Positions 1 to 64,000 of a stretch of 64,000 nucleotides of DNA are shown one piece after another (positions within the stretch are counted from its first letter, which is position 1; each line of letters starts with the position of its first letter). This DNA is from Candidatus Sabulitectum sp. Its GTDB lineage: Bacteria; Fermentibacterota; Fermentibacteria; Fermentibacterales; JCC-6. The stretch spans positions 10,007 to 74,006 of the forward strand of contig JAGLDY010000015.1 of NCBI GenBank assembly GCA_023145375.1, in the 5' to 3' direction. The notes beneath the pieces were generated by a model, which searched no databases, was not told the DNA's origin, and saw nothing but the letters and a program-made list of their open reading frames with translations. Both the position numbers and the translations under genes were made by a program.

Positions 1-2595
1 CTGGCAATGAAGTGCCTTGCCGGGTTCAGATTGCCATAACTATCCGGGAGGGTTTTGTATTCAGCAACCTCCATCTCATGGGTACTCGATTTGAAATGAC
101 CACAAGCAATACCCAAGTCGGTAAAGAATGGAATTTGCACAAGATCAGATTCTGAGGTCTCAATGAAATGTGGCCTGTCTGCTTGAGCTTTTCTCGCATT
201 GTATTGCTCATAACGATAGTTGACAAGCTCCATAACCATCTGTTCTACGGGGCTATCTACAACAGAAACAATATCAGCCTTGAAAACAAACCGATCATCA
301 ATCACCTCGAATTGCGCTCTGTTAGCAGTGGCATTGCCTCCAACCCATGCATTGATGGGATTACCCTTCCAGTAAGTAATCCACCTCTTCTCAATAGCAG
401 AATAGTCCTCAAATGGAACCTTGAATTTCTCTGGCAAATCTCCCTGGCACTTTTTCCTTCGTGTCATTACCTTAAATGAACGTCTAGCAAGATCGGTAAT
501 AGTGGGAGCAGTAGAGAAGCCATCCAGATCAAGTAATGCTTCAAGAAGAATCATCTTGAATGATTTTACCATTGAAGTAGATTCTACCTCGGCAAGAAAG
601 TCACCGTAAGAATTAAGTGAATCTATTTCACCGGTACCAATATCCTTCTGTGATTCCAGGAACTTGAACCATTGTCCGTGTTCTCTTCTAATTGCAGGGA
701 TGCCCCCGCCGGCAATATAGAATTCAGATAGTGTTGGCCTACGCCCAAATGAAGTTTTGAGAGATTGGTAGAAGTCGGTTTGCATATCTGTTCTTGTTTT
801 AAGAAGCCCTCTCAGAAATTCAATTGTTTCCAGATCGTAATTTAGGAAACAACCAGGAGGTAGCATTACCTTTTTCTCTTCAATCATCTTCAAGAATTTT
901 CTTCTCGCCTGATTGGTTTTCTCTAGTTTGAACATAGCTTCAAATTTCTTAAAGAAACTCAGATGATTCCCGATGAAATCAAGCACTACTAAGTGGTTCT
1001 TTCCTACATTGGTTCGAAGACCACGACCCAACTGTTGTAGGAAAAGAATCTTTGATTCCGTGGGTCTAATCATCAATACCGTATCAATTTCTGGTAAGTC
1101 AACACCCTCATTGAAAAGGTCAACTGAAAACAGAACTTCAATTCTCCCGTCCCGGAGCATCTGCAAAGCTTCGTTCCGTCTTACACTTGATTTGCTATGA
1201 ACGGAGCTAGCTGAAATGCCATTCTGTGAAAAAAACTCAGCCATGAAATCAGAATGCTTTGTTGAAACACAAAAGGCCAGTGTTTTTGCCTGCTTCTTCT
1301 CTTTCCAAACCCGAAGAATGTGATTTGCTCTGGCTACTGTTGCCAGTTTGTTGTCAAGTTTTTCGGGATCAAACTTTCCATTTCGCCATGGAATTTCTTG
1401 GTAATCAACACTACTATCAGCAATACCATTGTAGTGAAAGGGGCAGAGCAAATGCATTCTTATGGAGTCAAAGAGATCATTTTGAATTACCAAATTGTTA
1501 TCACAGAGAGAAAGAATGTCTGCCTGGTCAGTTCTGTCGGGAGTGGCAGTAAGCCCCAGTAAGAATCGAGGTGAAAAGTGAGCCAACAGTTTCTGGTATG
1601 TTCTTGCAGCAGCGTGGTGGAACTCATCAACCACTATGTAGTCAAAGTAATCCTCTGGGAATTTCCTCAGATGATTCATCTTACCAATGGTCTGTATCGA
1701 GGCGAACAACAGATCAGCATCTATGTCTTTGCTTTTCGCAGTGTATTTACCAACACTTGCTGTGGGACGAATGCGAATAAATGTATCCTCTGCTTGTTTA
1801 AGAATCTCTTCTCTGTGGGCTACAAACAATATTCGTTTGGCATTCACTGCTTTAGAATCGAAAGCCGCCAACCAGGTTTTTCCAGTACCGGTTGCCATAA
1901 CAACTAAACCTCGCTCATTGCCAGCAGCCCTTGTTTCTGCGAGTAGCTTCAAAGCTATTACTTGAATATGGTTTGCCTCTGGAGTAACACTCTTCTCATC
2001 CGCGCCTGGCTGAGTTTGGAAAGCTACTCTTCCTTGCGGTCTACGCGCTGCATAGGCTTCAATCCAGGCATTTGTAATCTCTTTTGTTTTGCTGTGATTG
2101 AATATCTGATCAAATTGGTATCTGAGTTCTTCGAACCTCTTGGGATTTTCTTTCCAGTCTACCCGGAGATTCCACTCAAAACCATGAGTCAAAGCAGATT
2201 TACTAATGTTGCTTGACCCAATGAAGGCACGCCCATCAATAAGAACATCATTCTCAGTTCGAACGAAGAGATATGCCTTCATATGAAAGCTGTGACCCTT
2301 GCTCTCGAAGATTCTTGATTCTGCTCCATTTTCTTGCAGCACAAGCAGAGTACGCAAAGCTTCAGGATCTGTAACACATAGGTAGTCCCCTGTGAGGATT
2401 CGTACTTTTGTTCCTGCTTCAAGAGCATCAAGTAATGCATCAAATAGGAGTCGTATGCCTGGAGACATCACAAACCCCACTGCAATATCTATTTCAGTAG
2501 CATGATTGATTGTCTGTAAAAGCTTTGGTAGAAACGGATCTTTTTTGCCACCAGCAGTAAGATGATCCTTAATATATGGAAATTGTTTACTCATA
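1..2595 (-). CDS. PLD-family (HKD) nuclease fused to an SF2 DExH helicase with a C-terminal DUF3427-like region. The 3' end runs off the window start.
   Basis: Translating the minus strand from the ATG (complement of cat 2593-2595) gives MSKQFPYIKDHLTAGGKKDPFL... The protein has an HKD motif (SFHMKAYLFVRTENDVLIDGRAFIGSSN), Walker A (VVMATGTGKTW), DEFH (VVDEFHHAAA), TAT (LGLTATPDR) and motif VI (QQLGRGLR). It is absent from the ORF track because there is no in-window stop. Confidence 0.8.
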
Positions 2596-2971
2596 CAGCA
2601 GTCCCACCAGAGAACAAATTTATCACTTTCTCAGCAAGTGGTACATCAGCAGGAGCAAGGTCCCAATCAAGCAAAGAATCAACAGGAACCCACTCAACAC
2701 GATCATGAACTGTAGGGGTAAGGGATCCATTCACAATCTTAGCCTCCAATAGAACCAGTGTTACAGAGAACCCATCATAGTGATGCGTGTTCTCTGCAAC
2801 CAGAGCACCTACCTCAGTAGTGATCCCAAGCTCCTCAAGCAACTCCCGCTGAAGGCAATCGCAATCGCTTTCACCTTCTTCAACCTTGCCACCGGGGAAT
2901 TCCCAGTAACCGGAGAGCTTTTGATCAGGAGCTCTGCGACAGAGAAGGACTCGGTCAGTATTCTCAATCAA
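2591..2971 (-). CDS. NUDIX hydrolase (MutT-like)
   Basis: The Nudix box GGKVEEGESDCDCLQRELLEELGI is present. The stop overlaps the downstream helicase start in an ATGA overlap, so the two are translationally coupled. Confidence 0.85.
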   Translation of the reverse strand: MIENTDRVLLCRRAPDQKLSGYWEFPGGKVEEGESDCDCLQRELLEELGITTEVGALVAENTHHYDGFSVTLVLLEAKIVNGSLTPTVHDRVEWVPVDSLLDWDLAPADVPLAEKVINLFSGGTAV

Positions 2972-2979
2972 GGCTGCTG

Positions 2980-3414
2980 TTACTCGTATGGGGATAGTTC
3001 AGCCTCATTCCTAAAAGATTGTGCAGGAAAAATTAGATTATCCTTTAAAAACCTCTGTAGCATGCCAATCAAGATGCTCTTTATTTGGGCGCCATGGCTC
3101 ATCGCTTGGAGTCGCAATTTTTCCACCATTGTGTCGAAACTTGAAGCGCCGTTCATTTTACTAAAGCAATCCCACGCCAACCATGCAGGAAGGCTCTCGT
3201 ATCTCTGGAAGAAACCGAATCCTGCAATCGCCTTTTGAGGAGCACGTAGTTTAAAGAAAAATATGTCACCAGGTTTCAGCGCACGAAAGGCTCTATTTCC
3301 ATGAGGTTGCCAGAAGTTAACTTCATCAACTTTTGGGTAATTCCGTAAAAATGAGTACCAATTAGGATCTGTGAGACCAACATAGCCTTTCTGGATGTTC
3401 AACACAGTTTCCAA
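2980..3414 (-). CDS. Hypothetical 144-aa protein, possibly a PUA-like (EVE-like) fold
   Basis: It is the first gene of the operon and lies 8 nt upstream of the NUDIX gene. The segment NRAFRALKPGDIFFFKLRAPQKAIAGFG weakly resembles the GDxxFFY...IAG core of EVE/PUA-like domains. The fold assignment is uncertain. Confidence 0.45.
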   Translation of the reverse strand: METVLNIQKGYVGLTDPNWYSFLRNYPKVDEVNFWQPHGNRAFRALKPGDIFFFKLRAPQKAIAGFGFFQRYESLPAWLAWDCFSKMNGASSFDTMVEKLRLQAMSHGAQIKSILIGMLQRFLKDNLIFPAQSFRNEAELSPYE

Positions 3415-3500
3415 TCTCGGTTAGTCTTACAAGCTAGCACGAGCACAACCAAATTATTCTATTCGTACTTTGACCCATTGTCCAGAGCTTCATCTCTGCG

Positions 3501-6500
3501 TTAAAAGAGGAGTTTCTTCAGGTCTTCGAAGGTTTCGGTTATGGGTGACTTGAGAATAGCTTCACGGTAGTGGTCGTTCTCAACGCTGTTGATGTGGTTT
3601 TGGAATAGGGTTTCAGCTCTTTCGAAAACTTCTGTGCTTTCTGCCTTCTTGTTCTGATGGAAGAGGCATTCTGCCAGGGTGGTTAGTATCTCGATGTCCT
3701 GGATTGAAGGGACTTCGTCTATTATGGCTGCAGCTGTTTTCAGCGTTTCTTCGGCTTCTTTAAGTGCTATGGTTTTATTGATGTTCGGGTTATTCAGCCG
3801 CTCAATACCCCTGAAGCCCAGTAGCAGTCTTTTTGTAGTGGTGTCTGCATTTTCAATCTCTTCACCGTTTTCAAGTTCCGTGAGTACTGCGTCTGCCTGC
3901 TGGAATTCATTGCTGGTGAGCAGCAGACCGGCAAAGTCAATTCTTGTGCTGAGAGCCATATTGCTGAGTCCCAGCTCATCTGCAAGGTCAATTGCCGTTG
4001 TGAGGTGTTTTTTTGCATTGCTGTAGTTCTTCTCTTGTTTTTCCAGCAGTCCCAGATAGTAGTTTGCCCAGACAGAGGCTGATCTGAAGCCGGTGGTCTC
4101 CACAAGTTTCAGGCTGCGTTCCAGGTAGTCTCTGGCAAGGCTGTACTGCATGGCGGCGTGGTATGTCTCACCCAGATTTATGTAAGCAACAAGGGTTGCG
4201 TGGGTATCACCCACCTGTATTAATACTTTAAGGCCATCGTTGAGGATGTTTATCCTCTGTTCATACTTGCTGGTCAGTCGGAGAGTTACAGCGGTGTTTA
4301 GAAGAGCTTTGGCTTCGCCAAGCTTGTCGGAGAGCTCCCTGTAAAGGACAACTGCCTTGAGGCATGCTTCAGTGTTCTCCGGCTGGGGTCTTCTGTTCTG
4401 TGCGATAAGACCCAGTGTCATGTAGTAATCTGCAAGCAGTTCTTTCCTGAGGTTGTCTTCTGTGATTGCATGTATCTCGGGGAGGATGCTTTCCAGGAGA
4501 TCCAGACTTTTTGTCTCCGTGTCCAGCAGATCCAGGAAGTGAGCCATCTGGATGTGCGCTTGTATTCTTCTTTTCCCGGAGGGCAGAAGATCAATGACTG
4601 ATTTGTACAGGTTGAAAGATTTACTGAAATCACCTCTTTTAGAGTACATCATTGCTTCCTGAAATTGGATGTCAGCCAGTTGTTTGTCATCGGTGGCAAG
4701 TGTCTCAGCAGCTTTAAGAACCTCCGAGGCTTCATCGTACTTGCCGAAGAGGCTGTACAGCGTGCCCAGGTCCAGCCTTGCCTTGTAAGCTTCTCCTTTA
4801 TCTTCTTTTGAGAGATCATCAAAGAGCATGTACTGCTTCAACCAGCGAAAAGCTTCTTGCGCAGCGCCCTTTTCCATAGTCTGTGCAGCGGCCAGAAGTG
4901 CAAAGTGTCTGGCTTTCCTGGAGTTCAGGCTGTCACAGTAATGGTGGGCGGCAAGAGGGACAACTGTTTCATCTCCGCTGTTTTGGTTTTGCTCATAGAA
5001 CTGGCCGAATCGGGATTGAAGCGCTTTGCGGATTCCCAGAGAGAGCTCCTGGTACAGGTAGGTACGCATGGTGTCGTGGATGAACTGGTATTTTAGAATA
5101 CTTGATTCTTCAAGTCTTTCATGTATCAGTCCTCTTCTCAGAGGTTCTTCAAGAGTTCTTGCCAATTCCAGCTCATCTCTGCGGAGCACTGCACTTATCG
5201 GTTCCAGCGAGAATGAACCACCGGGCATCATTGAGCCTGCGCAGAGAACTTCTTTTTCCTGGTCGGTGAGCTCTTTAAGCCTTTCTTCCATAAGTACCGA
5301 TATTGAATCAGGCAAAGACATGTCATCTGCTATCTGATAAGTCCATCCTCCTTTTGCTGCCGGTTCAATTGCTCCTTTATTCCTGAGGGAAAGTAAGAGT
5401 TCCTTAAGGTAGAGGGGATTACCACTGCATTGTTTTACAAGTTTTTGAAGAATGTCTTTGGGAATATTGGGGTCACGGAGGGCAAACAAGACCATGTGTC
5501 TGGTGTACTCTTCATTAAGAGCTTTAAGTTTTATTGATTTGTAGCGGGCAATACCGGAGAGCTCTTTCAATTTCTTCCTGATCTCCGGAAAGCTCTCTGT
5601 GGGAGCACGCATGGTTGCAAGGAAGAGAACCGGCAGATCTGTTGCTGCTCTGATCAGATAGGCAAGCAGATCAAAGTCATGCTCTGATATCCAGTGAAGG
5701 TTGTCTGTGGTGAAAATTACAGGTTGCCTGGATGCTGTCCATTGCAGGATCTGTGAGATCTCTGAATACATTCTCAATCTGAGTATGCTGTCTTTGTCGG
5801 TGGCAGGTGCAGGTGCTGTTCTCAGATTCAAATTGTTGAACAATTCCTGAGTTTGAGGCAGAATGGCAGGTAGTGTATTCTGCAGATCTGTCAGATCATC
5901 CGCCGGCAGTGTGTTGAGGTAGTCTGTTATCGGGTCGGATATGAGCAGATAGGGCCTGTCTGCGCCAAGCTCGTCGCATCTGGTCTTTATTATTATGCAG
6001 TTCTTGAAACTTGAATAGTGTTCAAGCTCATTCGTCAGTCTGGTTTTCCCCACTCCCGGTTCACCGGAGATAACAACAAAGTGACTTTTGCCGCAGGTTG
6101 TGTTGTTCAGGGCATTTCGCAGCTCAGTGAGTTCTTCACCTCTGCCCACAAAATGCTCGAATGTGATCTCCTTTTCTGTTTCTTCTTTTTGATGATCTTC
6201 GTAGAAGGAGACCCGCCCAAGCCCGCCCTTCTTCGCCTGGTAGAGAGCCTTGTCTGCCCGTTCCAGAATATCCGCAAGATGGTGGTCCTCCGGCTTGCTC
6301 TCCGCTACTCCTATGGAAAGGCCAATTTTCATTCCTTCAGAGAATACTTCCCGTTCAAGGGCCTGCAGTATCCGCTCTCCCTGGTTGACGGCTTTAAGGA
6401 GCTCAGTTTCAGGCATCACAATCACAAATTCATCTCCACCGTAGCGGATAAGAGTATCTGTGCCTCTTTTGTTCCTGGAAAGAATATTGGCAACTCTTCT

Positions 6501-6679
6501 GATAACGCTGTCACCCTCAAGGTGTCCGAATACATCGTTAACCAGCTTGAAGTGATCAATGTCTATTATTGTGAGAGACCATGTCTCATCGATTATGTCT
6601 GAGACCGGTTGTCCAGTTCATCCATAATGTCCCGGGTGTGGAGGCCGGTGAGATGGTCCAGTTTTGTCTTGTTTGTCAT
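3501..6679 (-). pseudogene. GGDEF-STAND NTPase-TPR paralog 1. Its N-terminal GGDEF domain is split by a -1 frameshift near 6599. The intact ORF 3501..6425 encodes the C-terminal part of GGDEF plus the NTPase and TPR.
   Basis: ATG at 6679 gives MTNKTKLDHLTGLHTRDIMDELDNRSQT, then a stop. The next frame continues IIDETWSLTIIDIDHFKLVNDVFGHLEGDSVIRRVANILSRNKRGTDTLIRYGGDEFVIVMPETE, which is collinear with paralog 2. The long ORF carries ISGEPGVGKTRL, NLHWISEHD, GNPLYLKELL and TPR-like repeats. Confidence 0.6.
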
Positions 6680-6705
6680 ATACCTTCCCTCAAAAGATAA
6701 CCCGA

Positions 6706-6734
6706 AAGATATTCCCTCGTGGGGTGGTACGCAA
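6706..6734 (-). promoter_or_regulatory. Promoter-like element of the form TTGCGT-N17-TATCTT upstream of paralog 1. It is conserved in all three paralogs.
   Basis: In gene orientation the sequence is CCATTGCGTACC..GGGAATATCTTT. The same TTGCRY-17 nt-TATCTT spacing occurs upstream of paralogs 2 and 3. Confidence 0.45.
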
Positions 6735-6888
6735 TGGAGGTATTACCGGGTTCACTGAATATTCTGATTCAGCAGCTTAATACGCGCAAATCCCCAGTTG
6801 AACTTTGGATATACACAGAAAAGCAATGCGGAACGTCTGAAAGCCTCTTTGATGTTTTCTTTGGAGCTGCTTGTTTGCTATGCTTCTT

Positions 6889-9800
6889 TTACTGCTTCAG
6901 GAGTTCGCGGAGCTCTTCAAAAGTAGTGAAGATGGGTGACTGTAAAATGGTTTCGCGGTAATGGTCGTTCTCTATTTTGTTAATGGTGTTGTTCATAAGG
7001 GTATCAGCTTGTTTGAAGGTTCTGATACTTTCTTCCACTTTGTTTTGTTTGTGCAGGCATTCAGCTAAAGTAGTCAGGAATTCCAGTTGAAGAAGGGTTG
7101 GCTCATCATCCAGATCTGTGGTTGCGGCTCTTAGTTTATCTTCAGCTTCTTTCAGAGCCCGGGGTCTTTCAAGAGCCGGATTGTTCATCCTCTCAATACC
7201 TCTAAGACCAAAAAGCAGTTTTTTCTGTGAGGGATCTATTTTATCTAAGCCATGATCGGTTTCCAGGCTGGTGAGATCAATATCCGCCTGCTCGTACTCA
7301 TCGTTCTTTATGAGTATTCCCACATAGGATATTCTTGTGGTAAATGCCATGTAGTTCATACCCAGTTCTTCTGCAAGGGTAATTGCTGTGGTGAGCCGCT
7401 TCTTGGCATTGTTGAATTTGCCTTCTTCTTTGTCCACCAGCCCCAGGTAGTAGTTTGCCCATATGGAAGCCGGTCTGTAGCCGGCGGACTCTACAAGCCT
7501 AAGGCCCCGTTCAAAGTAGTCTCTTGACAGGTCGTGCTGCATAGCGCCGTAGTACGTCTCACCCAGGTTGATGTAAGCCACGAGGATCGAATGGGCATCA
7601 CCCACTTGAATAAGTGCTTTAAGACCCTGGTTAAGGGCGTCGATCCTCTGTTCAAATTTATTGGTCAGACGCAGAGAAATGGCAGTGCTGAGAAGAGCTT
7701 TTGCTTCCCCGACCTTATCGGAAAGCTCCCTGTACAGGGCAACCGATTTCCTGCAGGCTTCTGTGTTCTCAGGCTGAGGTCTTCCCTCCCGTGCGAGGAG
7801 AGCAAATTTCATGTAGTAGTCTGCAAGAAGCTCTTTCTTGAGGCTTTCCTCATTGATACTCTGGATATCAGGGAGTACGCTTTCAAGCTCATCAAGGCCG
7901 GTACCGCCTGTGCCAATCAGGTCCTGATAGTGAGCGATCTGAATCTTAGACAGTATACTGACCCTGCCAACCGGCAACAGATCAATTGCTGACCTGTACA
8001 AGGTACATGCCTCTTCGTAGTCTCCTCTTTTGGAACACATTTCCGCTTCCTGAAAGTGGACATTTCCCGTTTGCTCATCGCTGGTGGCCAGTGTTGATGC
8101 TGACTTAAGAGCTTCTGAGGCCTCATCGTATTTACCGTAAAAACTGTAGAGTGTGCCCAGTTTGATCCTGGCCAGAAAAGCCTCCTGCTTATCCTCTTTG
8201 GACAGATCAGCAAAACGCATGTAATGTTTCAGCCAGCGGAAGGATTCACTTATTGCACCTTTTGCCTTAGTGTGAGTTGCCGCCAGGAGTGCGAAATACC
8301 TGGCTTTACCAGAATCCAGGCTGTCACAGTAGTGGTGGGCAGTAAGAGGAATAACCGTTTCGTCCCCTTTGTTGTACATGTTCTCGTAGAAGAGTCCGTA
8401 CCGGGACTGAAGCGATTTGCGGACTCCCATAGAGAGTTCCTGATAGAGAAATGTACGCATGGTATCGTGGATGAACTGGTATTTCAGGATATTGAATGCT
8501 GATAGTTTCTCTGTAATAATTCCCATTCTCAGAGGTGCTGCAAGGGCCTTTGCAACTGCCAGTGGGTCCAGATCGAGCACTGCACAGACAGGTTTCAGCA
8601 TAAATGAGCCACCGGGCATCATGGAGCCGGTACAGAGAATTTCCTTTTCAGAACCGGTGAGTTTTTTTACCCGCTCTGCCATAAGTGCTGATACTGAATC
8701 AGGTAAAGGCATATCATCGGTTATCTTGTAAGCCCATCCACCACTTGCTACCGATTCTATTGCCCCGGTACTGTGCAAAGTTATTAGAAGCTCTTTGAGG
8801 TACAACGGGTTACCGCTGCATTGCTTGACCAGTCTTTTTAGAATATCTCCCGGGATCTTCGGGTCACGGAGAGCAAACATGACCATGTGTCTGATGTATT
8901 CTTCGTCAAGAGCGGAGAGTTTGAGTTCAGTGAGCTTTATGATGCTTGAGAGGATCTTGAGCTTCTTCTCTATCTCAGGAAAGTTCTTTGTGGGAGCCCG
9001 CATGGTCGCAATGAACAGAATTGATAGAGTTCCTGATGCTCTGGCCAGGTACGCCAGCAGATCGTAGTCATGCTCTGATATCCAGTGAAGATTATCAACT
9101 GTTAGGATAACCGGCTGTCTGGAAGCTATCCATTCCAGTATCAGCCATATCTCTGAATACATTTTCAGCCGCAGTACGCTCTCTTTATCTGTTTCAGCCA
9201 TGGGTACTGTTCCCAGGTTCAGATCAGGGAACAGTTCTGCAGTCTGGGGAAGGAGACCGGGCAGTGAGTTCCTCAGGTCTGTGATATCATCGTCCGGCAG
9301 AGTCCTTAAATACTCGGAGATGGGGTAAGTAATGGTAAGGAATGGCCTTTCATTACCAAGCTCATCACATCTGGTTTGAAGAGACAGACAGTCCTTGAAG
9401 CTGGAGTAGTGCTCAAGCTCATTCGCCAGTCTGGTCTTGCCTATCCCCGGTGCACCGGAAATAAGAATAAAATTACCAATACCGTTCACTGTGTTGTTCA
9501 GTGTGTCACGAAGCTCGGAGAGTTCGTCAATTCTTCCTACGAAATGTTCAAAAGTTATCTTGTTGTCAGAGTCGATCTCTGAGAGTTCCTGATGGAATGA
9601 GACTCTGCCTCTGCCACTCTTTTTTGCTTCATAAAGAGCTTTGTCTGCCCTTCCCAGTATGTCTGCAAGAAGGTTGTCTGTGGGCCTGCTCTCAGCAACA
9701 CCGATGGAGATCCCGATTTCCATTCCGTCCGGAAAGACCTCCCGTGCAAGACACTGCAGAATTCTCTCTCCATGGTTAACTGCTTGAAGCTGCTCGGTGC

Positions 9801-10074
9801 CGGGCATGATTATCACAAATTCATCCCCGCCGTATCTGATAAGGGTATCTGTATTTCTTCTGTTTCTGGACAGGATATTTGCAACCATCCTGATAACTTT
9901 GTCACCCTCAAGATGGCCAAATACATCGTTCACAAGCTTGAAATGATCGATATCAATGATCGCAATGGACCAGATATCTGCCCCTGCAGCTTCAGAGAAC
10001 CGGGAATCCAGTTCATTCATGATGCCCCGTGTGTATAGACCGGTCAGATCGTCCAGTTTGTTCTTGCTTGTCAT
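6889..10074 (-). CDS. GGDEF diguanylate cyclase-like domain, STAND/AAA_16 P-loop NTPase and TPR repeats, paralog 2 (intact, 1061 aa)
   Basis: The GGDEF domain has an RxxD I-site (RRNTDTLIRYGGDEF), followed by ADKALYEAK and FEHFVGR. The NTPase has Walker A ISGAPGIGKTRL and Walker B-like ILTVDNLHWISEHD, followed by GNPLYLKELL and a C-terminal TPR-like helical region. An RBS (GGGAGG) precedes the ATG at 10074. Confidence 0.85.
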   Translation of the reverse strand: MTSKNKLDDLTGLYTRGIMNELDSRFSEAAGADIWSIAIIDIDHFKLVNDVFGHLEGDKVIRMVANILSRNRRNTDTLIRYGGDEFVIIMPGTEQLQAVNHGERILQCLAREVFPDGMEIGISIGVAESRPTDNLLADILGRADKALYEAKKSGRGRVSFHQELSEIDSDNKITFEHFVGRIDELSELRDTLNNTVNGIGNFILISGAPGIGKTRLANELEHYSSFKDCLSLQTRCDELGNERPFLTITYPISEYLRTLPDDDITDLRNSLPGLLPQTAELFPDLNLGTVPMAETDKESVLRLKMYSEIWLILEWIASRQPVILTVDNLHWISEHDYDLLAYLARASGTLSILFIATMRAPTKNFPEIEKKLKILSSIIKLTELKLSALDEEYIRHMVMFALRDPKIPGDILKRLVKQCSGNPLYLKELLITLHSTGAIESVASGGWAYKITDDMPLPDSVSALMAERVKKLTGSEKEILCTGSMMPGGSFMLKPVCAVLDLDPLAVAKALAAPLRMGIITEKLSAFNILKYQFIHDTMRTFLYQELSMGVRKSLQSRYGLFYENMYNKGDETVIPLTAHHYCDSLDSGKARYFALLAATHTKAKGAISESFRWLKHYMRFADLSKEDKQEAFLARIKLGTLYSFYGKYDEASEALKSASTLATSDEQTGNVHFQEAEMCSKRGDYEEACTLYRSAIDLLPVGRVSILSKIQIAHYQDLIGTGGTGLDELESVLPDIQSINEESLKKELLADYYMKFALLAREGRPQPENTEACRKSVALYRELSDKVGEAKALLSTAISLRLTNKFEQRIDALNQGLKALIQVGDAHSILVAYINLGETYYGAMQHDLSRDYFERGLRLVESAGYRPASIWANYYLGLVDKEEGKFNNAKKRLTTAITLAEELGMNYMAFTTRISYVGILIKNDEYEQADIDLTSLETDHGLDKIDPSQKKLLFGLRGIERMNNPALERPRALKEAEDKLRAATTDLDDEPTLLQLEFLTTLAECLHKQNKVEESIRTFKQADTLMNNTINKIENDHYRETILQSPIFTTFEELRELLKQ

Positions 10075-10100
10075 ACACCTCCCTTTCAGGGCTGACCTAA

Positions 10101-10129
10101 AAGATATTCTCTAAAGGTGCGGTGCGCAA
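10101..10129 (-). promoter_or_regulatory. Promoter-like TTGCGC-N17-TATCTT element upstream of paralog 2
   Basis: On the plus strand, aagata lies at 10101-10106 and gcgcaa at 10124-10129. Both are conserved with the sites upstream of paralogs 1 and 3. Confidence 0.45.
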
Positions 10130-10234
10130 TGGATGCGTTGCTCCTCTCTGGTATTATGGTGTCTGCATGAAACAGATGTTGGTTATAGTAGAACCTTGGG
10201 AAACTCTGTCTATACTGCTTCCGGGAGAAGTTAA

Positions 10235-11659
10235 ATGAAGAAGACCAAGATAGTTGCAAGCATTTCAGATCTGAACTGCTCGGAAGAGTTCATTCGCTCG
10301 CTTTATGAGAATGGTATGAATGTGGTTCGAATCAATTCTGCTCACCAGTCTCTTGCAGGTGCCCTTAAGATAGTCAATGCAGTCCGGGCTGTTTCCTCTC
10401 GTATTGCTCTGATGATGGATACCAAAGGGCCTGAGATCAGAACAGGATCATTTTCTTCACCCTTCATTGTTGATGATGGTGAGATTGTTGGTCTGGGGGA
10501 GAGATGTGATTCTTTTTCCGGGGTCTGCATTCCTGTGACTCATTCGGAGTTTGCCGGTGATGTGCCTGTTGGAAGCAGCATACTCATCGATGACGGAGAA
10601 ATAGAACTGCTGGCCCTTGAGGTTAAGGGGAATTGCCTTCTTTGCAGGGTGATTCACGGCGGTGAGATAAAGAGAAAGAAAAGTGTGAATGTCCCCAATG
10701 TGTACATAGGGCTGCCCTCGCTCAGTGAAAGAGATCTCAAGTACATTGATTTTTCCATCGATAACAGACTGGACTTTATCGCTCATTCTTTTGTTCGCTC
10801 CGGTGCTGATGTGGAAGCTGTTCAGGAAATTCTTCTTCAACGGGGAAGCAGTATCAAGGTGATCGCCAAGATAGAGAACCACAACGGTGTTGAGAACATT
10901 GATGAGATACTTGATGTTGCTTACGGCGTAATGGTCGCAAGGGGAGACCTTGCCATTGAGATACCCTTCGAGAGGGTACCTGGAATTCAGAAAATGCTCA
11001 TCAACAAGTGTATTGAGCGAAGAAAACCGGTGATCATTGCAACTCAGATGCTTCACAGCATGATCGAGAACCCCAGGCCTACCCGTGCAGAGGTCAATGA
11101 TGTTGCAAGTGCCATATACGATCAGGCTGATGCAATCATGCTAAGTGGGGAGACAGCAATTGGTGCTTACCCCCTGGAAGCTGTACAGACCATGACTGCC
11201 ATAGCAGGGGAAGTGGAGACAGACAAAGAGGATATCAACGACATTCCAATTGTTGTGATCAATAATGAAATATCAGCATTCCTTATTAAATCTGCTGTGG
11301 AAGGTGCGGTGGAGCTTAATGCTCACGCTGTTATTGCCGACACCACATCAGGGAGAACTGTGAGAAGCCTTTCCGCCTACAGAGGAAAATGCCCCATTCT
11401 GGCCCAGTGCTACAACAGTGAAACCGTGAGACACCTTGCTCTTTCATACGGAGTGTCAGCCAGGTTCATGGAACCGGAGCAGATAACCCATGAGTTTGTA
11501 GGCAAGGCTTTAAGCTTACTCCTGTCCGAGAATGCTTTAGACATTGAGGATCAGGTAGTTGTTGTAGGGGGTAACTTTGGAAGAAGCAAAGGTGTTTCCT
11601 TTGTTGAAATAGGTTCCGTGGAGAACCTTCTTACAGCTGAAGACATCTTATCAGTCTAA
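10235..11659 (+). CDS. pyk: Pyruvate kinase
   Basis: The N-terminus is MKKTKIVASI...VRINSAHQ, followed by MMDTKGPEIRTG and the MVARGDLAIEIP motif characteristic of pyruvate kinase. It is 474 aa. Confidence 0.9.
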   Translation: MKKTKIVASISDLNCSEEFIRSLYENGMNVVRINSAHQSLAGALKIVNAVRAVSSRIALMMDTKGPEIRTGSFSSPFIVDDGEIVGLGERCDSFSGVCIPVTHSEFAGDVPVGSSILIDDGEIELLALEVKGNCLLCRVIHGGEIKRKKSVNVPNVYIGLPSLSERDLKYIDFSIDNRLDFIAHSFVRSGADVEAVQEILLQRGSSIKVIAKIENHNGVENIDEILDVAYGVMVARGDLAIEIPFERVPGIQKMLINKCIERRKPVIIATQMLHSMIENPRPTRAEVNDVASAIYDQADAIMLSGETAIGAYPLEAVQTMTAIAGEVETDKEDINDIPIVVINNEISAFLIKSAVEGAVELNAHAVIADTTSGRTVRSLSAYRGKCPILAQCYNSETVRHLALSYGVSARFMEPEQITHEFVGKALSLLLSENALDIEDQVVVVGGNFGRSKGVSFVEIGSVENLLTAEDILSV

Positions 11660-11721
11660 AAGACACGGAGCTGGTTTTTCAATTTCAGGGTAGACGGTTC
11701 AGCTCAGTTCTGTTTTTGGAA

Positions 11722-12543
11722 CTACTCCGAAGCAGTACCTTTCCAGGGGTTGCCTGGTAATCTTGTCAGCAGCTTATCTTGAATGATGTTTGCAGCAATT
11801 GCAGTGTTGTATTCGATATCTGCTGGAATAAGCAACCGAATATCGTCCAGAAATGCTTTGCTCAGCAGTTTGGATGCCAGATTTGCTTCGAACTGTGCTC
11901 GAGAAACTCTGAGGCCATCTCTGGATATGTAGCTTTGAAAGCACTCGATAATCCTGTCAGGTCTTGCCTCCTCCACGCTTAGCGCCTGCCAGAGATCATA
12001 AAGATCACGGCCTTTTCTGCGTTGATACAAAGCGCGTAACTTGGTGCCCAGAAGCTCTTCAAGAGAGTAGATAGAGATATTGGAAGTGCCTGTAAACCAC
12101 GGATTTACAACAGCATAGGGATGCATTTCAATGCCCAGTACTGTAAAATGCTCTCTGGTATTGATCTCTATCTTTACTCGCCTGGTGGATACGGGGGCAA
12201 AAGAGGTTTCAAAAGCGTAGTAAAGAGTGAACCGCCCTTTTCCCTGTTTCCATGCCGGGTCACCAAGCCATGAATCGAGAGTACTTCGGATTGCAGTTAT
12301 CAGTTTTCCTATTGGGCCTGAATTTCTCTGGACGAGGTCAATATCCTCCGAGTAGCGACCAGGCCGGGTGAAAAGCATCTTGTGAAGTGCTGTACCTCCA
12401 CGAAAAACGGCTTCATCAGCAACAACTCGACTGGAGAACAGAGAAACCAGTACCCGGGATAACACAAGATCCTGTTCTACCTGGTCGTTGGAAGGCCAGG
12501 GTGCACTTGATCGCCATGCGGTTATGTTTGCACGGGGAATCAC
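11722..12543 (-). CDS. abiEii: AbiEii/DUF1814-family nucleotidyltransferase (type IV toxin-antitoxin / abortive-infection toxin component)
   Basis: The motif FRGGTALHKMLFTRPGRYSEDIDLV is the AbiEii nucleotidyltransferase signature. The gene overlaps its upstream partner by 4 nt. Confidence 0.75.
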   Translation of the reverse strand: MIPRANITAWRSSAPWPSNDQVEQDLVLSRVLVSLFSSRVVADEAVFRGGTALHKMLFTRPGRYSEDIDLVQRNSGPIGKLITAIRSTLDSWLGDPAWKQGKGRFTLYYAFETSFAPVSTRRVKIEINTREHFTVLGIEMHPYAVVNPWFTGTSNISIYSLEELLGTKLRALYQRRKGRDLYDLWQALSVEEARPDRIIECFQSYISRDGLRVSRAQFEANLASKLLSKAFLDDIRLLIPADIEYNTAIAANIIQDKLLTRLPGNPWKGTASE

Positions 12544-13328
12544 GAGTCTGGCTCAAGTTTTACATTGGGTACAACACGCCACCTTGAATCGGGAAGAGCA
12601 TTTGTTGCCTTGCCCGGAAGTAATGGAACAGGTCTTAGCTTTTTTGGAAGACACAGGAGAAGTGATGAAGCTGTTTCAGCATGTCCCGTAACCTCCAGCA
12701 GGTAGCCAAGACGCTGAACATCAGGAATTCGAACAAGTGGAGCGATTTCAGCCAGAGCATTCTTATTTATTAGCTCTGCCAATTCGTTAAGTACAGTTAC
12801 AACATTACTGAGATGGCCAGCTTCTGATGGATTGCGAACCAGATCGAATGCTGTTGTTTCCGGAGTAGCTACACGCATAGTTCCTGTTTCCGTCTGCTTG
12901 AGTACAACCGGGAACTGTTTGACACGACTGTTCATTGAGAAGTGAATTGTGACTTTATCCAGGTGCATCTCCCTTGTTGGTTTGTTGGTAACCACCTGGA
13001 AAACCATGGGTTGCTGGTGAGCAGCGCCGTGAATAGAAGCGGCACTCAGAAAGCTCACATAGTAAGGTTGTTCCAGAAAAAGCATCAAATCGTGGATAAA
13101 CCAGCTTGCTGGAGGCGATCCTACAGTTCTGTATTCCGGCGGAACAAGAACAAAGAACCCTCTCCTCGGGGAGACTATTCGTTTCTGCTTCTTAAGTCTC
13201 CTCAGTGCGGCTTGCACTGCAATCGGGGAACGGCCTGTAGCACTTTCGGTCTGGGTGACGGTAAATGTGTACCGCCCCTTGGTCTGAAGCTGATCCAGCC
13301 ACTGTGACATTACAGGAATCTGTTTCAT
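12540..13328 (-). CDS. abiEi: AbiEi-family antitoxin / transcriptional regulator (COG5340-like)
   Basis: It has an N-terminal wHTH-like region and an AbiEi-like C-terminal domain. It is translationally coupled to the AbiEii gene in the canonical order, with the antitoxin upstream. Confidence 0.65.
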   Translation of the reverse strand: MKQIPVMSQWLDQLQTKGRYTFTVTQTESATGRSPIAVQAALRRLKKQKRIVSPRRGFFVLVPPEYRTVGSPPASWFIHDLMLFLEQPYYVSFLSAASIHGAAHQQPMVFQVVTNKPTREMHLDKVTIHFSMNSRVKQFPVVLKQTETGTMRVATPETTAFDLVRNPSEAGHLSNVVTVLNELAELINKNALAEIAPLVRIPDVQRLGYLLEVTGHAETASSLLLCLPKKLRPVPLLPGKATNALPDSRWRVVPNVKLEPDS

Positions 13329-13463
13329 ATGCTTCTATCCTTTAAATGGAAGACAACCAGCTTACATAAACTATCAGATTATGTTAGTTATTGCAAGTGT
13401 ACTGAGCGTGTTGCTATGGCGATGTCATGCATAGCATTTGTTTTGTCAACTGCTTCTTGGAGA

Positions 13464-13673
13464 CTATTCTTCTTTTTCCTCTTTGTTTTTCCAGGATAGA
13501 CCTTTAATGGTGCCCCAGATAAGAACCAGGTGAATAGCCGCCCCGCCGATAAGAATAGGGCTTATTGCGCTGTAGTACTGCGTGCCCTTAAGCTTGAAGG
13601 CACATCCAACGATTACCGCTCCCCATGTAAGAGCACTGGCAATGATGAAGCTGTACGGTTGACTCTTCTTCAC
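13464..13673 (-). CDS. Small membrane protein with two predicted TM helices
   Basis: The hydrophobic segments are IIASALTWGAVIVGCAF and ILIGGAAIHLVLIWG. It is 69 aa. Confidence 0.4.
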   Translation of the reverse strand: MKKSQPYSFIIASALTWGAVIVGCAFKLKGTQYYSAISPILIGGAAIHLVLIWGTIKGLSWKNKEEKEE

Positions 13674-13691
13674 GGTTGCTTCTCCTTCCGT

Positions 13692-14390
13692 CTATAGATC
13701 AAATCTAAGTTGAAGTCTAAGTGCTGTGTCGGTATTCTCATTTCCCTCTACAGGGGGAATGCTGTAATAGGTGACATCGTATCCCATCACAAATGACAGA
13801 CTTCCAGTGATTGCCGATCTTGCTTCAAGAACGCTTCCTATGTAGTAGTTCTCTGAATCCTGCAGATCACCTGTGAAGATGGCTGATTCCACCGCAGTCC
13901 AGGAGTCACTGATCTGCCATTCAAGGTCTGTTCCAGTGTACCAGGTGGAGGTTTCCAGAATGACATCTTCAGTATTTTCTCTTGAAAGGTATCCTGCACC
14001 AGCCTCAAGTGTGGCTGTAAAACTGCCACCTGAGATAAGCTCACGCCCAAGCCCTGCGCTTGCTCCATATTCGTGGTTGATCCCGGAGATCTTATCCATT
14101 GTCCAGTAAGCTCTTGCCGCTGTGTAGTTGTGCTCTGTAATACTGTATTTAAGAGAGCCTTCAGAGAAGTAGCTTTCTCTGTAGGTGGTTTCTTCCTGCT
14201 TACCGTATGATGCAATTAGAACAAGGCCGGTTTCAAAAGCAGTTGCAGGTGTACCTGAGATCTCGAACCCTGCGTCCGTCTGGCTGATCCTGCTGTTCCC
14301 GGATGTTAACAGTCCTCCCAGAGTTACGCTGGTTTCCATTGAGAAAGCTGATACAACTGCAATACTGCACAGAATGATAACAAGTTTCAT
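13692..14390 (-). CDS. Secreted protein, putatively an outer-membrane beta-barrel. The start is taken at the internal Met of the signal peptide.
   Basis: MKLVIILCSIAVVSAFS is a signal peptide. The alternating polar/aromatic pattern and G/S/T/Y-rich composition are typical of beta-barrel OMPs. The ORF track extends the N-terminus to 14477. Confidence 0.45.
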   Translation of the reverse strand: MKLVIILCSIAVVSAFSMETSVTLGGLLTSGNSRISQTDAGFEISGTPATAFETGLVLIASYGKQEETTYRESYFSEGSLKYSITEHNYTAARAYWTMDKISGINHEYGASAGLGRELISGGSFTATLEAGAGYLSRENTEDVILETSTWYTGTDLEWQISDSWTAVESAIFTGDLQDSENYYIGSVLEARSAITGSLSFVMGYDVTYYSIPPVEGNENTDTALRLQLRFDL

Positions 14391-14508
14391 ATTTTTCCCT
14401 TTCTTGTTTTGTATAGCTGAGCTTTCTGCCTGGCTGACCTTGAACCACTGGAAAACCGTATCATTGTCTAAATCCATTCCAAAGGTGTCAGGCAGGTACC
14501 TTTTAAGG

Positions 14509-17500
14509 TCATTCTCTCTCCAGCTGCTTTTTCAGCTTTGCCAGCTTTTTAGCTGTTGTTGATTCCAGTATCTTCTGCCTGTAGTGATCGCTTCCTATGG
14601 CTGAAACAAAAACACTGAACATGTTCTGTGCTCTTGTGAGGGCTTCGCCGGCTTCAGTCATCTTGTTCTGTTCCTGGAGACATTCAACCAGTGTACCCAG
14701 CAGGTCTATCTCTCGGATAGAGGGCTCCTCCTCTGTATCTGATGTGGCGTTACGAAGATTTTGTTCCGCCTCTTTCAGGGCACTGGTTCTTTCCAGTGAG
14801 GGGTTGTTCAGCCGTTCGGTGCCTCTGTACCCCAGAAGAACTTTTCTAGTTGCACCGTCCATTGTTTTCATTGTCTCTTCGGTTTCCAGTTGCGTAAGAT
14901 GAATGTCTGCTTCTTTGAAGTCCTTTTTGTTTATCAGCATTGTCACCAGGTTCATCCTTGCGTTCAAGGCCATGGGGGCAAGACCCAGTTCATCTGCAGA
15001 TTCAATGGCTTTTTTGTATCCCATTTCCGCACTGGAATAGTTCTCATCTCTTGTATCAAGGTTCGCCAGGTAGCTGTTTGCCCAGATACCAAATCTTTTC
15101 GTGCCTGTTGCCTCCACCAGGTCAAGACAGCGCTGGAAGTAGTCTCTGGCCAGATCAAAATCCATTGCACTGTAGTGAGCTTGTCCAAGGTTAATGTAGG
15201 CACCCATGATGGCATGGGTATCACCTGTCTCTGTGAGTACTTTCAGTGCATCATTTAGGATGTTGATCCTGACCTCGTACTTGCTGGTGGCGAAGAGAGA
15301 TGCTGCAGTGTTCAGCAGAGCTCTTGCCTCGCCTGTCTTGTCCCCCAGCTGGCGGTAGATAGTGACTGCCTTCAAACACTCCTCGGTACTGTCAACCCGG
15401 GAAAAGATATTCAGAGCAATTGTACCGTGCCTCATGTAGTAAGTAGCCAGCAGATGCTTTCTCTCCCGGACATTTTTGATAGATTGTATTTCTTCCTTAA
15501 TTCCGTTCAGTCCCTGAAAGCCTTTTTCTTCTGATACGGTAAGGTACTGTATGAAAGCTATCTGCAATTTCGCTAGAATTCTTTCCTTTCCAGGAGGGAG
15601 CAGGGCTATCGTTGTTTTGTAAAGGCTGTCTGCAGTACCGTAGTCACCCATGTTGAAATGCAGATGTGCTTCCTGAAATCGAAGCAGAGCCGTCTGATCG
15701 ACGGTGGTTGCAAAAGCTACTGCATCCTTCAGTATCCCAGTTGCCTTGCTGTGTTCGGCAAAGAGGGTGTGAAGTTTTCCCAGCTCCAGCCTGGCATAGA
15801 AAGCTTCCTGCCTGTTTTCTTCCACACCTACTGAAAAGGCCATATACTGTTCCAGCCAGCGAAGCGCATCACGCTTGGCATCCCTGTTGTCTGCCTGTTT
15901 TTCGGCCAGAAGAGCGAAGCGCATTGCTTTTACAGGATCCAGACTGTCGCAGTAGTGGTGGGCTGCCAGTGGAACAATGGCAGTGTTGCCATGGTTGTAT
16001 ATCTCTTCATAGTAGAGCCCAAACCTGGATTGAAGTGCCTTCCGGGTACCCTGAGAGAGGTCATGGAGGAGAAAAGTGCGCATGGCATCATGGATGAAAT
16101 GGTACTCGAGTATTTTGAACTGGGAGAGATGCTCAAAGATTAGTTTCAGTTTGAGGGGGCCTTCAAGAGCTTTTGCAATTTCCAGTTCATCCCGGTGAAG
16201 GATTGCAGAAAGAGGAGCAAGTGAGAACGAGCCACCGGGCATAAGTGATCCGGCGGAGAGAACATCTCTTGTGAAAGGGTCAAGTCTATCAAGCCGTCCG
16301 GACATCAGCTGAGAGATCGTTGCCGGAAGTGGAAGATCGCTGGTTATCTTGTAGATCCAACCCCCCTCTGCAGCAGGTTCAATGGCACCGCTGTTTAGTA
16401 AAGACAGAAGTAGTTCTTTAAGGTAAAGAGGGTTGCCGCCACTCTGTTTCACAAGCATCTGAAGGACATCCCCGGGGATCTTCGGGTCACGAAGTGCAAA
16501 CATTACCATGTGTTTTGTGTACTCTTCATCCAGTCTTCCAAGGTTGATAGAGGTGAACCGAACAAGACTTGAAAGAATCCGTATCTTCTTCCTGATCCCA
16601 GAAGGGTCCTCCTGGGATTCATTTATGGTTGCAATGAATATTATGGGAACATTCTCTGTTGCTCTTATCAGGTAAGAAAGAAGATCAAAGTTATTGTCGG
16701 ATATCCAGTGAATACTATCCACAACGAATAGAATCGGCTGTCTGGATGCGATCCATCGCAGAATGGAAGATATCTCCAGGTAGATCCTGAGTCTTACCAC
16801 ACCTTCTTCGTCGGTTGATGGCGCTTTGGCCAGCTTCAGCTTAAGGTCGGGAAACAACTCAGCAGTCTGAGGCAGGATTTTCGGGAGGACTTTAGCCAGG
16901 CTCTCCAGATCATCTTTCGAGAAGGTCAGAAGCTTTTCTGCAATGGGGCTGGTTATCTGCTGATAGGGCTTGTCTGCGCCCAGTTCATCACAACTGCTCT
17001 GAAGGAAAAGACAATCCTTGAATCTGGAATAGTGTTTCAGCTCACTGATCAGTCGTCTTTTGCCTATCCCCGGTTCACCTGAGATGAGGGCGAAGCGTCC
17101 CTTCCCGGTTATTGTTTCATTCAAAGCATTTCGGAGGGTAGAAAGATCTGCCTGCCTGCCCACAAAATGCTCAAAGGATATCTCAGCACTTTCTTTTTTT
17201 GTATTCTTGTCTTTGTGGAAGGAAACTTTACCCCTGCCTCCGCTTTTTGCTTCGTAGAGAGCTCCGTCTGCCCTTTTTAGTATGTCTGCAAGATAAAGAT
17301 CCTCAGGCTTGCTCTCTGCAACACCAATTGAAAGACCCACATCCATTCCCTGGGAAAAAACTTCCCTTGCCAGCCCCTGAAGAATTCTCTCCGCCTGGTT
17401 TACAGCCTTCAACTGCTCCGTATGAGGCATAACTATGACAAACTCATCTCCTCCGTACCGAAGAAGAGTATCTGCTCCCCGACAGTTTCGGGAAAGGATA

Positions 17501-17697
17501 TTGGCTATGCGCCGGATCACCATATCTCCTTGAAGATGACCGTAAACATCGTTCACAAGTTTGAAGTGGTCGATGTCGATTATCATCATAGACCATATAT
17601 CCCTGCCCTCTTCCGCTGAGAATTCACGGTCAAGGTCATCCAGGATCCCGCGGGTGTGCAGGCCGGTAAGATCATCCAGTTTGTTCATTGAAGTCAT
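14509..17697 (-). CDS. GGDEF, STAND/AAA_16 NTPase and TPR, paralog 3 (about 1062 aa). The start is taken at MTSMNKLDDLTG.
   Basis: The motifs are RGADTLLRYGGDEF, ADGALYEAK, FEHFVGR, ISGEPGIGKRRL, FVVDSIHWISDNN and GNPLYLKELL. An RBS (GGAG) precedes the ATG at 17697. The ORF track start at 17919 adds a non-homologous extension. Confidence 0.8.
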   Translation of the reverse strand: MTSMNKLDDLTGLHTRGILDDLDREFSAEEGRDIWSMMIIDIDHFKLVNDVYGHLQGDMVIRRIANILSRNCRGADTLLRYGGDEFVIVMPHTEQLKAVNQAERILQGLAREVFSQGMDVGLSIGVAESKPEDLYLADILKRADGALYEAKSGGRGKVSFHKDKNTKKESAEISFEHFVGRQADLSTLRNALNETITGKGRFALISGEPGIGKRRLISELKHYSRFKDCLFLQSSCDELGADKPYQQITSPIAEKLLTFSKDDLESLAKVLPKILPQTAELFPDLKLKLAKAPSTDEEGVVRLRIYLEISSILRWIASRQPILFVVDSIHWISDNNFDLLSYLIRATENVPIIFIATINESQEDPSGIRKKIRILSSLVRFTSINLGRLDEEYTKHMVMFALRDPKIPGDVLQMLVKQSGGNPLYLKELLLSLLNSGAIEPAAEGGWIYKITSDLPLPATISQLMSGRLDRLDPFTRDVLSAGSLMPGGSFSLAPLSAILHRDELEIAKALEGPLKLKLIFEHLSQFKILEYHFIHDAMRTFLLHDLSQGTRKALQSRFGLYYEEIYNHGNTAIVPLAAHHYCDSLDPVKAMRFALLAEKQADNRDAKRDALRWLEQYMAFSVGVEENRQEAFYARLELGKLHTLFAEHSKATGILKDAVAFATTVDQTALLRFQEAHLHFNMGDYGTADSLYKTTIALLPPGKERILAKLQIAFIQYLTVSEEKGFQGLNGIKEEIQSIKNVRERKHLLATYYMRHGTIALNIFSRVDSTEECLKAVTIYRQLGDKTGEARALLNTAASLFATSKYEVRINILNDALKVLTETGDTHAIMGAYINLGQAHYSAMDFDLARDYFQRCLDLVEATGTKRFGIWANSYLANLDTRDENYSSAEMGYKKAIESADELGLAPMALNARMNLVTMLINKKDFKEADIHLTQLETEETMKTMDGATRKVLLGYRGTERLNNPSLERTSALKEAEQNLRNATSDTEEEPSIREIDLLGTLVECLQEQNKMTEAGEALTRAQNMFSVFVSAIGSDHYRQKILESTTAKKLAKLKKQLERE

Positions 17698-17772
17698 TCT
17701 CACTCCTACAGAATGGTGAGCAACTGTGAGCGCATGTGTTTCAAGACTATCTCCTCCTAAAAGATGTATCAG

Positions 17773-17801
17773 AAGATATGCCTGTTGGTTCGGATATGCA
17801 A
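17773..17801 (-). promoter_or_regulatory. Promoter-like TTGCAT-N17-TATCTT element upstream of paralog 3, with a 5' UTR of about 75 nt
   Basis: On the plus strand, aagata lies at 17773-17778 and atgcaa at 17796-17801. The spacing and hexamers match the sites upstream of paralogs 1 and 2. Confidence 0.4.
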
Positions 17802-18197
17802 TACATCGGTTGCCATATCCAGGAGTTGCAAAGGAACCTCCTTCGTGCTTAACATCTGTATATTTATGAACGGCATAAAGAAACACTTCAGGGCACGGCA
17901 AATTGATCATGATTTCCACAAGAAAGCCAACTGTCGCTGTTCCGGAAAGCCATACCGGAATCTGTTTGACATGGTTTCATATCTGCGTTCCTTCCCTTGC
18001 CTTGAGCGGTGCCGGGGACAATACTATTTCCAACGAAAAGGAATCAGGTTTTTTGCAGGAGGATAGAATGGGTTCATTTCCGACTGATATTGAGATATCA
18101 GCAGGTGTCATTATGAGAATGCCAGGGTTGCCGGTATCTCCCGCTGCGGGGAAGATGGATGTGGATGAACAGGGGAATGTGACGGGACTCTTCTAGG

Positions 18198-19028
18198 ATG
18201 AGACCATTCTCCTCGAGAAATCCATTCTTCTACAGGGTATCTGTTGGACTGCGTCGTTTCCTCAGACGGTGCAGCTGGCTCTTTGGCGGGGTCAAGTATT
18301 GTTCTTCCTGTCCATCCGGTGAACCATTCCCTTTTGTTGTTGTCTCCCACCGCTCTCTACTGCTTCGTAAACTTGAAGGTACTGATATTGCCCTGCAGAA
18401 GAACAAGGTGCAGAGCCTGCACATCGCAGCCTCTTTGATAGACGGTGTTGTTGTCGGTTCAGGAGAGGTCTTTTCTTTCTGGAAACTGGTGGGCAAGCCT
18501 TCGTCTTCCCGAGGTTTTCTTCCGGGGCTGCAGCTTTCATTCGGGAAACTGATCTCCATGACTGGGGGAGGGTTGTGTCAGCTTTCAAACCTGCTTCACT
18601 GGATGGTTCTTCAGACCCCTCTTTCTGTTACTGAACGACACAGACATTCCACTGATCCATTCCCTGACTACAAAAGACTTGTGCCGTTTGGAACAGGTGC
18701 AACAGTTTTCTACAACTACATCGACCTGGGATTCCGGAATGACAGCTCTGTGAGTTTTCAGCTGAAGGTATGGATGGAGGAAGAGTATCTGTGCGGTGAG
18801 ATAAGGTGTAGCAAAGCACTGCCCTTTTCATATTCAGTTGTGGAAAAGAAGCACCGTTTCGTCAGGGGGAATGATACTGTTTTCAGGGAAAACGAGTTGT
18901 GGCGGATTGAAACTGACAAAGTAACTTCAAGGGTAGCTTCCGAGAAGCTGCTTTTCAGAAACCGTGTTGAAGTGTTGTACGATGTCTCGGAGATCCCCGA
19001 GATAGAGGTTGAAGAAGCAGGGGAATGA
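18198..19028 (+). CDS. VanW-family protein
   Basis: The motifs PGEVFSFWKLVG and GGGLCQLSNLLH are the VanW signature. The N-terminus may lie upstream in another frame. Confidence 0.6.
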   Translation: MRPFSSRNPFFYRVSVGLRRFLRRCSWLFGGVKYCSSCPSGEPFPFVVVSHRSLLLRKLEGTDIALQKNKVQSLHIAASLIDGVVVGSGEVFSFWKLVGKPSSSRGFLPGLQLSFGKLISMTGGGLCQLSNLLHWMVLQTPLSVTERHRHSTDPFPDYKRLVPFGTGATVFYNYIDLGFRNDSSVSFQLKVWMEEEYLCGEIRCSKALPFSYSVVEKKHRFVRGNDTVFRENELWRIETDKVTSRVASEKLLFRNRVEVLYDVSEIPEIEVEEAGE

Positions 19029-20058
19029 ATTTCAGTTCTGTGCTTTTTTCCAGGTAAATCGTTCAGTGGAGGTTGCAGTGAAGAGTTCTATCGTATGTGT
19101 CATTCTGGTATCTCTGGTATTCGGCTTCGAATGGACGGTACTTGCTGAGCTGCCTGAGGGTTCCCGGGCCAGTGGACTTAGAGAATGCGGAGAAGGAATT
19201 TATGCTTTTGATCTCTTTCAAGAAACAGGCGACACTCTCTACCGAAGTGAGATCACTGTAGTCCTTAACGGTAGTCATATGGTCACAAACCGGGAGGTAT
19301 TTATTCTGGAAGATCACCCTGCCCGGGATTCTTATGTAACAGTTCCATTTCCTGATGGAATTGAGAGCCGGGAGACCTTTGCCGGGATATCCCGCATCAG
19401 TGCCTCCGGAGATACTTTGTGGACTGTGATGCTGGACAGCCTGGAAGATCGTGTAGAGACAGGTTTGCGGATTATTCCCTGCAGAAGCGGCGGTTGCTTT
19501 GCGGTTTTCAGCCCCACCCCTCAAGATTTCATCTGGATGGTGTATCGTCTCAGTGACTCCGGTGAGGTACTCATGAGCGGCGAGTTTCAGATGCAGGGCG
19601 GCCCGATACTGAGAATTGCAGAAGTGGTGGAGACGGAAGACTCAAGTTTTCTGATAACAGGAACTACTGATGATCTGGGGATGAATCTTTACATGTTTCT
19701 TGCTGGGATCGAAAGTGACGGGAATCAGTTCATTGATGTCAGGGAAGATTTCCGTTTTCACGGGGAGTTTGGGAACATGAAACTTGATGATTCAGGGAAC
19801 ATTTACATTGCCGGGTCTACCGGATACGAAAGAGATGACGGCTACTTCATGCCTCCTCAGGATACTGATGTGTTCCTTTTAAAACTGGACCCGCAGGGCA
19901 GAGAGATATGGCGGACGGTTTTTGAGTATCCTATGGAGAACAGCCCTTCAATTGTTGAGATTACAAGCAACGGAGAGGTAATTCTTGCTGTGCGATCCTT
20001 TTCTTACGATCCTCAAGACCTGTCCTCCAGTAACACTCTTCTGATCTACCGGGAGTAG
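19009..20058 (+). CDS. Hypothetical secreted protein with beta-rich repeats
   Basis: A hydrophobic N-terminal segment (SIVCVILVSLVFG) is present. The repeated DxSGNIYIAGST-like strands suggest a beta-propeller. An alternative GTG start lies near 19078. Confidence 0.45.
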   Translation: MKKQGNEFQFCAFFQVNRSVEVAVKSSIVCVILVSLVFGFEWTVLAELPEGSRASGLRECGEGIYAFDLFQETGDTLYRSEITVVLNGSHMVTNREVFILEDHPARDSYVTVPFPDGIESRETFAGISRISASGDTLWTVMLDSLEDRVETGLRIIPCRSGGCFAVFSPTPQDFIWMVYRLSDSGEVLMSGEFQMQGGPILRIAEVVETEDSSFLITGTTDDLGMNLYMFLAGIESDGNQFIDVREDFRFHGEFGNMKLDDSGNIYIAGSTGYERDDGYFMPPQDTDVFLLKLDPQGREIWRTVFEYPMENSPSIVEITSNGEVILAVRSFSYDPQDLSSSNTLLIYRE

Positions 20059-20063
20059 CTGGA

Positions 20064-20504
20064 TCACTCCAGCTCTTCACAGATCTGTTTGTCTACCCGT
20101 TTGAACCAGAAATCTTTTTTGTTACAGTACGCTGTGAGCATTGCTTTGGTAAGGTCTTCAACGGTTGATTCCAGTTCCAGAAAGAACATACCAATGGCCA
20201 GCTGCTTCTTGGGGTCCGAGTCATCAGGTCCGTGGAGGATGTTAATGGTTTCTTCTATGAGCTGGTCCATGCCGTACAATCTCAGATGAAGAAGCTCATG
20301 AACAACCACTTCTTCCAGGTGTTCTTCGGGAACGGTCTCATGTATCATTACTGCGGCCATATGGTTGTCCCGGTCGATCTTCACATCCCCGGATTTTCTC
20401 CACTCCTGTGTTACCACAACCGGTTTGATGTCCCAGTCCCTCAGCCTCAGGATGTCCTGCCATTTTCTCAGAAGTATGTCTACCTGTTCTTCATTGAGTT
20501 TCAT
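20064..20504 (-). CDS. Small HExxH-motif protein, a putative metallopeptidase-like protein
   Basis: It has VVHELLHL. It lies 4 nt downstream of the NTP_transf_5-like gene on the same strand. Confidence 0.4.
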   Translation of the reverse strand: MKLNEEQVDILLRKWQDILRLRDWDIKPVVVTQEWRKSGDVKIDRDNHMAAVMIHETVPEEHLEEVVVHELLHLRLYGMDQLIEETINILHGPDDSDPKKQLAIGMFFLELESTVEDLTKAMLTAYCNKKDFWFKRVDKQICEELE

Positions 20505-20507
20505 CTT

Positions 20508-21473
20508 CTACTCTTTCTTAAGTGGCTGTTTGCCGGTGAGGATCAGCCAGGATAGGGCACAGGCCCAGGATACCTTCTTCCAGCCCCTCAGGTGCTTCAG
20601 ATTCATCAGTGTGGGTATTTTCTTTCCCTGTTTCAGCTGGTCCAGAATAACTTCTCTTTCGCTGTTGCAGTTGAACAGAGCTTCTACTGTTTCTTCAGGG
20701 ACAGGAGCCTTCAAGTCAGATGATGCTGTTTCAAGGATTCCGGATATGGCATGGCCAAGTTGTGTTCCCGAAGCATTGTGTGCAAATTCATTCCATGTTC
20801 CTGATTCACTGACCTTCCGGCAGAGAAGACATACATCAACCCACCATACAGGTCTTATACTGACATTTGTTAGCAGATGAATGATCACCAGGAGCAGCGC
20901 ATTGTGCCAGGCAAACCCCATAAGACCCGGTTCAAGCAGTCTGCCGTTCTCAAAAAGGTCTGTTGGAAGTTTCCCCGGGAATGTTGCAGGAAAATAGAAT
21001 ATGTGTGTGTGGAGTTCTGCCATCACCCCCTGTTTGAACATCTTCATTTCGGAGACTATCCCGGAAGTAAAAACACCATCTCCCGGGGACCCTTTTGACC
21101 AGCCTGCCCTTTGGAAGATGCCCATTATCTTCTGACGGTCTTCTTCTCTGATGAACAGATCAGCGTCGCACATGGGTCTGCCTCCGGGGAACGGGTAGAC
21201 ACTTCCTGCCAGGTCAAAACCCTTTACTGCCCAGACTGAAATTCCTTCTGCGGCGATTCTCTCAAGAACTGTTCTGATGATCTGTTCCTGGCGGAACCAC
21301 ATGGCTGCACACGAGAGGCTGATCTCTGTCCTGCCGGTCTCCCGCGAGAGCAGGGGCGAAAGACCATGGGTCTCACCAGGGTCAGCACCGGAATACCCCC
21401 CCTCCTCAGCTCCCGCAAGGAGCCACAGGCAGGTATCTTTGGTCACAGCATCCGGTTGTTCCACTCTTTTCAT
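20508..21473 (-). CDS. Uncharacterised nucleotidyltransferase-fold protein (NTP_transf_5 / PF14907-like)
   Basis: The start is taken at MKRVEQPD (ATG 21473). The motif GFDLAGSVYPFPGGRPMCDADLFI is the nucleotidyltransferase hG[GS]...D.D signature. The ORF track N-terminal extension overlaps the divergent promoter region. Confidence 0.55.
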   Translation of the reverse strand: MKRVEQPDAVTKDTCLWLLAGAEEGGYSGADPGETHGLSPLLSRETGRTEISLSCAAMWFRQEQIIRTVLERIAAEGISVWAVKGFDLAGSVYPFPGGRPMCDADLFIREEDRQKIMGIFQRAGWSKGSPGDGVFTSGIVSEMKMFKQGVMAELHTHIFYFPATFPGKLPTDLFENGRLLEPGLMGFAWHNALLLVIIHLLTNVSIRPVWWVDVCLLCRKVSESGTWNEFAHNASGTQLGHAISGILETASSDLKAPVPEETVEALFNCNSEREVILDQLKQGKKIPTLMNLKHLRGWKKVSWACALSWLILTGKQPLKKE

Positions 21474-21563
21474 AGTACCTAATGGATACTTCAGAGGCCG
21501 GGATATCACAACCCTCTCTTCTTTCTGCTGGTTCCTCTCTATTCGCGGGTTTAGATTAGTTGC

Positions 21564-23363
21564 ATGGAGAACGAACACAGTAGCAGGAAAGTAATGATAG
21601 GAAGGGCTGTTTCCCTTGTCTGGCAGAGCAGCCGGGGGCTGACCATCGCCAACCTCTGTCTTACTGTAGTTCAGGGACTGCTTCCTCTTATACCTCTTTA
21701 TCTTATGAAAGTGCTCATTGATTCCATCGAGTCGGTGATCAATGGCAGTGACACCACTTCGTACCAGGAGATCGGCATTCTTGTGGCGGTCATGGGCGGT
21801 GTGGCGCTGCTCTCCGCTCTTGTGAAATCTCTGGCCGGTATCGTGGAGCAGACCCAGGCCAGGGTAGTTACCGATCACATGCAGGATATTCTTCACAAAA
21901 AATCCATTGAGGTTGATCTTGCGTACTACGAAGATTCCAAGTTTTACGATACAATGCACAGGGCACAGGGTGAGGCTCCCTACAGACCCACGAGTATAGT
22001 CAACGGTTTGATCAGGACGGTGCAGAGCACTATCTCACTTCTTGCCATGGTGGGACTTCTTTTATCCTTTCACTGGATAGTTGCAGTTGTGCTGCTGGCT
22101 GCTGCGCTTCCCGGAGTGCTTGTTAAGCTTAAGTTCTCAAAAGTCAGCTGGAAGTGGAAGCGCAAGAGAACCGAGACAGAACGCAAAGCCTGGTACAACC
22201 ACTGGTTACTTACTTCAGTTGGTCATGCAAAAGAGCTTCGACTTTTCGGGCTGGGAGAACATTTCCGGGTAATGTACATGGACCTGAGAGCCATTCTCCG
22301 GAAGGAAGTGCTTGGTATTGCCAAAAGAAGGGCTCTTTCTGATCTGGGCACCCAGGCTGTTGCAACTGTGCTGATCTACGGTTCGCTGGCCTTTATTGCC
22401 AGGCAGGCATTTACAGGTCTGATCACAATTGGTGGGATGGTAATGTACTTCCAGGCTTTTCAACGGGGGCTGGGATTTCTCAGGGGTCTTCTCGGCAGTC
22501 TTGCCGGTCTTTACGAAGGCAATCTCTTTCTCTCAAATCTCTTTGATTTTCTTGACATAAAGCCGTCTGTTATTGATCCTGCAAGCCCCGCACCTTTCCC
22601 TTCCTGTATCAATGAGGGAATTGTGTTTGAACATGTGAACTTCAATTACACCTCAAGCAGCAAGTTGGTTCTGGATGATGTTTCGCTGAAGATCAAGACA
22701 GGGGAGATGCTTGCACTTGTGGGTGAGAATGGTTCAGGAAAAACAACTTTGGTGAAGCTTCTGTGCAGACTGTATGATCCCGCTTCAGGCAGCGTAAATA
22801 TTGATGGTGTATCTGTTAAGGATTTTAAAGTGGAGGATCATAGAAGCAACATAGGTGTGATCTTCCAGGATTATGCCAAGTACCATCTTACGGTCAAAGA
22901 GAATATCAGTCTCGGTGACATAAACCAGTCACCGGACGATTCCCTTATTCGCAGTGCCGCTGAGGCAGCAGGCGCCCATACGGTTATAGAGAAACTGCCT
23001 GACGGGTACGATACTGTTCTTGGCAGATCGTTCAAGAATGGCAAGGAGCTTTCCATTGGAGAGTGGCAGAAGATAGCTCTGGCCAGAGCTTTCGTTCGTG
23101 ACGCTCCCATTATTATTCTGGATGAGCCCACCAGTGCACTGGACGCAAAAGCAGAGCAGGCAGTGTTCGAGAAGTTCAGAGAGCTGGCTCAGGGAAAGAC
23201 CTCCCTGATCATATCCCACAGATTTTCAACTGTGAGAATGGCAGACAGGATAGCCGTCATGGACAAGGGCAGGATCATTGAATACGGTACCCATGAAGAA
23301 CTGATGGAAAAGCATGGCCTGTACCACGAGATGTATACCGTTCAGGCAAGTGCCTACAGCTGA
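21564..23363 (+). CDS. ABC transporter with fused permease and ATPase domains (exporter type)
   Basis: The N-terminal half has six TM helices. The ATPase domain has Walker A GENGSGKTTL, signature LSIGEWQKIALARAF, Walker B IILDEPTSALD and H-loop ISHR. Confidence 0.85.
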   Translation: MENEHSSRKVMIGRAVSLVWQSSRGLTIANLCLTVVQGLLPLIPLYLMKVLIDSIESVINGSDTTSYQEIGILVAVMGGVALLSALVKSLAGIVEQTQARVVTDHMQDILHKKSIEVDLAYYEDSKFYDTMHRAQGEAPYRPTSIVNGLIRTVQSTISLLAMVGLLLSFHWIVAVVLLAAALPGVLVKLKFSKVSWKWKRKRTETERKAWYNHWLLTSVGHAKELRLFGLGEHFRVMYMDLRAILRKEVLGIAKRRALSDLGTQAVATVLIYGSLAFIARQAFTGLITIGGMVMYFQAFQRGLGFLRGLLGSLAGLYEGNLFLSNLFDFLDIKPSVIDPASPAPFPSCINEGIVFEHVNFNYTSSSKLVLDDVSLKIKTGEMLALVGENGSGKTTLVKLLCRLYDPASGSVNIDGVSVKDFKVEDHRSNIGVIFQDYAKYHLTVKENISLGDINQSPDDSLIRSAAEAAGAHTVIEKLPDGYDTVLGRSFKNGKELSIGEWQKIALARAFVRDAPIIILDEPTSALDAKAEQAVFEKFRELAQGKTSLIISHRFSTVRMADRIAVMDKGRIIEYGTHEELMEKHGLYHEMYTVQASAYS

Positions 23364-23372
23364 GGTTCTATC

Positions 23373-23558
23373 TTACTTCTTACTATCTGACCCATACTTC
23401 CATTGTATCAAAAGGCCGGAGATCACATTTCCACTTACCGCAATCACATGAAGCACTTTGTGCTCGAAGCCCGTTATTATCCCAAGATAAACCATAGCGA
23501 TTGCCACTCCAAAGAAGAGAAAAGCTAACGGGTGAATACGGCTAAGGAAGTCTTTCAT
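23373..23558 (-). CDS. Small hydrophobic protein
   Basis: It is 61 aa with two hydrophobic helices. Coding status is uncertain. Confidence 0.3.
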   Translation of the reverse strand: MKDFLSRIHPLAFLFFGVAIAMVYLGIITGFEHKVLHVIAVSGNVISGLLIQWKYGSDSKK

Positions 23559-23735
23559 AACCTTTTTCCTGTATGGTTTGTCTTGTCTGGGACATTGTAT
23601 TGCATTTCAGAATATAGCAGCCTTGTGTCAGCCGAGGGTGTTAAGTGCGTAAGCACCTCTGTATTGCCTCCTGATCAATGTGCTTCCCGTTGAACTTCAT
23701 GAGATACACGGGAGCTGATGAGGAGAGACTCCTGT

Positions 23736-24074
23736 TTAGAGAGTGCCGCTGACTGAAGCAACTACGAATGCGCCTTCGCTGGTGGCTCTTTTGAACACAT
23801 CGCCGTCACTGTAGATGGTTACAGTAATAGAGCCTGTCTCTCCCTGATTCTGCGCGAAAAGGTAAACATAGTCGTCAGGATCTGCTGAGAACTTGTGAGA
23901 CCACGGCAGAGAAATACCAGTGAGCTGCGAAATGCCCCCACTGCCGTTTTCGTAGGTGATGTTCACAGTTTCAGCACTTCCTGTCACCTCATACCTTACA
24001 CTGATGGATGTATCGAAGGGGTTTGAGCAGGACAAAACAAGAGACAAAAATACAACAGAAAAGAATAGCTTCAT
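23736..24074 (-). CDS. Lipoprotein, hypothetical
   Basis: MKLFFSVVFLSLVLSCS has a signal peptide and lipobox. Confidence 0.5.
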   Translation of the reverse strand: MKLFFSVVFLSLVLSCSNPFDTSISVRYEVTGSAETVNITYENGSGGISQLTGISLPWSHKFSADPDDYVYLFAQNQGETGSITVTIYSDGDVFKRATSEGAFVVASVSGTL

Positions 24075-24159
24075 ATAACTCCAACCTTCCTTTTACATTA
24101 CTCCTTATTATACAGCACTCGCGCACCTGTGTATATATTGGAATGCTCTAAGGAAGGCG

Positions 24160-25494
24160 GTGGGTATTTCTGCGGTAAATCTTGTTCTTCTGCTTCTGTG
24201 CGGAACCTTTTACAGGTACCTGGATCTCACTCCAACAATGGATCTTCTTCCCAGGGGAGAGATCACCGCTGATATTGCCTGCAACATGATCTGTTTTCAG
24301 CTGACTCGTGTTTCCCGGGATACGCTTGCTGTTGTGAGACTGGACAGGGGAGTACCCACTCCGGTTTACAATTTTCCCGGAGGTTTCTCAGTGGTTTCTT
24401 CAGACTCTTCCATTACCTGGATATCTCCGGACAGTGAACCCTCCGGATACAGGATGATGCTTGATGAGAACGGTCTTCCTGCCCTGTTGTCAGAGCTTGA
24501 TGGTTCCGTATTCCTGGAATGGGCGTGGGAGAACGATTCAACTGTTACCGTTTACTCTATTGATCCTCTCATGGGTAGAGTGGATACAGATTTGTTGCCT
24601 AACTATACAGGGACTGCTGTCCGGTTGGATGATAATGGGGACCTTGAGTATTTCAAGTATGAGACTCTCTCTGCATCTGCCTTGCAGTACACTCTGAACA
24701 GCTTTCGCAGGGTCCTGTCTAAAAGGATGGTAAGCGCCTCCGGTGAGATCATCCCAACCTCAGACGGGGTAGCGGAAACCAGATATACCTATGACCCTGC
24801 AGGAAATCTTACTTCAACCAGGCTCATCAGCATTGAGGGAAACCTCCTTCCCAATGATTACTCTCTACCCACAACCGGAAACTATTCTTTCGATATGCAT
24901 GGGATCGTTGAAAATCAGGTGAACATAGCGTATACGGTGCAGTCGTTTGATGAGAATTGTCTCTACATACTTGAGAGACACTATGGCGTTGATGGCAAGC
25001 CAGTTGAGAACCTGCAGGGGGTTTCCTCGATAGTCTATCAGAGAGAACTTTCCGGTGGCGTGTCAGAATCCGTGTGGTTTGATATTCATGGGCACCGGAC
25101 GGAGATAGAAGGAATTTCTGTAACCAGAAGAACATTTGATGAGCAGGGAAGGGTAACAGAGTCTTCCACATACAACGCTGATCTTGAAATAGCCGATTTC
25201 CCCGGGGGATTTGCGTTTACAAGGTTCACCTATGCAGAGGATGGCCAGCCGGTGCTTATTTCCTACTACGACTCTTCCAGTGAGCCTGTTATCAACTCTT
25301 CCCTAGGGTGTCACTCCAGAAGCTTTGTCTACGATGAAGAGGGCAGATGCATAGAGCTTAGATACCTTGGCATCTCCGGCAGCCTGGTTAACCTCTGTAC
25401 AGGTTATGCAAGAGTTGTTTCAGTTTTTGATCAGGAGGGTGAACTAGTGGAACACCTGTTCTTCGATGAGAACGGAGAAGAAGTACAACCATAA
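24160..25494 (+). CDS. YD-repeat-containing protein
   Basis: ETRYTYDPAGNLTSTRL and TRFTYAEDGQPVLISYYD match YD/Rhs repeats. Confidence 0.55.
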   Translation: MGISAVNLVLLLLCGTFYRYLDLTPTMDLLPRGEITADIACNMICFQLTRVSRDTLAVVRLDRGVPTPVYNFPGGFSVVSSDSSITWISPDSEPSGYRMMLDENGLPALLSELDGSVFLEWAWENDSTVTVYSIDPLMGRVDTDLLPNYTGTAVRLDDNGDLEYFKYETLSASALQYTLNSFRRVLSKRMVSASGEIIPTSDGVAETRYTYDPAGNLTSTRLISIEGNLLPNDYSLPTTGNYSFDMHGIVENQVNIAYTVQSFDENCLYILERHYGVDGKPVENLQGVSSIVYQRELSGGVSESVWFDIHGHRTEIEGISVTRRTFDEQGRVTESSTYNADLEIADFPGGFAFTRFTYAEDGQPVLISYYDSSSEPVINSSLGCHSRSFVYDEEGRCIELRYLGISGSLVNLCTGYARVVSVFDQEGELVEHLFFDENGEEVQP

Positions 25495-25499
25495 GAAAA

Positions 25500-25518
25500 G
25501 GGGCGGAAGACCCGCCCC
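25500..25518. terminator. Bidirectional rho-independent terminator between two convergent genes
   Basis: The sequence is aaaaGGGGCGGaagacCCGCCCCtttt. It has a 7-bp GC stem and a 5-nt loop, flanked by A and T runs. Confidence 0.7.
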
Positions 25519-25535
25519 TTTTAAAACTGGTCTCT

Positions 25536-26690
25536 TTATTCAAATCCCGGAAGAGTACCGTAGAATACTCTGGGGTAATCTTCAGGGTTAACATCGAAGC
25601 AGATGAAGTATTTACTGCCGATCACCGTGTTCCATGTGCGAGCGGCCTCGCCAGCATCAAGAGCTGCTGTAAAGAGCAGGTTCCCGTCAAGGTCGAACAC
25701 ATCAAATGTGGATGTTCTTTCATCACCTTTTACTATCCAGAGGCGATTCAGGCCATCCACAGACATGTTGGCGATGGATGCTCTGTACGGGTCAGGCTCC
25801 CAGTTTGCCATGGAAGGAGGCATGCCCTGAGCGATCATTCTTGCATTGACTATTTCCGCCTCAAGATCGATCTCAGACTGGGTTTTCTCCACTCTTTCAT
25901 AATCCTCATAAACATAGGTAAATATTTCTTCACCTTCCGGGGTCCATGCAGTGAAGGAGTATTCTTCAGTGGACATCTGTGATGTGAACACCCTTCCATT
26001 CACTGATGCGGCGAAAAGGGCCACATCATTCCCTATTGAGCTAAGGTCAGAAGGATTGAAGGGAGACATCTGCGAGTAGTAAACGACGGTAGGTTCAGCG
26101 CTTTCTGTGGTCCACTTTGCAACAGTGAACCCCATGAACATGCCATCCTCGTTCTGTTCGAAGTCAGGTTTCATCCCAACCAGTTCCATTCCCTCTATTG
26201 CAACAATCTGTGCCGGCGGGGCAGGAACGAATCCAGGAGTTTCTGAGGTGAAATCATAGTTTTCATCAAAAAAGACAAGTTTAGAACCCATACCATCAGC
26301 AACGATCAGACCACCCTCAGGTCGGAACGCCATAGCCACCGGCATGAGGAATTCACCAGGGCCGCTCCCCTGTCGTCCTATTGTCATGATGAATTCACCT
26401 GTGTGCGAGAAGAGTGACACATTGGATTTCTGAGCATCGAGAATTGCAACATCACCTTCAGGGGAGAAGTCCGCTGCGATGATCGCTCCAAAAACAAGGT
26501 TGCTGTCGCCAAGTTCTACTCCGATAGAGTCAGTTATCAGCAGGTAGTTATCTGCAACCGGAAGAGAGTATTCCTCTTCTGCAGCCGCGTCTACCGCGGT
26601 GTCAGCTGTGCCGGTATCATCAGCCGGTTCCGAGGTTCCGCAACCTGTGACCAGTAGTAATGCAAGTGGAATTATTAAAAGAAATTTCAT
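25536..26690 (-). CDS. Lipoprotein, probably a beta-propeller fold
   Basis: MKFLLIIPLALLLVTGCG has a lipobox. Repeated G-rich beta-strand motifs follow. Confidence 0.5.
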   Translation of the reverse strand: MKFLLIIPLALLLVTGCGTSEPADDTGTADTAVDAAAEEEYSLPVADNYLLITDSIGVELGDSNLVFGAIIAADFSPEGDVAILDAQKSNVSLFSHTGEFIMTIGRQGSGPGEFLMPVAMAFRPEGGLIVADGMGSKLVFFDENYDFTSETPGFVPAPPAQIVAIEGMELVGMKPDFEQNEDGMFMGFTVAKWTTESAEPTVVYYSQMSPFNPSDLSSIGNDVALFAASVNGRVFTSQMSTEEYSFTAWTPEGEEIFTYVYEDYERVEKTQSEIDLEAEIVNARMIAQGMPPSMANWEPDPYRASIANMSVDGLNRLWIVKGDERTSTFDVFDLDGNLLFTAALDAGEAARTWNTVIGSKYFICFDVNPEDYPRVFYGTLPGFE

Positions 26691-26767
26691 ATCATATCCT
26701 TTCCTGTCAGTTAGAACGTCAGCTGGTTAACGCCAGAATATTAAGGCAGTATTGCTTATGTCAACTT

Positions 26768-27382
26768 TCAGGGGCTTTGGGCAGTGACGTTCAGCCAGAC
26801 AGTGTTCTCTCTTTTTAGACCGTCGGTGGATTCAGTTACTTCCATTACTACCAACCCGGAGGTTTCGATCTGTCTGGTCCACCAATCTCTGTTCTTCAGA
26901 GTGAATGTTCTGGATTCACCCGGAGAATTCTCTTCTCTTTCAGTGCAGACGGATATAAACATGATGCCACCTGGCATAAGAAGTCCGGCTATTCTATTGA
27001 TGGTTTCAACTATATCTGGTTCAGGTAGATGCATCAGTGCGGCTATGGAATAGATGCCGTCATATTTGCCAGTCTCCCGTGCCAGGTCTTCAGGCAGTTC
27101 AAGTTTTCTGAGGTACGGAGATAGCTCGGGGTGTACTTCTGCCGCTCGACGAAGCATCTCATTACTGCCATCTGTGATCGTCAATTTCCTGCCGGTGGAA
27201 CTGCTCAGGAGAAAAGCTGCATCTCTCCCTGAACCGCAACCAAGTTCCAGGATGTTTCTGCATTTCTTAAGAGCGTTCAGCAGCTCGTTCTGAAGCTTGC
27301 CAACATCAGCAGACTCGTATCTTTCTGCCAGTCCTCTCGCTTTCTTATTGTAATGCCTAATTGTCTTGTCTTCAGATATCAC
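26768..27382 (-). CDS. Class I SAM-dependent methyltransferase
   Basis: Motif I is ILELGCGSGRDA. Confidence 0.7.
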   Translation of the reverse strand: MISEDKTIRHYNKKARGLAERYESADVGKLQNELLNALKKCRNILELGCGSGRDAAFLLSSSTGRKLTITDGSNEMLRRAAEVHPELSPYLRKLELPEDLARETGKYDGIYSIAALMHLPEPDIVETINRIAGLLMPGGIMFISVCTEREENSPGESRTFTLKNRDWWTRQIETSGLVVMEVTESTDGLKRENTVWLNVTAQSP

Positions 27383-28503
27383 AGTTTCAGCGACCTCTCT
27401 ATTATTTCTTTGAACATTCTTATTCCATAAGGTATCAGCATGTCAGGAAAATCATATTCAGGGCTGTGAAGAGGGGGAGAGTCAGTGCCTGCGCCAAGGC
27501 CGAAAAGTGCTGACGGGTACTTTTCCGTAAAATGGCCGAAATCTTCCGACCACGGAAAAGGTTTCCCTATGGTGATTCTCTGAAAACCCAACTTTTCCGC
27601 CGCTCGCTCTACAATTGAATCGGGGAGTTCTCCGTTTGTGGTGGGAGGGAACTCTTCTGTCCATTCCAGGGTGTATTGAAGATCGTTCCCCGCAGCTATT
27701 TTGATTATCTCCTTCTGAACATCCAGTGAGAGCTGCTGCATGGTTTCTCCTGTCGGGGCACGGAGAGTGGCCATTACAGTGGCGTTGCCGGGAGCGGTTC
27801 CAAACGCAGCTTCACCGATATCCGCATGTACCAGCGTCATCAGGATTCCTTCATCATTCCTTGATACACTGCTGAAGTACTGGATCAGAGAGGCAACTGC
27901 CAGGGCAGGGTTGATCCCCTCCTCTGGTTGAGCAGCATGTGAGCATTTTCCTGTGAACTTCACCACCAGTCCCCTTGAGGCACCGGCAAAAAGTCCTTTA
28001 CCGGAAATAACACTACCCATCGGGAAGCCCGGGAGGTTGTGCAATGCGAAGCAGATATCAGGCCGATTCTCCATTGTCAGCTGGCTGATGACTTTCCAGG
28101 CTCCCTGGCCGGTTTCCTCTGCAGGCTGGAAGAGAAGCATGACTCTCCCATCGGACAGTTTGTTCTTTCCAAGCCACTGAGCAACTCCGCACATTATGGC
28201 CATGTGCCCATCGTGCCCGCACTTGTGAGATACTCCAGGGTTCAAAGATCCGTGAGAGATATCCAGTTTCTCGCTCAGTGGTAGAGCATCCATGTCACAG
28301 CGGAGAAGAACTGTTCTTCCGGGTTTCTCCCCTTTGTAAATGGCAATTATTCCCCTGCCACCCACATCTTTGACAAGTTCATCAGGGTTCTGCTGTCTGA
28401 GGAAAGAAGCAAGGATCTTCGCCGTTCTTTCTTCACTACCGGCAACTTCGGGTTGCCTGTGAAGAGCGCATCTCAGATCTATCAGTTGCTCGATCTCCAA
28501 CAT
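27379..28503 (-). CDS. M20D-family amidohydrolase (aminoacylase / hippurate-hydrolase-like)
   Basis: It has HKCGHDGH and other metal-ligand motifs. It overlaps the methyltransferase gene by 4 nt. Confidence 0.75.
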   Translation of the reverse strand: MLEIEQLIDLRCALHRQPEVAGSEERTAKILASFLRQQNPDELVKDVGGRGIIAIYKGEKPGRTVLLRCDMDALPLSEKLDISHGSLNPGVSHKCGHDGHMAIMCGVAQWLGKNKLSDGRVMLLFQPAEETGQGAWKVISQLTMENRPDICFALHNLPGFPMGSVISGKGLFAGASRGLVVKFTGKCSHAAQPEEGINPALAVASLIQYFSSVSRNDEGILMTLVHADIGEAAFGTAPGNATVMATLRAPTGETMQQLSLDVQKEIIKIAAGNDLQYTLEWTEEFPPTTNGELPDSIVERAAEKLGFQRITIGKPFPWSEDFGHFTEKYPSALFGLGAGTDSPPLHSPEYDFPDMLIPYGIRMFKEIIERSLKL

Positions 28504-28623
28504 CTTTTCCTCCTGACTGCTTCCCGATTATAAGCCAAAGGAAGTGTAAATATCCTGAGAGCTATATTCACTTGACAGAGCGGAACAACCCTCTCTATTG
28601 TCATCGTTGAATTTGCTGAACTT

Positions 28624-31600
28624 TTGTGTTTTTTCAGAAAGGCTATTTTGAATCAAGCACCGCTGTTTATCAGGGAAATGATCCGCAGGGGAGAGGTCTC
28701 AGGCAACTTCAACGGTGCAGTGCTGCTTGCGGACATTATTGGTTTTACCTCAAGATTTGACAGGATGACAGAGCTTGGCGCAGAAGGGGCAGAGCTTGTT
28801 TCCAGGGAAGTAAGCAAAACCCTTTCTGCCGTTGTTGAAATTTGTGCCCGTTTTGGGGGCTTTCCTGTTTCATTTGCAGGTGATGCGGTTGCTCTTGTTT
28901 TCCCGGACGGTCTTGAAGAAGCGCAGTTGGCCTGCCAGCAGATATTAACGCTGGACCCTGGTAGTTTTCTTCCTTTAAGAAGCTCTGTGGGTGTGGGTAC
29001 TGTTGTCTGGGATGCAATTCCCATGGATGGATGGACCTTCTACAGTTTTCAGGGTTCTGCAGTTAGAAATGCAGCTATTGCCAGTTCGAACTGTTCCGTG
29101 GAACCTCCGGTACCGGCAGCTGTTGATGACGAATCGATCTCTGTATCAACAGAAGCTTCTCTCGTCGACTGTTTCAATCCACCTGCTCTATTCGGTGACA
29201 GTGCAGTAAATGAATTCAGGCGCGTGATCAACATTTTCATTTCTCTTGAGAATCGTGCAGGGAGGGACTGCCCGAGAAGTTTTCAGGAGTTTGTTCTAAA
29301 AGTTGCAGGTGAACTCGGCGGTTATGTATCCGGCCTGGAGGCTGTCAGTGAAGACTACCATATTCTGGTAGTATTCGGCGCTCCCATCTCCAGGGAGGAT
29401 GATTCCCGTCGTGCTGATACTTTTCTTCGGAGAGTATTTGCAGAAGCCAACGGCAGGATAAAAGCCGGAACTGCCAGTGGCCTGGTATTCAGTGGTTTGC
29501 TGAGTACACCCCTTCTGGAATCATACACAGTTCTCGGCCCTTCGGTGAATCTGGCAGCCCGTCTGCATAGTTCAGCAGGTTGGAATTCTGTATACAGCGA
29601 TTCTGTGTTTAATAACCTGTCCCGCCTTGGTATCAGGAGTGAGAAGGAGATCTCTCTGAAGGGGATATCGTCGCCTGTAAAGACAATAGTACTGTCTCCG
29701 TGGAAAAAGAGGACAGCCCCGGCGGATCCCGTCCCTCCGCTGATAGAAAGGGATGAACTTCTTCATCAAATTGAATCTGAACTGGAAAGGGATGATGCTC
29801 AGGTATTGCTTACCGGAGTTACCGGCATTGGAAAAACCAGACTGGCAACAGAGTTAAGTCGAAGGATGGGTGATGCCTATGCTATTCCCATCCGGTGTGA
29901 AAGCTCGTCCGGGGGCAGTTCGGATATTTTCTCCAGATTGTTCGGAGAGTGGATTGGTAGTGATACAGGCAAGGGAGGACTTACAGCTTTTCGGGGAAGG
30001 CTGTATGGTTTCATAGATATGCTGGATGAGCTTGATGACTCTGCGGCAGTTGAGGTCTCAGGGGAATTACTCAGGGCGGAATCGGTACTGGCGGCAATGG
30101 CTGGTTTCCACTGGGAGAGATCCCTTTACCAGGGGTTGGATCCCCGTGGCAGATTCCAGAATACAGTCTCTGTTACTGCTGCACTCATCAGAGGTCACAA
30201 CCTTCTGAAGAGGACTGTTCTGTTCTTTGATGATCTTCAGTGGATGGACCCTGATTCTGTGATACTTCTTGCGGCTGTTCTTAAAGAGCTTGGTGAGAAC
30301 AGGCCTCCCGTTGTTCTTCTTGCAAGACCTGGATTGGAAGATACTGTCCGGGATCTTGGCTTGACTCCTCTTGAAATTGACCTGCCTCCGCTTTCCAGAG
30401 AAGGCTGCAACAGTTTTCTGGAGTGGAGCCTGAAAAGAGAGCCTTCAGTGAGACTGCTTGACTGGTTTCATCTGCGTACCGAGGGAATTCCATTTTTCAT
30501 GGAGCAGTATGCCATGCTGCTTACTTCTGCAGAGGATATTCCGGATGAAGATGAATTCCCAGGCAACCTCCATGCACTTCTTGTCGCCAGACTGGACAGG
30601 CTTGAGTCGAACCTCAAGGAGACAGTTCTTGCAGCCAGCGTACTTGGCCGGACCTTCGACCCGGGTATTCTCCAGCAGATCATACCGGGTGATGATCTGG
30701 AAGAAACCCTTCTTGAAGGTGTTGTGGAGAGGGTCTGGGAGCGTGCCGGTGACGGGATGTTCAGTTTTATCCATGTACTGCTCCGAGAGGCTGCTTACAA
30801 TCTTCAACTGCATTCGGAGCGAAGAAGGCTTCATACAAAAGCTGCGGAAGAGATGAAAAGGCAGTGGGCGCATTTACCTGAAAAAGCTCATCGCATAGCT
30901 TTTCATCTTGAGCAGTCTGATCAGTGGGAGGATGGAGCAGAGTGGTTCTTCAAGGCAGGCAAACACTCTTTTTCCAGAAGTATGCTCACCACAAGCCATG
31001 AACAGATGCAGAAGGTTCTTCTCCTTTCCCCTGCTGTTTCAACAAGACTGGATGCACACAGAATGATCTTTGACCTGTACTCATTCAGTGGAGCCTGGAA
31101 GGAAGCGGAAGAAGCCATCAGAGTGGCAGCTTTAGAGGACCTTTCCCACGGGGAACGCGCCAGGATACAAATGATGCGGGTGAATCTTGCCACGAATCTT
31201 GGCAAACCGAAGGAAGCTTCGGAACTGCTGGATGGCATTGAAAAGGCAAACCCCGAGCTGAGACCACAGATACTCAACCATCGCGGGCGTATTCTCATGC
31301 TTCAGGCCAGAACGGAAGAGGCAATGTACCTGCTTCTTGATGTACACAAAGAGCTGAAAAATGGAACCTATGAAGAAAAACTCATTGGTATAAAAGCCCT
31401 GGGGAATGCCTCTGGATGTATGCTGCGTCTGGGCATGAGGTCTGAAGCGGAAGAACCACTCAAGCAGGTTCTTGCATACGCTGTAGAAACTGTGAACCTT
31501 GTGATGGAAACGCTGGCTGTGGGGAATCTTGCTCTGGTCTACAAATACCAGTCGGGCAGGCATAATGAAGCAGTAAGTATGACTCGAAGGCACCTGGAGC

Positions 31601-32250
31601 TGGCGCGGAAGACAGGAAGTCGTCTGCTGGAACTGCAGGCAGTTGGAAACCTGGGCACAATGCTGGAAAGAGAGGCTTCCACCCCAGAGGTTTTTGAGCT
31701 TCTTGAGGAAGCGGTGGAGCTCTCCAGGAAGTATGGAGGGAATGAGTCTCTTTCAATCTCTCTTGCCAATCTGGGCAGAGGGTATCAGAAAGTCGGCAGG
31801 CTTGAACAATCTCTGGAATTTTTCCAGGCCGCTCTTGGTATCTGTTCAAAAGAAGGAATGAGTATTCATCAACTGGATTATGCTTTTGAAACAGCACATG
31901 TTCTAATGGATCTTGGTTTGCTGGACCAGGCTCAGGAACAGATCCGGCAGATAGATCAGTTGCAAATTCCTGAAGATTACCTTTACAGCAGTCTGTGGTG
32001 CAAAAGCAGACTTTTGCGACTTCAAGGCAGAAAGAAGGAAGCCGCCGCTGTTCTGAGAGCAGGGCTGAAGAAGTTTGAAGAGGGCTTGGAAAACTTTGAG
32101 ATTCTGCAGGAACTCTACCTGTCCACAGGTGACAGGAATGTTCTGGAACAGTGCGTGAAACACGGGGAAAAGTATTACATAGAAGAGCCCCAGTGGAGTT
32201 TGCGAAAGCGGCTTGATGAGTTGAAGAAAGACATAGAGAGTATTAGGTGA
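28624..32250 (+). CDS. Class III adenylyl/guanylyl cyclase domain, STAND/AAA_16 NTPase and TPR (1208 aa)
   Basis: The N-terminal cyclase core is AVLLADIIGFT...FAGDAVALVF. Walker A is LLTGVTGIGKTRL and Walker B-like is FFDDLQWMD. A long C-terminal TPR-like repeat region follows. Confidence 0.8.
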   Translation: MCFFRKAILNQAPLFIREMIRRGEVSGNFNGAVLLADIIGFTSRFDRMTELGAEGAELVSREVSKTLSAVVEICARFGGFPVSFAGDAVALVFPDGLEEAQLACQQILTLDPGSFLPLRSSVGVGTVVWDAIPMDGWTFYSFQGSAVRNAAIASSNCSVEPPVPAAVDDESISVSTEASLVDCFNPPALFGDSAVNEFRRVINIFISLENRAGRDCPRSFQEFVLKVAGELGGYVSGLEAVSEDYHILVVFGAPISREDDSRRADTFLRRVFAEANGRIKAGTASGLVFSGLLSTPLLESYTVLGPSVNLAARLHSSAGWNSVYSDSVFNNLSRLGIRSEKEISLKGISSPVKTIVLSPWKKRTAPADPVPPLIERDELLHQIESELERDDAQVLLTGVTGIGKTRLATELSRRMGDAYAIPIRCESSSGGSSDIFSRLFGEWIGSDTGKGGLTAFRGRLYGFIDMLDELDDSAAVEVSGELLRAESVLAAMAGFHWERSLYQGLDPRGRFQNTVSVTAALIRGHNLLKRTVLFFDDLQWMDPDSVILLAAVLKELGENRPPVVLLARPGLEDTVRDLGLTPLEIDLPPLSREGCNSFLEWSLKREPSVRLLDWFHLRTEGIPFFMEQYAMLLTSAEDIPDEDEFPGNLHALLVARLDRLESNLKETVLAASVLGRTFDPGILQQIIPGDDLEETLLEGVVERVWERAGDGMFSFIHVLLREAAYNLQLHSERRRLHTKAAEEMKRQWAHLPEKAHRIAFHLEQSDQWEDGAEWFFKAGKHSFSRSMLTTSHEQMQKVLLLSPAVSTRLDAHRMIFDLYSFSGAWKEAEEAIRVAALEDLSHGERARIQMMRVNLATNLGKPKEASELLDGIEKANPELRPQILNHRGRILMLQARTEEAMYLLLDVHKELKNGTYEEKLIGIKALGNASGCMLRLGMRSEAEEPLKQVLAYAVETVNLVMETLAVGNLALVYKYQSGRHNEAVSMTRRHLELARKTGSRLLELQAVGNLGTMLEREASTPEVFELLEEAVELSRKYGGNESLSISLANLGRGYQKVGRLEQSLEFFQAALGICSKEGMSIHQLDYAFETAHVLMDLGLLDQAQEQIRQIDQLQIPEDYLYSSLWCKSRLLRLQGRKKEAAAVLRAGLKKFEEGLENFEILQELYLSTGDRNVLEQCVKHGEKYYIEEPQWSLRKRLDELKKDIESIR

Positions 32251-32402
32251 GAACTCTTCAGAAAAAATAGATTAAGCTTTTGTCACTGTGGCGGACAATT
32301 CATCACGAAAGTCAAAAGCAGACCTTAACTCTAGATCTGGAGAAAACACAACGGTATGAACAGGGTGCGTTCCCAACCGCTACTTTGTTCTTTCACTCTT
32401 TT

Positions 32403-33572
32403 CTACTCTTCCGGGTAGCTTTCCTTAATTTCTCTGAGAGCTTCAAGTTGAGATATGAAGTGATCTCTCAAGTTCGGGTCAAATTTGTTCTTGAACAATT
32501 TTTCCATTTCATCGTTTACCCTGCTGTCAGTCCATGGCTCCTTGTATGCTCTCTTTGAACTGAGTGCATCAAACACATCGGCGATGGATGTAATTCTGGC
32601 CATGAAGGGAATCTCTTCCCCTTTGAGCCCATTGGGGTATCCGGAGCCGTCCCAGTTCTCATGGTGGCTTAAGGCAATATCTCTGGCCATCTCATCAAAG
32701 GTAGATTCACAATTCTGCAGAACTTCAGCACCTATGGAACAGTGGTTCTCCATGGTGCTTCGTTCTTCAGCGGTAAGCTTGTCCGGTTTTTTCAGGATGC
32801 TGTCGCTTATCCCGGTTTTGCCAAGATCATGGAGCATTGCAGCCATTCTTAGAATATCACGGTTATGGGTTCTGTCGCTATCTTGGATCTTGTGGGCTTT
32901 TGCCCAGGAGTCATAGATCGCAACGGAGTAACTTCCGACTCTGTTTACATGGGGTCCCGTCTCTTTCGGATCCCTGAATTCCGTCATTCTCACCATTCGC
33001 ATAAGCAGAGTTCTTGTCATCATTGCCCGCTCAAGAGCAAGAGCCCCCAGGGTGGCGTAGTATTTACCAAAAAGTTCCATTGGGGATTGGAAGGGGATGA
33101 ACTCTCTCTGGTCAGCTTTTGCATTGATAAGCTGCAGTATGCCCACCACCGCATGCCGGTTGTTTATCAGGGGCAGAGTCAAAGTGGATATGGTGCGGTA
33201 GTATGAGATCCTGTCGTAACTGTCATCAAAAGAGTATGGAGCTTCCCCCGAAATCTTCCGGACATCATCGATGTTGAGTATTTCGCCGGTGCATGCCACA
33301 TACCCTGCCATGCTGCTTTTTGTTTTTGGAATAGTGAAACGGGTGTAGGGAATCCTCTTCCCACGGGAGGTCATTGTGTCGTTCTGTGAATGACGGAAGG
33401 AGAGAACATCTCCTTCGACTGTGTAGATAGATCCCGCATCAGCGTTGGTAAAGAACCTGGCCTCTGTAAGGATATGTTCCAGCAGGATATCAATGTCACC
33501 GATGTTTACAAGAATAGCCCCTGCAGCCAGAACTCTCTCAAAAGATTCACTGTATGGGGAAACGGTGGGCAT
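32403..33572 (-). CDS. GAF-domain HD-GYP phosphodiesterase, likely specific for c-di-GMP
   Basis: The N-terminal domain is GAF-like. The HD-GYP catalytic motifs are LHDLGK and HHENWDGSGYP. Confidence 0.8.
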   Translation of the reverse strand: MPTVSPYSESFERVLAAGAILVNIGDIDILLEHILTEARFFTNADAGSIYTVEGDVLSFRHSQNDTMTSRGKRIPYTRFTIPKTKSSMAGYVACTGEILNIDDVRKISGEAPYSFDDSYDRISYYRTISTLTLPLINNRHAVVGILQLINAKADQREFIPFQSPMELFGKYYATLGALALERAMMTRTLLMRMVRMTEFRDPKETGPHVNRVGSYSVAIYDSWAKAHKIQDSDRTHNRDILRMAAMLHDLGKTGISDSILKKPDKLTAEERSTMENHCSIGAEVLQNCESTFDEMARDIALSHHENWDGSGYPNGLKGEEIPFMARITSIADVFDALSSKRAYKEPWTDSRVNDEMEKLFKNKFDPNLRDHFISQLEALREIKESYPEE

Positions 33573-33757
33573 AGCAATCCTTTCTTCGTGTTTTTAAGAT
33601 ATGCGAAAGTACCGGTTCATGCAATGGCTCAGTGGTTTAACGCTTCAAGAAGAATGTTCTGAACAGCAACAGAGCAGTCCTCAGGGATGCATCCAGTTTG
33701 CCGGCGGGAATTGATTCATCCGGATAATTTCTTATGCTTCTTCTATTTCTGATGATC

Positions 33758-34870
33758 TCAAGCATTGTGCCCCTTAGCAGTGGTGTTCATTATCTCAAGC
33801 ATTTTCTCGCTGGTTTTGTCCCAGTTGAAACCCTTTGCCCATGAAAGTGCATTTTGTGCAAGAGCCTTCCTTTTTTCGGGATTGGTGAGAATGCTTTCCA
33901 GAGCGTCTGCCATGGCAGCTGGATCTTCATGTTTTACCAGAATGCCCGTCTTCCCGTTTACTACAGAATCACGAAGACCGTCAGAATCACTGGCAACCAC
34001 CGGGGTGCCGCAACAGTTTGCTTCAATAACTGTAAGGCCCCAGCCCTCTTTTGCAGAGGGGAACACTGCTACATATGCTTTCTGCAACCATCTGAGTTTG
34101 TCTTCCTGGGGTATGAACCCCTCAAAAGTTACTTTTTCCTGCAGATTCAGCTTACCCACCAGCAATTTCAGTGAGTGAGAGTAGTCTCCCTCTCCGATCA
34201 CTGTGAGATTAGTGTGAATGTCTCTGCTCTGAAGTATTTTCATCGCCTTGAGCAGATGCTGGACACCTTTGTACTTTTTCAGACGTCCCACAAAAAGAAG
34301 TCTTCCCGGTTCAGGGGCAATGGCAGGGTCCTGCCTGTAGAAGTCAGTATCTATTCCGCAGGGAATCACACTTATCCGCTCAGCTGGTATACCTCTTCTA
34401 ACAAGATCATCCTTTGTGCTGTTGCTGATCGCAACAAAATTGCTGTTGCCGTAAACACGGGGTATCATTGCTTCAAGCATGTTCACATAGAGCGCTTTCA
34501 GCGGAGAGACCTCTCTGTATGCCGTTGTGCCAAACAGGTGCGGAACAATTGCCAGTACAGGTGTATTTGACCAACTGGGGGAGAAAACCGGCACCTTGCA
34601 GATGTCTTCGATTATCAGGTCGAAGGAATCAAGATCAAGTAACTTGCAGTATTTTTTCAAGGTGAAATTGTAAGAGTACCATTTTCCATGACGGTGGATC
34701 TGCACGCCGTCGATCACCTCTTTGTCAGGCAGCCATTGAATTGAATGTGAGACATGGATCACTTCGTGGCCTGCTGCAACAACCCTTTTTAGGATCTCAT
34801 GAAGATGGATCTCTGCTCCGCCTGCCTCAGGGTTGTGAGGGTCTCTCCAGTTCAATGCTAGAATTTTCAC
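33758..34870 (-). CDS. Glycosyltransferase family 4 (GT-B)
   Basis: It has the EGWGLTVIEANCCGTPVVASD motif. Confidence 0.8.
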   Translation of the reverse strand: MKILALNWRDPHNPEAGGAEIHLHEILKRVVAAGHEVIHVSHSIQWLPDKEVIDGVQIHRHGKWYSYNFTLKKYCKLLDLDSFDLIIEDICKVPVFSPSWSNTPVLAIVPHLFGTTAYREVSPLKALYVNMLEAMIPRVYGNSNFVAISNSTKDDLVRRGIPAERISVIPCGIDTDFYRQDPAIAPEPGRLLFVGRLKKYKGVQHLLKAMKILQSRDIHTNLTVIGEGDYSHSLKLLVGKLNLQEKVTFEGFIPQEDKLRWLQKAYVAVFPSAKEGWGLTVIEANCCGTPVVASDSDGLRDSVVNGKTGILVKHEDPAAMADALESILTNPEKRKALAQNALSWAKGFNWDKTSEKMLEIMNTTAKGHNA

Positions 34871-35646
34871 TGTTTTTCCGGCTTTCTGGCAAATACGCCG
34901 ATCACTACAGCGGTTCTAGGTCCCAGCCAGCTCTGTTCCACAGCCTCTCTCACCCTTGTTCGGAGCCTGTGGACCGCGGGAATGATCACCGGTTTCATTG
35001 GCAGTTTGATCCCGATCTTCATAAGAACCTCACGGGTCATTCTGTAACCCAGAGAGGGGGAGAAATACCTTCCATATACTGACCATGGTTCAATGCCGTG
35101 TTCCCGGAGATAGCTGCTCAACTGCTTTTCCGTGTACTGTGTTTCCCAGCCGGCAAACCAGGCATTTAGCGCAATAAGAGTTTTCTTGATCACTGTGTAG
35201 ATGTGAAAGGTCTGGGGAACATCAACAAGGATATCCCCACCGGGCTTTGTTACCCTTATGCACTCATCTGTCATTGGGTCTGTATCTTTAAAATGTTCCA
35301 TAACTCCCTGGTGGAAAACCAGATCGAATGTGTCTGCTTTAAATGGAAGCGCATTTGCATCACCACACACCAGAAAGAGTGTCTTTTCCTTTTCTGTGGC
35401 AGCTGCCCGGGCGAGTTTCAGTGCAGCATGTGAATAATCCAGAGCAACAGGCAGGGCTCCGTCCTCGGCAAGAGCAACACTGTCTCTTGCTGTGGCAGCA
35501 CCTACTTCAAGAGTGAGCATGTTCTGCAGGCTGAGTCGCTTTCTGACCTCTACCCTTATCCTGTCATCATTATCGTAGATTTCGGAAAGGTCTCTTTCCC
35601 TTTCCCAGAATCTGTCCCAGTGTGATCTTTCAGACGAACGGGCCAT
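34867..35646 (-). CDS. Methyltransferase-domain protein (Methyltransf_11-like) with an atypical motif I
   Basis: It has DLVFHQGVMEHF and TKPGGDILV. Motif I reads LEVGAATARD, which is GAATA rather than GxGxG. It overlaps the GT4 gene by 4 nt. Confidence 0.5.
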   Translation of the reverse strand: MARSSERSHWDRFWERERDLSEIYDNDDRIRVEVRKRLSLQNMLTLEVGAATARDSVALAEDGALPVALDYSHAALKLARAAATEKEKTLFLVCGDANALPFKADTFDLVFHQGVMEHFKDTDPMTDECIRVTKPGGDILVDVPQTFHIYTVIKKTLIALNAWFAGWETQYTEKQLSSYLREHGIEPWSVYGRYFSPSLGYRMTREVLMKIGIKLPMKPVIIPAVHRLRTRVREAVEQSWLGPRTAVVIGVFARKPEKQ

Positions 35647-35779
35647 TCCCCTCCTTTACTGCTTCCATTCCGTAATCTACAATATCGCAAAGAAGTTGAC
35701 CAATCAGGTGGTAATTGAATATATACCTGCCATCCAGGGATATTACCGAGCAGTAAGCAAGCATAAGGATGAACAATAT

Positions 35780-36283
35780 ATGAACTTGTCTCTCAGGCGT
35801 TTTGAGGAAAAAGATCTGGCTCATCTTGATGCATGGAGCCATGCTGTAGGTGCTCACAAGTATATGCAGAAGATCACACCTCTGAACTATTCATCCCCGG
35901 GGGACCTGGACCACTGGGGGACAGATTTTGTCTGGTTTGCGATCACAGTTAACGGAGAGGCTATCGGTGGAGTCTGGATAGACAGAAGGCGTCCCGGTGA
36001 TACTCTTGGAATACTGGGAATCCTCATCGGCAGGCCTGATATCCTTGGAAAGGGCATTGGCCGCCGTTCAATTGAAACAGCTATCCGCGAGGCCGTACAG
36101 GTTCTTGGGATCTCCCGTGTCAGACTTACGGTGCGAAAGGCCAACGAGAGAGCCATCAGAGCGTATCGCAGCACAGGCTTCGAGGTTACCGGAGAGGGAA
36201 CTGCCACCCTTGAAGATGGGACATCTGTACCATTCTATCGCATGGAATCAGATATTTTAGAAGAAGCAGCCCCGGCGATATAG
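35780..36283 (+). CDS. GNAT-family N-acetyltransferase
   Basis: The start is taken at MNLSLRRFEEKD. The acetyl-CoA-binding motif is GRPDILGKGIGRRSIE. Confidence 0.7.
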   Translation: MNLSLRRFEEKDLAHLDAWSHAVGAHKYMQKITPLNYSSPGDLDHWGTDFVWFAITVNGEAIGGVWIDRRRPGDTLGILGILIGRPDILGKGIGRRSIETAIREAVQVLGISRVRLTVRKANERAIRAYRSTGFEVTGEGTATLEDGTSVPFYRMESDILEEAAPAI

Positions 36284-36369
36284 TATTCCTTTTTTCCCAT
36301 TTATGCTTTTAAGGTTGCCCGACACAACCGCAGGTATTATTAACAAGGTAATACTATCAGGAGGGGAAC

Positions 36370-36705
36370 ATGAAAGCCGTTAAGATCATCCTTGCAGTTG
36401 CCGGAGTAACTCTTGTGTTCTCCGGTCTTGTCTTTGTCATTGGAAGAAGACCGGTAACAGGCGCTGTTATGCTTGGGATCGGTGTCTTTATGATCATTTA
36501 CGGCCTGAGAAAACCAAAAACAAGAGATGTTGTGGTAAGGCGGGAGCTTGAGCTCTCCGGTGATGTGGATATTGAGAGTATGAAGTGCAACCAGTGCGGA
36601 GGCACCCTCTCCTCTGAGAATGTGTCAGTAAAAGCTGGAGCGGTGTTCGTCTCATGCCCGTACTGCGGCAGTGAATATCAGATAGAGGAGGCGCCCAAAT
36701 GGTGA
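36370..36705 (+). CDS. Small membrane protein with a C-terminal zinc-ribbon (CxxC...CxxC)
   Basis: It has two TM helices, followed by CNQCGG and CPYCGS. It overlaps the DUF2207 gene start by 7 nt. Confidence 0.55.
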   Translation: MKAVKIILAVAGVTLVFSGLVFVIGRRPVTGAVMLGIGVFMIIYGLRKPKTRDVVVRRELELSGDVDIESMKCNQCGGTLSSENVSVKAGAVFVSCPYCGSEYQIEEAPKW

Positions 36706-38270
36706 AGAGCCTGCTTATTCTTCTTTTGCTTCTCATCCCTCTTTCTGCAAGTGGTCAGAATTATGATTTCTCTATTCCGGAGTTCAAATGTGTGGTGGAG
36801 GTGAACAGGGACAGAAGCCTTGATATAAGCTACGATATCTTCTTTGAGTGCACCCCGGGCTACAGCAGTATAGACATTGTTGATATTGGATTTCCTTCAA
36901 GCGACTTCAGTCTGTCCGATGTGGAGGCTGGTGTGGACAGCCATACTCTTTCCCGTATTTACTATTCAACCTATATAGACAATGGTGTAGAGGTTCATCT
37001 GGACGGAAATGCCATCCATTCGGGAGAGCAGGGACATTTCCGGTTCACCGGCGTGAACAGAGATATGGTCTTTCTGGATACAGAGGAAGATGACTATGCT
37101 TCCATGGAGTTCTCCCCAACATGGTTTGATGGTGGGATACTCAGCGGTTCAAGTGATTTTACCCTGATCGTGGTCTTTCCTCCCGGGGCAGACCCCGACC
37201 TTGTCAGGCACCATGCCAGACCCTTCACCAGCTCCACAGTTGATAAGGACGGTCGGGTGGTATACACCTGGGAAGAGACCAGGCGTGTTGATTCAAAGTA
37301 CATCGTAGGTATCTCGTTTCCGGTGGCTCTGGTTGATGGACCTCTTCTGGAAAGACCCGGGGAACCCTTTTTAAGCGAAGGTGCTCTTGTCGCACTGGCT
37401 GGTTTTGCTTTCTTTTTCCTTTTCTTTGGCTTCATGATATTAATAATTGTCAAAGCAGTAATTAAAGCAAAGCGTAGAAGAGAAGAGTACCTTCCTCCGA
37501 AACTCGGCCTTGAGGGTTCTGGAATAAGGCGAGGGCTGACAGCGCCTCTCGCGGCGTTGCTTCTTGAGGAGAAGCTGGACAGGATATTCGTTCTTATAGT
37601 CTTCGGGCTTTTAAAGAAAGGCAGTCTTCAGTTTGATGAAGATCAACTTGAAAAGACCGGCCTGACAGATGGCCTTCGGTCTTACGAAAAAGAGTTGCTT
37701 GCACTTTTTCCCGATGGTCCTTCCGGCAAGCCTGTTCCTGAAGAAGAGATAAGAAAGATATTCCTCGGCATGATCGAGGTTCTTGAGAAGAAAATGGAAG
37801 GATTCTCTCTTAAAGAAACTCAGGCATACTACAGGAGTGTCATAGAAAGCGCCTGGAAGATGGTATCTGCTGATCGTTCCGCTGAAAAAGCCGGTGAGAT
37901 CCTTGGTGAAAGATTCCAGTGGCTTCTGGCAGACGGGAAATATGATTCCAGAGCAAGGAAGCTTCCCTCAGATACTGACATTCTTCTTCCCATGTACATG
38001 TACGGCTTTTTTCCCGGGACTTCGCGAATGATTCATGGGAGTTCCAGCACTGGTGGAATGAACCTTTCACAGGCCTGCACGCAGGTTGCAGGGGCTCTGG
38101 AAAGAACAGCAGGTAACGCTGTGAGCAATATCACAAGGTTGTCTTCTTCGGTGACTGCAAAGACAAACCCGGTTCCTGTATCTACTTCCAGGGGTTCAAG
38201 CGGTGGTGGATGCGCCTGTGCGTGCGCCTGCGCAGGATGTGCCTGCGCCTGTGCAGGGGGAGGAAGGTAA
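36699..38270 (+). CDS. DUF2207-like membrane protein with a C-terminal (Cys-Ala)n tail
   Basis: The signal peptide is MVKSLLILLLLLIPLSASG, and there is an internal TM helix (ALAGFAFFFLFFGFMILIIV). The C-terminus is SSGGGCACACACAGCACACAGGGR. The codons at 38211-38255 vary synonymously (TGC/TGT, GCC/GCG/GCA), which argues for protein-level selection. An RBS (GAGGAGG) precedes the start. Confidence 0.7.
   Translation: MVKSLLILLLLLIPLSASGQNYDFSIPEFKCVVEVNRDRSLDISYDIFFECTPGYSSIDIVDIGFPSSDFSLSDVEAGVDSHTLSRIYYSTYIDNGVEVHLDGNAIHSGEQGHFRFTGVNRDMVFLDTEEDDYASMEFSPTWFDGGILSGSSDFTLIVVFPPGADPDLVRHHARPFTSSTVDKDGRVVYTWEETRRVDSKYIVGISFPVALVDGPLLERPGEPFLSEGALVALAGFAFFFLFFGFMILIIVKAVIKAKRRREEYLPPKLGLEGSGIRRGLTAPLAALLLEEKLDRIFVLIVFGLLKKGSLQFDEDQLEKTGLTDGLRSYEKELLALFPDGPSGKPVPEEEIRKIFLGMIEVLEKKMEGFSLKETQAYYRSVIESAWKMVSADRSAEKAGEILGERFQWLLADGKYDSRARKLPSDTDILLPMYMYGFFPGTSRMIHGSSSTGGMNLSQACTQVAGALERTAGNAVSNITRLSSSVTAKTNPVPVSTSRGSSGGGCACACACAGCACACAGGGR
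38211..38255 (+). repeat. (Cys-Ala)n-encoding microrepeat at the DUF2207 C-terminus
   Basis: The codon run is TGC GCC TGT GCG TGC GCC TGC GCA GGA TGT GCC TGC GCC TGT GCA. The shifted frame of this run creates the spurious N-terminal extension of the next ORF in the track. Confidence 0.8.
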
Positions 38271-38272
38271 TC

Positions 38273-39592
38273 ATGATAAAACATCTGAAAGAATCCGGAA
38301 AGAGAATTTCAGAGCAGGGTATGCATCATTTCCGAAATGGTGAACACAGAGTCCATCTGCGAATCAGTGAGAACGGCCGGGGAATACTAACAGTGGACGC
38401 GTCACGGATAATTCACCTTAATCCTGTGGCTGTTGATATGGCCTGGATGATACTCTCTGAGATTCCAGATAAGTACATTCTTAAGTCTCTCAGAAGAAGA
38501 TATTCTGTAAAAAAGAAGCAGGCAGCGAATGATCTGGAAGAGTTTGGTAAAGTTCTCAACGACATTCTGGAAACTGGGGCTTCAGAACCGATCACTTTTG
38601 TCAACATGGAAGTGACAGAACCTTTCCAGGCTGAAGTCGAGGTACCGTACAGGATGGACCTTGCTCTTACTTACAGGTGCAACATCAACTGCGGTCACTG
38701 TTACAACCAGACCCGTGAGAAGAATGAACTTTCAACTGAACAGTGGAAGACCATAATGAAGAAGATCTGGGATCTGGGTATCCCTCATGTGATATTCACA
38801 GGCGGTGAGTCTACCCTTCGTGACGACCTCGAGGAACTGATCCAGTACGCGGAAGCCCTGGGCCTTGTAACAGGTCTGCTTACAAACGGAGTAAAGCTGT
38901 CAAACGAGGTTTATCTGCAGAGCCTTGTTGACGCAGGTCTTGATCACATTCAGATAACCTTGGAATCAAGTGAAAGAGATACACACAACAAAATGACAGG
39001 CGCTGACAGCTTTGACAGCACTGTACAGGGGATCAGAAACTGCGTGAAAGCAGGTATCCACACCATTACAAACACCACCATAACCGAGGAGAACAGTGAG
39101 GGTATGGCCGATACAATGCAATTCGCTCACGACCTGGGTCTTTCCTCGGTGGCGGCTAATACCATAATACACAGCGGCAAAGCCCTTGAAGGTGATTTTG
39201 CGGTGAGCACAGATAAACTGGAAAACATAATTCTCTCAATGAATGAGAAGATCGAAGAACTGGGAATGAGGTTCATCTGGTACTCGCCCACAAGATACTG
39301 CAGTTTCAATCCCCTGGAGTTCGATCTCGGAGCAAAGAGGTGCACAGCAGGTGAATACAACCTCTGTATCGAGCCGGATGGTGAGGTACTCCCATGCCAG
39401 AGCTGGTACGAATCTGCCGGCAACATCCTGACATCAGAGTGGGATTCTATCTGGAACAGTGACTTGATGAAGAATGCCCGTAACAGAGAATGGGTGGACG
39501 ATGTTTGCAGGGAGTGTGTTGACTTGAGCCTTTGCGGAGGAGGATGCCCCCTTGAAAAGAAGAACGGAGCCCCCTGCAGGGACTCAATGTAA
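38273..39592 (+). CDS. Radical SAM enzyme with a C-terminal SPASM domain, and an N-terminal domain I read as a PqqD-like RiPP recognition element. A putative peptide/protein-modifying maturase.
   Basis: The ATG lies 2 nt after the DUF2207 stop, with a GGAGGAAGG RBS. The N-terminal 90 aa (VDASRIIHLNPVAVDMAWMILSE...) resemble a PqqD-like RRE. The radical SAM motif is CNINCGHC (CX3CX2C), and the C-terminal Cys cluster (CSFNP...CTAGEYNLCIEPDGEVLPC...CRECVDLSLCGGGCP) is typical of SPASM. Confidence 0.8.
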   Translation: MIKHLKESGKRISEQGMHHFRNGEHRVHLRISENGRGILTVDASRIIHLNPVAVDMAWMILSEIPDKYILKSLRRRYSVKKKQAANDLEEFGKVLNDILETGASEPITFVNMEVTEPFQAEVEVPYRMDLALTYRCNINCGHCYNQTREKNELSTEQWKTIMKKIWDLGIPHVIFTGGESTLRDDLEELIQYAEALGLVTGLLTNGVKLSNEVYLQSLVDAGLDHIQITLESSERDTHNKMTGADSFDSTVQGIRNCVKAGIHTITNTTITEENSEGMADTMQFAHDLGLSSVAANTIIHSGKALEGDFAVSTDKLENIILSMNEKIEELGMRFIWYSPTRYCSFNPLEFDLGAKRCTAGEYNLCIEPDGEVLPCQSWYESAGNILTSEWDSIWNSDLMKNARNREWVDDVCRECVDLSLCGGGCPLEKKNGAPCRDSM

Positions 39593-40232
39593 AAGGGATC
39601 AGCTGTGGGATATCTACAGAAGACAGTTCCATGAGCTGGCGCCTCTCCGCAGGCACATCTGTTCACAGCTTCCTCTCAGGAAGATCCACAGTCTCTTTGA
39701 ACCGGGCTGTGGAACCGGGCTTCTGGGGAATGAGCTTCAGAGCCTTACTGATGCCGCCTACACAGGGATGGACATCGATCCGAGTATTCTACCTGAAGGT
39801 GAAAGTAACAGATTCCTGGCCGGTGATGCCGTTAAGAACCCTCTTCACGCCGATCTTTATGTCTCTTCCTTTTTCTTCTCCAGTGTGGATAAACCTGTAA
39901 AGTGGTTGAAAAAGGTGCGGAAGAACCTTTCATCGGACGGATTGTTCGCGGTCTTTGCTGAATACGACTACACCCGGATAAGTGAATCTCCGGATACCGG
40001 CCTGGGTGATCTGATCAGAGCAGGTCTTGAGAGGGACAGCATTAATACGACCAATGGAAGTCAGCTTGATCTATTCTTTCAAGAAGCAGGCTTCAGGAAA
40101 CAGGCAGGCGGTGAAGTTCAGAGTTCTCTTCAAAAGCCGGACAGAGCTTTCCTGGAGATGCACACGGAGAACCTCCCGGATGATATTCCCCTTATGTCAT
40201 GGAGAATCGTCTGGGGTATCTGGAGGAGCTGA
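39552..40232 (+). CDS. Class I SAM-dependent methyltransferase
   Basis: Motif I is LFEPGCGTGLLG. It overlaps the 3' end of the rSAM gene, so the two are probably co-transcribed. Confidence 0.6.
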   Translation: MKRRTEPPAGTQCKRDQLWDIYRRQFHELAPLRRHICSQLPLRKIHSLFEPGCGTGLLGNELQSLTDAAYTGMDIDPSILPEGESNRFLAGDAVKNPLHADLYVSSFFFSSVDKPVKWLKKVRKNLSSDGLFAVFAEYDYTRISESPDTGLGDLIRAGLERDSINTTNGSQLDLFFQEAGFRKQAGGEVQSSLQKPDRAFLEMHTENLPDDIPLMSWRIVWGIWRS

Positions 40233-40634
40233 GATTGAAACAAGCAACAACGCCAGGACTCCCAGCCCACCCAGGTAGATAAACAGGTCCAGGCGAACTG
40301 CTGACCCTATTGCAGTTCTTGGCATAAAACCCAGTACGAATGCCATTGCCGAGGAAACTGCTAAATGGACTGATAGTTTTTTGCTTCGCTTTTTATAGAG
40401 TTTGATCACTGCACTCAGAGAAGAACTGAACATCAGTAACGCGGCAATGCCCGCGAGAAGGTTTATGGTGTAGTTGTTCTCGGGGAAACCACTGCTGTAC
40501 CTGAGGTATTGAACAACATCCGCAATTCCTGTGAAGAACCCAGCCACTACTGAAATCCACAGAAACAGTGATACCGAACTTACAGAGATCCTGCGTGCAG
40601 CTTCAGTAAATAGTTTCGTAAATGCCTCTTTCAC
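40197..40634 (-). CDS. Integral membrane protein with about four TM helices
   Basis: It has four hydrophobic helices. It is convergent with the methyltransferase and overlaps its 3' end. Confidence 0.45.
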   Translation of the reverse strand: MKEAFTKLFTEAARRISVSSVSLFLWISVVAGFFTGIADVVQYLRYSSGFPENNYTINLLAGIAALLMFSSSLSAVIKLYKKRSKKLSVHLAVSSAMAFVLGFMPRTAIGSAVRLDLFIYLGGLGVLALLLVSISAPPDTPDDSP

Positions 40635-40815
40635 TTCTGATTGGCATCCAGGTGGTGACCACCGGCTATCAGGGTCTCTGTGTCATACGATCTGCCGTGA
40701 ACAGGGGCCACTTCATCCCAGTGTTTCCTGTTGATCTCTTCTGCTTTGTAATCTCTGGCCATAGTATTCTCCCAAAAGAATGCCCCCCGGGCAGGGGGGC
40801 ACTGCACAGTCTGGT

Positions 40816-41574
40816 TTAGAAGATAAAAGGGTTGAAAAGCCTCAGCCCTGTTATATCCTGATACTGGCTGGAGTTCAGTACAACAAAATCTGCTGCCACT
40901 GTGTCAACCCAGAAATGGGCGAAATCACCATTGCGCAGCTGAACAAAGAAGCCTGAAGCGTTCTGCGCCGCTGAAGAGTTCTTCCAGGCGGCGTCACCGG
41001 GGCCTGGTGCAAGGTAGTTTGAAGACAGTGCAATCATTGCACCCGTGCCTCCTGGATAGATCGCAGGGTCGGAGTTGCCGCTGTAGAAGAGAATGGTGTC
41101 ACCGGATTTTGCAATGTAGAGATCCTGAGCAAAAGATGGATCGGTGGCATCTCCGAGAGCGGTATGTGACGCCTGGAACTGGAGGCCGTTTGTGGCGCCT
41201 ACGGTGAGCGTGTCGTCGATGAGGTACATTTCTGCTCTGTCGTTAGCCTTGTTGGACTGATCTTCAGAGGAGTCAATGCCTTTGATGGCATCAACACAGT
41301 AATACCCTGTGCTCGTTGCAATATGCTGGGTGATGGTACCTTCAACCTGGGAGATAATGCTCCAGTCCCCAGGATCTGTGTCAGAGAACCAGACCCTGTA
41401 TCCGTCCACTTCCACAGTTACAGCATCCCAGGCGACAATAACTGTATCGCCTTTACATTCAGTTTCCATTATCCTGCAGTTCTGAACTATTGGCAGAGTG
41501 CCCGGGGGTGAGTCCGGAGAATCAGAACATGCTGCAAAAAGAATCAGTACTGAAAGAAAAACCAGATACTTCAT
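40816..41574 (-). CDS. Lipoprotein, hypothetical
   Basis: MKYLVFLSVLILFAACS has a signal peptide and lipobox. Confidence 0.5.
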   Translation of the reverse strand: MKYLVFLSVLILFAACSDSPDSPPGTLPIVQNCRIMETECKGDTVIVAWDAVTVEVDGYRVWFSDTDPGDWSIISQVEGTITQHIATSTGYYCVDAIKGIDSSEDQSNKANDRAEMYLIDDTLTVGATNGLQFQASHTALGDATDPSFAQDLYIAKSGDTILFYSGNSDPAIYPGGTGAMIALSSNYLAPGPGDAAWKNSSAAQNASGFFVQLRNGDFAHFWVDTVAADFVVLNSSQYQDITGLRLFNPFIF

Positions 41575-41637
41575 CGTAACCTCCCTTTTGAGTTCCACTC
41601 AAAATTATACAGTATCACAGCAAACACAATTTGTTTA

Positions 41638-42108
41638 TCACTTTCCTGCGCTGTGCTCCTGCTGACTCTCCATGGATACAACATCTGCAAGATCCCTGTG
41701 TCTTCCAGAGGCCATTTTGTTCACGATCAGATCGTTCCTGGATATGACGGAGATACTGATGTCATCTATCTCTATGATGTTTCTACGTTCATAGCATGTG
41801 CTGAAACTGATTCCATCAGCATCATTTATTATGTCGATCTGTACAGGTGATCTTCCCATCCGGAATACATTACCTTTTTCCTGAAAAACCTCATTCGCAA
41901 CAGTTGGTGCCCCGAAAGCAAGAAGTGCCTGCTGCAGTTTCTCGATATTATTATCATCCGTTGCTATGAGAAAATCAATATCTCCAGTTGCTCGCGGATT
42001 CCCGTAAAGACCAACAGCCCAGCCACCTAACAGCAGGTAATGAACATCATGATCGTTTAAGAACTGTATAAACTCTTTGAAGTCTTCCGGTAGTTGCCTC
42101 AGGCCCAT
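41638..42108 (-). CDS. Minimal nucleotidyltransferase-fold protein (MNT/AbiEii-like)
   Basis: It has LLGGWAVGLYGNPRATGDIDFLI, a GG...R.T.DIDF nucleotidyltransferase motif. Confidence 0.5.
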   Translation of the reverse strand: MGLRQLPEDFKEFIQFLNDHDVHYLLLGGWAVGLYGNPRATGDIDFLIATDDNNIEKLQQALLAFGAPTVANEVFQEKGNVFRMGRSPVQIDIINDADGISFSTCYERRNIIEIDDISISVISRNDLIVNKMASGRHRDLADVVSMESQQEHSAGK

Positions 42109-42250
42109 AAAAGCATTCCCTCAGGTATGTGATCGTTGTGAATTTTTCTGTTGCATCTGCTTCTGCCCAGTATCGAATATCTTCTTTTTCCTGATCTTCA
42201 GAGCTGCCAATACTGACAGCCTTTCTATCAATTCTTTCGTCCATATACAT
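42047..42250 (-). CDS. Small ORF upstream of and overlapping the nucleotidyltransferase. Coding status is uncertain.
   Basis: It is 67 aa and overlaps the nucleotidyltransferase gene by 62 nt. It has no recognisable domain. Confidence 0.2.
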   Translation of the reverse strand: MYMDERIDRKAVSIGSSEDQEKEDIRYWAEADATEKFTTITYLRECFYGPEATTGRLQRVYTVLKRS

Positions 42251-42373
42251 CCTTCATTATGCAGTAGTTAAGAAGTATCGTACTGCGAACAACTGCAATC
42301 AAATCAGCTGGTCTTCCTCTATCCTAATCTAAAATAGTGCCCTGATCGCCTTGCTGCAAGGCTCTCTTTCCAG

Positions 42374-42823
42374 TCAATCAAGAGTTTTCCCGGAAACATT
42401 CAGAAACTGTTCAAGCTGGATATCTCCGTTAATGGCCATTACGAGTTCCCCTGCTCCAACTGCGATCTTGTCTACTCTGAGATCCCCTTTGATCCCCGAA
42501 TTGATCAATGCTGCCTGAGGATCAAAGACAAGAGTTCTGTCCATAAGAGTGATGCCCCAATCCGAGCCCTTTTCAACCACTTTTTTCAGGATCCTGCTCA
42601 CCAGCGGATTGCCCAGAGCCCCCATATCAATGGTTGCTGAAAGATGCCTCCCGTCAGCAGCAAAGAAGATATTGATCTTGATCGAGATCCCTTTCTTTAT
42701 CGTTACTAACAGTTTGCCACTTAGGCACTCAACGGAGATCTCACTCACCGGAAGATCCAGCTTTGCCAGAATTTCGTTGATCTCTTTGTCTGAGAACGAG
42801 ATTACAGCTGATCTGATCTTCAT
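42374..42823 (-). CDS. Hypothetical protein
   Basis: It is a 149-aa ORF with good coding periodicity. I recognised no motif. Confidence 0.4.
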   Translation of the reverse strand: MKIRSAVISFSDKEINEILAKLDLPVSEISVECLSGKLLVTIKKGISIKINIFFAADGRHLSATIDMGALGNPLVSRILKKVVEKGSDWGITLMDRTLVFDPQAALINSGIKGDLRVDKIAVGAGELVMAINGDIQLEQFLNVSGKTLD

Positions 42824-42847
42824 TGAATCAATCCTTCCGGTTCTGTG

Positions 42848-43810
42848 TTACACTGTGAACTTAATATCTTCTGCGGGCAAAGGCAGTATTACTCCCCTGG
42901 TGGCAGGATCAATGGGTTCCATGAGCTTGTTCTTGAACTCCTGAGAAAAGAGCTTTTCAAAATCAATCTTATCAACAGCTCCTTCCAGACCTTCATTTTT
43001 TCTGCGAATAATTCTGCACACCAGTTCAGCAACCATGTGATCCACGGGAAGCAGGGTTTTCTCTCCGATAAGTCTTACATTGTCTGTGAATTCGTTGTTC
43101 TTTAATCTTACATTGATAAGGGAAGATTGCCCGACAATATCACCTGAATCTATTTTTGTGGAAACTTTGTGGATGGTAACTCTTGTGGTTTCCGCTTTTC
43201 TTGCAACAAGATCTTCCCATGGCTGGGGTCCCGCTCCGTGGTGGTGAAGCAGGTCAGCAGGGTGGACATTATAGATACCGTACTCCGGGTAATCAATAAT
43301 TGGTTGATCTATAAGCTGCCCGAAACCGCATACCACTATAAGGTCGGGGTTCCACTTCTTCAGGAGATCTCTGAAAAACTCACACTTAACATCTCCGGTG
43401 TAGCACGGCACACCGAATGTGAGAGCCGATTCAATGACACCACGCTCATACTCTTCCTGCTCTTCACTGTCATAGTAGCGCCAGATTCTTCTTTTCTTCG
43501 AAATTTTCGCATCTTTGTCAGTTGGATCATCGGTGACAAGCCCCACAATATTCAGTTTTCCCGGAAGTCTTCTTTCCGAAAGCTTCAGTGTTTCAAAAGC
43601 GAGAATGCCCAGAGTCCAACTGCAGATGGCCATTACCTTTAGACCTTCGTGGTTCTTGCTCCTGGTTTCATCCTTCGCAGGCAGGATCAGTTCTCCCCAC
43701 CTTACTCCATCCGGAAAACTTATCCTTCTCTCTGGATTGTGCTTCATTATTGAAGTCAGGAGTTCTGCCCTTTGTGTAAGCTGATGTAGTTTCTGAGTAT
43801 GGATTGCCAA
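42848..43810 (-). CDS. Formyltransferase-domain protein (Fmt/ArnA N-terminal-like)
   Basis: It has NVHPADLLHHHG (compare the NxHPSLLP motif) and an upstream Rossmann-like region IVVCGFGQLI. Confidence 0.5.
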   Translation of the reverse strand: MAIHTQKLHQLTQRAELLTSIMKHNPERRISFPDGVRWGELILPAKDETRSKNHEGLKVMAICSWTLGILAFETLKLSERRLPGKLNIVGLVTDDPTDKDAKISKKRRIWRYYDSEEQEEYERGVIESALTFGVPCYTGDVKCEFFRDLLKKWNPDLIVVCGFGQLIDQPIIDYPEYGIYNVHPADLLHHHGAGPQPWEDLVARKAETTRVTIHKVSTKIDSGDIVGQSSLINVRLKNNEFTDNVRLIGEKTLLPVDHMVAELVCRIIRRKNEGLEGAVDKIDFEKLFSQEFKNKLMEPIDPATRGVILPLPAEDIKFTV

Positions 43811-43833
43811 GCCACTTGAAGAAGGGGTGGTAC

Positions 43834-44007
43834 TTACTTCAATTTCTTTATTATGTGTTTTGCTAATGATTCGCCAATCTTTCTGTGTCTTGGGATAGGT
43901 TGAGATATTTTGGTTGTTGTGTTCATGAACCAGTCATGCTTCCCGCCATGTCTTACAAGAACACAGCCGGATTTTGTCAGGATTTTTATCAGATCAATTC
44001 GCTTCAT
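43834..44007 (-). CDS. hicA: HicA-family mRNA interferase toxin (57 aa, so below the ORF-track cutoff)
   Basis: The manual minus-strand translation is MKRIDLIKILTKSGCVLVRHGGKHDWFMNTTTKISQPIPRHRKIGESLAKHIIKKLK. The GxxxxRxxGSH-like core and the PRH segment are consistent with HicA. The start overlaps the hicB stop in an ATGA overlap. Confidence 0.6.
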   Translation of the reverse strand: MKRIDLIKILTKSGCVLVRHGGKHDWFMNTTTKISQPIPRHRKIGESLAKHIIKKLK

Positions 44008-44195
44008 GCGAATTCAAGTACTCCCTCATGAAGAACATGCGGTATCACACCCGAATTCAGGTCCAGATAGATGTCTTTAAGGTTATCTGTCAGTTCATCC
44101 AGAGTCTTTCCCTGGGTCCGATAGTCTGGAAAATCCTGTAAGAACCCAACAAAAACACCATCGTCTTCATAGTATATGTATTTGTGTTTCTCCAT
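44004..44195 (-). CDS. hicB: HicB-like (UPF0150) antitoxin, a short form without a recognisable DNA-binding domain
   Basis: MEKHKYIYYEDDGVFVGFLQDFPDYRTQGKTLDELTDNLKDIYLDL matches the HicB N-terminal domain pattern (...YxaxxPDLPGxxxxGxTxEEAxxNxxEAxxLxLE). Confidence 0.55.
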   Translation of the reverse strand: MEKHKYIYYEDDGVFVGFLQDFPDYRTQGKTLDELTDNLKDIYLDLNSGVIPHVLHEGVLEFA

Positions 44196-44294
44196 GTTTC
44201 CTCCTTTAGCCTTGCTCAGATAGTATTAGCATATCACTTCAGCATTAACTGTCAACTGTAAAGCTAACAGGTATGCTTCTGACAATTCTCAAAG

Positions 44295-45137
44295 TCATTT
44301 CATGATCACAAGGTGATCCTGCATTTGAATAAGCGGTACTTTGTTCACCCAGAAGTTGCTGTGGACGTACTCAGTGATCTCTTCCTTCTGGCTGCCGGTG
44401 TACTGGTGCACATTGGGGTAGAGGAGGATCATCCACACAACAGCCATGAACTTCTCGAAGTCGTCAATCCAGAATTTTACTCCGTGGGTCTTTCTGGTGA
44501 ATACCGCGTCTTTGAAGGCTTTGTTCTTTTCCAGTTCTCTGCCGAATGATCTCAGATCCTGATCGTTGTTACAGTCAAAGAATTTCCCAGCGAAGTGGTT
44601 GTAAAGCCAGGTTGTGGTGGTGTGGTCCTCACTTTTCGAGGCCATCATCACAGTGTGAATTGCTCCCTGGCGGGCGAGGATCTTCCGGTAAAGACTATCG
44701 AACAGCCTTGTCCAATCAGTTTCCCTGCAGTAGTAGAGAGAATGATGGAGAGTTATCAGATCCTGTCTTTTCTCTGACAGATGGCTTTTCAGGAAAGACT
44801 CTGCGGAAGAAGGAGCAAGGAGCTCTTTTGTGTAATCTCCCTGAATAGTGGATACATTTTCTATCCACCTCTGCTCCGCATATCCTCTGACAATACCAAG
44901 GGGGACATCGTCAATGTCAAGAAGGTTAACACTGCCTTGAAAAGCAGCTTCCAGTATCTTAAGTTGAGGCTCCGAGCCTGATCCTATGGAAAGAACATCC
45001 AATTCTCTGGAGAGGGGCAGGGTTTTGTTCAACCCTCGTATCACTTGCATGAGTTCACAGCCGATATCTGTCTTATCTCCACTGTATTGTGACCAGATAA
45101 GATCCTCGTCGTACATATCAGAGTCTCCGGCGCTCAT
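44295..45137 (-). CDS. Hypothetical protein, possibly a class I methyltransferase-like fold
   Basis: LDVLSIGSGSEPQ resembles motif I. The assignment is weak. Confidence 0.35.
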   Translation of the reverse strand: MSAGDSDMYDEDLIWSQYSGDKTDIGCELMQVIRGLNKTLPLSRELDVLSIGSGSEPQLKILEAAFQGSVNLLDIDDVPLGIVRGYAEQRWIENVSTIQGDYTKELLAPSSAESFLKSHLSEKRQDLITLHHSLYYCRETDWTRLFDSLYRKILARQGAIHTVMMASKSEDHTTTTWLYNHFAGKFFDCNNDQDLRSFGRELEKNKAFKDAVFTRKTHGVKFWIDDFEKFMAVVWMILLYPNVHQYTGSQKEEITEYVHSNFWVNKVPLIQMQDHLVIMK

Positions 45138-45182
45138 CCCCTTTTTGATCAGTTCTCTCTGGGTGATATCCTTCTCCTGCCT

Positions 45183-48100
45183 TTATCTCAGTATGACCAG
45201 CTTTCTTGATGTTTCTGTTTCAGCGGAGAACCGGAGGAAGTAAACTCCCGGTGAAAGGTTAGAGACATCCAGACTTACATCTGCATTTACCGGGGAAGCT
45301 CCTGTGTTCTCACTTACAAGCCTTCCGGAAATGTCGTAGATACCAAGGGTCCACTCTCTCTGGATCTCTGAGAACAGGTGAACATTTACTGATGAGTGTG
45401 AAGGATTTGGGTAGGGAGAACCCATGGGAGAATCCGGCTTCAGGAATCCTCCAGGGTTGCCTGTGTATCCTGTGTAGGCTCCCTCTATTGTGATATCGTC
45501 AATGAAGAAGCCTGTTCCAGTGTCGCCGTCGTTGTCTGTTTTGAATCGGAACTCAAGTTGAACTCCTGTTCCTGCTTCATACATGGAGAGATCGTATGAA
45601 TAGGGTACCCAGCCGGTTTCATTTCCCTTGCCTGCCGGTTTACCAAGTGCTCCACCTGACCCGATGAAATCCAGGGTATCTGAGGAAAGGTCAGTCAGGT
45701 CCTGTATGATGAGATAAATGCCGTCACTGCCGTAAATAGCCACATCAAAAGTGGTCCAGAACTCAATGGAAGCATCTGGCGCCAGCGTCAGTTCAGGGGA
45801 GAGTAACCCACAGTCCATGTTGTCCACGTAACCGCCTGAGCCACCGCAGTACCATGAGTGGGAGGGTGAATGGCTGACGGTATCCGTGATGTTCCACAGG
45901 TCATTCGTGCCCGAGTGTGTCCATCCGGAAGCCCCGGATTCAACATCGTTTGAGATCCCTGTTTCACCCACAGTGAGCCTCAGCGTGTCCTCCGTGGTGT
46001 AGTTGGCGGTTTCAGCAGCAATATCGAAGTGGAACCACGGGAAAGATGGAGAGGGTGCACTTGAAGAGAGTTCACAGGTGAATGAAAGTGTTCGTGTGCT
46101 GTCCTCCGGGATTGAACTTACCCATGCGGAATCCTCCGGCCAGGAAACCCATGCAGGAAACTCAACCATCTGCACCGCTACGCCTGTTGCTGCGAGGAGC
46201 CCGAGATTGGCAATGTTCACATCAAGCTGGAAAGTCTCTCCCGGTTCCGGAACTCCGTTACCGTTTCCGCTGGCATCGTCATCAACAGAGTAAGTAGTAA
46301 AGTAAAGCCCAGGTGCGTACACTAGAAGAGGTATCGATACATCCCAGCTGCCCTCACCTGCTGTGATCTGCCCGCTCAGTGTTACTACTGAACCAGTTGA
46401 AGCGGAGCCGTTCACTGCAAGTGCCAGCAGTGGTGACCCGGTGGATTCACTTCCCGCAGGGATGCTACCAAAAGAACTGGAGCTCTGGGTCAGAGTTCCA
46501 GGGCCGGTTATGGAAGTAATGTTGATCTCAACCGTCGACAGGTCTTCGTTTCCCTGATTCAGAAGGGTGATAACAAGATCAGCGGAAGCCCCGGGAGAAA
46601 GATGTCCCAGGCTCTGATCATCATCTATGACAAGCAGTGAGATAACTGGATCAGGCCCGGAAGACTGGTCAACGACAACGGTTGTTCTTTTGATACCGGG
46701 TCCTGTAACGGTGAGTGTTACACTTCCCGTCACCGGTTCTGTTAAGAGAAAGTTGAATTGACCTGTCGGGTCAAGTTCTGTAACGATCCAGTTGTTCCCG
46801 TCGTCTTGAACACATGCTATCAGACCCTCGGGGTCCACTCCGGTGATCTGCACAGGGAAGATCTCAGTATTTGCCGTGACCAGGTCCGGGCACTGAACTT
46901 CTATTGCCGCAGGAGTTGTTCTGTATGGTCTGAAGGAAGGGTCGCCAAGAAGGTTCACATCGTACTGATGCCACCTGTACACATTTTCCCACTGGCTGTA
47001 AGGTATGAAATACTCTTTTGTATGTGCCAGCAGTTCTCCCAGCGTGAGGGACCAGTCGCTGTAAAGGTAATCGAAGAAAAGGTGGTCCAGAGCGTCTGAA
47101 TAACCGTAAAGGGGATTACCCGGGGAGCCCCACCCGTAGCTGGAGTTTCCTATGTACCCAATGCTTCCCCCTGATGCGTTGGTAAGGAAATGTTCGGCAA
47201 TGGCGTCGTAATCGAACGAGGCACCCCAGCAGCCTATAGAGTACATTACCGAGGCAAATCTTCCATCCGAATCGATTGCATTTACGTCACTGATGTACAT
47301 GTAATCATCACCAACACCCAGGCACGAATACCATGCATGCCCATCGTGGTTTATGAGATTCTGCCCTGCGTTCAAAGCGGCCATCGTGGTGTACAGGTTC
47401 TCGTTCCCCAGAGCCTTATAGAGTTTTGTGATGTTCAGGTAACCAGGAAGAAAGTGTTCTTCTATGTAGTCCTTGCTATCTCCGGAATTGGTGTAAGGAC
47501 TTGTCCACAGAACCTCTGCCAGAAACAGGACATTCTGATAGAAGTCATCTTTTAAGCATTCTTCGTAAGCACCGATGTTGTTAACGAATATCTGAGCTTC
47601 TGTTGTATTCTCAACAGTTGCTCTTCCCACGAAGATGTCAGGATGCAGATCCACATCATCGGCGATCTCACCGAAGAGGTCATTCATGTTCGCGTCCCAG
47701 GTTCCGTCCAGGTCGGAGAAGTAGAGATCACAGGGCAGACTGTCCTCCCGTGGGTCGTATCCCGCCTCGCAGGTCATGGCGTAAGCGTATCTGAAAGGCA
47801 CAAGGTTCGTATCTCCTCCCAGAAGAAGATAGTCCAGACCGTTCTCGGTGTAGTAATCCTTCACATAGTTGCGAAGCTTCTCAGCATTGTCTCTTCCGGA
47901 AGCCGCTGCGTATATCACATCCATGGTAACTATTTCTGTAAGAATACCCTGTGCAGTTCTTCGATCTGCAAGCAACTGAAAGATTGTTTCAAGGGAAGAG
48001 TCAGTTACTATGAGCATCCTCTTAAAATCGTAGTCTTTCCCTCCACTGCAGAAAGGTCTTTCCATAAGAGGGGCTGTCTCAATTCTGACCTCAAGTGAGG

Positions 48101-48584
48101 TAAGCCTCTGGAGTTCTCCGGTGACAGGATTCCATCTCAGTGGAGTTACAAGGAGCTCCGCCTCCGGCAGGCCATTGATAAAACCTGTGCCGGTAAGCTG
48201 TACCGGTTCACCGGGCCAGAAACTGTTTGAGCTGTAGATGTCTTCCGCAGGGGCTGGAGATACTTCCGGAGTGTCCAGTATCAGTGGTAATGGCCTGGGA
48301 AGGGGAGCAATGGTAATGTCCCGGGATACTGTCTCCCATACCGCTTCTGAAGTTATAGATGCAGCCTGTTCCCCTGCAGGCAGAAGAATGCTCCAGGGAA
48401 GTTCCGGCAGAGATGGAAATCCCTCTTCAGTACCGGCGTATGCACCTGCAAGCTGCGGTACTGATCCCGTTGAGGTCGTATGCAGTTGCATGGTTCCCAT
48501 TATTTCACTGGGGAGCTCTGCAGTAACAGTGGTTGCATTTGCTGCAAATGATAAGATCAGCGCAAGTAATACTCCAGCTTTCAT
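45183..48584 (-). CDS. Large secreted protein that is peptidase C25 (gingipain)-like and carries a T9SS C-terminal sorting domain
   Basis: The start is taken at MKAGVLLALILSFAANA (ATG 48584, RBS AGGAGG). It has NHDGHAWYSCLG and SIGCWGASFD (the C25-like His/Cys region). The C-terminal YPNPSHSS...GVYFLRF...KLVILR is a T9SS type-A sorting domain. Confidence 0.6.
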   Translation of the reverse strand: MKAGVLLALILSFAANATTVTAELPSEIMGTMQLHTTSTGSVPQLAGAYAGTEEGFPSLPELPWSILLPAGEQAASITSEAVWETVSRDITIAPLPRPLPLILDTPEVSPAPAEDIYSSNSFWPGEPVQLTGTGFINGLPEAELLVTPLRWNPVTGELQRLTSLEVRIETAPLMERPFCSGGKDYDFKRMLIVTDSSLETIFQLLADRRTAQGILTEIVTMDVIYAAASGRDNAEKLRNYVKDYYTENGLDYLLLGGDTNLVPFRYAYAMTCEAGYDPREDSLPCDLYFSDLDGTWDANMNDLFGEIADDVDLHPDIFVGRATVENTTEAQIFVNNIGAYEECLKDDFYQNVLFLAEVLWTSPYTNSGDSKDYIEEHFLPGYLNITKLYKALGNENLYTTMAALNAGQNLINHDGHAWYSCLGVGDDYMYISDVNAIDSDGRFASVMYSIGCWGASFDYDAIAEHFLTNASGGSIGYIGNSSYGWGSPGNPLYGYSDALDHLFFDYLYSDWSLTLGELLAHTKEYFIPYSQWENVYRWHQYDVNLLGDPSFRPYRTTPAAIEVQCPDLVTANTEIFPVQITGVDPEGLIACVQDDGNNWIVTELDPTGQFNFLLTEPVTGSVTLTVTGPGIKRTTVVVDQSSGPDPVISLLVIDDDQSLGHLSPGASADLVITLLNQGNEDLSTVEINITSITGPGTLTQSSSSFGSIPAGSESTGSPLLALAVNGSASTGSVVTLSGQITAGEGSWDVSIPLLVYAPGLYFTTYSVDDDASGNGNGVPEPGETFQLDVNIANLGLLAATGVAVQMVEFPAWVSWPEDSAWVSSIPEDSTRTLSFTCELSSSAPSPSFPWFHFDIAAETANYTTEDTLRLTVGETGISNDVESGASGWTHSGTNDLWNITDTVSHSPSHSWYCGGSGGYVDNMDCGLLSPELTLAPDASIEFWTTFDVAIYGSDGIYLIIQDLTDLSSDTLDFIGSGGALGKPAGKGNETGWVPYSYDLSMYEAGTGVQLEFRFKTDNDGDTGTGFFIDDITIEGAYTGYTGNPGGFLKPDSPMGSPYPNPSHSSVNVHLFSEIQREWTLGIYDISGRLVSENTGASPVNADVSLDVSNLSPGVYFLRFSAETETSRKLVILR

Positions 48585-48696
48585 TATGAACCTCCTGTTT
48601 AATGAATTCAGTGTCATTCTCTTAAGTATTGACCGTTGCCTCTTTAGTGTCAATGAACCTGGAACCACAAAAGTCGTAGCATAAATGTGTAACTAA

Positions 48697-48755
48697 TCAC
48701 ATAAGTCGTACGAGTTATGTGAGAAATATCACGAAAGACGTTTGACTTATGTGAG
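48697..48755. promoter_or_regulatory. Inverted and direct repeat cluster in the divergent intergenic region, a candidate operator
   Basis: TCACATAAGTC (48697-48707) is the reverse complement of GACTTATGTGA (48744-48754). There is an extra direct copy of TTATGTGAG at 48715-48723, and AAGTCGTA occurs twice (48671, 48703). Confidence 0.4.
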
Positions 48756-50109
48756 GAATCTGCTATACTTGTTATGCAGGGAGGTTGCTGTGTACAGAAA
48801 AGCGATTGAAGAACTGAAGCTCTGGAAAGAGAAATCGGAGAGGAAGCCGATAATCATCCGTGGAGCTCGACAGACCGGTAAAACATGGCTTATGAAAGAG
48901 TTTGGCAGCACCTGCTATGAAAAATATGTATACATCAACTTCGATAACAATCCTCGCATGGAAGCCCTTTTTCAAAGCGACTTTGATACAGAGAGAATTT
49001 TGCTTGGATTGCATGCAGAGACCGGGCAGTCTATTATTCCCGGAGAAACCCTGATTCTTTTCGATGAGATACAGGAAGTGCCCCATGCACTTGCATCCTT
49101 AAAGTACTTTCATGAGAATGCCCCGCAGCATCACATTGTTGCTGCAGGTTCGCTGTTGGGAGTCGCCCTTCATCCCGGTACGTCATTTCCTGTGGGAAAA
49201 GTGGAATTTCTGGATCTGTTTCCACTGTCCTTTCCGGAATTTCTACTTGCGTCAGGAAATGAACCTTTGCATGACATGCTGGAAAAGCTTGATTTTAGCA
49301 TGGTCAGAGTATTTTCCACGAAATTTACGGAGCTTCTCAGACAGTACTTTTTTGTGGGAGGTTTGCCTGAGGTGGTGAAGATTTTTCTTCATACACATGA
49401 TCTCAAAGAAGTACAGAGCTCTCAGAAGCAGCTTCTTTCCGCATATGAGCAGGATTTCTCAAAACATGCCCCCAGTAGAATTGTACCGAGAATCAGGTCG
49501 GTCTGGAAGAGTCTGCCAACACAACTTGCTAGGGAAAACAGGAAATTTGTTTTTGGACTGGTAAAAACGGGAGCCAGGGCAAGGGAGTACGAACTGGCGA
49601 TACAGTGGCTTCTGGATTGCGGACTTGTTAACAGGGTTGACAGAGTAACCAAACCGGGAATTCCCATTTCGGCCTATCGCGATAGTTCAGCGTTCAAGCT
49701 ATATGGATTGGATGTAGGACTTCTCTGTGCAATGAGCGGCCTGGACCCCATATCAATTCTTCAGGGCAATCAGCTTTTTGAAGAATTCAAGGGTGCTTTA
49801 ACAGAGCAGTTCGTTCTACAGCAGATAGTTGCCAACACAGGAATCAATCCATTTTACTGGAGTGCAGAGCAGTCCAGAGGTGAGGTTGATTTTGTAATGC
49901 AAGCCGGTGGAATGGTGTTGCCTCTTGAGGTCAAGGCAGCTGAGAACCTGCAGGCAAAAAGTCTGAAGAGCTACTATCAGCGCTACCAGCCTGTTAAGGC
50001 ATTTAGAACATCTCTTTCAGGTTATCGGGAAGAGGAATGGCTTGTTAATATTCCACTTTACGCCATTCATTCATTTGCGGAAATTGCAAAACAGTTTCTT
50101 TACCGGTAG
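48742..50109 (+). CDS. AAA-superfamily ATPase (COG1373 / DUF4143-type)
   Basis: The Walker A is IIRGARQTGKTWL and the Walker B-like motif is LILFDEIQ. The C-terminal region resembles DUF4143. An alternative GTG start lies at 48791. Confidence 0.65.
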   Translation: MTYVRNLLYLLCREVAVYRKAIEELKLWKEKSERKPIIIRGARQTGKTWLMKEFGSTCYEKYVYINFDNNPRMEALFQSDFDTERILLGLHAETGQSIIPGETLILFDEIQEVPHALASLKYFHENAPQHHIVAAGSLLGVALHPGTSFPVGKVEFLDLFPLSFPEFLLASGNEPLHDMLEKLDFSMVRVFSTKFTELLRQYFFVGGLPEVVKIFLHTHDLKEVQSSQKQLLSAYEQDFSKHAPSRIVPRIRSVWKSLPTQLARENRKFVFGLVKTGARAREYELAIQWLLDCGLVNRVDRVTKPGIPISAYRDSSAFKLYGLDVGLLCAMSGLDPISILQGNQLFEEFKGALTEQFVLQQIVANTGINPFYWSAEQSRGEVDFVMQAGGMVLPLEVKAAENLQAKSLKSYYQRYQPVKAFRTSLSGYREEEWLVNIPLYAIHSFAEIAKQFLYR

Positions 50110-50191
50110 CCACTTATACAGTCTTTTGATAATGGTTGAAGATTCCACAAATCCTGCTATAATCAATAAACACTATACGAAGGGAGAAGTT

Positions 50192-50941
50192 GTGAAAGGA
50201 ATTAAAACTCTTGCACTGTCGGCAGCTATGTGTCTGTTTGCTGTTACCGGCGCGTATGGAGAGGCTATCTATGCAGTTCAGGGGGGTGGTCTGTACAGTG
50301 CGGACACCGGTACCGGTGAATGGGTGGAGCTCTCCGGAAGCTGGGAAGGTACAGAGTTGATGACGTCGTTCTCCCGCAGCCTGTATGCAATACAGGGGGA
50401 TGTTCTTTACAAGGTTGCAAGAGACGGTACCTGGACCGAGCTTTCAGATTCCTGGACCGGTACTGTTGGTCTGACAGCAGGAGATAACTGGCTGTATGCA
50501 GTTCAGAACGATCAGCTTTACAGTATTGACCCTGACAATGGCAGCTGGGAGAGCATTCCCGGGAGCTATGATGGAACAACACATCTTGCCTGGTCTGCTG
50601 GAGCGCTTATGGTGATTCAAAATGGTACTCTTTACCGCACTGACCCTGCAACCGGAGAGTATTCTGAGTTGCCGTCCTCTTACAGTGGAACCACTGCAGC
50701 TGCTGCAACATCCAGTGCATTCTTTGTGATCCAGGGTGATGCTCTTTACAAAGTGAACCCCAGCACCGGAGATTACGAGAACCTCGGTGGCGGGTATGAC
50801 GGTGCAACAGAAATGGCCGCCTATGGCAACTATGTCTACTGTATCTGGCAGGGTACTCTCTGGAAGACTGATGTACGAACAGGTGATTATGAAAGCCTGG
50901 GGTCAAGCTGGGAAGGTACCACAGCTTTCTGCATACTCTAG
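50192..50941 (+). CDS. Secreted repeat protein with about eight tandem repeats of roughly 24 aa (LY.VQGD.LY...G.W.EL.GSW.GT)
   Basis: A GTG start at 50192 gives the signal peptide VKGIKTLALSAAMCLFAVTGAYG. The repeat unit recurs through the whole protein. Confidence 0.5.
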   Translation: MKGIKTLALSAAMCLFAVTGAYGEAIYAVQGGGLYSADTGTGEWVELSGSWEGTELMTSFSRSLYAIQGDVLYKVARDGTWTELSDSWTGTVGLTAGDNWLYAVQNDQLYSIDPDNGSWESIPGSYDGTTHLAWSAGALMVIQNGTLYRTDPATGEYSELPSSYSGTTAAAATSSAFFVIQGDALYKVNPSTGDYENLGGGYDGATEMAAYGNYVYCIWQGTLWKTDVRTGDYESLGSSWEGTTAFCIL

Positions 50942-50958
50942 TTCATGAAGTAGTTCTT

Positions 50959-52170
50959 CTACTCCAGCAGTGTGACCCTTTGAGAAGAGACGCCCCGGGA
51001 GGAAGTAAGTAAGACCGTATAGATCCCGAATGGAAGATCCTGCATATCAACGGTGACAAAACCATTGTCTACCGGGTTTTCGCTGATCTTTCTTCCGGAG
51101 CAGTCGAACAGTGCAAGGTATGAAGAGCCTGTGGCATCAACCTGAATATGAAGGGTGTTCTGAGTTACCGGATTGGAAAGAACAGTGAATACAGGTTTCT
51201 GTACTGGAAGGCTGGAGTCAGCACAGGTTCCTGTTCCAGGTTCCCCCATGAACAGAAACATTTCCCCGAAGTATTCTCCTGATACCAGATCAACAGAGCC
51301 GTCAGAGTTGATGTCACCTGCGAAGGGATACATCGTTGATCCGAATGTAATGGTGGAATCTCCCCAGTATGAGCACAGATCAACCGGTGGAGCAAAATTG
51401 AACATTCCGCCTGCTTGGTTACCTTCAAGAAATGCTGTATGACCCTCTTCTGAAATGAAGTACCCCACTACCAGGTCTTCCTGCATATCGCCGTTCAGGT
51501 CCACTGCCTGCGGAACCGCATCAAATCCCAGATCAACCACACCGTTCTCATTCTCCAGAGGGAAATAACCATTGTCGTAACTGTAATTCCCCTGGGTGCC
51601 TGTGTTGATGAATACATAGATCTTCCCGCCGCCTGAGCCTACCAGAAGGTCATCTATCCCATCTCTATCGTAGTCATAAGTGCAAGGAGAGGGTTCTGTT
51701 ATACTGATCGGCGTACCGTTTGACTGCAGATAACCCTCTGAAGAGAGCAGGGGAACAGAATCACCGGAGTCAGATCCTGAATAAAGTGCTATCTTGTATG
51801 AGTCTGTGCCCACAATAAGATCCATGATGCCATCGTTGTTGAAATCCGCGACCCGCGGAATAGAGGGACCGCATCAACTGCTGTGGGTGATTGGAGCCCC
51901 GTCTGCCTCAAGAACTGCAACAGTTTCATAGAGCGGGGTATCCGGCGTGCCTGTGTTGGGGAGATAGAAGATCCCACCATCTACATCAGGAAGCAGTGGA
52001 GAGTACGGGTCTCTGGTTCCCACAAGAATATCGGTTAGACCGTCCCCATTCCAGTCAACAAGGCAGGGTGCTGAGCCAAGTCCGGTATCCATCGGCTCAC
52101 CCATGAAGGTGAACTGCTCAAATGGCCCGAATAGAGGCTGTGAAAGCAGAACCAATATTAAAGTAAACAT
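50959..52170 (-). CDS. FG-GAP repeat protein with a T9SS C-terminal sorting domain, interrupted by an in-frame TGA at 51874-51876
   Basis: The ATG at 52170 (RBS AGGAGG) starts the signal peptide MFTLILVLLSQPLFG. The two track ORFs 51874..52290 and 50959..51825 are in the same frame. The FG-GAP repeat VADFNNDGIMDLIVG spans the gap just after the stop. The C-terminal FGIYTVLL...RVTLLE is a T9SS sorting domain. Confidence 0.55.
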
Positions 52171-52264
52171 GGAACCTCCTGTAACTTGCTGTGATGTATC
52201 TAGTATGCAATGTGCTACGACTCCTGGCAATAGTCCCAATAAATCAACATTCACATCTGATTCA

Positions 52265-54736
52265 TCAATCCTCAGCTGTTGCTGTCTCATCCCCTTTCAC
52301 ATACTGGTCGAACCACCTGAACTGTTCCCACAACACATGCTCCAAACTCTCACGTGCCCTGTAGCCGTGATCCTCGAAAGGCAGCAGCACCAGTCGGGCA
52401 GTACCGCCTGAACCGCGCACTGCTTCATAAAGGATCTCAGACTGAAAGGTCAGGGTTCCCGGGTTTGAGTCGTCGTTACCGTGGATGATCAGTATAGGCT
52501 CGTTGATCTGGTCGGCAAAAAATGTGGGTGAAAGCTGGATATAGACATCCCTCGCCTGGAAGAGGGAGCGACGCTCGGCCTGAAAACCAAAGGGCTGATT
52601 GGTTTTGTTGTAAGAACCGCTGCGTGCTATACCTGCCCTGAACAGATCAGTGTGTGCCAGGAGGTTGGCAACCATGAGTGCTCCATGGCTGTGACCGATA
52701 ATACCAATACGCTCCGGGTCTGCAATTCCCATTTCCACGGCTTTGGCCACTGCCGCCTCGGCGTCTGCTATCAGCTGAGGTACAAAAGTATCGTATGTGG
52801 TTTCCGGATCACCGAGCATCGGCATGGCTGTCTGATTCAGTACTGCATAGCCCTGCAGCAAAAAGTAAAGGTGTGAAGCGCCATACATACGCATGAAGCG
52901 CTGGGCTGAACCCCTGACCTGGCCTGCTGTAGCAGCACCGGAGTACTCAAGGGGGTAGGCATCCACAACTGTGGGCAGCGGTGTGCCCTCTTCGTAGCCC
53001 GGGGGCAGGAACAGGTGGAAGCTGAGAGGTACACCGTCCTCGCGCTCATAGTGTACTAAACGCTTCTCAATATCTCTCAGCAGGGGTGCAGGGTCCTGGA
53101 AGTGCGTTATCGGTACGCGGGTTGCTGCTCTGGTAGCCTCACCATCTGCCGCTTCAATCTCTTCACCCAGGGTGGTGAGATAATAGTTAGGCACCTCTAT
53201 GCTGGATTCGGAGCGCAATACAAAACGATCCTCCCTGCCGGCAAACGCCTGGAAGTATTCGTAGTGGTCCGGATCGCAACGGAACAGCCGCTGGGTTTCA
53301 GCTGTATTCAGGTTTCTCAGATCCAGAAAGGGTCGGTCGCCCTGCTCTGTGCCACCACTGCCGCTGAAGTAGACAGCATTTCCAACCTGGTGCATCACCC
53401 TCTGGCCGTTGGGCAACTGGCGAAAAACCGGATAACCTGGATCACCGTACCGGTCGCCACTATCACGGTCATACCACAGGCGCGCTGTACCATCATCCAC
53501 ATCCAGTAACCAGACAAAAATCCAGCGGCGCATGCGTTCATACTCACTGAGCATGAGTGTTCCACCTTCGTCACCCCAGGCCATCTGCGAGGCCCATATT
53601 CGATGCTCAGCCGTGAAAACTTCTTCCGGTTCTCCTGTGAATGGTGCACCAAGTCGCATCAGCCGGTCGCGGTAAGGCACTTCAGCAGCGGGATCACCAC
53701 CGTCCAGGGCTTCTATCCAGAATAGCTCGTGTGGTGCTGTGGCACGCCAGGTGACCGAGCGCGTCCCCATTGGTACACCATGTACAGGAACCTCATCAGC
53801 CAGAGGGAGCGATGCAACACTCACTACCAGTTCTCCCTCTGCGTCCCGTACCTCGATCTCCCTTGCGAATCTCCACCAGGCCACCTCGTGGGACCATGGG
53901 CCGATCAGTTTCTCCATAAGAATGTACTCACCATCCGGGGAGAACTCCACATTGTAGTAATGTGTTTCTTCACCAATTACACTCACACTGCTATTCGCAG
54001 GATCGATAATTACCGGTTCAGACTTGCAGTAGTAATCGAACAGCTGGTCATCATGAGCTGTCCGGAGCAGGTTGCGAGTTTCGTATTGGGATCTTGCTGA
54101 TGCGCCTATCCCCTCTGTAACCATTGGCCCCACGGGAATAGCCGGAGGTTCGGGTGGCAGTCCCCGCTCAGGGACCCGGAGTACCATTAGACGCTCCTGA
54201 TCAGGGAGCCATCGAACAGCAGCACCAAGAAGGGGATTGAGAGCAATGTCTTCAATTTCATTCAGGTCCCCTGACACAGAGCCAACCCACAGCCCAATGT
54301 GGTCGGAGTGACCCACAGTAAGTGCAAAATGCTCCCCGTCAGCGGTAAAAACTACACCGTGGACCTGTGCACCATCCGGTAGATCCAGTGAAGTAACTGT
54401 ACCGCCCTCTACCTCCACCAGACGCGGGGTTGTGCCCCCCCGGCGACCGTGTATGCTGTTAAGAGCAGGATTAACCCGTATACCTGCCAGCTTATGCATC
54501 GGCGCAGAAAGCTCGGCCAGGGAGGGGTAAGGTACAGGATCTACCAGAAGCATGTACTCTCCTGTGGGCGCTATCCACACCCATGGAAGTTGCGGCGCAT
54601 AAAGCACATCCAGTATATCTTCAGGAGGAGACTGCCACTGGGTTACCAATTCCATGCCCTGGTCGGATACTCCGGCAACTGGCAGCATTAGAAGAACTGC
54701 CAGGAAACCTGATGATGCTGTAAGATATCTTTTCAC
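52265..54736 (-). CDS. S9-family serine peptidase (prolyl oligopeptidase / dipeptidyl-peptidase-like) with an N-terminal beta-propeller
   Basis: The signal peptide is MKRYLTASSGFLAVLLMLPVAG. The nucleophile elbow is IGIIGHSHGALM, and the C-terminal alpha/beta-hydrolase has His/Asp. GC content is elevated relative to neighbouring genes. Confidence 0.75.
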   Translation of the reverse strand: MKRYLTASSGFLAVLLMLPVAGVSDQGMELVTQWQSPPEDILDVLYAPQLPWVWIAPTGEYMLLVDPVPYPSLAELSAPMHKLAGIRVNPALNSIHGRRGGTTPRLVEVEGGTVTSLDLPDGAQVHGVVFTADGEHFALTVGHSDHIGLWVGSVSGDLNEIEDIALNPLLGAAVRWLPDQERLMVLRVPERGLPPEPPAIPVGPMVTEGIGASARSQYETRNLLRTAHDDQLFDYYCKSEPVIIDPANSSVSVIGEETHYYNVEFSPDGEYILMEKLIGPWSHEVAWWRFAREIEVRDAEGELVVSVASLPLADEVPVHGVPMGTRSVTWRATAPHELFWIEALDGGDPAAEVPYRDRLMRLGAPFTGEPEEVFTAEHRIWASQMAWGDEGGTLMLSEYERMRRWIFVWLLDVDDGTARLWYDRDSGDRYGDPGYPVFRQLPNGQRVMHQVGNAVYFSGSGGTEQGDRPFLDLRNLNTAETQRLFRCDPDHYEYFQAFAGREDRFVLRSESSIEVPNYYLTTLGEEIEAADGEATRAATRVPITHFQDPAPLLRDIEKRLVHYEREDGVPLSFHLFLPPGYEEGTPLPTVVDAYPLEYSGAATAGQVRGSAQRFMRMYGASHLYFLLQGYAVLNQTAMPMLGDPETTYDTFVPQLIADAEAAVAKAVEMGIADPERIGIIGHSHGALMVANLLAHTDLFRAGIARSGSYNKTNQPFGFQAERRSLFQARDVYIQLSPTFFADQINEPILIIHGNDDSNPGTLTFQSEILYEAVRGSGGTARLVLLPFEDHGYRARESLEHVLWEQFRWFDQYVKGDETATAED

Positions 54737-54891
54737 GTCTGCCCCCTGTGATCAATTCTGATAATGATAAAGTGTGTCTTCAAACGCACCAACAAGATGT
54801 TAAAACAATGCGAAATCAATATATCTCTCTTGATAACCTGCAGCAATCCCTCTACCTGTTTAACAGGTAAACATTTGTTTAGTATTAGCGC

Positions 54892-57669
54892 ATGAAAAGG
54901 CCAATACTTCTCTGGGTAAAAAGTGCATACAGCTTTTCATGGGGCACGAATCTACCTGAGTCTCTTGTTGAAGAGGCGGTGCGGTGCGGCTTTGGCGGTG
55001 TGATGCTGGCGGACTCCGGGGGAGTGTACGGACAGCATCGTTTTGCTGTGGCTGCTGCAAAAGCTGGTGTCAAAGGGTTAGCCGGTGCAGAGATACAGAC
55101 AGCGGGTGGTGCTCTTGTGGTTGGAGCTCAGGCTGCAGGCTGGGGGCAGTTGTGCAGATTGATAACCTCTGTTCACGTTCCGGAGCGTGTGAATCACCTT
55201 TCAGCATTCTCAGATTCCAGCGATCTTTTCTGTTTTGTGAAAGATGCTTTGCAGGGTGCGTTGGTAATTGAAAAGGGATGGAAGGGTTTAGTTTATTTTC
55301 CAGTGCTTCCGGGAGAACCGGATCCGGATTGTCCTTCGGGAGTTCTTCCCATTGCCTGTTTCCCGTCAATGTATGCCGGTGAGAATTCTCCTCTGATCCA
55401 TTCCATCTTCAGAAGAGCAGATGAACTGCTTCCTCTGCCGCATGTGCAGCAACTTCCGCTGTTTTCATGCAGACAGCATCTTCCCCTTTACTCTTCTGAG
55501 TTGTGGATGGCTGCGCCCTTTGCGCTGGAGAACAACCTGAGACTGGGCGAGCTTGTCTGTACCCTTCCTGCACAGAGCCCCTACCGGCCACCTGTGATAA
55601 CTGAAGATGACAGTGGTCGTCTGAAGGAAATTCTTTTTCCCAGGCTTCGTGAGGCCTACGGCAGCAGTGAGGCAGCCGAGAAGAGGCTGATCGATGAGCT
55701 TAGAGAGTTGAGCGGCGCCGGGCTGTGCGGTTACTTCCTTGTCTTTCACCGGATAATCACTTACTGCAGAGACCACAGGATACTGGCAATTGCAAGGGGC
55801 TCTGCCGCAGGCAGTCTTGTCTCAAGGCTTCTCGGTCTGTCGGCGATATGCCCTATCAGATACGGGCTTTCATTCTCCCGGTTCTTCAATCGCCTTCGAG
55901 ATGATCCGCCGGACATCGACCTGGACATAGATGGAAGCAGGCGGGATAAGGTTTACAAGTGGTTTCTGGAGGAGTGGGGAGAGAGGACAGCAGCAGTCTC
56001 CGCAACAGTCACTTACAGGACAAGATCTGCTGTTCGGGCGGCGGCAGCGGCTTGTGGTGTATCCCGGGACGAAACTGATGTGCTTGCAAAACTTTCCAGA
56101 AACCCGTGGAATCCTATCTGGAAGCAGCAACTGCCTGCTGAAGTAATGAGACAGGCTGAGTTGTTGAAAGGGCTGCCCTCCCATTTGATGCCTCATCCCT
56201 GCGGTGTTGTGGTGGGGGAGGGGCTTGTTGCTTCCACAGTTCCCGTGGAGATGTGCAGCGGAGGATTGCCTGTTACCCAGCTGGACATGCACGGTGTTGA
56301 GTACACCGGTCTTATCAAGATGGATCTTCTGGGGCAGAGGGGTCTTACCTCCCTTTCCCTTGCAGCTGGAGAGACCGACCCGGTCAAGCTTGCGAACCAC
56401 AACGGCTTTCTGGGCAGCAGAACACTTGAACTTATCAATACAGGCAATACAATAGGTGTACCGCATATTGAAAGCCCGGCCATGCGCGGGCTTCTGAAAA
56501 GAATGGAAATTCGTTCTGTGGAGGATGTGGCAAGGGCGCTGGCACTTGTGAGGCCCGGTGCTGCCTCCGGAGGAGGGCGGGACAAGTACATGGCAGGAGG
56601 AGAGAGGAACATTCCTGCTCCCCTTCGGAATATTCTTCTGGAAAACCGCGGAGTGATGCTGTATCAGGAGAATGTTACAGAGGCTGCATGCGAACTACTG
56701 GGGCTTTCGACCGCAGAGGGGGATCACATGCGCAGAAGGCTGAAGAGGAAAGCTGTTGAGAAAGATGAAATAGTTTCCCGGTGTATTGGTAACGGATTTT
56801 CCCGAAGGATGGCGGAGCGTGGGTGGGAACTGCTCTCAGGTTATGCCGGTTACGGGTTCTGCAAGGCTCACTCCATGACTTATGCAGCGGTGGCTTCCGC
56901 CTATGCCACTATAAAAGCAGAGAATCCTGCTGTTGCCATGGCATCCTTTCTGGCAGCAGGCGGAGGGTTTTACAGGCATCCTGTCTACATTGAAGAGGCC
57001 AGAAGACTGGGGCTTCAGATACTTCCGCCGGATGTGAACAGTTGCCAGTGGTTCTGTACTTCGCCGGGGGAAAAAATGTTGATGATGGGAATTGGTTATC
57101 TGGCTGGAATGGGTGAAACTGAATTTGAGAAGATCAGGAAGGGGAGACCGTATACCCATCCCGTACAGGTCAGAACTGCCGGGGTGGGCATGAGACTTGC
57201 AGAGAACATGGCCATGGCCGGTTGTTTTGACTCAATGAAGATGAACCGCCCACAGGCTTCATGGTGTATTCGTGAAGGAGTGAGTTCGCTGTTCCCCTTC
57301 GGTATGCCTCCTCCTCTTCTGCCGTCCTATACACCTTCAGCCAGGGCTTCAAAAGAACTGGAACTTCTTGAAGTAACATCAGAGGCACACCCTCTGACCT
57401 TCAAAAGCAGACCGGAGGGAACAGTTTGCATAGCAGATATGCCACAGAGGGGAATTTCTCTTGTGTGGGGAAGGGTTCTCACCGGCAGGTCACTGAAACA
57501 GGGAGCAGGTTTTTTTATGCTTGAGGATGAAACAGGTATTGTGGATGTCTTCGTTCCGTCTCCCTGGTACAGAAAGGCCTCAGTTATTCTCAGGCGACCT
57601 GGAGCAACCCTGCTGCTCCGCTGCGAGAGCACAGCGGAGCGAACAGTTGTTCGAAAGGTTATTGAATGA
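54892..57669 (+). CDS. DNA polymerase III alpha-like protein (DnaE2/ImuC-like) with a degenerate PHP domain (925 aa)
   Basis: Pol III alpha motifs are present (GLIKMDLLGQRGLT, GYGFCKAHSMTYAAVASAYATIKAENP). The C-terminal region (ISLVWGRVLTGR...FFMLEDETGIVDV) is OB-fold-like. The N-terminal PHP lacks the HxH (LWVKSAYSF). Confidence 0.7.
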   Translation: MKRPILLWVKSAYSFSWGTNLPESLVEEAVRCGFGGVMLADSGGVYGQHRFAVAAAKAGVKGLAGAEIQTAGGALVVGAQAAGWGQLCRLITSVHVPERVNHLSAFSDSSDLFCFVKDALQGALVIEKGWKGLVYFPVLPGEPDPDCPSGVLPIACFPSMYAGENSPLIHSIFRRADELLPLPHVQQLPLFSCRQHLPLYSSELWMAAPFALENNLRLGELVCTLPAQSPYRPPVITEDDSGRLKEILFPRLREAYGSSEAAEKRLIDELRELSGAGLCGYFLVFHRIITYCRDHRILAIARGSAAGSLVSRLLGLSAICPIRYGLSFSRFFNRLRDDPPDIDLDIDGSRRDKVYKWFLEEWGERTAAVSATVTYRTRSAVRAAAAACGVSRDETDVLAKLSRNPWNPIWKQQLPAEVMRQAELLKGLPSHLMPHPCGVVVGEGLVASTVPVEMCSGGLPVTQLDMHGVEYTGLIKMDLLGQRGLTSLSLAAGETDPVKLANHNGFLGSRTLELINTGNTIGVPHIESPAMRGLLKRMEIRSVEDVARALALVRPGAASGGGRDKYMAGGERNIPAPLRNILLENRGVMLYQENVTEAACELLGLSTAEGDHMRRRLKRKAVEKDEIVSRCIGNGFSRRMAERGWELLSGYAGYGFCKAHSMTYAAVASAYATIKAENPAVAMASFLAAGGGFYRHPVYIEEARRLGLQILPPDVNSCQWFCTSPGEKMLMMGIGYLAGMGETEFEKIRKGRPYTHPVQVRTAGVGMRLAENMAMAGCFDSMKMNRPQASWCIREGVSSLFPFGMPPPLLPSYTPSARASKELELLEVTSEAHPLTFKSRPEGTVCIADMPQRGISLVWGRVLTGRSLKQGAGFFMLEDETGIVDVFVPSPWYRKASVILRRPGATLLLRCESTAERTVVRKVIE

Positions 57670-57672
57670 TTA

Positions 57673-58488
57673 CTAAGCTTGAGCTGTCTTGTAGAGGTGA
57701 ATGTCTGTTTGTGGGAATGGGATTGGAATACTTTCAGCATCAAGTCTCAGTTTGATGCTTTCGTTCAGAGAAAAGAACACATCCCAGTAATCCGCAGTAT
57801 TTACCCAGGGACGAACCACAAGATTAACAGAGCTGTCTGCCATTTCCACCACTCCCACAAACGGAGCCGGGTCCTTGAGTACTCTGGTCTCCTTTGTAAT
57901 TTCGTCCATAAGGACTTTTCTTACAACTCTCAGGTCACTGTCGTAGGAAACCCCCACGGTAAGGTCTATTCTGCGGATCTCTTCCGCAGTGTAGTTGATT
58001 ATCGATCCGCCAATAAGCTTTGAGTTTGGAATAATTACTTTCTTGTTGTCAACTGTTTTAAGTGTTGTTGCAAGAAGGCTGATAAGTTCCACAACGCCAG
58101 AATCCCCACCGGTCTCAATGTAATCTCCAATTTTGAAGGGTCTTGTAACCATGAGGATAACCCCGGCGGAGAGATTGGAAAGCGATCCCTGAAGGGCCAG
58201 GCCAATGGCAAGAGCTGATGCTCCCAGTATTGCAACTATGGATGAGGTCTGAACCCCCAGTTGCCCCAGCGCAGCCACAACAATGAAAGCCATAAGGGAT
58301 ACGTACGCAATGGAACACGAGAAGTTTACAATAGTGGAATCTGCATTCTTCTTCAACAGTGCTTTCCTTACCGCCTTGCGTATTGTCACTGCAACCAGGC
58401 GGCCTATGACAACGATTGCCAGTGCGATCAGTATTTTAAGCCCGTATGTAGAAAGCATACCCGGCAGCGAATCCAGAAATTCCTGCAT
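57673..58488 (-). CDS. mscS: Small-conductance mechanosensitive channel
   Basis: The TM3 pore helix GVQTSSIVAILGASALAIGLALQGSLSNLSAGVILMVTRPFKIGDYIE matches MscS. Confidence 0.85.
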   Translation of the reverse strand: MQEFLDSLPGMLSTYGLKILIALAIVVIGRLVAVTIRKAVRKALLKKNADSTIVNFSCSIAYVSLMAFIVVAALGQLGVQTSSIVAILGASALAIGLALQGSLSNLSAGVILMVTRPFKIGDYIETGGDSGVVELISLLATTLKTVDNKKVIIPNSKLIGGSIINYTAEEIRRIDLTVGVSYDSDLRVVRKVLMDEITKETRVLKDPAPFVGVVEMADSSVNLVVRPWVNTADYWDVFFSLNESIKLRLDAESIPIPFPQTDIHLYKTAQA

Positions 58489-58631
58489 TTGATTCTCCTT
58501 TTATGGGTTTGAAAAACTTCTTGATTATAACAATCCAGGGGTTTCATGGAGAGTCTTGAAAAAAATGGAGATTATGGTATTCTATGTGACACAGTGCGTA
58601 CTAATGAAACACCACTCTGGAAGGTGAAAAA

Positions 58632-61013
58632 ATGGAAGTCAAGCCTCTTAAACCCACAGAACTCAGATGGACATGCCCCCGGGATATTTTTGATTTTGAC
58701 AAGAGCAGTGATATCACTCCTTCCAGGGATATTGTAGGTCAGGACCGTGCTGTAAGGGCGGTTAAGCTGGGTCTGGAGATACCCAACAGCGGTTACAACA
58801 TGTTTGTGACAGGAGTTTCCGGAAGCGGAAGAGAAACAACAGTTAAGCGGATCCTTGACCAGATAGATACCAATACAGACAAACTTACAGATCTATGCTA
58901 TGTCTACAATTTTGACGATTCCACCAGACCCCGTGCCCTTGTTTTCCCTGCCGGGGAAGGAAAACAGTTCAAGGAGGGAATCGAGCTGTGTGTTGAGCTT
59001 TTAAAGAAGAATATCCCTGTGGTTCTTAGAAGCGAGAGTACCGCTGCTGAGAAAGGGAGTCTGCTTGAAAACTTCTCGGAACAGAAGAAAGAGCAGATGG
59101 AGACAGTGGAAAAGGCTGCAGTGGAGGCTGGCTTCGCTGTTGTAAGCATTCCAACCGCTCAGGGTCAGAGCAGACCTGACGTTCTTCCTGTTCTTGACGG
59201 TAAACCCCATACATATGAAGACCTTCAACAGCTTGCAGCCGAGGAGAAGATCACAACAGAGCAGCTTAAGGAATACAGGAGTCTGCATACGGAATTATTC
59301 AAGCTACTTACCGCCGCCATAAGGCATTCACAGTCCATTGAAATAAAGGCTCAAGTTGAGATAGAGAAGTTATACAGAAGAATACTGAAACCAACGGTAA
59401 CAGGCATTCTTGACAGGCTTTCCGGGCTCGGGGGCAAGGAATCTGCAGAGTATGTAGAGCGTATTGCAGAGACCATTCTTACCAATATTGAAGTATTCTC
59501 AGCAAATTCGGAAGAGGCTGATCCCTATGTAATATTTGAGGTGAACCTGATAGTTGATAACTCTTCCTGCAAGAAGCGTCCGGTTGTGGTGGAACAGTTC
59601 CCGGACGTTGTGCGTCTTTTCGGAAACATTGACAGGATAGTTATAGACAGCAAACCCTACAGCGATCATACAATGATTCGCGCCGGCTCTTTCCTCCGGG
59701 CCAACGGTGGCTACCTTATCATTAATGCTATGGATGTGGTTCGCCAGACGGGACTGTGGCAGACTCTGATCCAGACTGTCCGTAACAGAACCGTGATCAC
59801 AAGACCTAACGAGGTAACCAGGGCATTCATGCCCATCGAGCTCCAGCCTGAGCCCATAGATGTTGATGTCAAGGTTATTCTTATCGGTCCGGGCTGGCTT
59901 TATTCCACGCTCGCTACCCAGGACCCTGATTTCGGTTATCTGTTCAGGATCAGAGCTGATTTTGATGATAGGATGGATCTGAACAGGGAGAACATCCGTG
60001 ATTTTGCCGGAGTAATAGCCTATATCTGCCAGTCGGAATCTGTTCATCCGCTGAACAGTGAAGCCATGGCTGCCATTGCAGAGCAGGCGGTCAGGCTCAC
60101 AGGAAGACAAGATAAGATCTCTTTGAGATTCAACATGGTTGCTGACTTTGTAAGGCAGGCATCCTACTGGGCCGGTCAGGTGGGCAGAGATACTGTGACT
60201 GCTGAGGACGTAGCAAAGGCTATCAGTGAGAAGCATCACAGGCTGAGTCTAGGTGAAGATTATGCAACTGAGAGGATACTTGAGAATCAGGTCATGGTTG
60301 ATACTGAGGGGTCTGCAGTGGGCCAGCTTAATGGCCTGGCAGTTTATTCAGGAGCTGATCATTCCTTCGGTCTGCCCAGCAGGATAACCGCCACGGTGAG
60401 CCCGGGCGTTGAGGGTATTGTAAACGTGGAGCGCGAAGCGGAAATGTCCGGAAAGATACACACGAAAGGTGTATTTGTTATTACAGGGTTCCTCCGGGAA
60501 CACTTCGCACAGGATTACCCGCTGAGTCTTTCTGCAGGAATTGTGTTTGAACAGAGTTACGGTGGAGTTGATGGAGACAGCGCAAGCTCAACTGAATTGT
60601 ATGCTCTTCTCAGCGCCTTGTCAGGCGTTCCTCTCCGTCAGGACCTGGCTGTTACAGGCTCCGTGAACCAGCACGGCATGATCCAACCCATCGGTGGCGT
60701 CAATTACAAGATAGAGGGCTATTTCAAAGTCTGCCAAAAGAGGGGACTCACAGGAACGCAAGGTGTCCTAATTCCTCATTCCAATGTTATACATCTTCAG
60801 CTTCATGGTGATGTGATCGAGGCTGTGAAGAAAAAGAAGTTCCATATTTATCCGGTCTCTACGATAAATCAGGGCATTACCCTCCTTACCGGTATTGAAG
60901 CCGGTGAAAAGGGTCTTCACGGAGCTTACCCGGAAGACACTATCCTTGGTATGGCAGAGAGAAGATTGAGAGAAATGGCAGAGACTATACGGGATTTCGG
61001 AGGAAGAAACTGA
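58632..61013 (+). CDS. Lon-related protease (AAA_32-like N-terminal region plus a Lon S16 C-terminal proteolytic domain) with a degenerate Walker A
   Basis: The C-terminal region has DGDSASSTELYALLSALSGVPL (a Ser-containing Lon-like motif) and VNYKIEG (a candidate catalytic Lys). The N-terminal P-loop reads VTGVSGSGRETT, which has no Lys. Confidence 0.65.
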   Translation: MEVKPLKPTELRWTCPRDIFDFDKSSDITPSRDIVGQDRAVRAVKLGLEIPNSGYNMFVTGVSGSGRETTVKRILDQIDTNTDKLTDLCYVYNFDDSTRPRALVFPAGEGKQFKEGIELCVELLKKNIPVVLRSESTAAEKGSLLENFSEQKKEQMETVEKAAVEAGFAVVSIPTAQGQSRPDVLPVLDGKPHTYEDLQQLAAEEKITTEQLKEYRSLHTELFKLLTAAIRHSQSIEIKAQVEIEKLYRRILKPTVTGILDRLSGLGGKESAEYVERIAETILTNIEVFSANSEEADPYVIFEVNLIVDNSSCKKRPVVVEQFPDVVRLFGNIDRIVIDSKPYSDHTMIRAGSFLRANGGYLIINAMDVVRQTGLWQTLIQTVRNRTVITRPNEVTRAFMPIELQPEPIDVDVKVILIGPGWLYSTLATQDPDFGYLFRIRADFDDRMDLNRENIRDFAGVIAYICQSESVHPLNSEAMAAIAEQAVRLTGRQDKISLRFNMVADFVRQASYWAGQVGRDTVTAEDVAKAISEKHHRLSLGEDYATERILENQVMVDTEGSAVGQLNGLAVYSGADHSFGLPSRITATVSPGVEGIVNVEREAEMSGKIHTKGVFVITGFLREHFAQDYPLSLSAGIVFEQSYGGVDGDSASSTELYALLSALSGVPLRQDLAVTGSVNQHGMIQPIGGVNYKIEGYFKVCQKRGLTGTQGVLIPHSNVIHLQLHGDVIEAVKKKKFHIYPVSTINQGITLLTGIEAGEKGLHGAYPEDTILGMAERRLREMAETIRDFGGRN

Positions 61014-61075
61014 AGAAAGTAATTTCTTTCAGCTGGGGAGAGCTGGAGGCCGGTGGCTCAAACATCGGGGATACT

Positions 61076-62173
61076 ATGATCTTTAAAGCCCAGTTCAATA
61101 CTCTGAGCAGTATGGGAGTCCAGACAGGAGTTCTTACTGCAGATCCAGAGCGAACAAAGCTGAGATATCCCGGGGTACAGTGTTTCGATGTCTCCAGTGG
61201 AAGGCTTAAAGCTGTCATAGCCGGTATAAAATGGAGTGATATTGTGGTTGTGGGCGGAGGTGAGCTTGTACAGGACATCTCATCCCTCTTCTACAGTCCT
61301 TACAACCTGTTTCCTCTCTTAACCGCTGCTCTTTTGAGAAAGAAAACCTTTGCATGGGCAATCGGTGTCGGTCAGGGCAGGGAACTTGCACCGTGGACAC
61401 CCTTTGCAGTAAGGCTTGCACTTAAGGGCTGTAGCGGAATAACCGTTCGAGACAGAGGTTCCTTTAGCCTTCTGCACAAACTCGGGTTCAGGGAACCTGA
61501 GATGATATTGGCATCAGACTGTGCACTGACTCTCTTTGAAGAAAAGCTCGAGCATGCTCAATCAAACATTCTGGGGGCTGCACCAAGGGATGTTTCCAAC
61601 AGATCAAGAAAGATCCTCCCCCTTGAAATTCGTAAGAAGATGAGAAACTACCAGGAGCCGGATCTTCTTCCTGCGGCTGATGCATGGGCTGTTCTTCTTG
61701 ACACGCATGTTGACAAACACGATTCTCAAATCATCCTTTTTCCTTTTCACACAGGCTCTCTCTCCAATAACGACAACAGCTTTTGTGAACTTGTTTTGAG
61801 TCGTATGAAGCATGCATCCCGTGTAACACTTGCAGATTCGTCTTTATCTGAAGGGTTTGTTGACCTGATCTCGCGGTGCAGGGTGCTTGTTACAACCCCT
61901 CTTCACGGAGCGATACTGGCTGTTGCTTCAGGGGTAATTCCTGTGTCAATATCTTATGCCAGCAAATGCACCAGATTTATGGAACAGGCAGAGCTTACCG
62001 AGTTAACTCCTCAGGGAAATACTGGTTTTCCTGGAAAAGAAGCCTCTGTAGTTTTGGATAAAGCATGGATGAATTCAGAAAGCATTCTTCAGAGAATGAT
62101 CCCTCTGCGAAAAAAGCTGATCCAGCGAGCTGGAAGAACCGCGGAGCACTTCAAAAGGACCTTCAATTTATGA
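61076..62173 (+). CDS. Polysaccharide pyruvyl transferase family protein (CsaB/WcaK-like)
   Basis: It has the PS_pyruv_trans-like motifs VVVGGGELVQD and TTPLHGAILAV. The in-frame upstream stretch ...ISFSWGELEAGGSNIGDT looks like the true Rossmann-type N-terminus but contains no canonical start codon. Confidence 0.6.
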   Translation: MIFKAQFNTLSSMGVQTGVLTADPERTKLRYPGVQCFDVSSGRLKAVIAGIKWSDIVVVGGGELVQDISSLFYSPYNLFPLLTAALLRKKTFAWAIGVGQGRELAPWTPFAVRLALKGCSGITVRDRGSFSLLHKLGFREPEMILASDCALTLFEEKLEHAQSNILGAAPRDVSNRSRKILPLEIRKKMRNYQEPDLLPAADAWAVLLDTHVDKHDSQIILFPFHTGSLSNNDNSFCELVLSRMKHASRVTLADSSLSEGFVDLISRCRVLVTTPLHGAILAVASGVIPVSISYASKCTRFMEQAELTELTPQGNTGFPGKEASVVLDKAWMNSESILQRMIPLRKKLIQRAGRTAEHFKRTFNL

Positions 62174-62985
62174 TCCCTGGAATTCATGTCTCCACAGCAG
62201 GCGGTATCTATAAGGCTCCTTTGAAACTGCGGGAACTTGATTTGACTACAGGGCAGATGTTTACCGCAAATCAGAGAAGATGGAAGAATAGCGAACTCCC
62301 CCTGGAGAGCATTGACAAATTCTGTGAAGCTTCTGAAGGTCTCACTATTATTGCTCATGCATCTTATCTGATCAATCTGGCGTCAGCAAATCCGGAGGTT
62401 ATTGAGAAATCTCATATTGCCCTTGTTGAAGAACTGAAAAGGTGCAAAGCCCTTGGTATTCACTATCTGGTTCTGCACCCCGGAGCTCATCAGAAGGCGG
62501 GTCTTGATAAGGGAATTTACATGATCTCTTCTGCTCTAACAGAGTTGCTCCCCTTAGTGGACTCGGGATCCATGCTTCTTCTGGAGAATACTGCAGGTGC
62601 TGGAACTACCATAGGCTGTCGTCTGGAAGAGCTTTCTGCAATTCGTGACAGTGCCGGGGTTCCGGAACTGATAGGCTACTGCATTGATACAGCCCATGCT
62701 CACGGAGCGGGATACAGGATCACAGACCCGGAAACAGTTACCAGTTTTGTTGAACAACTTGACATGGTGCTTGGATGCAGCAACATAAAGGCGTTTCACC
62801 TCAACGACTCAAAAGTTGAATGTGACAGTCGCAGAGACAGGCATGAACATTTTGGAGCAGGAACGATTGGTGTTGAGGGTCTTCGTTTTCTTTTCCAGTC
62901 ACCTCTGCTTTCCCGGATTCCGGGAATAGCTGAGACGCCTGGTACAGATGATGAAAGAGCCACAGACATAAGAAAACTGACATAA
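62170..62985 (+). CDS. nfo: Endonuclease IV (AP endonuclease family 2)
   Basis: The start is taken at MIPGIHVSTAGG. Metal-ligand motifs are present: HASYLINLAS, HPG, LENTAG, DTAHAHGAGY and HLNDSK. It is coupled by an ATGA overlap to the upstream gene. Confidence 0.8.
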   Translation: MIPGIHVSTAGGIYKAPLKLRELDLTTGQMFTANQRRWKNSELPLESIDKFCEASEGLTIIAHASYLINLASANPEVIEKSHIALVEELKRCKALGIHYLVLHPGAHQKAGLDKGIYMISSALTELLPLVDSGSMLLLENTAGAGTTIGCRLEELSAIRDSAGVPELIGYCIDTAHAHGAGYRITDPETVTSFVEQLDMVLGCSNIKAFHLNDSKVECDSRRDRHEHFGAGTIGVEGLRFLFQSPLLSRIPGIAETPGTDDERATDIRKLT

Positions 62986-63001
62986 CAAGAAAGGAAAACT
63001 G

Positions 63002-64000
63002 ATGAAGAAAGTTGTAATTCCCGGTATTCTGTTCCTTCTGCTCGCTTGCGGAGGGCCGGCAGAAGAGGTTACCGACACAGCAGGAACGGCTGATGTCTAT
63101 GCTCCAGCAGATATAGCCACAGACCCTGTGGCTATTCTAACAGCTGCAACAGAAGCTGTACTTGCAGTTGACGCTGTTTCTTACAGTATCAGCCTTGACG
63201 GGTTTTTTGTGGAAGGGGATACCATAGAAGTTTCCCTGGTCGGTGAAGCTGTACTTCAAAAAGGAGCCACTATTGATGAAGCTCTTGTCTTTGCTGATTA
63301 CACCCTGACCATTGGTGAGGAAACCGTTGCGGGAACAGCAGCGTCTGATGGAGTGAACAGTTACTTCGTAGACTATACCTCCGAGGAGTACTTCTCTGGA
63401 GCCATAAGTGAAGGAGCTTCCCGTCTGGTTCAGAATGTTCCTCAGGGAGTTATCATGGTGGAGTACCTCATAAGCGACCAACCTTACGGTGCAGAGCTGA
63501 ATGCAGCGGGATATGAAGTGCTTGAACAGGAGGTCATTGAAGATCACCTCTGCCATGTTGTAGAGGTTCAGATGCCTCCATACTCTTCAACCTGGTGGAT
63601 AGATGCGGAAACTTACCTTCCAAGGGCAAACATGATCTCTGTATGGGGTCCTGACGGGTCTGGCATGGAGTACACTGTAACACTCATGGACCTTGATGCT
63701 GAAGTTCATCCTGACCTTTCCACCTTCCAGCTGGAATCCCCTGAAGGGTATTCCACTCAGGAATACATCGGAGCAGTTTCCGTTGGGTCAACAGCTCCGC
63801 TGTGGACACTTGATACTCCCGATGGAGGCAGTATTTCACTTGAGGATCTCCGCGGTAAAGTGGTTATCCTCGACTTCTGGGCAACATGGTGCGGTCCCTG
63901 TCGTCAGGTTATGCCATCACTTCAGGCGCTTCACGAATCTCATGGTGAAGAACTTGTGATTATCGGTGTGAATACCTGGGAACAGGAAGACCCTGTAGCA
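63002..64000 (+). CDS. Lipoprotein with a C-terminal TlpA/ResA-like thioredoxin domain. The 3' end runs off the window.
   Basis: The signal peptide and lipobox are MKKVVIPGILFLLLACG. FWATWCGPCR is a thioredoxin CxxC motif. There is no stop before 64000. Confidence 0.7.
   Translation, partial: MKKVVIPGILFLLLACGGPAEEVTDTAGTADVYAPADIATDPVAILTAATEAVLAVDAVSYSISLDGFFVEGDTIEVSLVGEAVLQKGATIDEALVFADYTLTIGEETVAGTAASDGVNSYFVDYTSEEYFSGAISEGASRLVQNVPQGVIMVEYLISDQPYGAELNAAGYEVLEQEVIEDHLCHVVEVQMPPYSSTWWIDAETYLPRANMISVWGPDGSGMEYTVTLMDLDAEVHPDLSTFQLESPEGYSTQEYIGAVSVGSTAPLWTLDTPDGGSISLEDLRGKVVILDFWATWCGPCRQVMPSLQALHESHGEELVIIGVNTWEQEDPVA

Follow-up and report, generated by a model that had tools for sequence, protein, structure and literature searches.

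A probable two-gene SauUSI-family type IV restriction module with an additional S24-like domain, beside the remnant of a PUA-HNH endonuclease gene

Analysis of a 64,000-nucleotide stretch of Candidatus Sabulitectum sp. DNA (this whole stretch is hereafter referred to as the window) revealed near its start a locus whose functional unit is probably a two-gene module, consisting of a MutT/NudG-like NUDIX gene and a gene for a single-chain SauUSI-family type IV restriction endonuclease, while the 144-aa open reading frame (ORF) next to them is a dead neighbour. As a type IV restriction module the locus is of a kind already known, although its domain make-up is a new variant. SauUSI-type (type IV) restriction enzymes cut chemically modified foreign DNA, and DNA uptake by S. 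aureus is limited mainly by SauUSI. The original prediction had described three tightly linked minus-strand ORFs with an 8-nt gap and a 4-nt overlap, and this layout is seen in the ORF coordinates: ORF 2980–3414 (144 aa, TTG start) is followed after 8 nt by the NUDIX ORF 2591–2971 (126 aa, TTG start), which overlaps by 4 nt (ATGA) an ORF running from 2594 past the window start. Because the third gene is a relic of a separate small restriction enzyme and is no longer intact, the locus is not a new three-part system. The annotation should be corrected: the upstream “hypothetical protein” is a PUA-HNH endonuclease pseudogene, and what looks like an operon of three genes is a module of two. The features of the locus are listed in Table 1.

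Table 1. Features of the restriction locus and its upstream neighbour, in window positions
Feature	Position	Strand	Evidence
Sigma-70-like promoter match, TGGACA-17-TAGAAT	3456..3484	-	10/12 positions match; upstream of the remnant
5′ remnant of PUA(ASCH/EVE-like)-HNH endonuclease gene	3115..3414	-	First ~98 codons in frame, well conserved
3′ remnant of the same ancestral gene	3038..3130	-	Last ~30–37 codons, original stop 3038–3040, different frame
Out-of-frame read-through tail of the 144-aa ORF, residues ~99–144	2980..3114	-	No homology to the PUA-HNH family
NUDIX hydrolase gene (MutT/NudG-like; PADLOC PDC-S07)	2591..2995	-	PF00293 1e-19, PDC-S07 2.1e-40
SauUSI-family enzyme P0041, partial	1..2594	-	864/1110 codons inside the window; 100% identical to P0041 (1110 aa)
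PLD (HKD) nuclease domain, aa 25–163	2106..2522	-	PF13091 PLDc_2 5.1e-13
SF2 DExH helicase-like ATPase core, aa 207–528	1011..1976	-	ResIII 2.7e-37, Helicase_C 1.2e-15
Helicase-to-S24 region, ~aa 560–830	105..917	-	Position matches the SauUSI alpha-helical coupler
LexA/UmuD/cI-like S24 domain, first ~26 residues	3..80	-	PF00717 1.4e-07 at P0041 aa 839–952

The gene for the large protein starts at 2594 and is cut by the window edge, and the full-length protein P0041, whose ORF is open across all 1110 codons, was analysed as well. The predicted combination of an HKD PLD nuclease, a DExH helicase and a DUF3427 domain was borne out in two stages: HMM searches matched PLDc_2, ResIII and Helicase_C within the window, while DUF3427 had no Pfam match in the window part of the protein and was matched only in full-length P0041 (PF11907, 1.1e-21, aa 991–1104), beyond the window. 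The resulting domain order is PLD nuclease, DExH helicase, coupler region, S24-like domain and SRA/DUF3427 reader. The restriction-like character proposed for this nuclease-helicase is confirmed by a phmmer match to SauUSI (7CLG) with an E-value of 3.6e-93 over aa 13–561, the unbroken alignment spanning 7CLG residues 32–578. The PADLOC mREase_IV model matched at 3e-106 with the window part of the protein and at 2e-120 with the full-length one. The nuclease motifs FHMKAY and GSSNIS align with FHAKGY and GSSNLT of SauUSI, and the ATPase motifs ATGTGKT, DEFH, TATP and QQLGRGLR are readable in the translation. The region of ~aa 560–830, which matched no Pfam family at E≤1, may be a SauUSI-type helical coupler, an equivalence by position only; in SauUSI the coupler comprises residues 618–805 (PMC7913695).

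At the C terminus, P0041 aa 999–1084 align to SauUSI residues 839–920, weakly (i-Evalue 0.01). A published structure gives the SRA fold of the SauUSI reader together with its pocket residues (PMC7913695), and in the alignment SauUSI D858 and W868 correspond to D1017 and W1027 of P0041. At the level of sequence the C-terminal reader is thus shown to be of the SRA-type DUF3427 kind, keeping equivalents of Asp-858 and Trp-868, and from the homology of this domain the large enzyme is predicted to be modification-dependent. The domain order of SauUSI is not kept, since an extra Peptidase_S24-like domain (aa 839–952) sits between coupler and reader. Most of this domain, including the serine of its GNSM motif, lies beyond the window; the serine is invariant across 20 family members. 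A single-sequence PDB search gave for this domain only weak matches to lambda cI (E 0.19–0.9), in which the position of Lys-192 is occupied by Leu adjoining the invariant Arg-918, the register being uncertain by one residue. A literature search for an S24/methyltransferase variant of the enzyme found nothing relevant.

The 144-aa ORF had been taken for the first gene of the operon, its product weakly resembling PUA/EVE modified-base readers and, if the resemblance were real, serving as a sensor. Its relatives form a PUA-HNH family of at least 7990 proteins of 313–319 aa that carry HNH_2 and whose HNH part matches VcaM4I (6YEX) at 5e-8. When six full-length members were used as tblastn queries, they matched the locus in two pieces and in different frames: aa ~5–96 map to 3390–3115 (E ~1e-50), and aa ~290–319 map to 3130–3041 in frame −2 (E 3e-8 to 2e-6, 6/6 queries). 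The 5′ remnant keeps 54 of the 56 columns that are at least 90% conserved in the family. Conservation drops abruptly after aa 98, and in the tail 6 of 22 such columns are kept; no database protein covers this tail except the same organism's own copy. The 3′ remnant, ending in “...EHLDWHATEVFKG” and a stop codon, fits the C-terminal consensus of the family, “RELLEWHxxEVFxG”. Deleted from the window copy are ~185 internal codons (aa ~97–289), the HNH domain included. Survival of the HNH domain in another frame or downstream was considered and rejected: only the last ~30–37 codons remain, and the NUDIX gene follows too closely to leave space for it. As judged from these alignments, the 144-aa ORF is shown to be what is left, after an internal deletion and a frameshift, of an independent, putative PUA(ASCH/EVE-like)-HNH type IV-like endonuclease, and not a subunit.

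Pfam, NCBIfam and PADLOC models gave no family match to the 144-aa ORF, so the PUA question is not settled by sequence profiles. The PUA domain was modelled with AF2 from a 127-sequence alignment, an earlier 27-sequence alignment having given a pLDDT of 52. In the model, the N-domain of the PUA-HNH family adopts a genuine PUA-superfamily fold, with ASCH rather than EVE as its nearest structural match. Of the 144-aa protein, only aa 1–98 are homologous to the family. Nor does the genomic context support a sensor subunit. No family member is found at the locus in 81 of 82 relatives; it is absent upstream of NUDIX in L082 and L004, the two closest relatives with an upstream flank available, and none was found in L081, where the contig ends within that flank. 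In the sole exception, L001, a full-length member lies in divergent orientation beside NUDIX-methyltransferase-helicase genes.

The next gene upstream of the remnant carries a frameshift. The promoter-like site upstream of the remnant could, as a sequence match, drive the NUDIX and helicase genes; promoter matches in the region are no more numerous than expected by chance, so that it is the position of this site alone that is suggestive.

The NUDIX ORF has no internal stops, and its Nudix box GKVEEGESDCDCLQRELLEELGI is intact in translation (pattern GX5EX7REUXEEXGU). The protein scored 1.3e-26 and 93 bits with the NudG model (cutoff 156) and 3e-19 and 69 bits with the MutT model (cutoff 97.9); being under both curated cutoffs, it is not an equivalog of either. 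PDC-S07, which it matches, is a phage-defence candidate family in PADLOC-DB. The stop codon of the gene overlaps the helicase ATG, and the NUDIX gene would be translationally coupled to that of the SauUSI-family endonuclease, which is predicted to be ATP-dependent and modification-dependent (type IV). Calls of the NUDIX start differ: TTG at 2971 (126 aa) was chosen by the ORF caller, other gene callers also choosing TTG, versus ATA at 2989 (132 aa) by NCBI. The codon homologous to the NUDIX start of relatives is ATC at 2993–2995, and a canonical start codon was not found at this position in the window copy. In-frame stops are present in the NUDIX reading frame just 5′ of “TIPIRVTAAL”. The NUDIX protein of L082 begins “MHHIPIRVTAAL”, and the window is without the ~11 nt that hold the L082-type ATG. 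Another small lesion, distinct from that of the PUA-HNH gene, has removed the canonical start at the NUDIX 5′ end, and the window copy may be expressed only poorly or may have been inactivated recently. The possibility that the internal deletion and the lost NUDIX start are assembly artefacts was ruled out by four independent assemblies (two ENA and two Logan) retrieved via the NUDIX protein P0281, which are 99.93–100% identical and gap-free over the lesion region.

The predicted linkage of NUDIX and helicase genes holds in the closest relatives and so is not refuted. In L082, whose helicase is 79% identical, the same 4-nt overlap is found; in L004 a NUDIX homologue lies directly upstream on the same strand, and in L081 a partial NUDIX gene is present at the contig edge. 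The overlap is kept across relatives of different phyla, and NUDIX and helicase identities move in step (74% vs 79%, 60% vs 66%). A dN/dS of 0.12 against L082 (range 0.12–0.15) indicates that the NUDIX gene is under purifying selection. Helicases with a linked NUDIX gene make up essentially one clade plus one independent case, L005, in which NUDIX was acquired independently; in L001–L003 NUDIX is fused to the methyltransferase partner of the SauUSI-like family. Thus, the NUDIX gene is a real, conserved partner of the large gene. It is not an unusual one, as had been supposed, because papers of 2011 and 2012 had described the NUDIX-SauUSI linkage: SauUSI itself and at least 60 of its homologues are reported to have a NUDIX gene linked to them (PMC3141236), and deletion of the NUDIX gene upstream of sauUSI in S. 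aureus did not abolish restriction and gave no transformation phenotype (PMC3312211). The dispensability of the S. aureus gene fits an accessory role and equally fits no defence role. The same pairing is kept in the distant S24-containing branch, which spans several phyla and where NUDIX can be methyltransferase-fused; this retention and the fusion argue for a real functional tie.

By analogy with SauUSI, the reader would flip out a modified cytosine (5mC or 5hmC), base flipping would switch on ATP-driven translocation, and dimerised PLD domains would then cleave foreign DNA. Tentatively, we infer that the NUDIX enzyme may be an accessory, not needed for cutting, that hydrolyses modified pyrimidine dNTPs (e.g. 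5-methyl-dCTP, 5-hydroxymethyl-dCTP). Once hydrolysed, such dNTPs would be neither built into host DNA, self-restriction thus being avoided, nor used by phages. NudG hydrolyses 5-methyl-dCTP, according to a passage in PMC3744803 that cites O'Handley 2001. A wider proposal is doubtful, if conceivable: NUDIX, together with the fused methyltransferase in relatives, would form a nucleotide-pool arm of the SauUSI-type enzyme that destroys or alters modified dNTPs, and S24 would be a LexA-like switch responsive to damage or to ssDNA. If true, the nucleotide-pool arm would keep the host's chromosome safe from its own restriction enzyme and would deprive phages with modified DNA of their building blocks, and the S24-containing subfamily would be more than a simple type IV enzyme, namely a defence system with several activities under regulation. 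The role of the SauUSI-linked NUDIX gene has been a standing question since 2011, and the locus offers compact constructs to ask whether the NUDIX enzyme removes modified dNTPs.

Several other readings of the locus were weighed. That the 144-aa protein is a stand-alone modified-base sensor working with NUDIX and the nuclease-helicase in a three-component operon is hardly credible and already largely refuted. Such an operon would draw on the PUA-superfamily fold of the family domain, on the open ORF that ends on the same strand 8 nt before the NUDIX ORF, on the promoter-like site upstream of it and on the full-length family member beside the NUDIX-methyltransferase-helicase genes of L001. Yet only aa 1–98 are homologous and in frame, the rest of the domain and HNH being deleted; the ancestral 3′ end lies out of frame inside the ORF, its C-terminal 45 residues match no other protein, and 81 of 82 relatives, L082 and L004 included, do without a family member, that of L001 being divergent and full-length. 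It is also quite improbable that NUDIX is a housekeeping MutT-like nucleotide sanitiser, a mere neighbour with no functional tie to the restriction gene. The 4-nt overlap retained in relatives of different phyla, divergence in step with the helicase under purifying selection, independent acquisition in L005, methyltransferase fusion in L001–L003, the same linkage in the distant SauUSI clade (PMC3141236) and the PADLOC PDC-S07 match all argue against it, even though the best curated matches are of generic MutT/NudG type (all below cutoff), deletion upstream of sauUSI left restriction unchanged (PMC3312211) and the canonical start is lost in the window copy.

At least 63 of 80 loci of the SauUSI-like family have a class I SAM methyltransferase, either fused or as a neighbour, and nothing in a purely type IV scheme would lead one to expect this. 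The large enzyme could accordingly belong to a single-chain restriction-modification-like or other conflict system in which this usually fused methyltransferase marks self, the window copy using a methyltransferase elsewhere or being inactive, and a related class I methyltransferase is indeed encoded at window positions 26768–27382. We consider this improbable. Pfam assigns the family methyltransferase to Methyltransf_25/11/23 and TehB-like families, i.e. to the small-molecule type and to no recognised DNA methyltransferase family. Three relatives of the window copy (in L081 the contig ends within the upstream flank) have no adjoining methyltransferase and an intact, low-dN helicase, an argument that self-protection does not depend on the methyltransferase, and the reader keeps the Asp and Trp of the SauUSI 5mC pocket. 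The methyltransferase at 26768–27382 was judged unlikely to be the missing partner in trans, being 35% identical to the family consensus and lying beside an M20 peptidase gene. Decay of the whole locus, leaving neither NUDIX nor the large gene functional in this host, is unlikely: it would fit the pseudogene directly upstream, the loss of the NUDIX start codon and the frameshift in the next upstream gene, but the large ORF is open for 1110 codons with PLD and helicase motifs intact in translation, the NUDIX ORF is free of internal stops with its Nudix box intact, and alternative NUDIX starts exist (TTG or NCBI's ATA).

The two-gene module and its neighbour can be compared with three sets of known enzymes. 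Compared with the EVE-HNH endonucleases VcaM4I and TspA15I and with ScoA3V (Lutz et al. 2019, PMC6765204), the N-domain of the PUA-HNH family has no Pfam, NCBIfam or PADLOC match and is closest to ASCH; unlike such PUA-superfamily-HNH endonucleases, the window copy is a pseudogene that has lost its HNH domain. The window NUDIX protein is, like E. coli NudG (Orf135) and MutT, small and single-domain with an intact Nudix box, whereas it falls below both curated cutoffs and its gene is without a canonical start codon. In comparison with SauUSI of S. aureus (7CLG), P0041 has the additional S24 domain, the two readers are only weakly similar by direct comparison, and most members of the P0041 subfamily have a class I SAM methyltransferase that is not described in the SauUSI papers cited here. 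Both enzymes, the present one as known from its sequence, are single chains in which the PLD nuclease is followed by an SF2 DExH ATPase, then a coupler and, at the C terminus, an SRA-type DUF3427 reader, and both have a NUDIX gene immediately upstream, which in S. aureus is SAUSA300_2432.

ORF calling bore out the predicted geometry of three ORFs on the minus strand: 8 nt separate the 144-aa ORF from the NUDIX ORF, and the latter shares an ATGA overlap with the large ORF. Pfam matches were obtained for NUDIX in the middle ORF (1e-19) and for PLDc_2 (5e-13), ResIII (2.7e-37) and Helicase_C (1.2e-15) in the large ORF. Therefore, the geometry and most of the domain calls were right, the exception being a DUF3427-like C-terminus, which is undetectable inside the window, where no Pfam match to DUF3427 was found. 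The 144-aa ORF had zero Pfam matches. As a finding, the proposed three-gene operon was largely deflated: what remains is a pseudogene and a module of a known kind, in a new domain variant.

Features of the locus, of its surroundings and of P0041, the full-length version of the large protein
Feature	Position	Strand	Remarks
144-aa ORF	2980-3414	minus	TTG start
tblastn match, family residues ~5-96	3390-3115		one frame; E about 1e-50
tblastn match, family residues ~290-319	3130-3041		another frame; E 3e-8 to 2e-6
Ancestral stop of remnant gene	3038-3040		ends second match
NUDIX ORF (126 aa)	2591-2971	minus	TTG start
Large ORF	start at 2594, open past window start	minus	ORF calling
PLDc_2	P0041 aa 25-163
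ResIII + Helicase_C	P0041 aa 207-528
Unannotated stretch	P0041 about aa 560-830
Peptidase_S24	P0041 aa 839-952		1.4e-07; starts at window 3-80, continues beyond window start
DUF3427, C-terminal half	P0041 aa 991-1104		1.1e-21
GGDEF-AAA_16-TPR gene	3501-6680	minus	adjoins locus
GGDEF-AAA_16-TPR gene	6889-10074
GGDEF-AAA_16-TPR gene	14509-17919
Pyruvate kinase gene	10235-11659
AbiEii toxin + AbiEi antitoxin pair	11722-13328	minus	type IV toxin-antitoxin / abortive infection; just after pyruvate kinase gene
Class I SAM methyltransferase gene	26768-27382	minus	adjoins M20 peptidase gene

The window part of the large protein is 100% identical to the 1110-aa P0041 from a Candidatus Sabulitectum metagenome-assembled genome (full gene at L083:9378-12710), and therefore 864 of 1110 codons lie inside the window. 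Among solved structures, P0041 was best matched by the Staphylococcus aureus type IV restriction endonuclease SauUSI (7CLG, E 3.6e-93, across the nuclease-ATPase span), and in PADLOC it was classed among type IV methyl-directed restriction enzymes (2e-120). In SauUSI the nuclease is followed by an SF2 ATPase, then by a helical coupler (618-805) and lastly by an SRA-fold reader (806-953), whose 5mC pocket includes Phe-841, Ile-842, Asp-858 and Trp-868 (PMC7913695). In a second, weak alignment (P0041 aa 999-1084 on SauUSI 839-920) these residues align with Leu, Val, Asp and Trp, respectively. Thus, by sequence, P0041 is assigned to the SauUSI family; its one clear departure from SauUSI is the insertion of an S24 (LexA/UmuD/lambda cI-like) domain between coupler and reader. 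All 20 family members compared keep the GNSM serine of this domain. The position of the lambda cI catalytic lysine appears, in a weak alignment, to be Leu beside an invariant Arg, and the domain may therefore act as a regulatory module of a non-proteolytic or otherwise unusual kind.

The NUDIX linkage was surveyed in 80 species-representative genome loci of the large-gene family (L001-L080) and the two closest metagenome contigs (L081 and L082), and was found to be conserved in the closest relatives. In the five closest genome loci and in L082 the large gene is immediately preceded by a NUDIX homologue on its own strand, which in L082 overlaps it by 4 nt as in the window; L081 carries a partial copy at the contig edge. 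The NUDIX and helicase genes diverged in step (74% versus 79% identity to L082, 60% versus 66% to L004), and NUDIX dN/dS is 0.12-0.15. Of the eight NUDIX-linked proteins, seven group in a single clade of a neighbour-joining tree, alongside three methyltransferase-only loci; the eighth, L005, is an independent case. The window protein has an intact Nudix box on reading of the translation; it matches the PADLOC phage-defence candidate PDC-S07 (2e-40) and scores under cutoff with models of the E. coli hydrolases NudG (93 bits) and MutT (69 bits). The gene itself has a 5' defect. Compared with L082, whose NUDIX protein begins 'MHHIPIRVTAAL', the window is without about 11 nt including the L082 ATG (DNA alignment), and 'TIPIRVTAAL' is immediately preceded by in-frame stops; NCBI places the start at ATA, and other gene callers place it at a TTG that lies nine codons inside the first strand.

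The NUDIX partner, originally considered unusual, had already been published: a conserved MutT/NUDIX gene lies beside sauUSI and at least 60 homologues, its function then not known (Xu et al. 2011; PMC3141236), and restriction was retained after deletion of the sauUSI-linked gene (Monk et al. 2012; PMC3312211).

The suspected PUA-like fold of the 144-aa protein proved correct for its family. The N-domain of the family gave fold-comparison values of 10.6 with ZmASCH (5GUQ), 8.9 with AF2351 (2KKU), 8.4 with an EVE protein (2AR1), 7.5 with THYN1 bound to 5mC DNA (5J3E), 7.2 with the archaeal McrB N-domain, 6.1 with the EVE-HNH enzyme VcaM4I (6YEX) and about 6 with YTH domains; Foldseek gave 7e-5 to ASCH, and the HNH half matched VcaM4I by sequence (5e-8). 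Homologues (at least 7990 proteins of 313-319 aa with a C-terminal HNH_2 domain) are annotated as putative restriction or HNH endonucleases. The intact family falls among the already described PUA-HNH modification-dependent endonucleases (PMC6765204).

In the window, however, this gene is dead. Residues 1-98 keep 54 of 56 highly conserved columns and residues 99-140 only 6 of 22. Each of six full-length members used as tblastn queries gave two matches in different frames, and about 185 codons have therefore been deleted: the PUA domain end, the linker and the entire HNH domain. The present tail is an out-of-frame read of the old 3' end and old intergenic spacer. An assembly artefact was ruled out, since four assemblies of different runs (two from ENA, two from Logan) agree across the lesion at 99.93-100% identity and without gaps. 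Nor is the gene a conserved operon partner, as had been proposed: the family profile matched one of 82 related loci (L001, full-length and divergently oriented), with no match in L082 or L004. In L004 (Thermotogaceae) a ~900-aa SMC/AAA_27-type ATPase gene (L004:4465-7167), not a PUA-HNH gene, lies upstream of NUDIX. In L005 (Desulfuromonadales) the NUDIX, methyltransferase and PLD-helicase genes come after genes for another HNH_2 protein and for a small, free-standing PLD nuclease (L005:11-1832), an arrangement suggestive of recurrent clustering of small nucleases next to the module.

At least 63 of these 80 loci (e.g. L005:2267-6169, L002:6964-7953) have a class I SAM methyltransferase: it is fused to the PLD-helicase N-terminus in 40 and encoded just upstream in 23, and in L001-L003 it is fused to the NUDIX domain. 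By Pfam it is of the small-molecule type (Methyltransf_25/11/23, TehB-like) and falls outside the recognised DNA methyltransferase families. No such gene adjoins the large gene in the window, L082 or L004, and the upstream flank of L081 ends with the contig; the helicase gene, compared across the window, L081, L082 and L004, is intact with low dN. Absence of the methyltransferase beside such copies argues against its being a self-protecting DNA methyltransferase. A further class I methyltransferase encoded in the window, 35% identical to the partner consensus, is probably an unrelated paralogue rather than the partner acting in trans.

The comparisons show a NUDIX gene coupled to a predicted SauUSI-family nuclease-translocase with an SRA-type reader domain. 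By analogy with SauUSI, the reader would recognise a flipped-out modified cytosine, recognition would activate ATP-driven translocation, and dimerised PLD domains would then cut DNA. We tentatively propose that the NUDIX protein could be an accessory removing modified pyrimidine dNTPs, a role somewhat less probable than not. It is supported by efficient hydrolysis of 5-methyl-dCTP by E. coli NudG (stated in PMC3744803, citing O'Handley 2001) and by the modified nucleotides to which degradation of modified DNA gives rise; re-incorporated into the host chromosome, these would create targets for the enzyme. Such a role fits the NUDIX gene being dispensable for restriction.

Upstream of the locus lie three GGDEF-AAA_16-TPR (GGDEF-STAND-like-TPR) genes that are paralogues of one another. 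The nearest is frameshifted near 6590-6605, with residues 1-25 at 6606-6680 in one frame and the sequence from residue 33 in another. With these paralogues, pyruvate kinase and AbiEi/AbiEii (~8-10 kb from the restriction locus) as neighbours, the defence context is loose.

A literature search found no paper describing an S24/methyltransferase SauUSI variant. Of known systems, SauUSI and its neighbouring NUDIX gene come closest; relative to them, the differences, known here from sequence alone, are the S24 insertion of the window family and the methyltransferase association of the wider family.

Follow-up and report, generated by a model that had tools for sequence, protein, structure and literature searches.

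A putative sAC-like cyclase head on a STAND-TPR protein of Candidatus Sabulitectum sp.

The gene at 28648..32250 on the + strand of the window (the whole 64,000-nucleotide stretch of DNA analysed here) quite probably codes for a signalling protein of the cytosol that has the build of full-length animal soluble adenylyl cyclase (sAC), with an active cyclase head controlled by a STAND module. In sequence matches and structural models, the head has C1 and C2 in tandem as a pseudo-heterodimer of the sAC/ADCY10 type, with one predicted active site between two cyclase-homology domains.

Reading frame and tandem cyclase head

The ORF at 28624..32250 (+) is uninterrupted, and the motifs AVLLADIIGFT, FAGDAVALVF, LLTGVTGIGKTRL and FFDDLQWMD were all found in its translation, as a sequence-only reading had quoted them. 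The length of 1208 aa given by that reading is that of the maximal ORF, which begins at TTG 28624. The likely start, based on agreement with the orthologue starts (MNxAPLFI), is TTG 28648, which shortens the protein to 1200 aa (MNQAPLFIRE...). Gene callers alternatively placed the start at ATG 28678, giving 1190 aa, and an identical 1190-aa protein (P0001) is present in a public protein collection. A sigma-70-like sequence, TTGACA-18-TATTGT, lies upstream of the gene at 28572..28601; sigma-70-like sites showed no enrichment against shuffled sequence. The gene and the parts of its head are listed below.

28648..32250, + strand: sAC-like cyclase-STAND-TPR gene (ORF listing, translation, orthologue starts)
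28648..29091, + strand: C1, truncated first cyclase-homology domain (sAC C1 matches, AF2 model)
29092..29196, + strand: C1-C2 linker, variable and predicted to be disordered (pLDDT <50 at residues 149-183)
29197..29715, + strand: C2, complete second cyclase-homology domain (sAC C2 matches, MAFFT alignment against bacterial tandem cyclases)

Among PDB sequences, human sAC C1 (36-177) and C2 (288-446) were matched colinearly by phmmer and by a profile of 40 orthologues. The AF2 model of the head (pLDDT 82.8, pTM 0.83) showed two domains of beta-alpha-beta type joined by a linker that is disordered. When this model was compared with the PDB using Foldseek, the best 24 matches were all human sAC, covering both domains at E values of about 1e-21 and TMq of 0.69-0.75. 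The C1-C2 chains of tmAC ranked after sAC, and single-domain cyclases spanned only half of the model. The cyclase-homology fold, a beta-alpha-beta-beta-alpha-beta palm, was recognised in the matches to sAC, tmAC, CyaC, Cya2 and RhGC (E 1e-21 to 1e-10). As in sAC, the two domains stand in tandem in one chain, the metal site lies in C1, and the base and phosphate residues lie in C2. The class III fold of the CHD-type head proposed earlier is thus borne out, with two cyclase-homology domains rather than one; the cyclase motifs quoted at that time fall in C1 only.

In the AF2 model, C1 showed strands and helices at residues 18-147, mostly with pLDDT >85, and lacked the C-terminal beta6-alpha5-beta7-beta8 of a full domain, approximately 45 residues. 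C2 contains YTVLGPSVNLAARL and has the highest conservation in the protein (0.75) among the 40 orthologues. C1 and C2 together are its most conserved regions, and the linker is the least conserved (column identity 0.37).

Pfam Guanylate_cyc (PF00211) scored below its gathering score (18.0 against 21.9 bits, E 0.002), with the match limited to profile positions 101-180, the C-terminal half of C2. Precomputed PF00211 annotation was found in 0 of 47 orthologue clusters. The cyclase assignment is based on the PDB sequence and profile matches and the fold, not on Pfam, which misses the head because Gly replaces the base-contacting Lys, neither bicarbonate-site residue is kept, and C1 is shortened.

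Catalytic and substrate-contacting residues

Residues are numbered according to the 1208-aa ORF, and sAC roles were taken from PMC12867704 (Table 1) and PMC12250328. The metal-binding residues D37 (ADIIGFT) and D87 (FAGDA), both in C1, correspond to sAC D47 and D99. They are present in 40/40 orthologues and are also invariant in the wider alignment, so that the Asp pair on which the earlier cyclase claim had been made to depend is intact. The transition-state pair N309 and R313 (VNLAARL, C2) corresponds to sAC N412 and R416, and Thr302 in C2 to sAC T405; all three are kept in every one of the 40 orthologues. The PPi-contacting Arg/Lys is supplied by C1 (LPLR), and the equivalent of sAC K144 is R or K in 36/40. 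Lys346 of C2, kept in 38/40, is interpreted as the Lys of the LKG motif that contacts phosphate. The metal position of C2 is degenerate, with Ser207 at the first-Asp position (40/40).

Where sAC has the base-contacting Lys334, the protein has Gly237 (39/40 orthologues). The substrate-specifying pair is therefore Gly237/Thr302, on which the HMMER and MAFFT mappings agree. This is neither a canonical ATP pair (Lys/Asp or Lys/Thr) nor a canonical GTP pair (Glu/Cys or Glu/Gly), and the classification suggested earlier, Lys/Asp for an adenylyl and Glu/Cys for a guanylyl cyclase, assigns the protein to neither class. The orthologue clade carries a 'VSGLEAG...Y' strand here, versus the usual 'xINx...DKG' of bacterial tandem cyclases, and E239, two residues past G237 on the same strand, is present in 34/40 orthologues. 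The bicarbonate-site residues are also lost, sAC K95 being replaced by Ser83 (39/40) and R176 by Ala151 or a variable residue. Mammalian-sAC-type bicarbonate regulation is not expected from the alignment, as both of these residues are replaced; their equivalents are likewise lost in non-mammalian sACs unresponsive to bicarbonate (PMC12867704).

The Gly at the Lys334 position raises the possibility, which we consider rather unlikely, that the head is a working cyclase whose product is cGMP or a pyrimidine cyclic nucleotide. The purine-selecting Lys is gone, E239 stands close by, and the variety of residues at the Lys334/G237 position in bacterial tandem relatives (Q, R, E, G, K) suggests varied specificities. 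Mycobacterial Rv0386, with a non-canonical Gln/Asn pair, reportedly has guanylyl cyclase side activity, and class III-like cyclases of Pycsar are said to make cCMP and cUMP. However, the Thr that contacts adenine in sAC (T405, PMC12250328) is invariant, and the sAC Lys contacts the base only via water (PMC12867704), so that its loss need not alter specificity. The Glu of guanylyl cyclases at the Lys position and their Cys/Gly at the Thr position are both absent, and a search for a Pycsar-like effector gene or a defence-model match found none. The product would most likely be cAMP, which is favoured by retention of the class IIIb-type Thr, though with Gly in place of the base-contacting Lys another specificity is conceivable. 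We regard it as very improbable that the head is a catalytically dead pseudo-cyclase, retained in a STAND regulator for structure or binding. Such a reading would accommodate the lack of Pfam recognition, the truncated C1 and the loss of the base Lys and bicarbonate-site residues, but the metal and transition-state residues do not vary among orthologues whose identity is only 47-85%. Moreover, the cyclase domains are the best conserved, whereas degenerate domains normally lose exactly such residues.

STAND module, GGDEF paralogues and neighbouring genes

The head is followed by a STAND NTPase and TPRs, with the features listed below.

29740..30318, + strand: STAND P-loop NTPase, AAA_16 (Pfam AAA_16)
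29815..29838, + strand: Walker A, GVTGIGKT (Lys404 in 40/40 orthologues)
30217..30234, + strand: Walker B, VLFFDD (D536/D537 in 40/40 orthologues)
30319..30870 (approximate), + strand: STAND-module arm, helical and winged-helix (full-length AF2 model, pLDDT 85-95)
30871..32247, + strand: C-terminal TPR superhelix (Pfam TPR_12, TPR_7, TPR_16 and others, aa 851-1155)

Pfam AAA_16 matched aa 373-565 with E 2.6e-14 (54.5 bits against a cut-off of 32.6), and NCBIfam TIGR03903 matched the STAND part with 87 bits. The parts expected of a STAND NTPase were all found: Walker A (GxxGxGK[ST]), Walker B (hhhhDD), the helical/winged-helix arm and a repeat sensor. Compared with PDB folds, the full-length model came closest to 6mfv (E 3e-12), an entry described as a STAND protein with tetratricopeptide repeats. 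The TPR region was modelled entirely as helical hairpins (pLDDT about 90-96), and its PDB profile matches were LGN/Pins and consensus TPRs; it is presumed to be a sensor or interaction domain. The head was less confident in the full-length model (pLDDT 50-85), and the head-STAND contacts there are unreliable.

Three upstream proteins had been described as carrying GGDEF on the same chassis as the cyclase protein.

6889..10074, - strand: GGDEF-AAA_16-TPR paralogue (Pfam GGDEF E 1e-35, AAA_16 E 5e-19)
14509..17919, - strand: GGDEF-AAA_16-TPR paralogue (Walker A GEPGIGKR; probable real start near 17697)
3501..6560 (also delimited as 3501..6425), - strand: GGDEF-AAA_16-TPR paralogue, GGDEF interrupted (frameshift near its start)

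All three are GGDEF-AAA_16-TPR proteins, one of them with an interrupted GGDEF, and the cyclase head does occupy the place that GGDEF has in them, N-terminal to the AAA_16 NTPase and TPRs. The paralogues at 6889..10074 and 14509..17919 are 53% identical to each other. The STAND-TPR part of the cyclase protein aligned with the paralogue at 6889..10074 at 20% identity (42 bits, BLASTP E 1e-7), and both STAND modules match the same stretch of TIGR03903, so that the two are detectably homologous; unrelated modules would have counted against the earlier reading. In an all-vs-all comparison of NTPases, the cyclase protein scored 116-165 bits with other tandem-cyclase STANDs and 80-101 bits with single-cyclase STANDs, but only 32 bits with the local GGDEF paralogues. 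The NTPase of the latter scored best with SARP/BTAD-type STANDs (90-108 bits). The cyclase and GGDEF STAND modules are thus not each other's closest non-orthologous relatives in this comparison, and judged by these scores the two chassis belong to one superfamily but to separate lineages within it. The sameness of the chassis holds for domain families and their order, not for close relationship. Varied heads on STAND modules are said to be an old, documented property.

The convergent neighbour of the cyclase gene comprises the following features.

32403..33572, - strand: GAF-HD-GYP phosphodiesterase gene (Pfam; HD and HHENWDGSGYP motifs)
about 33087..33497, - strand: GAF domain (Pfam GAF E 7e-9)
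about 32469..32903, - strand: HD-GYP domain (Pfam HD_5 E 3e-30, HD E 1.5e-17)
32339..32319, - strand: terminator-like hairpin downstream of the HD-GYP stop codon

Its identification as a GAF-HD-GYP protein was upheld by the Pfam GAF and HD_5 matches (HD_5 105 bits, cut-off 27.2) and by the HD and HHExxDGxGYP motifs and the metal-ligand His/Asp set in the translation. The best solved relatives were PmGH (4mcw, E 7e-51), a 3'3'-cGAMP phosphodiesterase (5z7c) and a cyclic di-GMP phosphodiesterase (4r8z), and the protein is credibly a PmGH-like HD-GYP phosphodiesterase. Its GAF is similar to chains with GAF domains from PDE5, from PDE2 and from an adenylate cyclase, 1ykd (E values of 1e-11 to 1e-9).

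We compared the neighbourhoods of orthologous genes. In 8 genomes of the closest subclade (>=60% identity), the cyclase gene has an HD-GYP orthologue (77-82% identical) on its downstream side, and where it adjoins, the whole M20-peptidase/methyltransferase/GT4 block is syntenic, as expected from shared descent. Among 17 loci with adequate flanks, namely 13 deeper and 4 closer ones, no HD-GYP gene was found within 8-10 kb. Being convergent, the HD-GYP gene is not co-transcribed with the cyclase gene, and neither family-wide adjacency nor co-transcription, the marks of a dedicated pair, was found for the two. In some subclade genomes (L002), a TPR-TM-GGDEF gene overlaps or closely trails the cyclase stop codon. 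Within the window, 11-25 kb separates the cyclase gene from the GGDEF genes, and an AbiE pair and housekeeping genes (pyruvate kinase) lie between them.

These data bear on the earlier proposal that heads were swapped locally on a shared STAND-TPR chassis and that, with the convergent HD-GYP gene, the window holds a dedicated cyclic (di)nucleotide hub. The common domain order with detectable homology, the downstream HD-GYP orthologues, the GGDEF gene at the cyclase stop codon and a GAF akin to those of cyclic-nucleotide phosphodiesterases would all suit it. We nevertheless consider it unlikely, because the cyclase and GGDEF NTPases are among the most distant pairs of the comparison set, each being nearest to STANDs elsewhere, which argues against local or recent swapping. 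The separation of the genes, and a convergent HD-GYP gene whose adjacency is confined to one syntenic subclade, likewise speak against a signal-shaping partner. The HD-GYP gene and the GGDEF-STAND paralogues are best explained as separate c-di-GMP components. We give hardly any credence to the reading that the protein is a STAND sensor against phages, of the Avs or Pycsar kind, with the cyclase as its effector. STAND-TPR proteins do include Avs sensors, Avs3 is among the fold matches, a TIR-AAA_16-TPR gene adjoins one orthologue (L007), and AbiE toxin-antitoxin genes occur in the window. PADLOC, however, gave the cyclase protein only one match, to a generic TPR model (E 4e-6), and thus no defence-system call. 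The single locus per genome and its conserved synteny are unlike patchy defence islands, and comparison of orthologue neighbourhoods revealed no effector gene conserved beside the cyclase gene.

Proposed mechanism, family and known relatives

We infer that a STAND-controlled sAC-like cyclase would act as follows. C1 provides the two metal-binding Asp residues, and Thr, Asn, Arg and Lys of C2 hold the base, ribose and phosphates; the head is probably competent to produce a 3',5'-cyclic nucleotide. By analogy with STAND proteins generally and with sAC autoinhibition, output may be under the control of the C-terminal STAND module. Binding of a ligand or partner to the TPR superhelix may free the NTPase from a closed ADP state, and ATP binding or oligomerisation may then lift inhibition of the pre-assembled C1-C2 head. 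Activity or substrate could differ from those of any characterised cyclase because of the Lys-to-Gly replacement (39/40) and the C1 truncation.

Tandem-cyclase STAND-TPR proteins are a known design that occurs widely. With the head as query, an exhaustive phmmer search recovered 5,832 representatives with E<=1e-3, of which 1,995 had E<=1e-10; at least the cyclase head is common to thousands of bacterial proteins. The best 150 matches were mostly 1,200-1,500 aa long with the head N-terminal, and AAA_16 and TPRs were present in 6/6 sampled head relatives. The STAND-TPR part scored 196 bits with P0048, one of the bacterial cyclase-AAA_16-TPR proteins. We found 24 orthologous loci, of which the named ones all belong to Fermentibacterota, with one locus per representative genome and chromosomal synteny conserved inside subclades. 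The clade is tight and separate (>=47% identity inside, <=38% to the rest), and JGI gives several members the label 'class 3 adenylate cyclase / TPR repeat protein'. The best explanation is a vertically inherited family nested in a very large bacterial tandem-cyclase STAND-TPR class.

PmGH of Persephonella marina (4mcw) matches residues 86-385 of the HD-GYP neighbour, a stretch that takes in the complete HD-GYP catalytic domain and a portion of the GAF-like region at the N terminus. The two share the HD and HHExWDGxGYP motifs, and the neighbour's substrate may be c-di-GMP or 3'3'-cGAMP. SARP/AfsR- and MalT-type STAND regulators resemble the cyclase protein in having an AAA_16 NTPase, a helical arm and a TPR sensor, with a presumed ligand-gated ADP/ATP switch; they carry a DNA-binding effector, whereas the cyclase protein carries an enzyme head. 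Outside their own group, the GGDEF paralogues have their closest NTPase relatives among SARP-type STANDs, which does not hold for the cyclase protein.

Bacterial cyclase-AAA_16-TPR proteins (the Chloroflexus enzyme, Rv0386-type proteins and the TIGR03903 kinase/cyclase fusion) have the same domain order as the cyclase protein and the NTPases nearest to its own (116-165 bits). In Rv0386-type proteins, there is only one cyclase domain, and the tail is a LuxR HTH. The present clade differs from these relatives in its shorter C1 and its lack of a precomputed Pfam cyclase match. The bacterial sAC-like Chloroflexus enzyme is described in PMC11006738, citing Kobayashi et al. 2004, as bicarbonate-activated.

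Full-length sAC (sACfl, ADCY10) consists of C1-C2, an autoinhibitory segment and a predicted STAND/P-loop region, together with a predicted haem domain, and a ligand of its STAND has not been found so far (PMC12802110). The cyclase protein likewise has C1, then C2, then a STAND-type P-loop NTPase (AAA_16 with Walker A/B) followed by TPRs; the STAND regions are likened by description (PMC12802110). The two proteins are only 18-20% identical, and the cyclase protein has 1,200 aa, compared with 187 kDa for sACfl. It is unlike sAC in the replacement of K95/R176 by Ser and Ala or a variable residue and of K334 by Gly, and in a C1 without its last 45 or so residues. Within the PDB, it is matched best by sAC in both sequence and fold. 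D47/D99 and T405/N412/R416 are all kept, and both proteins have, as judged by eye, an N-terminal 'P..(F/L)I' helix before C1.

The cyclase protein and its tandem head

The ORF listing and translation gave a single reading frame for the cyclase protein:

28624..32250 (+): cyclase-protein ORF, uninterrupted, 1208 codons

The motifs AVLLADIIGFT, FAGDAVALVF, LLTGVTGIGKTRL, and FFDDLQWMD, on which the sequence-only reading was based, were all found in the translation of this ORF. The orthologues begin with MNxAPLFI..., which corresponds to TTG at 28648 here and gives a protein of 1200 aa; public gene calls start at ATG 28678. The host belongs to Candidatus Fermentibacterota of the FCB group, with Ca. 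Sabulitectum, Aegiribacteria, and Fermentibacteria or Hyd24-12 as named relatives, and the surroundings of the gene are chromosomal (pyruvate kinase, DNA polymerase III alpha, and Lon-like protease). Site counts in a promoter/terminator scan were not above those of shuffled sequence, and the predicted sites are thus weak hints at most.

The same region carries a cluster at about 36699..40232 (+), encoding a 523-aa protein without a Pfam match, a radical SAM/SPASM enzyme, and a methyltransferase. This cluster is kept in L002, an orthologous cyclase locus of another genome, and may be a peptide-modification locus. A second AbiEii/DUF6036-like gene is located further downstream (41638..42108, -), followed by a large peptidase gene identified by Pfam:

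45183..48668 (-): gingipain-like C25 peptidase, 1,161 aa, with a propeptide and a type IX secretion C-terminal sorting domain

The head had been described as one cyclase core. The Pfam cyclase model scored 18 bits, below its cut-off of 21.9, matching the C-terminal half of one domain only, and no cyclase match above threshold was obtained with the whole protein or with isolated head halves. Pfam therefore did not settle the cyclase question. When the first 354 residues were searched by phmmer, the best PDB-sequence match was human soluble adenylyl cyclase (sAC, ADCY10) in two colinear stretches; the part from DIIGFT to FAGDA aligned with sAC C1, and the part from GLVFSG to YTVLGPSVNLAARL aligned with sAC C2. 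A 40-orthologue profile widened the match to sAC 36-177 and 288-446. We modeled the head with AlphaFold, using 16 family members aligned with 9 distant tandem relatives (pLDDT 82.8, pTM 0.83). In the model, residues 18-147 and 189-354 each form a beta-alpha-beta domain, and a disordered linker connects them. In a Foldseek comparison with the PDB, the best 24 matches were all human sAC with both domains aligned (E ~1e-21, TM 0.69-0.75), followed by membrane cyclase C1-C2 pairs, and single-domain cyclases spanned only half of the model. These matches indicate that the head is not one cyclase domain but a pseudo-heterodimer within a single chain. The class III relationship thus stands, and the single domain is replaced by C1 plus C2.

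Pfam detected AAA_16 at aa 373-565 and TPR at about aa 850-1155, in agreement with the P-loop NTPase and TPR regions reported from the sequence, and the Walker A (GVTGIGKT) and Walker B (VLFFDD) motifs were invariant in the orthologue alignment. The full-length AF2 model showed a pLDDT of 81 overall and 85-96 across the STAND and TPR parts; confidence in the head was lower than when the head was modeled by itself. The PDB structure closest to the full-length model in fold was the STAND-TPR protein 6mfv, followed by sAC, with the Avs3 STAND sensor further down.

Searched exhaustively with HMMER, the head by itself matched 5,832 cluster representatives at E<=1e-3, of which 1,995 were at E<=1e-10. 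The best 150 matches were mostly proteins of 1,200-1,500 residues with the head at the N terminus, and all six sampled head-match proteins contained AAA_16 and TPR. The C1-C2-STAND-TPR architecture is therefore common and known, and the JGI label of several orthologues is already 'class 3 adenylate cyclase / TPR repeat protein'. In the six sampled relatives, Pfam recognized only the C-terminal half of C2 in four and no cyclase domain in two. NCBIfam gave partial sub-threshold matches only (TIGR03903, STAND part) and no family name. The orthologue clade comprises 47 clusters at a minimum of 47% identity, with 24 loci in species-representative genomes, and its named members are all Fermentibacterota. 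The cyclase protein is a divergent new member of the widespread bacterial sAC-like cyclase-STAND-TPR proteins.

Catalytic residues and base pocket

Residues are numbered by the 1208-codon ORF, and the roles of sAC residues follow PMC12867704 Table 1 and PMC12250328. We compared 40 orthologues with an identity of only 47-85%. The metal-binding Asp pair, the loss of which would have spoken against a cyclase, is intact in all of them (D37 and D87, corresponding to sAC D47 and D99). T302, N309, and R313 (sAC T405, N412, and R416) are likewise invariant. The position of the pyrophosphate-contacting K144 of sAC is R/K in 36 of the 40 in the MAFFT register, and the Lys of the LKG motif, taken to be the phosphate-contacting Lys, is present in 38. 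The first metal position of C2 is Ser, degenerate as expected of a pseudo-heterodimer.

The base pocket was examined at the pair of residues proposed for distinguishing adenylyl (Lys/Asp) from guanylyl (Glu/Cys) cyclases. Neither pair was found; the residues are Gly/Thr, so the product nucleotide is not readable from the sequence. K334 of human sAC contacts adenine via water (PMC12867704 Table 1; PMC12250328), and this position is Gly in 39 of the 40 orthologues, as HMMER and MAFFT concur. The base-contacting position also varies among other bacterial tandem cyclases (Q, R, E, G, K). In place of the sAC bicarbonate ligands, K95 and R176, the orthologues have Ser (39/40) and Ala or variable residues, respectively. 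C1 ends after the fourth helix, ~45 residues short of the end of a normal domain. The combination of a shortened C1, this Gly, and no Pfam cyclase signal is particular to the clade.

Column identity was 0.75 and 0.70 in the two cyclase domains, 0.63-0.69 in the STAND and TPR regions, and 0.37 in the linker. Such conservation is in line with an active enzyme whose base pocket is unusual, not with a decayed domain.

Relationship to the GGDEF proteins and the HD-GYP neighbor

The sequence-only reading had assigned GGDEF domains and the same chassis to three upstream paralogues. Pfam supported GGDEF-AAA_16-TPR in two of them and, in the third, the same build with only the GGDEF end:

3501..6560 (-): third GGDEF paralogue, interrupted (Pfam-matched ORF 3501..6425); GGDEF N-terminal 'MTNKTKLDHLTGLHTRDIMDELDNR' in another frame; 1-nt frameshift
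6889..10074 (-): GGDEF-AAA_16-TPR paralogue
14509..17919 (-): GGDEF-AAA_16-TPR paralogue; Walker A GEPGIGKRRL, with Arg in place of the Mg-binding Ser/Thr

In the third paralogue, the GGDEF domain continues upstream of the Pfam-matched ORF. Because of the 1-nt frameshift, 3501..6560 is either a pseudogene or an assembly error. The real start of the 14509..17919 paralogue is probably MTSMNKLDD near 17697. All three translations keep RYGGDEF, and by reading they also appear to carry an RxxD I-site motif. An AbiEi/AbiEii toxin-antitoxin pair (11722..13328, -) sits between the paralogues.

The GGDEF paralogues are close to each other (53% identical over 1,046 residues). In BLASTP, the STAND-TPR part of the cyclase protein matched the best GGDEF paralogue at 20% identity (42 bits, E 1e-7) and the other two at 28-32 bits; a canonical cyclase-STAND-TPR protein encoded in another Aegiribacteria genome gave 196 bits (27% identity, E 1e-55). 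In an all-vs-all comparison of 430-residue NTPase modules, the cyclase-protein NTPase was closest to other tandem-cyclase STANDs (116-165 bits) and then to single-cyclase STANDs (80-101 bits), with SARP-type STANDs giving 32-63 bits and the local GGDEF proteins 32 bits. The best partners of the GGDEF-protein NTPases were SARP/BTAD-type STANDs (90-108 bits), with the cyclase family near the bottom of the list, and a database search with the GGDEF-protein NTPase alone gave the same picture, with SARP/BTAD-type STANDs next. Pairwise BLASTP, the STAND-only search, and the all-vs-all comparison thus rule out the cyclase STAND as sister of the GGDEF STAND.

Homology between the two bodies is nevertheless detectable, at E 1e-7 and through a common portion matched by TIGR03903 (NCBIfam), and the modules are members of one superfamily. 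For the proposed swapping of heads, no evidence of local or recent exchange was found (32 bits versus 116-165 bits). Diverse heads on STAND modules are reportedly a feature of long standing and already documented (Leipe et al. 2004, as cited in PMC12802110). The NTPase-only search found only two close clusters of GGDEF-AAA_16 relatives, both from Ca. Sabulitectum; this architecture looks rare, and the GGDEF trio may be a more unusual find than the cyclase protein. In one genome, the divergent neighbor of the cyclase orthologue (locus L007, 3900..7595, -) encodes a 1,231-aa TIR-AAA_16-TPR protein, a further case in Fermentibacterota of a different head joined to a STAND-TPR body.

The convergent neighbor was correctly recognized as GAF-HD-GYP: the ORF at 32403..33572 (-) contains HHENWDGSGYP and matches Pfam GAF and HD_5/HD. 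Among solved structures it is closest to PmGH (4mcw, E 7e-51), then to the 3'3'-cGAMP-specific HD-GYP 5z7c and the cyclic di-GMP phosphodiesterase 4r8z, and it is predicted to be a well-formed GAF-HD-GYP enzyme. The features of this neighbor and of the L002 locus are as follows:

33087..33497 (-): GAF domain of the HD-GYP neighbor, resembling GAF-containing chains of PDE5, PDE2, PDE10, and adenylate cyclase 1ykd (E 1e-11 to 1e-9)
L002 13603..15393 (+): TPR-TM-GGDEF gene, 596 aa, start overlapping the cyclase stop codon
L002 15429..16424 (-): GH114 glycoside hydrolase gene, between the TPR-TM-GGDEF and HD-GYP genes

The cyclase and HD-GYP genes are convergent, 152 bp apart, and are therefore not co-transcribed. 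Adjacency was scored from orthologue-contig neighborhoods and by tblastn on 33 loci. In eight genomes, including this one, the cyclase gene is followed downstream by an HD-GYP orthologue with 77-82% identity; all eight belong to the subclade of at least 60% identity, and all have flanking M20-peptidase, methyltransferase, and GT4 genes. Within 8-10 kb, the orthologue was absent at four other loci of this subclade and at all 13 loci of the 47-54% subclade. The adjacency is as expected from shared ancestry of a chromosome segment and is not evidence of a dedicated pair; a conserved cyclase/HD-GYP pair was rejected, as the synteny is confined to the subclade. Three related genomes (L002, L012, and L013) have a TPR-TM-GGDEF gene directly after the cyclase gene, and three more (L014, L020, and L023) have a GGDEF-domain gene within about 4 kb (~3.5 kb) downstream. 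The TPR-TM-GGDEF and GH114 genes are missing from the window. The GGDEF genes downstream of these cyclase orthologues speak for some local c-di-GMP context.

Proposed function and comparison with soluble adenylyl cyclase

The catalytic set of the sAC-type tandem head is intact, as is the STAND NTPase that precedes the TPR superhelix, and the cyclase protein has been inherited vertically within a clade in which all members with a name are Fermentibacterota. In the most likely mechanism, drawn by analogy with STAND proteins and with the autoinhibition of sAC, a ligand or partner at the TPR region would drive nucleotide exchange or oligomerization of the NTPase, and this change would free the pre-assembled C1-C2 head. 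The head would then make a 3',5'-cyclic nucleotide, presumably without bicarbonate regulation. cAMP is the most likely product because the adenine-contacting Thr is kept, and the Gly may leave other bases possible.

A product nucleotide other than cAMP, to which this Gly could point, ranks first among the alternatives and is itself unlikely. The local cyclic (di)nucleotide signaling hub proposed earlier comes next and is quite improbable: the GGDEF neighbors lend it some context, and the convergent genes with adjacency limited to subclade synteny do not support a dedicated hub. We give little credence to a more elaborate reading, in which the Fermentibacterota clade would be a pared-down bacterial counterpart of full-length sAC with altered base selection (a minimal C1, no bicarbonate site, and Gly for the base-contacting Lys). 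Its cyclic nucleotide, made instead of or besides cAMP, would be read by the GAF domain of the HD-GYP neighbor in the Sabulitectum-like subclade, with the cyclase and TPR-GGDEF genes co-transcribed; if true, a STAND-gated cNMP signal would be wired straight to c-di-GMP turnover. A dead pseudo-cyclase is a slim prospect against the conserved catalytic set. A defense sensor ranks last and is very improbable; the sole PADLOC match was a generic TPR model, and with no PADLOC defense model this reading was rejected.

The observations of the sequence-only reading were largely right. Its interpretation was right in part: the cyclase, the STAND-TPR body, and the HD-GYP enzyme stand, the local head swap does not, and a dedicated hub is not supported. 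The interest of the protein is modest and lies in an annotation gap, an unusual base pocket, a minimal C1, and possible use as a model for STAND control of sAC. The Fermentibacterota-named family and much of the bacterial sAC-like class are invisible or half-visible to the Pfam cyclase model, which is why they are listed under "TPR" or "AAA". As variations on the active site of cyclases, the Gly in the base-contacting position and the shortened C1 both lend themselves to testing. Beyond the annotation gap, model use, and active-site variation, the protein is ordinary; no new mechanism, local domain swap, or dedicated operon is shown.

Literature searches returned no relevant paper on a bacterial soluble adenylyl cyclase with STAND and TPR, and none linking ADCY10 to a P-loop and tetratricopeptide repeats; the accessible part of an actinobacterial cyclase survey (PMC2447327) gave no details of Rv0386. 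Bacterial sAC-like enzymes have already been described; one is the Chloroflexus enzyme, which bicarbonate activates (cited in PMC11006738). Full-length mammalian sAC has the same described layout of C1, C2, short connector, STAND NTPase, and repeat sensor; its C-terminal region reduces activity about three-fold, and no STAND ligand or regulator of the STAND region has been found to date (PMC12802110). Small soluble bacterial C1-C2-STAND-TPR proteins are possible tractable models for STAND control of full-length sAC.

What the first reader, a model, noticed from the sequence alone, without database searches (positions are those of the whole stretch)
36370..40232. Membrane protein with a C-terminal (Cys-Ala)n tail translationally coupled to an rSAM-SPASM maturase: a candidate in-cis post-translational modification system
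The DUF2207-like membrane protein ends with GGGCACACACAGCACACAGGGR. The stretch runs Cys, Ala, Cys, Ala, Cys, Ala, Gly, Cys, Ala, Cys, Ala, Cys, Ala (seven Cys in all) between Gly runs. The run is encoded with mixed synonymous codons, so the repeat is maintained at the protein level rather than being a DNA slippage artefact. Two nucleotides after its stop, behind a strong RBS, begins an enzyme with a CX3CX2C radical SAM core and a multi-Cys SPASM domain. Its N-terminal domain looks to me like a PqqD-like RiPP recognition element. This architecture is that of sactisynthases, ranthipeptide/SCIFF maturases, QhpD and anSME. All of these act on Cys residues, forming thioethers or converting Cys to formylglycine. 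The operon also includes a small two-TM zinc-ribbon protein upstream and a SAM methyltransferase downstream. No separate short precursor ORF is visible. The simplest reading is that the Cys-rich tail of the membrane protein is the substrate. Under that reading this would be a RiPP-like chemistry applied to a full-length membrane protein, with cross-linked or otherwise modified Cys residues, perhaps followed by methylation. I am not aware of a characterised DUF2207 tail-modification system.
Basis: partly seen in the sequence, partly recalled or inferred. Interest (0 to 1): 0.88.

Follow-up and report, generated by a model that had tools for sequence, protein, structure and literature searches.

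The report
Radical-SAM enzyme paired with Cys-Ala-tailed membrane protein
A membrane protein ends in an almost invariant Cys-Ala repeat and sits beside a peptide-modifying radical-SAM enzyme in hundreds of uncultured anaerobic bacteria and archaea, which points to an undescribed modification of a whole membrane protein.

Summary
The 523-aa protein (36699-38270) ends in GGG-(CA)4-G-(CA)3-GGGR. An RRE/radical-SAM/SPASM enzyme starts 2 nt after its stop. A two-TM zinc-ribbon protein lies upstream and a SAM methyltransferase downstream.

- **Tail conservation.** The tail is essentially invariant in 117 of 120 homologues, down to 29% identity. It is written in 185 different DNA versions among 188 tails, so selection acts on the protein.
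- **Linkage from the enzyme side.** 68 of 80 genome loci found through the rSAM have a tail protein directly upstream. The hosts include Fermentibacteria, Chloroflexota, Acidobacteriota and Bathyarchaeia.
- **Linkage from the tail side.** 104 of about 108 evaluable metagenome loci found through the tail DNA pattern have the rSAM.
- **What is absent.** I found no small precursor ORF, protease or exporter that recurs.
- **A second family.** More than 3,400 shorter proteins, apparently from Firmicutes, carry (CA)nG(CA)nGGGRAGCSxKDFY. All four members I checked sit beside a homologous rSAM, without the zinc-ribbon or methyltransferase genes.

The minimal module is therefore the enzyme plus the Cys-Ala motif. 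No NCBIfam model or searched paper describes it. "DUF2207-like" holds only as a distant relationship of the ectodomain.

The best reading is that the cytoplasmic tail is the enzyme's substrate. The chemistry is unknown; thioether cross-links are my leading guess. I class it as a new variant of a known kind and of high interest.

The parts
36370..36705 (+). Small membrane protein (111 aa) with two N-terminal TM helices and a cytoplasmic CxxC...CxxC zinc ribbon. It ends in the family-invariant motif YQ..EEPKW and overlaps the next gene by 7 nt.
   Evidence: ORF and translation. Zinc-ribbon Pfam and NCBIfam hits are weak. Homologues lie upstream of the tail gene in about 58-64 of 80 loci. The alignment of 129 sequences is.
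36699..38270 (+). Tail-bearing membrane protein (523 aa). It has a signal peptide (aa 1-20), a beta-sandwich ectodomain (aa 24-208), a TM helix (aa 227-262), a cytoplasmic helical domain (aa 282-489) and a disordered S/G-rich linker with the Cys-Ala tail (aa 495-523).
38151..38183 (+). Leader-like conserved segment V485-S495 (VTAKTNPVPVS), 10 residues upstream of the Cys core. It is a candidate docking site for the enzyme's RRE domain; this role is inferred.
   Evidence: T486, N490, P491 and P493 are at least 90% conserved across 46 diverse homologues. The motif is visible.
38211..38267 (+). Cys-Ala core (CA)4-G-(CA)3, C505-A519 at 38211-38255, followed by the invariant GGGR (38256-38267). It is the proposed modification site.
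   Evidence: Invariant columns are listed. The block conservation is 0.91-1.00. There are 185 distinct DNA encodings among 188 tails, using all synonymous codons including all six Arg codons.
38273..39592 (+). RRE/radical-SAM/SPASM enzyme (439 aa). The PqqD-like RRE spans aa 16-104 (38318-38584), CX3CX2C spans aa 136-143 (38678-38701), and the SPASM cysteines span aa 343-435 (39299-39577).
   Evidence: Pfam hits are. It scores below the cutoff of every NCBIfam family. The closest solved structures are SkfB, PqqE, SuiB and CteB. The AlphaFold2 model has four N-terminal strands followed by three helices.
39552..40232 (+). Class I SAM-dependent methyltransferase (226 aa). It starts at TTG and overlaps the rSAM by 41 nt. 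It is a conserved accessory of the long-family cassette.
   Evidence: Pfam Methyltransf_12, _11 and _23 hits. TTG is the only in-frame start and is preceded by GAGGA. The gene is present in 73 of 80 loci.

Best explanation
This is a four-gene operon encoding a zinc-ribbon membrane protein, a tail-bearing membrane protein, an RRE/rSAM/SPASM enzyme and a methyltransferase. In it, the enzyme post-translationally modifies the C-terminal tail of the membrane protein itself.

**Proposed mechanism**
- The membrane protein is a type I protein with an extracellular beta-sandwich domain, one TM helix and a cytoplasmic helical domain.
- It ends in a disordered Ser/Gly linker followed by (CA)4-G-(CA)3-GGGR, which lies in the cytoplasm.
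- The enzyme's N-terminal PqqD-like RRE docks on the segment just upstream of the core (VTxxTNPVPVS in this family).
- The radical-SAM/SPASM core then acts on the cysteines.
- My leading guess for the chemistry is intramolecular thioether bridges, from Cys sulfur to a backbone or side-chain carbon of the neighbouring Ala residues.
- The methyltransferase adds a later tailoring step.
- The product stays attached to the membrane protein and is not cleaved or exported.

**Shown and inferred**
- Shown: the anatomy, the extreme conservation of the tail at the protein level, and the tight, cross-phylum, bidirectional gene linkage.
- Inferred: that the tail is the substrate, where the RRE docks, and the chemistry.
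For: **Tail conservation**
- The tail is invariant in 117 of 120 homologues, down to 29% identity.
- It is far more conserved than the rest of the protein.
- It is encoded 185 different ways among 188 tails.

**Linkage**
- 68 of 80 rSAM-anchored genome loci, spanning more than 10 phyla and including Bathyarchaeia, have the tail protein directly upstream on the same strand.
- 104 of about 108 evaluable tail-anchored metagenome loci have the rSAM.
- The gene order is rearranged in one subgroup (zinc ribbon, rSAM, pseudo-rSAM, tail protein, methyltransferase), yet the gene set is kept.
- A distant short family of more than 3,400 proteins shares only the ectodomain and the CACACAGGGR core. All four members checked still sit next to a homologous rSAM (33% identity, E=2e-58) and lack the zinc-ribbon and methyltransferase genes.

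**Enzyme type**
- The enzyme has the architecture of RiPP maturases. PqqD matches 19 of 25 family members.
- The predicted fold has a strand-plus-helix N-terminal domain.
- The best full-length structural neighbours are SkfB, SuiB and CteB.

**Topology and context**
- The TM helix is followed by KAKRRREEY, which places the tail in the cytoplasm, where the enzyme is.
- No small precursor, protease or exporter recurs in these loci.
Against: - There is no biochemical evidence, and no complex prediction could be run.
- Eight of 76 evaluable rSAM loci, and at least one tail locus (L133), lack the partner within the flank. Linkage is therefore strong but not absolute.
- The zinc-ribbon protein also has an invariant C-terminus (EEPKW) and could be a second substrate.
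- CxC repeats are also typical of metal-thiolate binding, so the tail could act unmodified.
- The chemistry cannot be deduced. The enzyme scores below the cutoff of every curated rSAM family and is about equally distant from thioether-forming and C-C-forming enzymes.
- The leader-like motif NPVPVS is absent from the short family and from the Bathyarchaeia version.
Confidence: 0.62

Rival explanations
1. The tail is the substrate, but the chemistry is not thioether formation. The rSAM might oxidise Cys to formylglycine or dehydroalanine as anSME does, epimerise residues, or build a protein-derived cofactor. The methyltransferase would cap the product.
For: anSME is a SPASM enzyme that acts on Cys of full-length proteins, and it appears among the structural and sequence neighbours. 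The enzyme belongs to no curated family, so the chemistry is open. A conserved methyltransferase (73 of 80 loci) suggests a nucleophile is created or exposed.
Against: The tail lacks the anSME recognition motif C/S-x-P/A-x-R (sequence). The closest full-length neighbours carry RRE domains and are cross-linking enzymes: SkfB, SuiB and CteB. The short family has no methyltransferase.
Confidence: 0.17
2. The Cys-Ala tail is a metal- or Fe-S-binding module, similar to the metallothionein CxC motif, and works without covalent modification. The rSAM acts on something else, and the gene linkage reflects a shared complex or pathway. For example, the tail might deliver metal or sulfur to the enzyme, or anchor it to the membrane.
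For: Alternating CxC places all thiols on one face of a strand, as in metal-thiolate clusters (established knowledge of metallothioneins). The number of Cys varies from 6 to 10 between lineages. All hosts appear to be anaerobes.
Against: The enzyme carries a peptide-recognition (RRE) domain. No alternative peptide substrate recurs in about 200 loci. The spacer residues (Ala, the central Gly, GGGR) are as invariant as the cysteines, which a simple metal site would not require.
Confidence: 0.12
3. The true rSAM substrate is the small zinc-ribbon protein, for example through a Lys-Trp cross-link in its invariant C-terminal EEPKW, as in streptide. The tail protein would be a membrane partner.
For: The zinc-ribbon proteins end in an invariant YQ..EEPKW. 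In the rearranged loci the rSAM gene directly follows the zinc-ribbon gene. SuiB, a Lys-Trp cross-linker, is a close structural neighbour.
Against: The short family keeps the rSAM-plus-CA-motif pair without any zinc-ribbon gene. Bathyarchaeia zinc-ribbon proteins end in EEPLW, so the Lys is lost. The zinc-ribbon gene is absent from some tail-plus-rSAM loci, such as L030 and L078.
Confidence: 0.06
4. This is a conventional RiPP cluster in which a separate short precursor peptide was missed, and the tail is incidental low-complexity sequence or a DNA repeat artefact.
For: The TGYGCN repeats look like a simple DNA repeat, and small ORFs are easy to miss.
Against: There are 185 distinct DNA encodings of the same peptide. 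Genes in the window overlap or are 2 nt apart. The median tail-to-rSAM gap is 43 nt. Only four gene families recur, none of them small, and there is no protease or exporter. The tail-profile search found no independent short family.
Confidence: 0.02

Closest known systems
Sactisynthases and ranthipeptide maturases with an N-terminal RRE (SkfB, AlbA, CteB/SCIFF maturase, StsB)
   Same: They share the three-part architecture of PqqD-like RRE, CX3CX2C radical-SAM barrel and C-terminal auxiliary-cluster domain. SkfB is the best sequence and structure match (6efn: E=1.5e-31; Foldseek E=1e-18). The substrate is Cys-rich.
   Different: Identity is only 15-22%, and the enzyme scores far below every NCBIfam cutoff (StsB 109 against 625, SkfB 100 against 300, AlbA 70 against 850). 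The substrate is the tail of a 523-aa membrane protein, not a 30-60-aa peptide. There is no protease or exporter. Cys alternates with Ala on both sides of a single Gly, rather than donor Cys on one arm and acceptors on the other.
QhpD acting on QhpC, and anSME acting on sulfatases (SPASM enzymes that modify proteins)
   Same: These are SPASM-domain radical-SAM enzymes that modify Cys residues of a protein that remains functional, not a secreted natural product.
   Different: QhpC cross-links run from Cys to Asp/Glu, and the tail here has neither. anSME needs C/S-x-P/A-x-R inside a sulfatase domain and has no RRE. Neither substrate is a membrane protein with a repeat tail. anSME is a weak match (E about 4e-7, SPASM region only).
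PqqE with PqqD
   Same: PqqE gives the best NCBIfam score (144 bits) and a strong PDB match (6c8v, E=6.6e-29). The N-terminal domain matches Pfam PqqD in 19 of 25 family members.
   Different: The score is far below the PqqE cutoff of 381 bits. There is no PqqA-like Glu/Tyr peptide and no pqq genes. The RRE is fused rather than separate.
DUF2207 membrane proteins (Pfam PF09972 and PF20990)
   Same: The overall plan is the same: an N-terminal extracytoplasmic beta-rich domain, a TM segment and a Gly-rich low-complexity C-terminus (the last point is from my own knowledge of the family). The short sister family matches the DUF2207 N-domain in 7 of 30 members (best E=6e-7). It aligns to the window family at 98.5% hhalign probability.
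   Different: The window protein has no Pfam hit at E<=1. It has a single TM helix and a GOLPH3-like cytoplasmic domain. The Cys-Ala motif and the rSAM partner are not described for DUF2207. The only functional paper found, on S. mutans SMU.243 (PMC10457818), concerns stress tolerance.
ACGX-repeat peptide system (TIGR04340/TIGR04341) and other Cys-rich peptide/rSAM pairs defined only by genomics
   Same: These pair a SPASM enzyme with a Cys/Ala/Gly-rich repeat target and were defined by co-occurrence. The chemistry is unknown in each case.
   Different: The ACGX rSAM model scores 74 bits against a cutoff of 400. The repeat unit is different, and that target is a short peptide.

Membership tests
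Radical SAM superfamily | CX3CX2C motif binding the SAM-cleaving [4Fe-4S] cluster, and a Pfam PF04055 score above the gathering threshold | tested here: met
   The motif is C136-NIN-C140-GH-C143. PF04055 scores 98.2 bits against a threshold of 29.5. The motif is present in 166 of 167 orthologues.
SPASM subfamily | C-terminal seven-Cys pattern CX9-15GX4C ... CX2CX5CX3C ... C, for two auxiliary clusters | tested here: met
   C357-x12-G370-x4-C375, C412-x2-C415-x5-C421-x3-C425 and C435, plus C343, are all invariant or nearly so. PF13186 scores 39.9 bits against a threshold of 21.5.
RRE (PqqD-like) containing RiPP maturases | N-terminal winged-helix domain of about three strands and three helices, homologous to PqqD | tested here: met
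   The window protein scores 21.3 bits, just under the threshold of 23.4. However, 19 of 25 family members match PF05402 (best E=7e-8). The AlphaFold2 model shows strands at 16-49 followed by helices at 51-104. The top full-length structural neighbours are the RRE-bearing SkfB, SuiB and CteB.
RRE (PqqD-like) containing RiPP maturases | The RRE binds the substrate's recognition sequence | not testable with these tools
The conserved VTxxTNPVPVS segment is only a candidate docking site.
Curated rSAM maturase families (PqqE, SkfB, AlbA, StsB, MftC, WgkB, ScmE/F, GeoRSP, ACGX) | Score at or above the NCBIfam curated cutoff | tested here: not met
   The best score is PqqE at 144 bits against 381. 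All 78 hits are below their cutoffs. The same holds for the short family's rSAMs.
Sactipeptide or ranthipeptide RiPP clusters | A short precursor with a cleavable leader, usually with a protease and/or exporter | tested here: not met
   The only carrier of the motif is a protein of 300-840 aa. Only the rSAM, methyltransferase, tail protein and zinc-ribbon protein recur. Gaps are too short for another gene, or hold transposases.
Sactipeptide or ranthipeptide RiPP clusters | Cys sulfur-to-carbon thioether in the product | not testable with these tools
   This needs mass spectrometry or NMR.
anSME-type Cys-to-formylglycine maturation | Substrate motif C/S-x-P/A-x-R in a sulfatase | tested here: not met
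   No such motif is present in CACACACAGCACACAGGGR, and there is no sulfatase domain.
QhpD/QhpC | Cys-to-Asp/Glu thioethers in a small dehydrogenase subunit | tested here: not met
   The tail has no Asp or Glu, and there are no qhp genes nearby.
DUF2207 (Pfam PF09972/PF20990) | A match to the Pfam N- or C-terminal domain model above threshold | tested here: not met
   The window protein has no hit at E<=1. Relatives give only sub-threshold hits, with E from 0.0045 to 0.25.
DUF2207 (Pfam PF09972/PF20990) | Remote homology of the ectodomain | tested here: inconclusive
   The short sister family matches PF09972 in 7 of 30 members (best E=6e-7). It aligns to the window family at 98.5% probability (E=2e-15). 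The AFDB fold library was unavailable, and no DUF2207 structure appeared among the PDB hits.

The most novel reading that the evidence does not exclude
The (CA)nG(CA)nGGGR motif is the precursor of a new protein-bound structure. This could be a thioether ladder or a sulfur-rich cofactor or metal site, built by a dedicated radical-SAM enzyme on the cytoplasmic tail of a receptor-like membrane protein. It would be conserved from gut Firmicutes to Bathyarchaeia. That would make it a new class of protein post-translational modification, not another natural-product pathway, and it would give a first functional handle on DUF2207-like proteins.
Probability: 0.3. Interest if true: 0.9.

Novelty: new variant of a known kind. 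Interest (0 to 1): 0.8.

Why it matters
RRE-bearing radical-SAM/SPASM enzymes are known almost only as makers of small secreted peptides. Here one is committed to the tail of a full-length membrane protein, with no sign of cleavage or export. The pair occurs in many phyla of anaerobic Bacteria and in Archaea, and a sister family is abundant in gut-type metagenomes.

If the tail is modified, RiPP-type chemistry would serve as an ordinary protein modification. It would also define a new, easily searchable substrate motif (CACACAGGGR). And it would give a testable function to a large set of "hypothetical" membrane proteins related to DUF2207.

The system is compact, two to five genes, so heterologous reconstitution is realistic.

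Tried and rejected
- **Pfam, NCBIfam and PADLOC scans of the four proteins.** There was no family for the tail protein or the zinc-ribbon protein. The rSAM gave only sub-threshold hits, and PADLOC gave only generic viperin and methyltransferase similarity.
- **Rfam scan of the whole window.** No matches.
- **Promoter and terminator scan of 35600-40800.** The promoter-like count was not above shuffled expectation, and the sites did not define operon boundaries.
- **Literature searches.** I searched DUF2207 with radical SAM, the tail peptide strings, Cys-Ala repeat terms and the GGGRAGC motif. The only hits were DNA primers or unrelated papers.
- **AFDB fold search.** The library was not available.
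- **PDB search for the methyltransferase.** Only weak matches to Bud23-type rRNA methyltransferases, which is uninformative.
- **Cluster-member look-up to name host organisms of the short family.** No names are on record.
- **Short proteins from the tail-profile search as possible free-standing precursors.** Rejected. They carry the upstream helix region of the tail family and are truncated gene calls.
- **Large tail-to-rSAM gaps as possible hiding places for a precursor.** Rejected. They hold an IS200/RAYT-like HUH transposase, toxin-antitoxin-like ORFs or unrelated genes.
- **GGGR conserved only because it doubles as the ribosome-binding site.** Rejected. All Gly codons and all six Arg codons are used. 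The motif is also kept where the rSAM is upstream, and in the short family where translation continues past it.

Full report
**What is in the window**

Four genes on the + strand are packed head to tail.
- A 111-aa protein (36370-36705) has two TM helices and a CxxC...CxxC zinc ribbon.
- A 523-aa protein (36699-38270) overlaps it by 7 nt.
- A 439-aa radical-SAM enzyme starts at the ATG at 38273, 2 nt after the TAA stop. Its ribosome-binding site, GGGGGAGGAAGG, lies inside the last four codons of the upstream gene.
- A 226-aa class I methyltransferase (39552-40232) starts at TTG and overlaps the enzyme by 41 nt.

The 523-aa protein ends in SSGGG-CACACACA-G-CACACA-GGGR, with seven Cys encoded by mixed TGC/TGT and GCC/GCG/GCA codons. 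The window comes from a Candidatus Sabulitectum (Fermentibacteria) MAG, because P0001 is 100% identical.

**The enzyme**

- It has C136-x3-C140-x2-C143 and a complete SPASM cysteine pattern: C357-x12-G-x4-C375, C412-x2-C-x5-C-x3-C425 and C435. Pfam gives Radical_SAM E=7.7e-28 and SPASM E=5.3e-10.
- Its N-terminal 100 residues score just under the PqqD threshold (21.3 against 23.4 bits). However, 19 of 25 family members match PqqD (best E=7e-8).
- The AlphaFold2 model (pLDDT 80.4) shows four strands followed by three helices in that region.
- The best full-length structural neighbours are SkfB, SuiB and CteB, which all carry an RRE domain. By sequence profile the best matches are SkfB (E=1.5e-31) and PqqE (E=6.6e-29).
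- It falls far below the curated cutoff of every NCBIfam rSAM family. The best is PqqE at 144 against 381 bits.

It therefore has the architecture of a RiPP maturase but belongs to no described family.

**The tail protein**

- It has no Pfam or NCBIfam hit.
- The AlphaFold2 model (pLDDT 84.9) gives a signal peptide, a beta-sandwich ectodomain (aa 24-208), one TM helix (aa 227-262, followed by KAKRRREEY), a helical cytoplasmic domain (aa 282-489) and a disordered tail (aa 495-523).
- The topology puts the tail in the cytoplasm, where the enzyme can reach it.

**Is the tail conserved?**

- Of 120 homologues listed, down to 29% identity, 117 end in CACACA(CA)GCACACAGGGR. The other three are truncated fragments.
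- In a 46-sequence alignment the tail block has a mean majority-residue fraction of 0.91-1.00, against 0.27-0.72 elsewhere. A segment 10-25 residues upstream (VTxxTNPVPVS) is also conserved.
- Across 188 tails from fetched loci there are 185 different DNA sequences. All Cys, Ala and Gly codons, all six Arg codons and all three stop codons are used.

Selection therefore acts on the peptide, including GGGR, and not on a DNA repeat or only on the ribosome-binding site.

**Is the enzyme linked to the tail?**

From the enzyme side, an rSAM profile search of one genome per species returned 80 loci. They come from Fermentibacteria, Acidobacteriota, Chloroflexota, Aminicenantes, Zixibacteria, Planctomycetota, Clostridia, Cloacimonadota, Actinomycetota and others, plus Bathyarchaeia.
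- In 68 of them a tail-family ORF lies directly upstream on the same strand.
- Four more are cut by a contig end.
- Eight have adequate flanks and no tail protein.
- In a tree, those eight nest inside tail-linked clades. This points to secondary separation of the genes, not a different ancestral substrate.

From the tail side, a degenerate DNA pattern for CACACAGCACACA returned 120 metagenome loci.
- 118 hits are at the C-terminus of tail-family ORFs.
- 87 have the rSAM within 2.5 kb downstream, 10 have an rSAM fragment at the contig end, and 7 have it upstream.
- Most of the rest lack flank. L133 is a clear exception.

Gene order can differ (zinc ribbon, rSAM, pseudo-rSAM, tail protein, methyltransferase) while the gene set is kept. 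All-against-all clustering of ORFs in the 80 loci finds only four recurrent families: rSAM (80 loci), methyltransferase (73), tail protein (68) and zinc-ribbon protein (58). No protease or exporter recurs.

**Is there a hidden small precursor?**

- The median distance from tail stop to rSAM start is 43 nt, and 116 of 144 pairs are under 100 nt.
- Larger gaps contain an IS200/RAYT-like transposase, toxin-antitoxin-like ORFs or unrelated genes.
- A profile of the tail, searched against 1.84 billion representative proteins, found 105 hits. The short ones carry the upstream helix region of the tail family and are truncated gene calls.

**A sister family**

Two tail-pattern hits, including one from a human gut metagenome, lie in a shorter protein where the motif continues as ...GGGRAGCSKKDFY.
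- A search with that protein found more than 3,400 relatives of 300-390 aa. 117 of the 120 listed carry (CA)n-G/S-(CA)n-GGGRAGCSxKDFY shortly after their second TM helix.
- The source locus (L132) and three distant members all have an rSAM-SPASM gene directly adjacent, among housekeeping genes. None has the zinc-ribbon or methyltransferase genes.
- That rSAM is 33% identical to the window enzyme over 418 residues, including the N-terminal domain (E=2e-58).
- The two membrane-protein families align over the ectodomain (hhalign 98.5%, E=2e-15).
- Seven of 30 short-family members match the Pfam DUF2207 N-domain.

So the minimal conserved module is the enzyme plus a membrane protein bearing CACACAGGGR. 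"DUF2207-like" is true only as a remote relationship of the ectodomain. No NCBIfam model covers either family.

**Interpretation**

The simplest account of these data is that the tail is the enzyme's substrate and stays on the protein. This rests on comparative genomics, domain architecture and topology; none of it is biochemical.

The chemistry is open. I favour thioether cross-links because the closest RRE-bearing relatives acting on Cys are sactisynthases, and because Ala is a known acceptor in sactipeptides (my own knowledge). The enzyme is nearly as close to C-C-forming enzymes, however. The tail lacks the anSME motif, and it has no Asp or Glu for QhpD-type links.

Alternatives are:
- a different Cys chemistry;
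- an unmodified metal-binding tail;
- the zinc-ribbon protein as substrate, which is weakened by the short family lacking it.

**Known or new?**

Six full-text searches found no paper on the motif or the pairing. No curated family exists for any partner. I class it as a new variant of a known kind: a known enzyme type with a new kind of substrate, a conserved repeat tail on a full-length membrane protein.

Noticed in passing
L037, L044, L047, L072 and about 66 other loci; also L004 6743-8014: Many Chloroflexota loci have a second rSAM paralogue between the rSAM and the methyltransferase. It keeps the RRE-like N-terminus and barrel motifs but lacks CxxxCxxC (68 of 70) and the SPASM cysteines. 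It is probably a catalytically dead partner. It is absent from the window.
   Followed up: partly
L066 5321-5899; also L100, L107, L110, L158, L177, L203: In seven loci, a gene of about 185 aa for an HUH-motif (..NHYHAIV..) IS200/RAYT-like transposase sits exactly between the tail gene and the rSAM gene.
   Followed up: partly
L132 3762-4754; L205-L210; proteins P0342-P0461: A large sister family (more than 3,400 proteins of 300-390 aa, in gut and Firmicutes-like contexts) carries (CA)nG(CA)nGGGRAGCSxKDFY after its second TM helix. It sits next to a homologous rSAM-SPASM, without the zinc-ribbon or methyltransferase genes.
   Followed up: partly
L051, L055, L062, L073 (Bathyarchaeia): The archaeal version of the tail has ten Cys in three blocks and a different ending: PSCVCACASCACACACVSCACACAHGGAR. 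The upstream NPVPVS motif is replaced by RPLRYP.
   Followed up: no
L069, L171, L197, L088, L093, L096, L160; P0258, P0300, P0303, P0304: Some loci encode two tail proteins in tandem. Some tail proteins (766-838 aa) have a duplicated ectodomain.
   Followed up: no
window 36370-36705 and homologues: The small zinc-ribbon membrane proteins end in a nearly invariant YQ..EEPKW. This is a second conserved C-terminus in the cassette, and its role is unknown.
   Followed up: partly
window 38210-38272; P0134, P0168, P0184, P0196, P0199: Gene callers often extend the rSAM N-terminus into the +1 reading frame of the tail DNA, giving Arg/Leu/Cys-rich artefacts such as MRLCVRLRRMCLRLCRGRK. This artefact itself signals an upstream CACACA tail.
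   Followed up: yes
L019, L021, L027, L034 (and L023, L032): One Anaerolineae subclade keeps the rSAM and methyltransferase as a pair but has no tail or zinc-ribbon gene within 5-7 kb. Conversely, L133 has a tail protein with no rSAM within 5 kb downstream. This suggests split loci.
   Followed up: partly
window 35696-36283: A GNAT acetyltransferase gene lies 86 nt upstream on the same strand. It did not appear among the gene families that recur in related loci, so it is probably not part of the system.
   Followed up: partly
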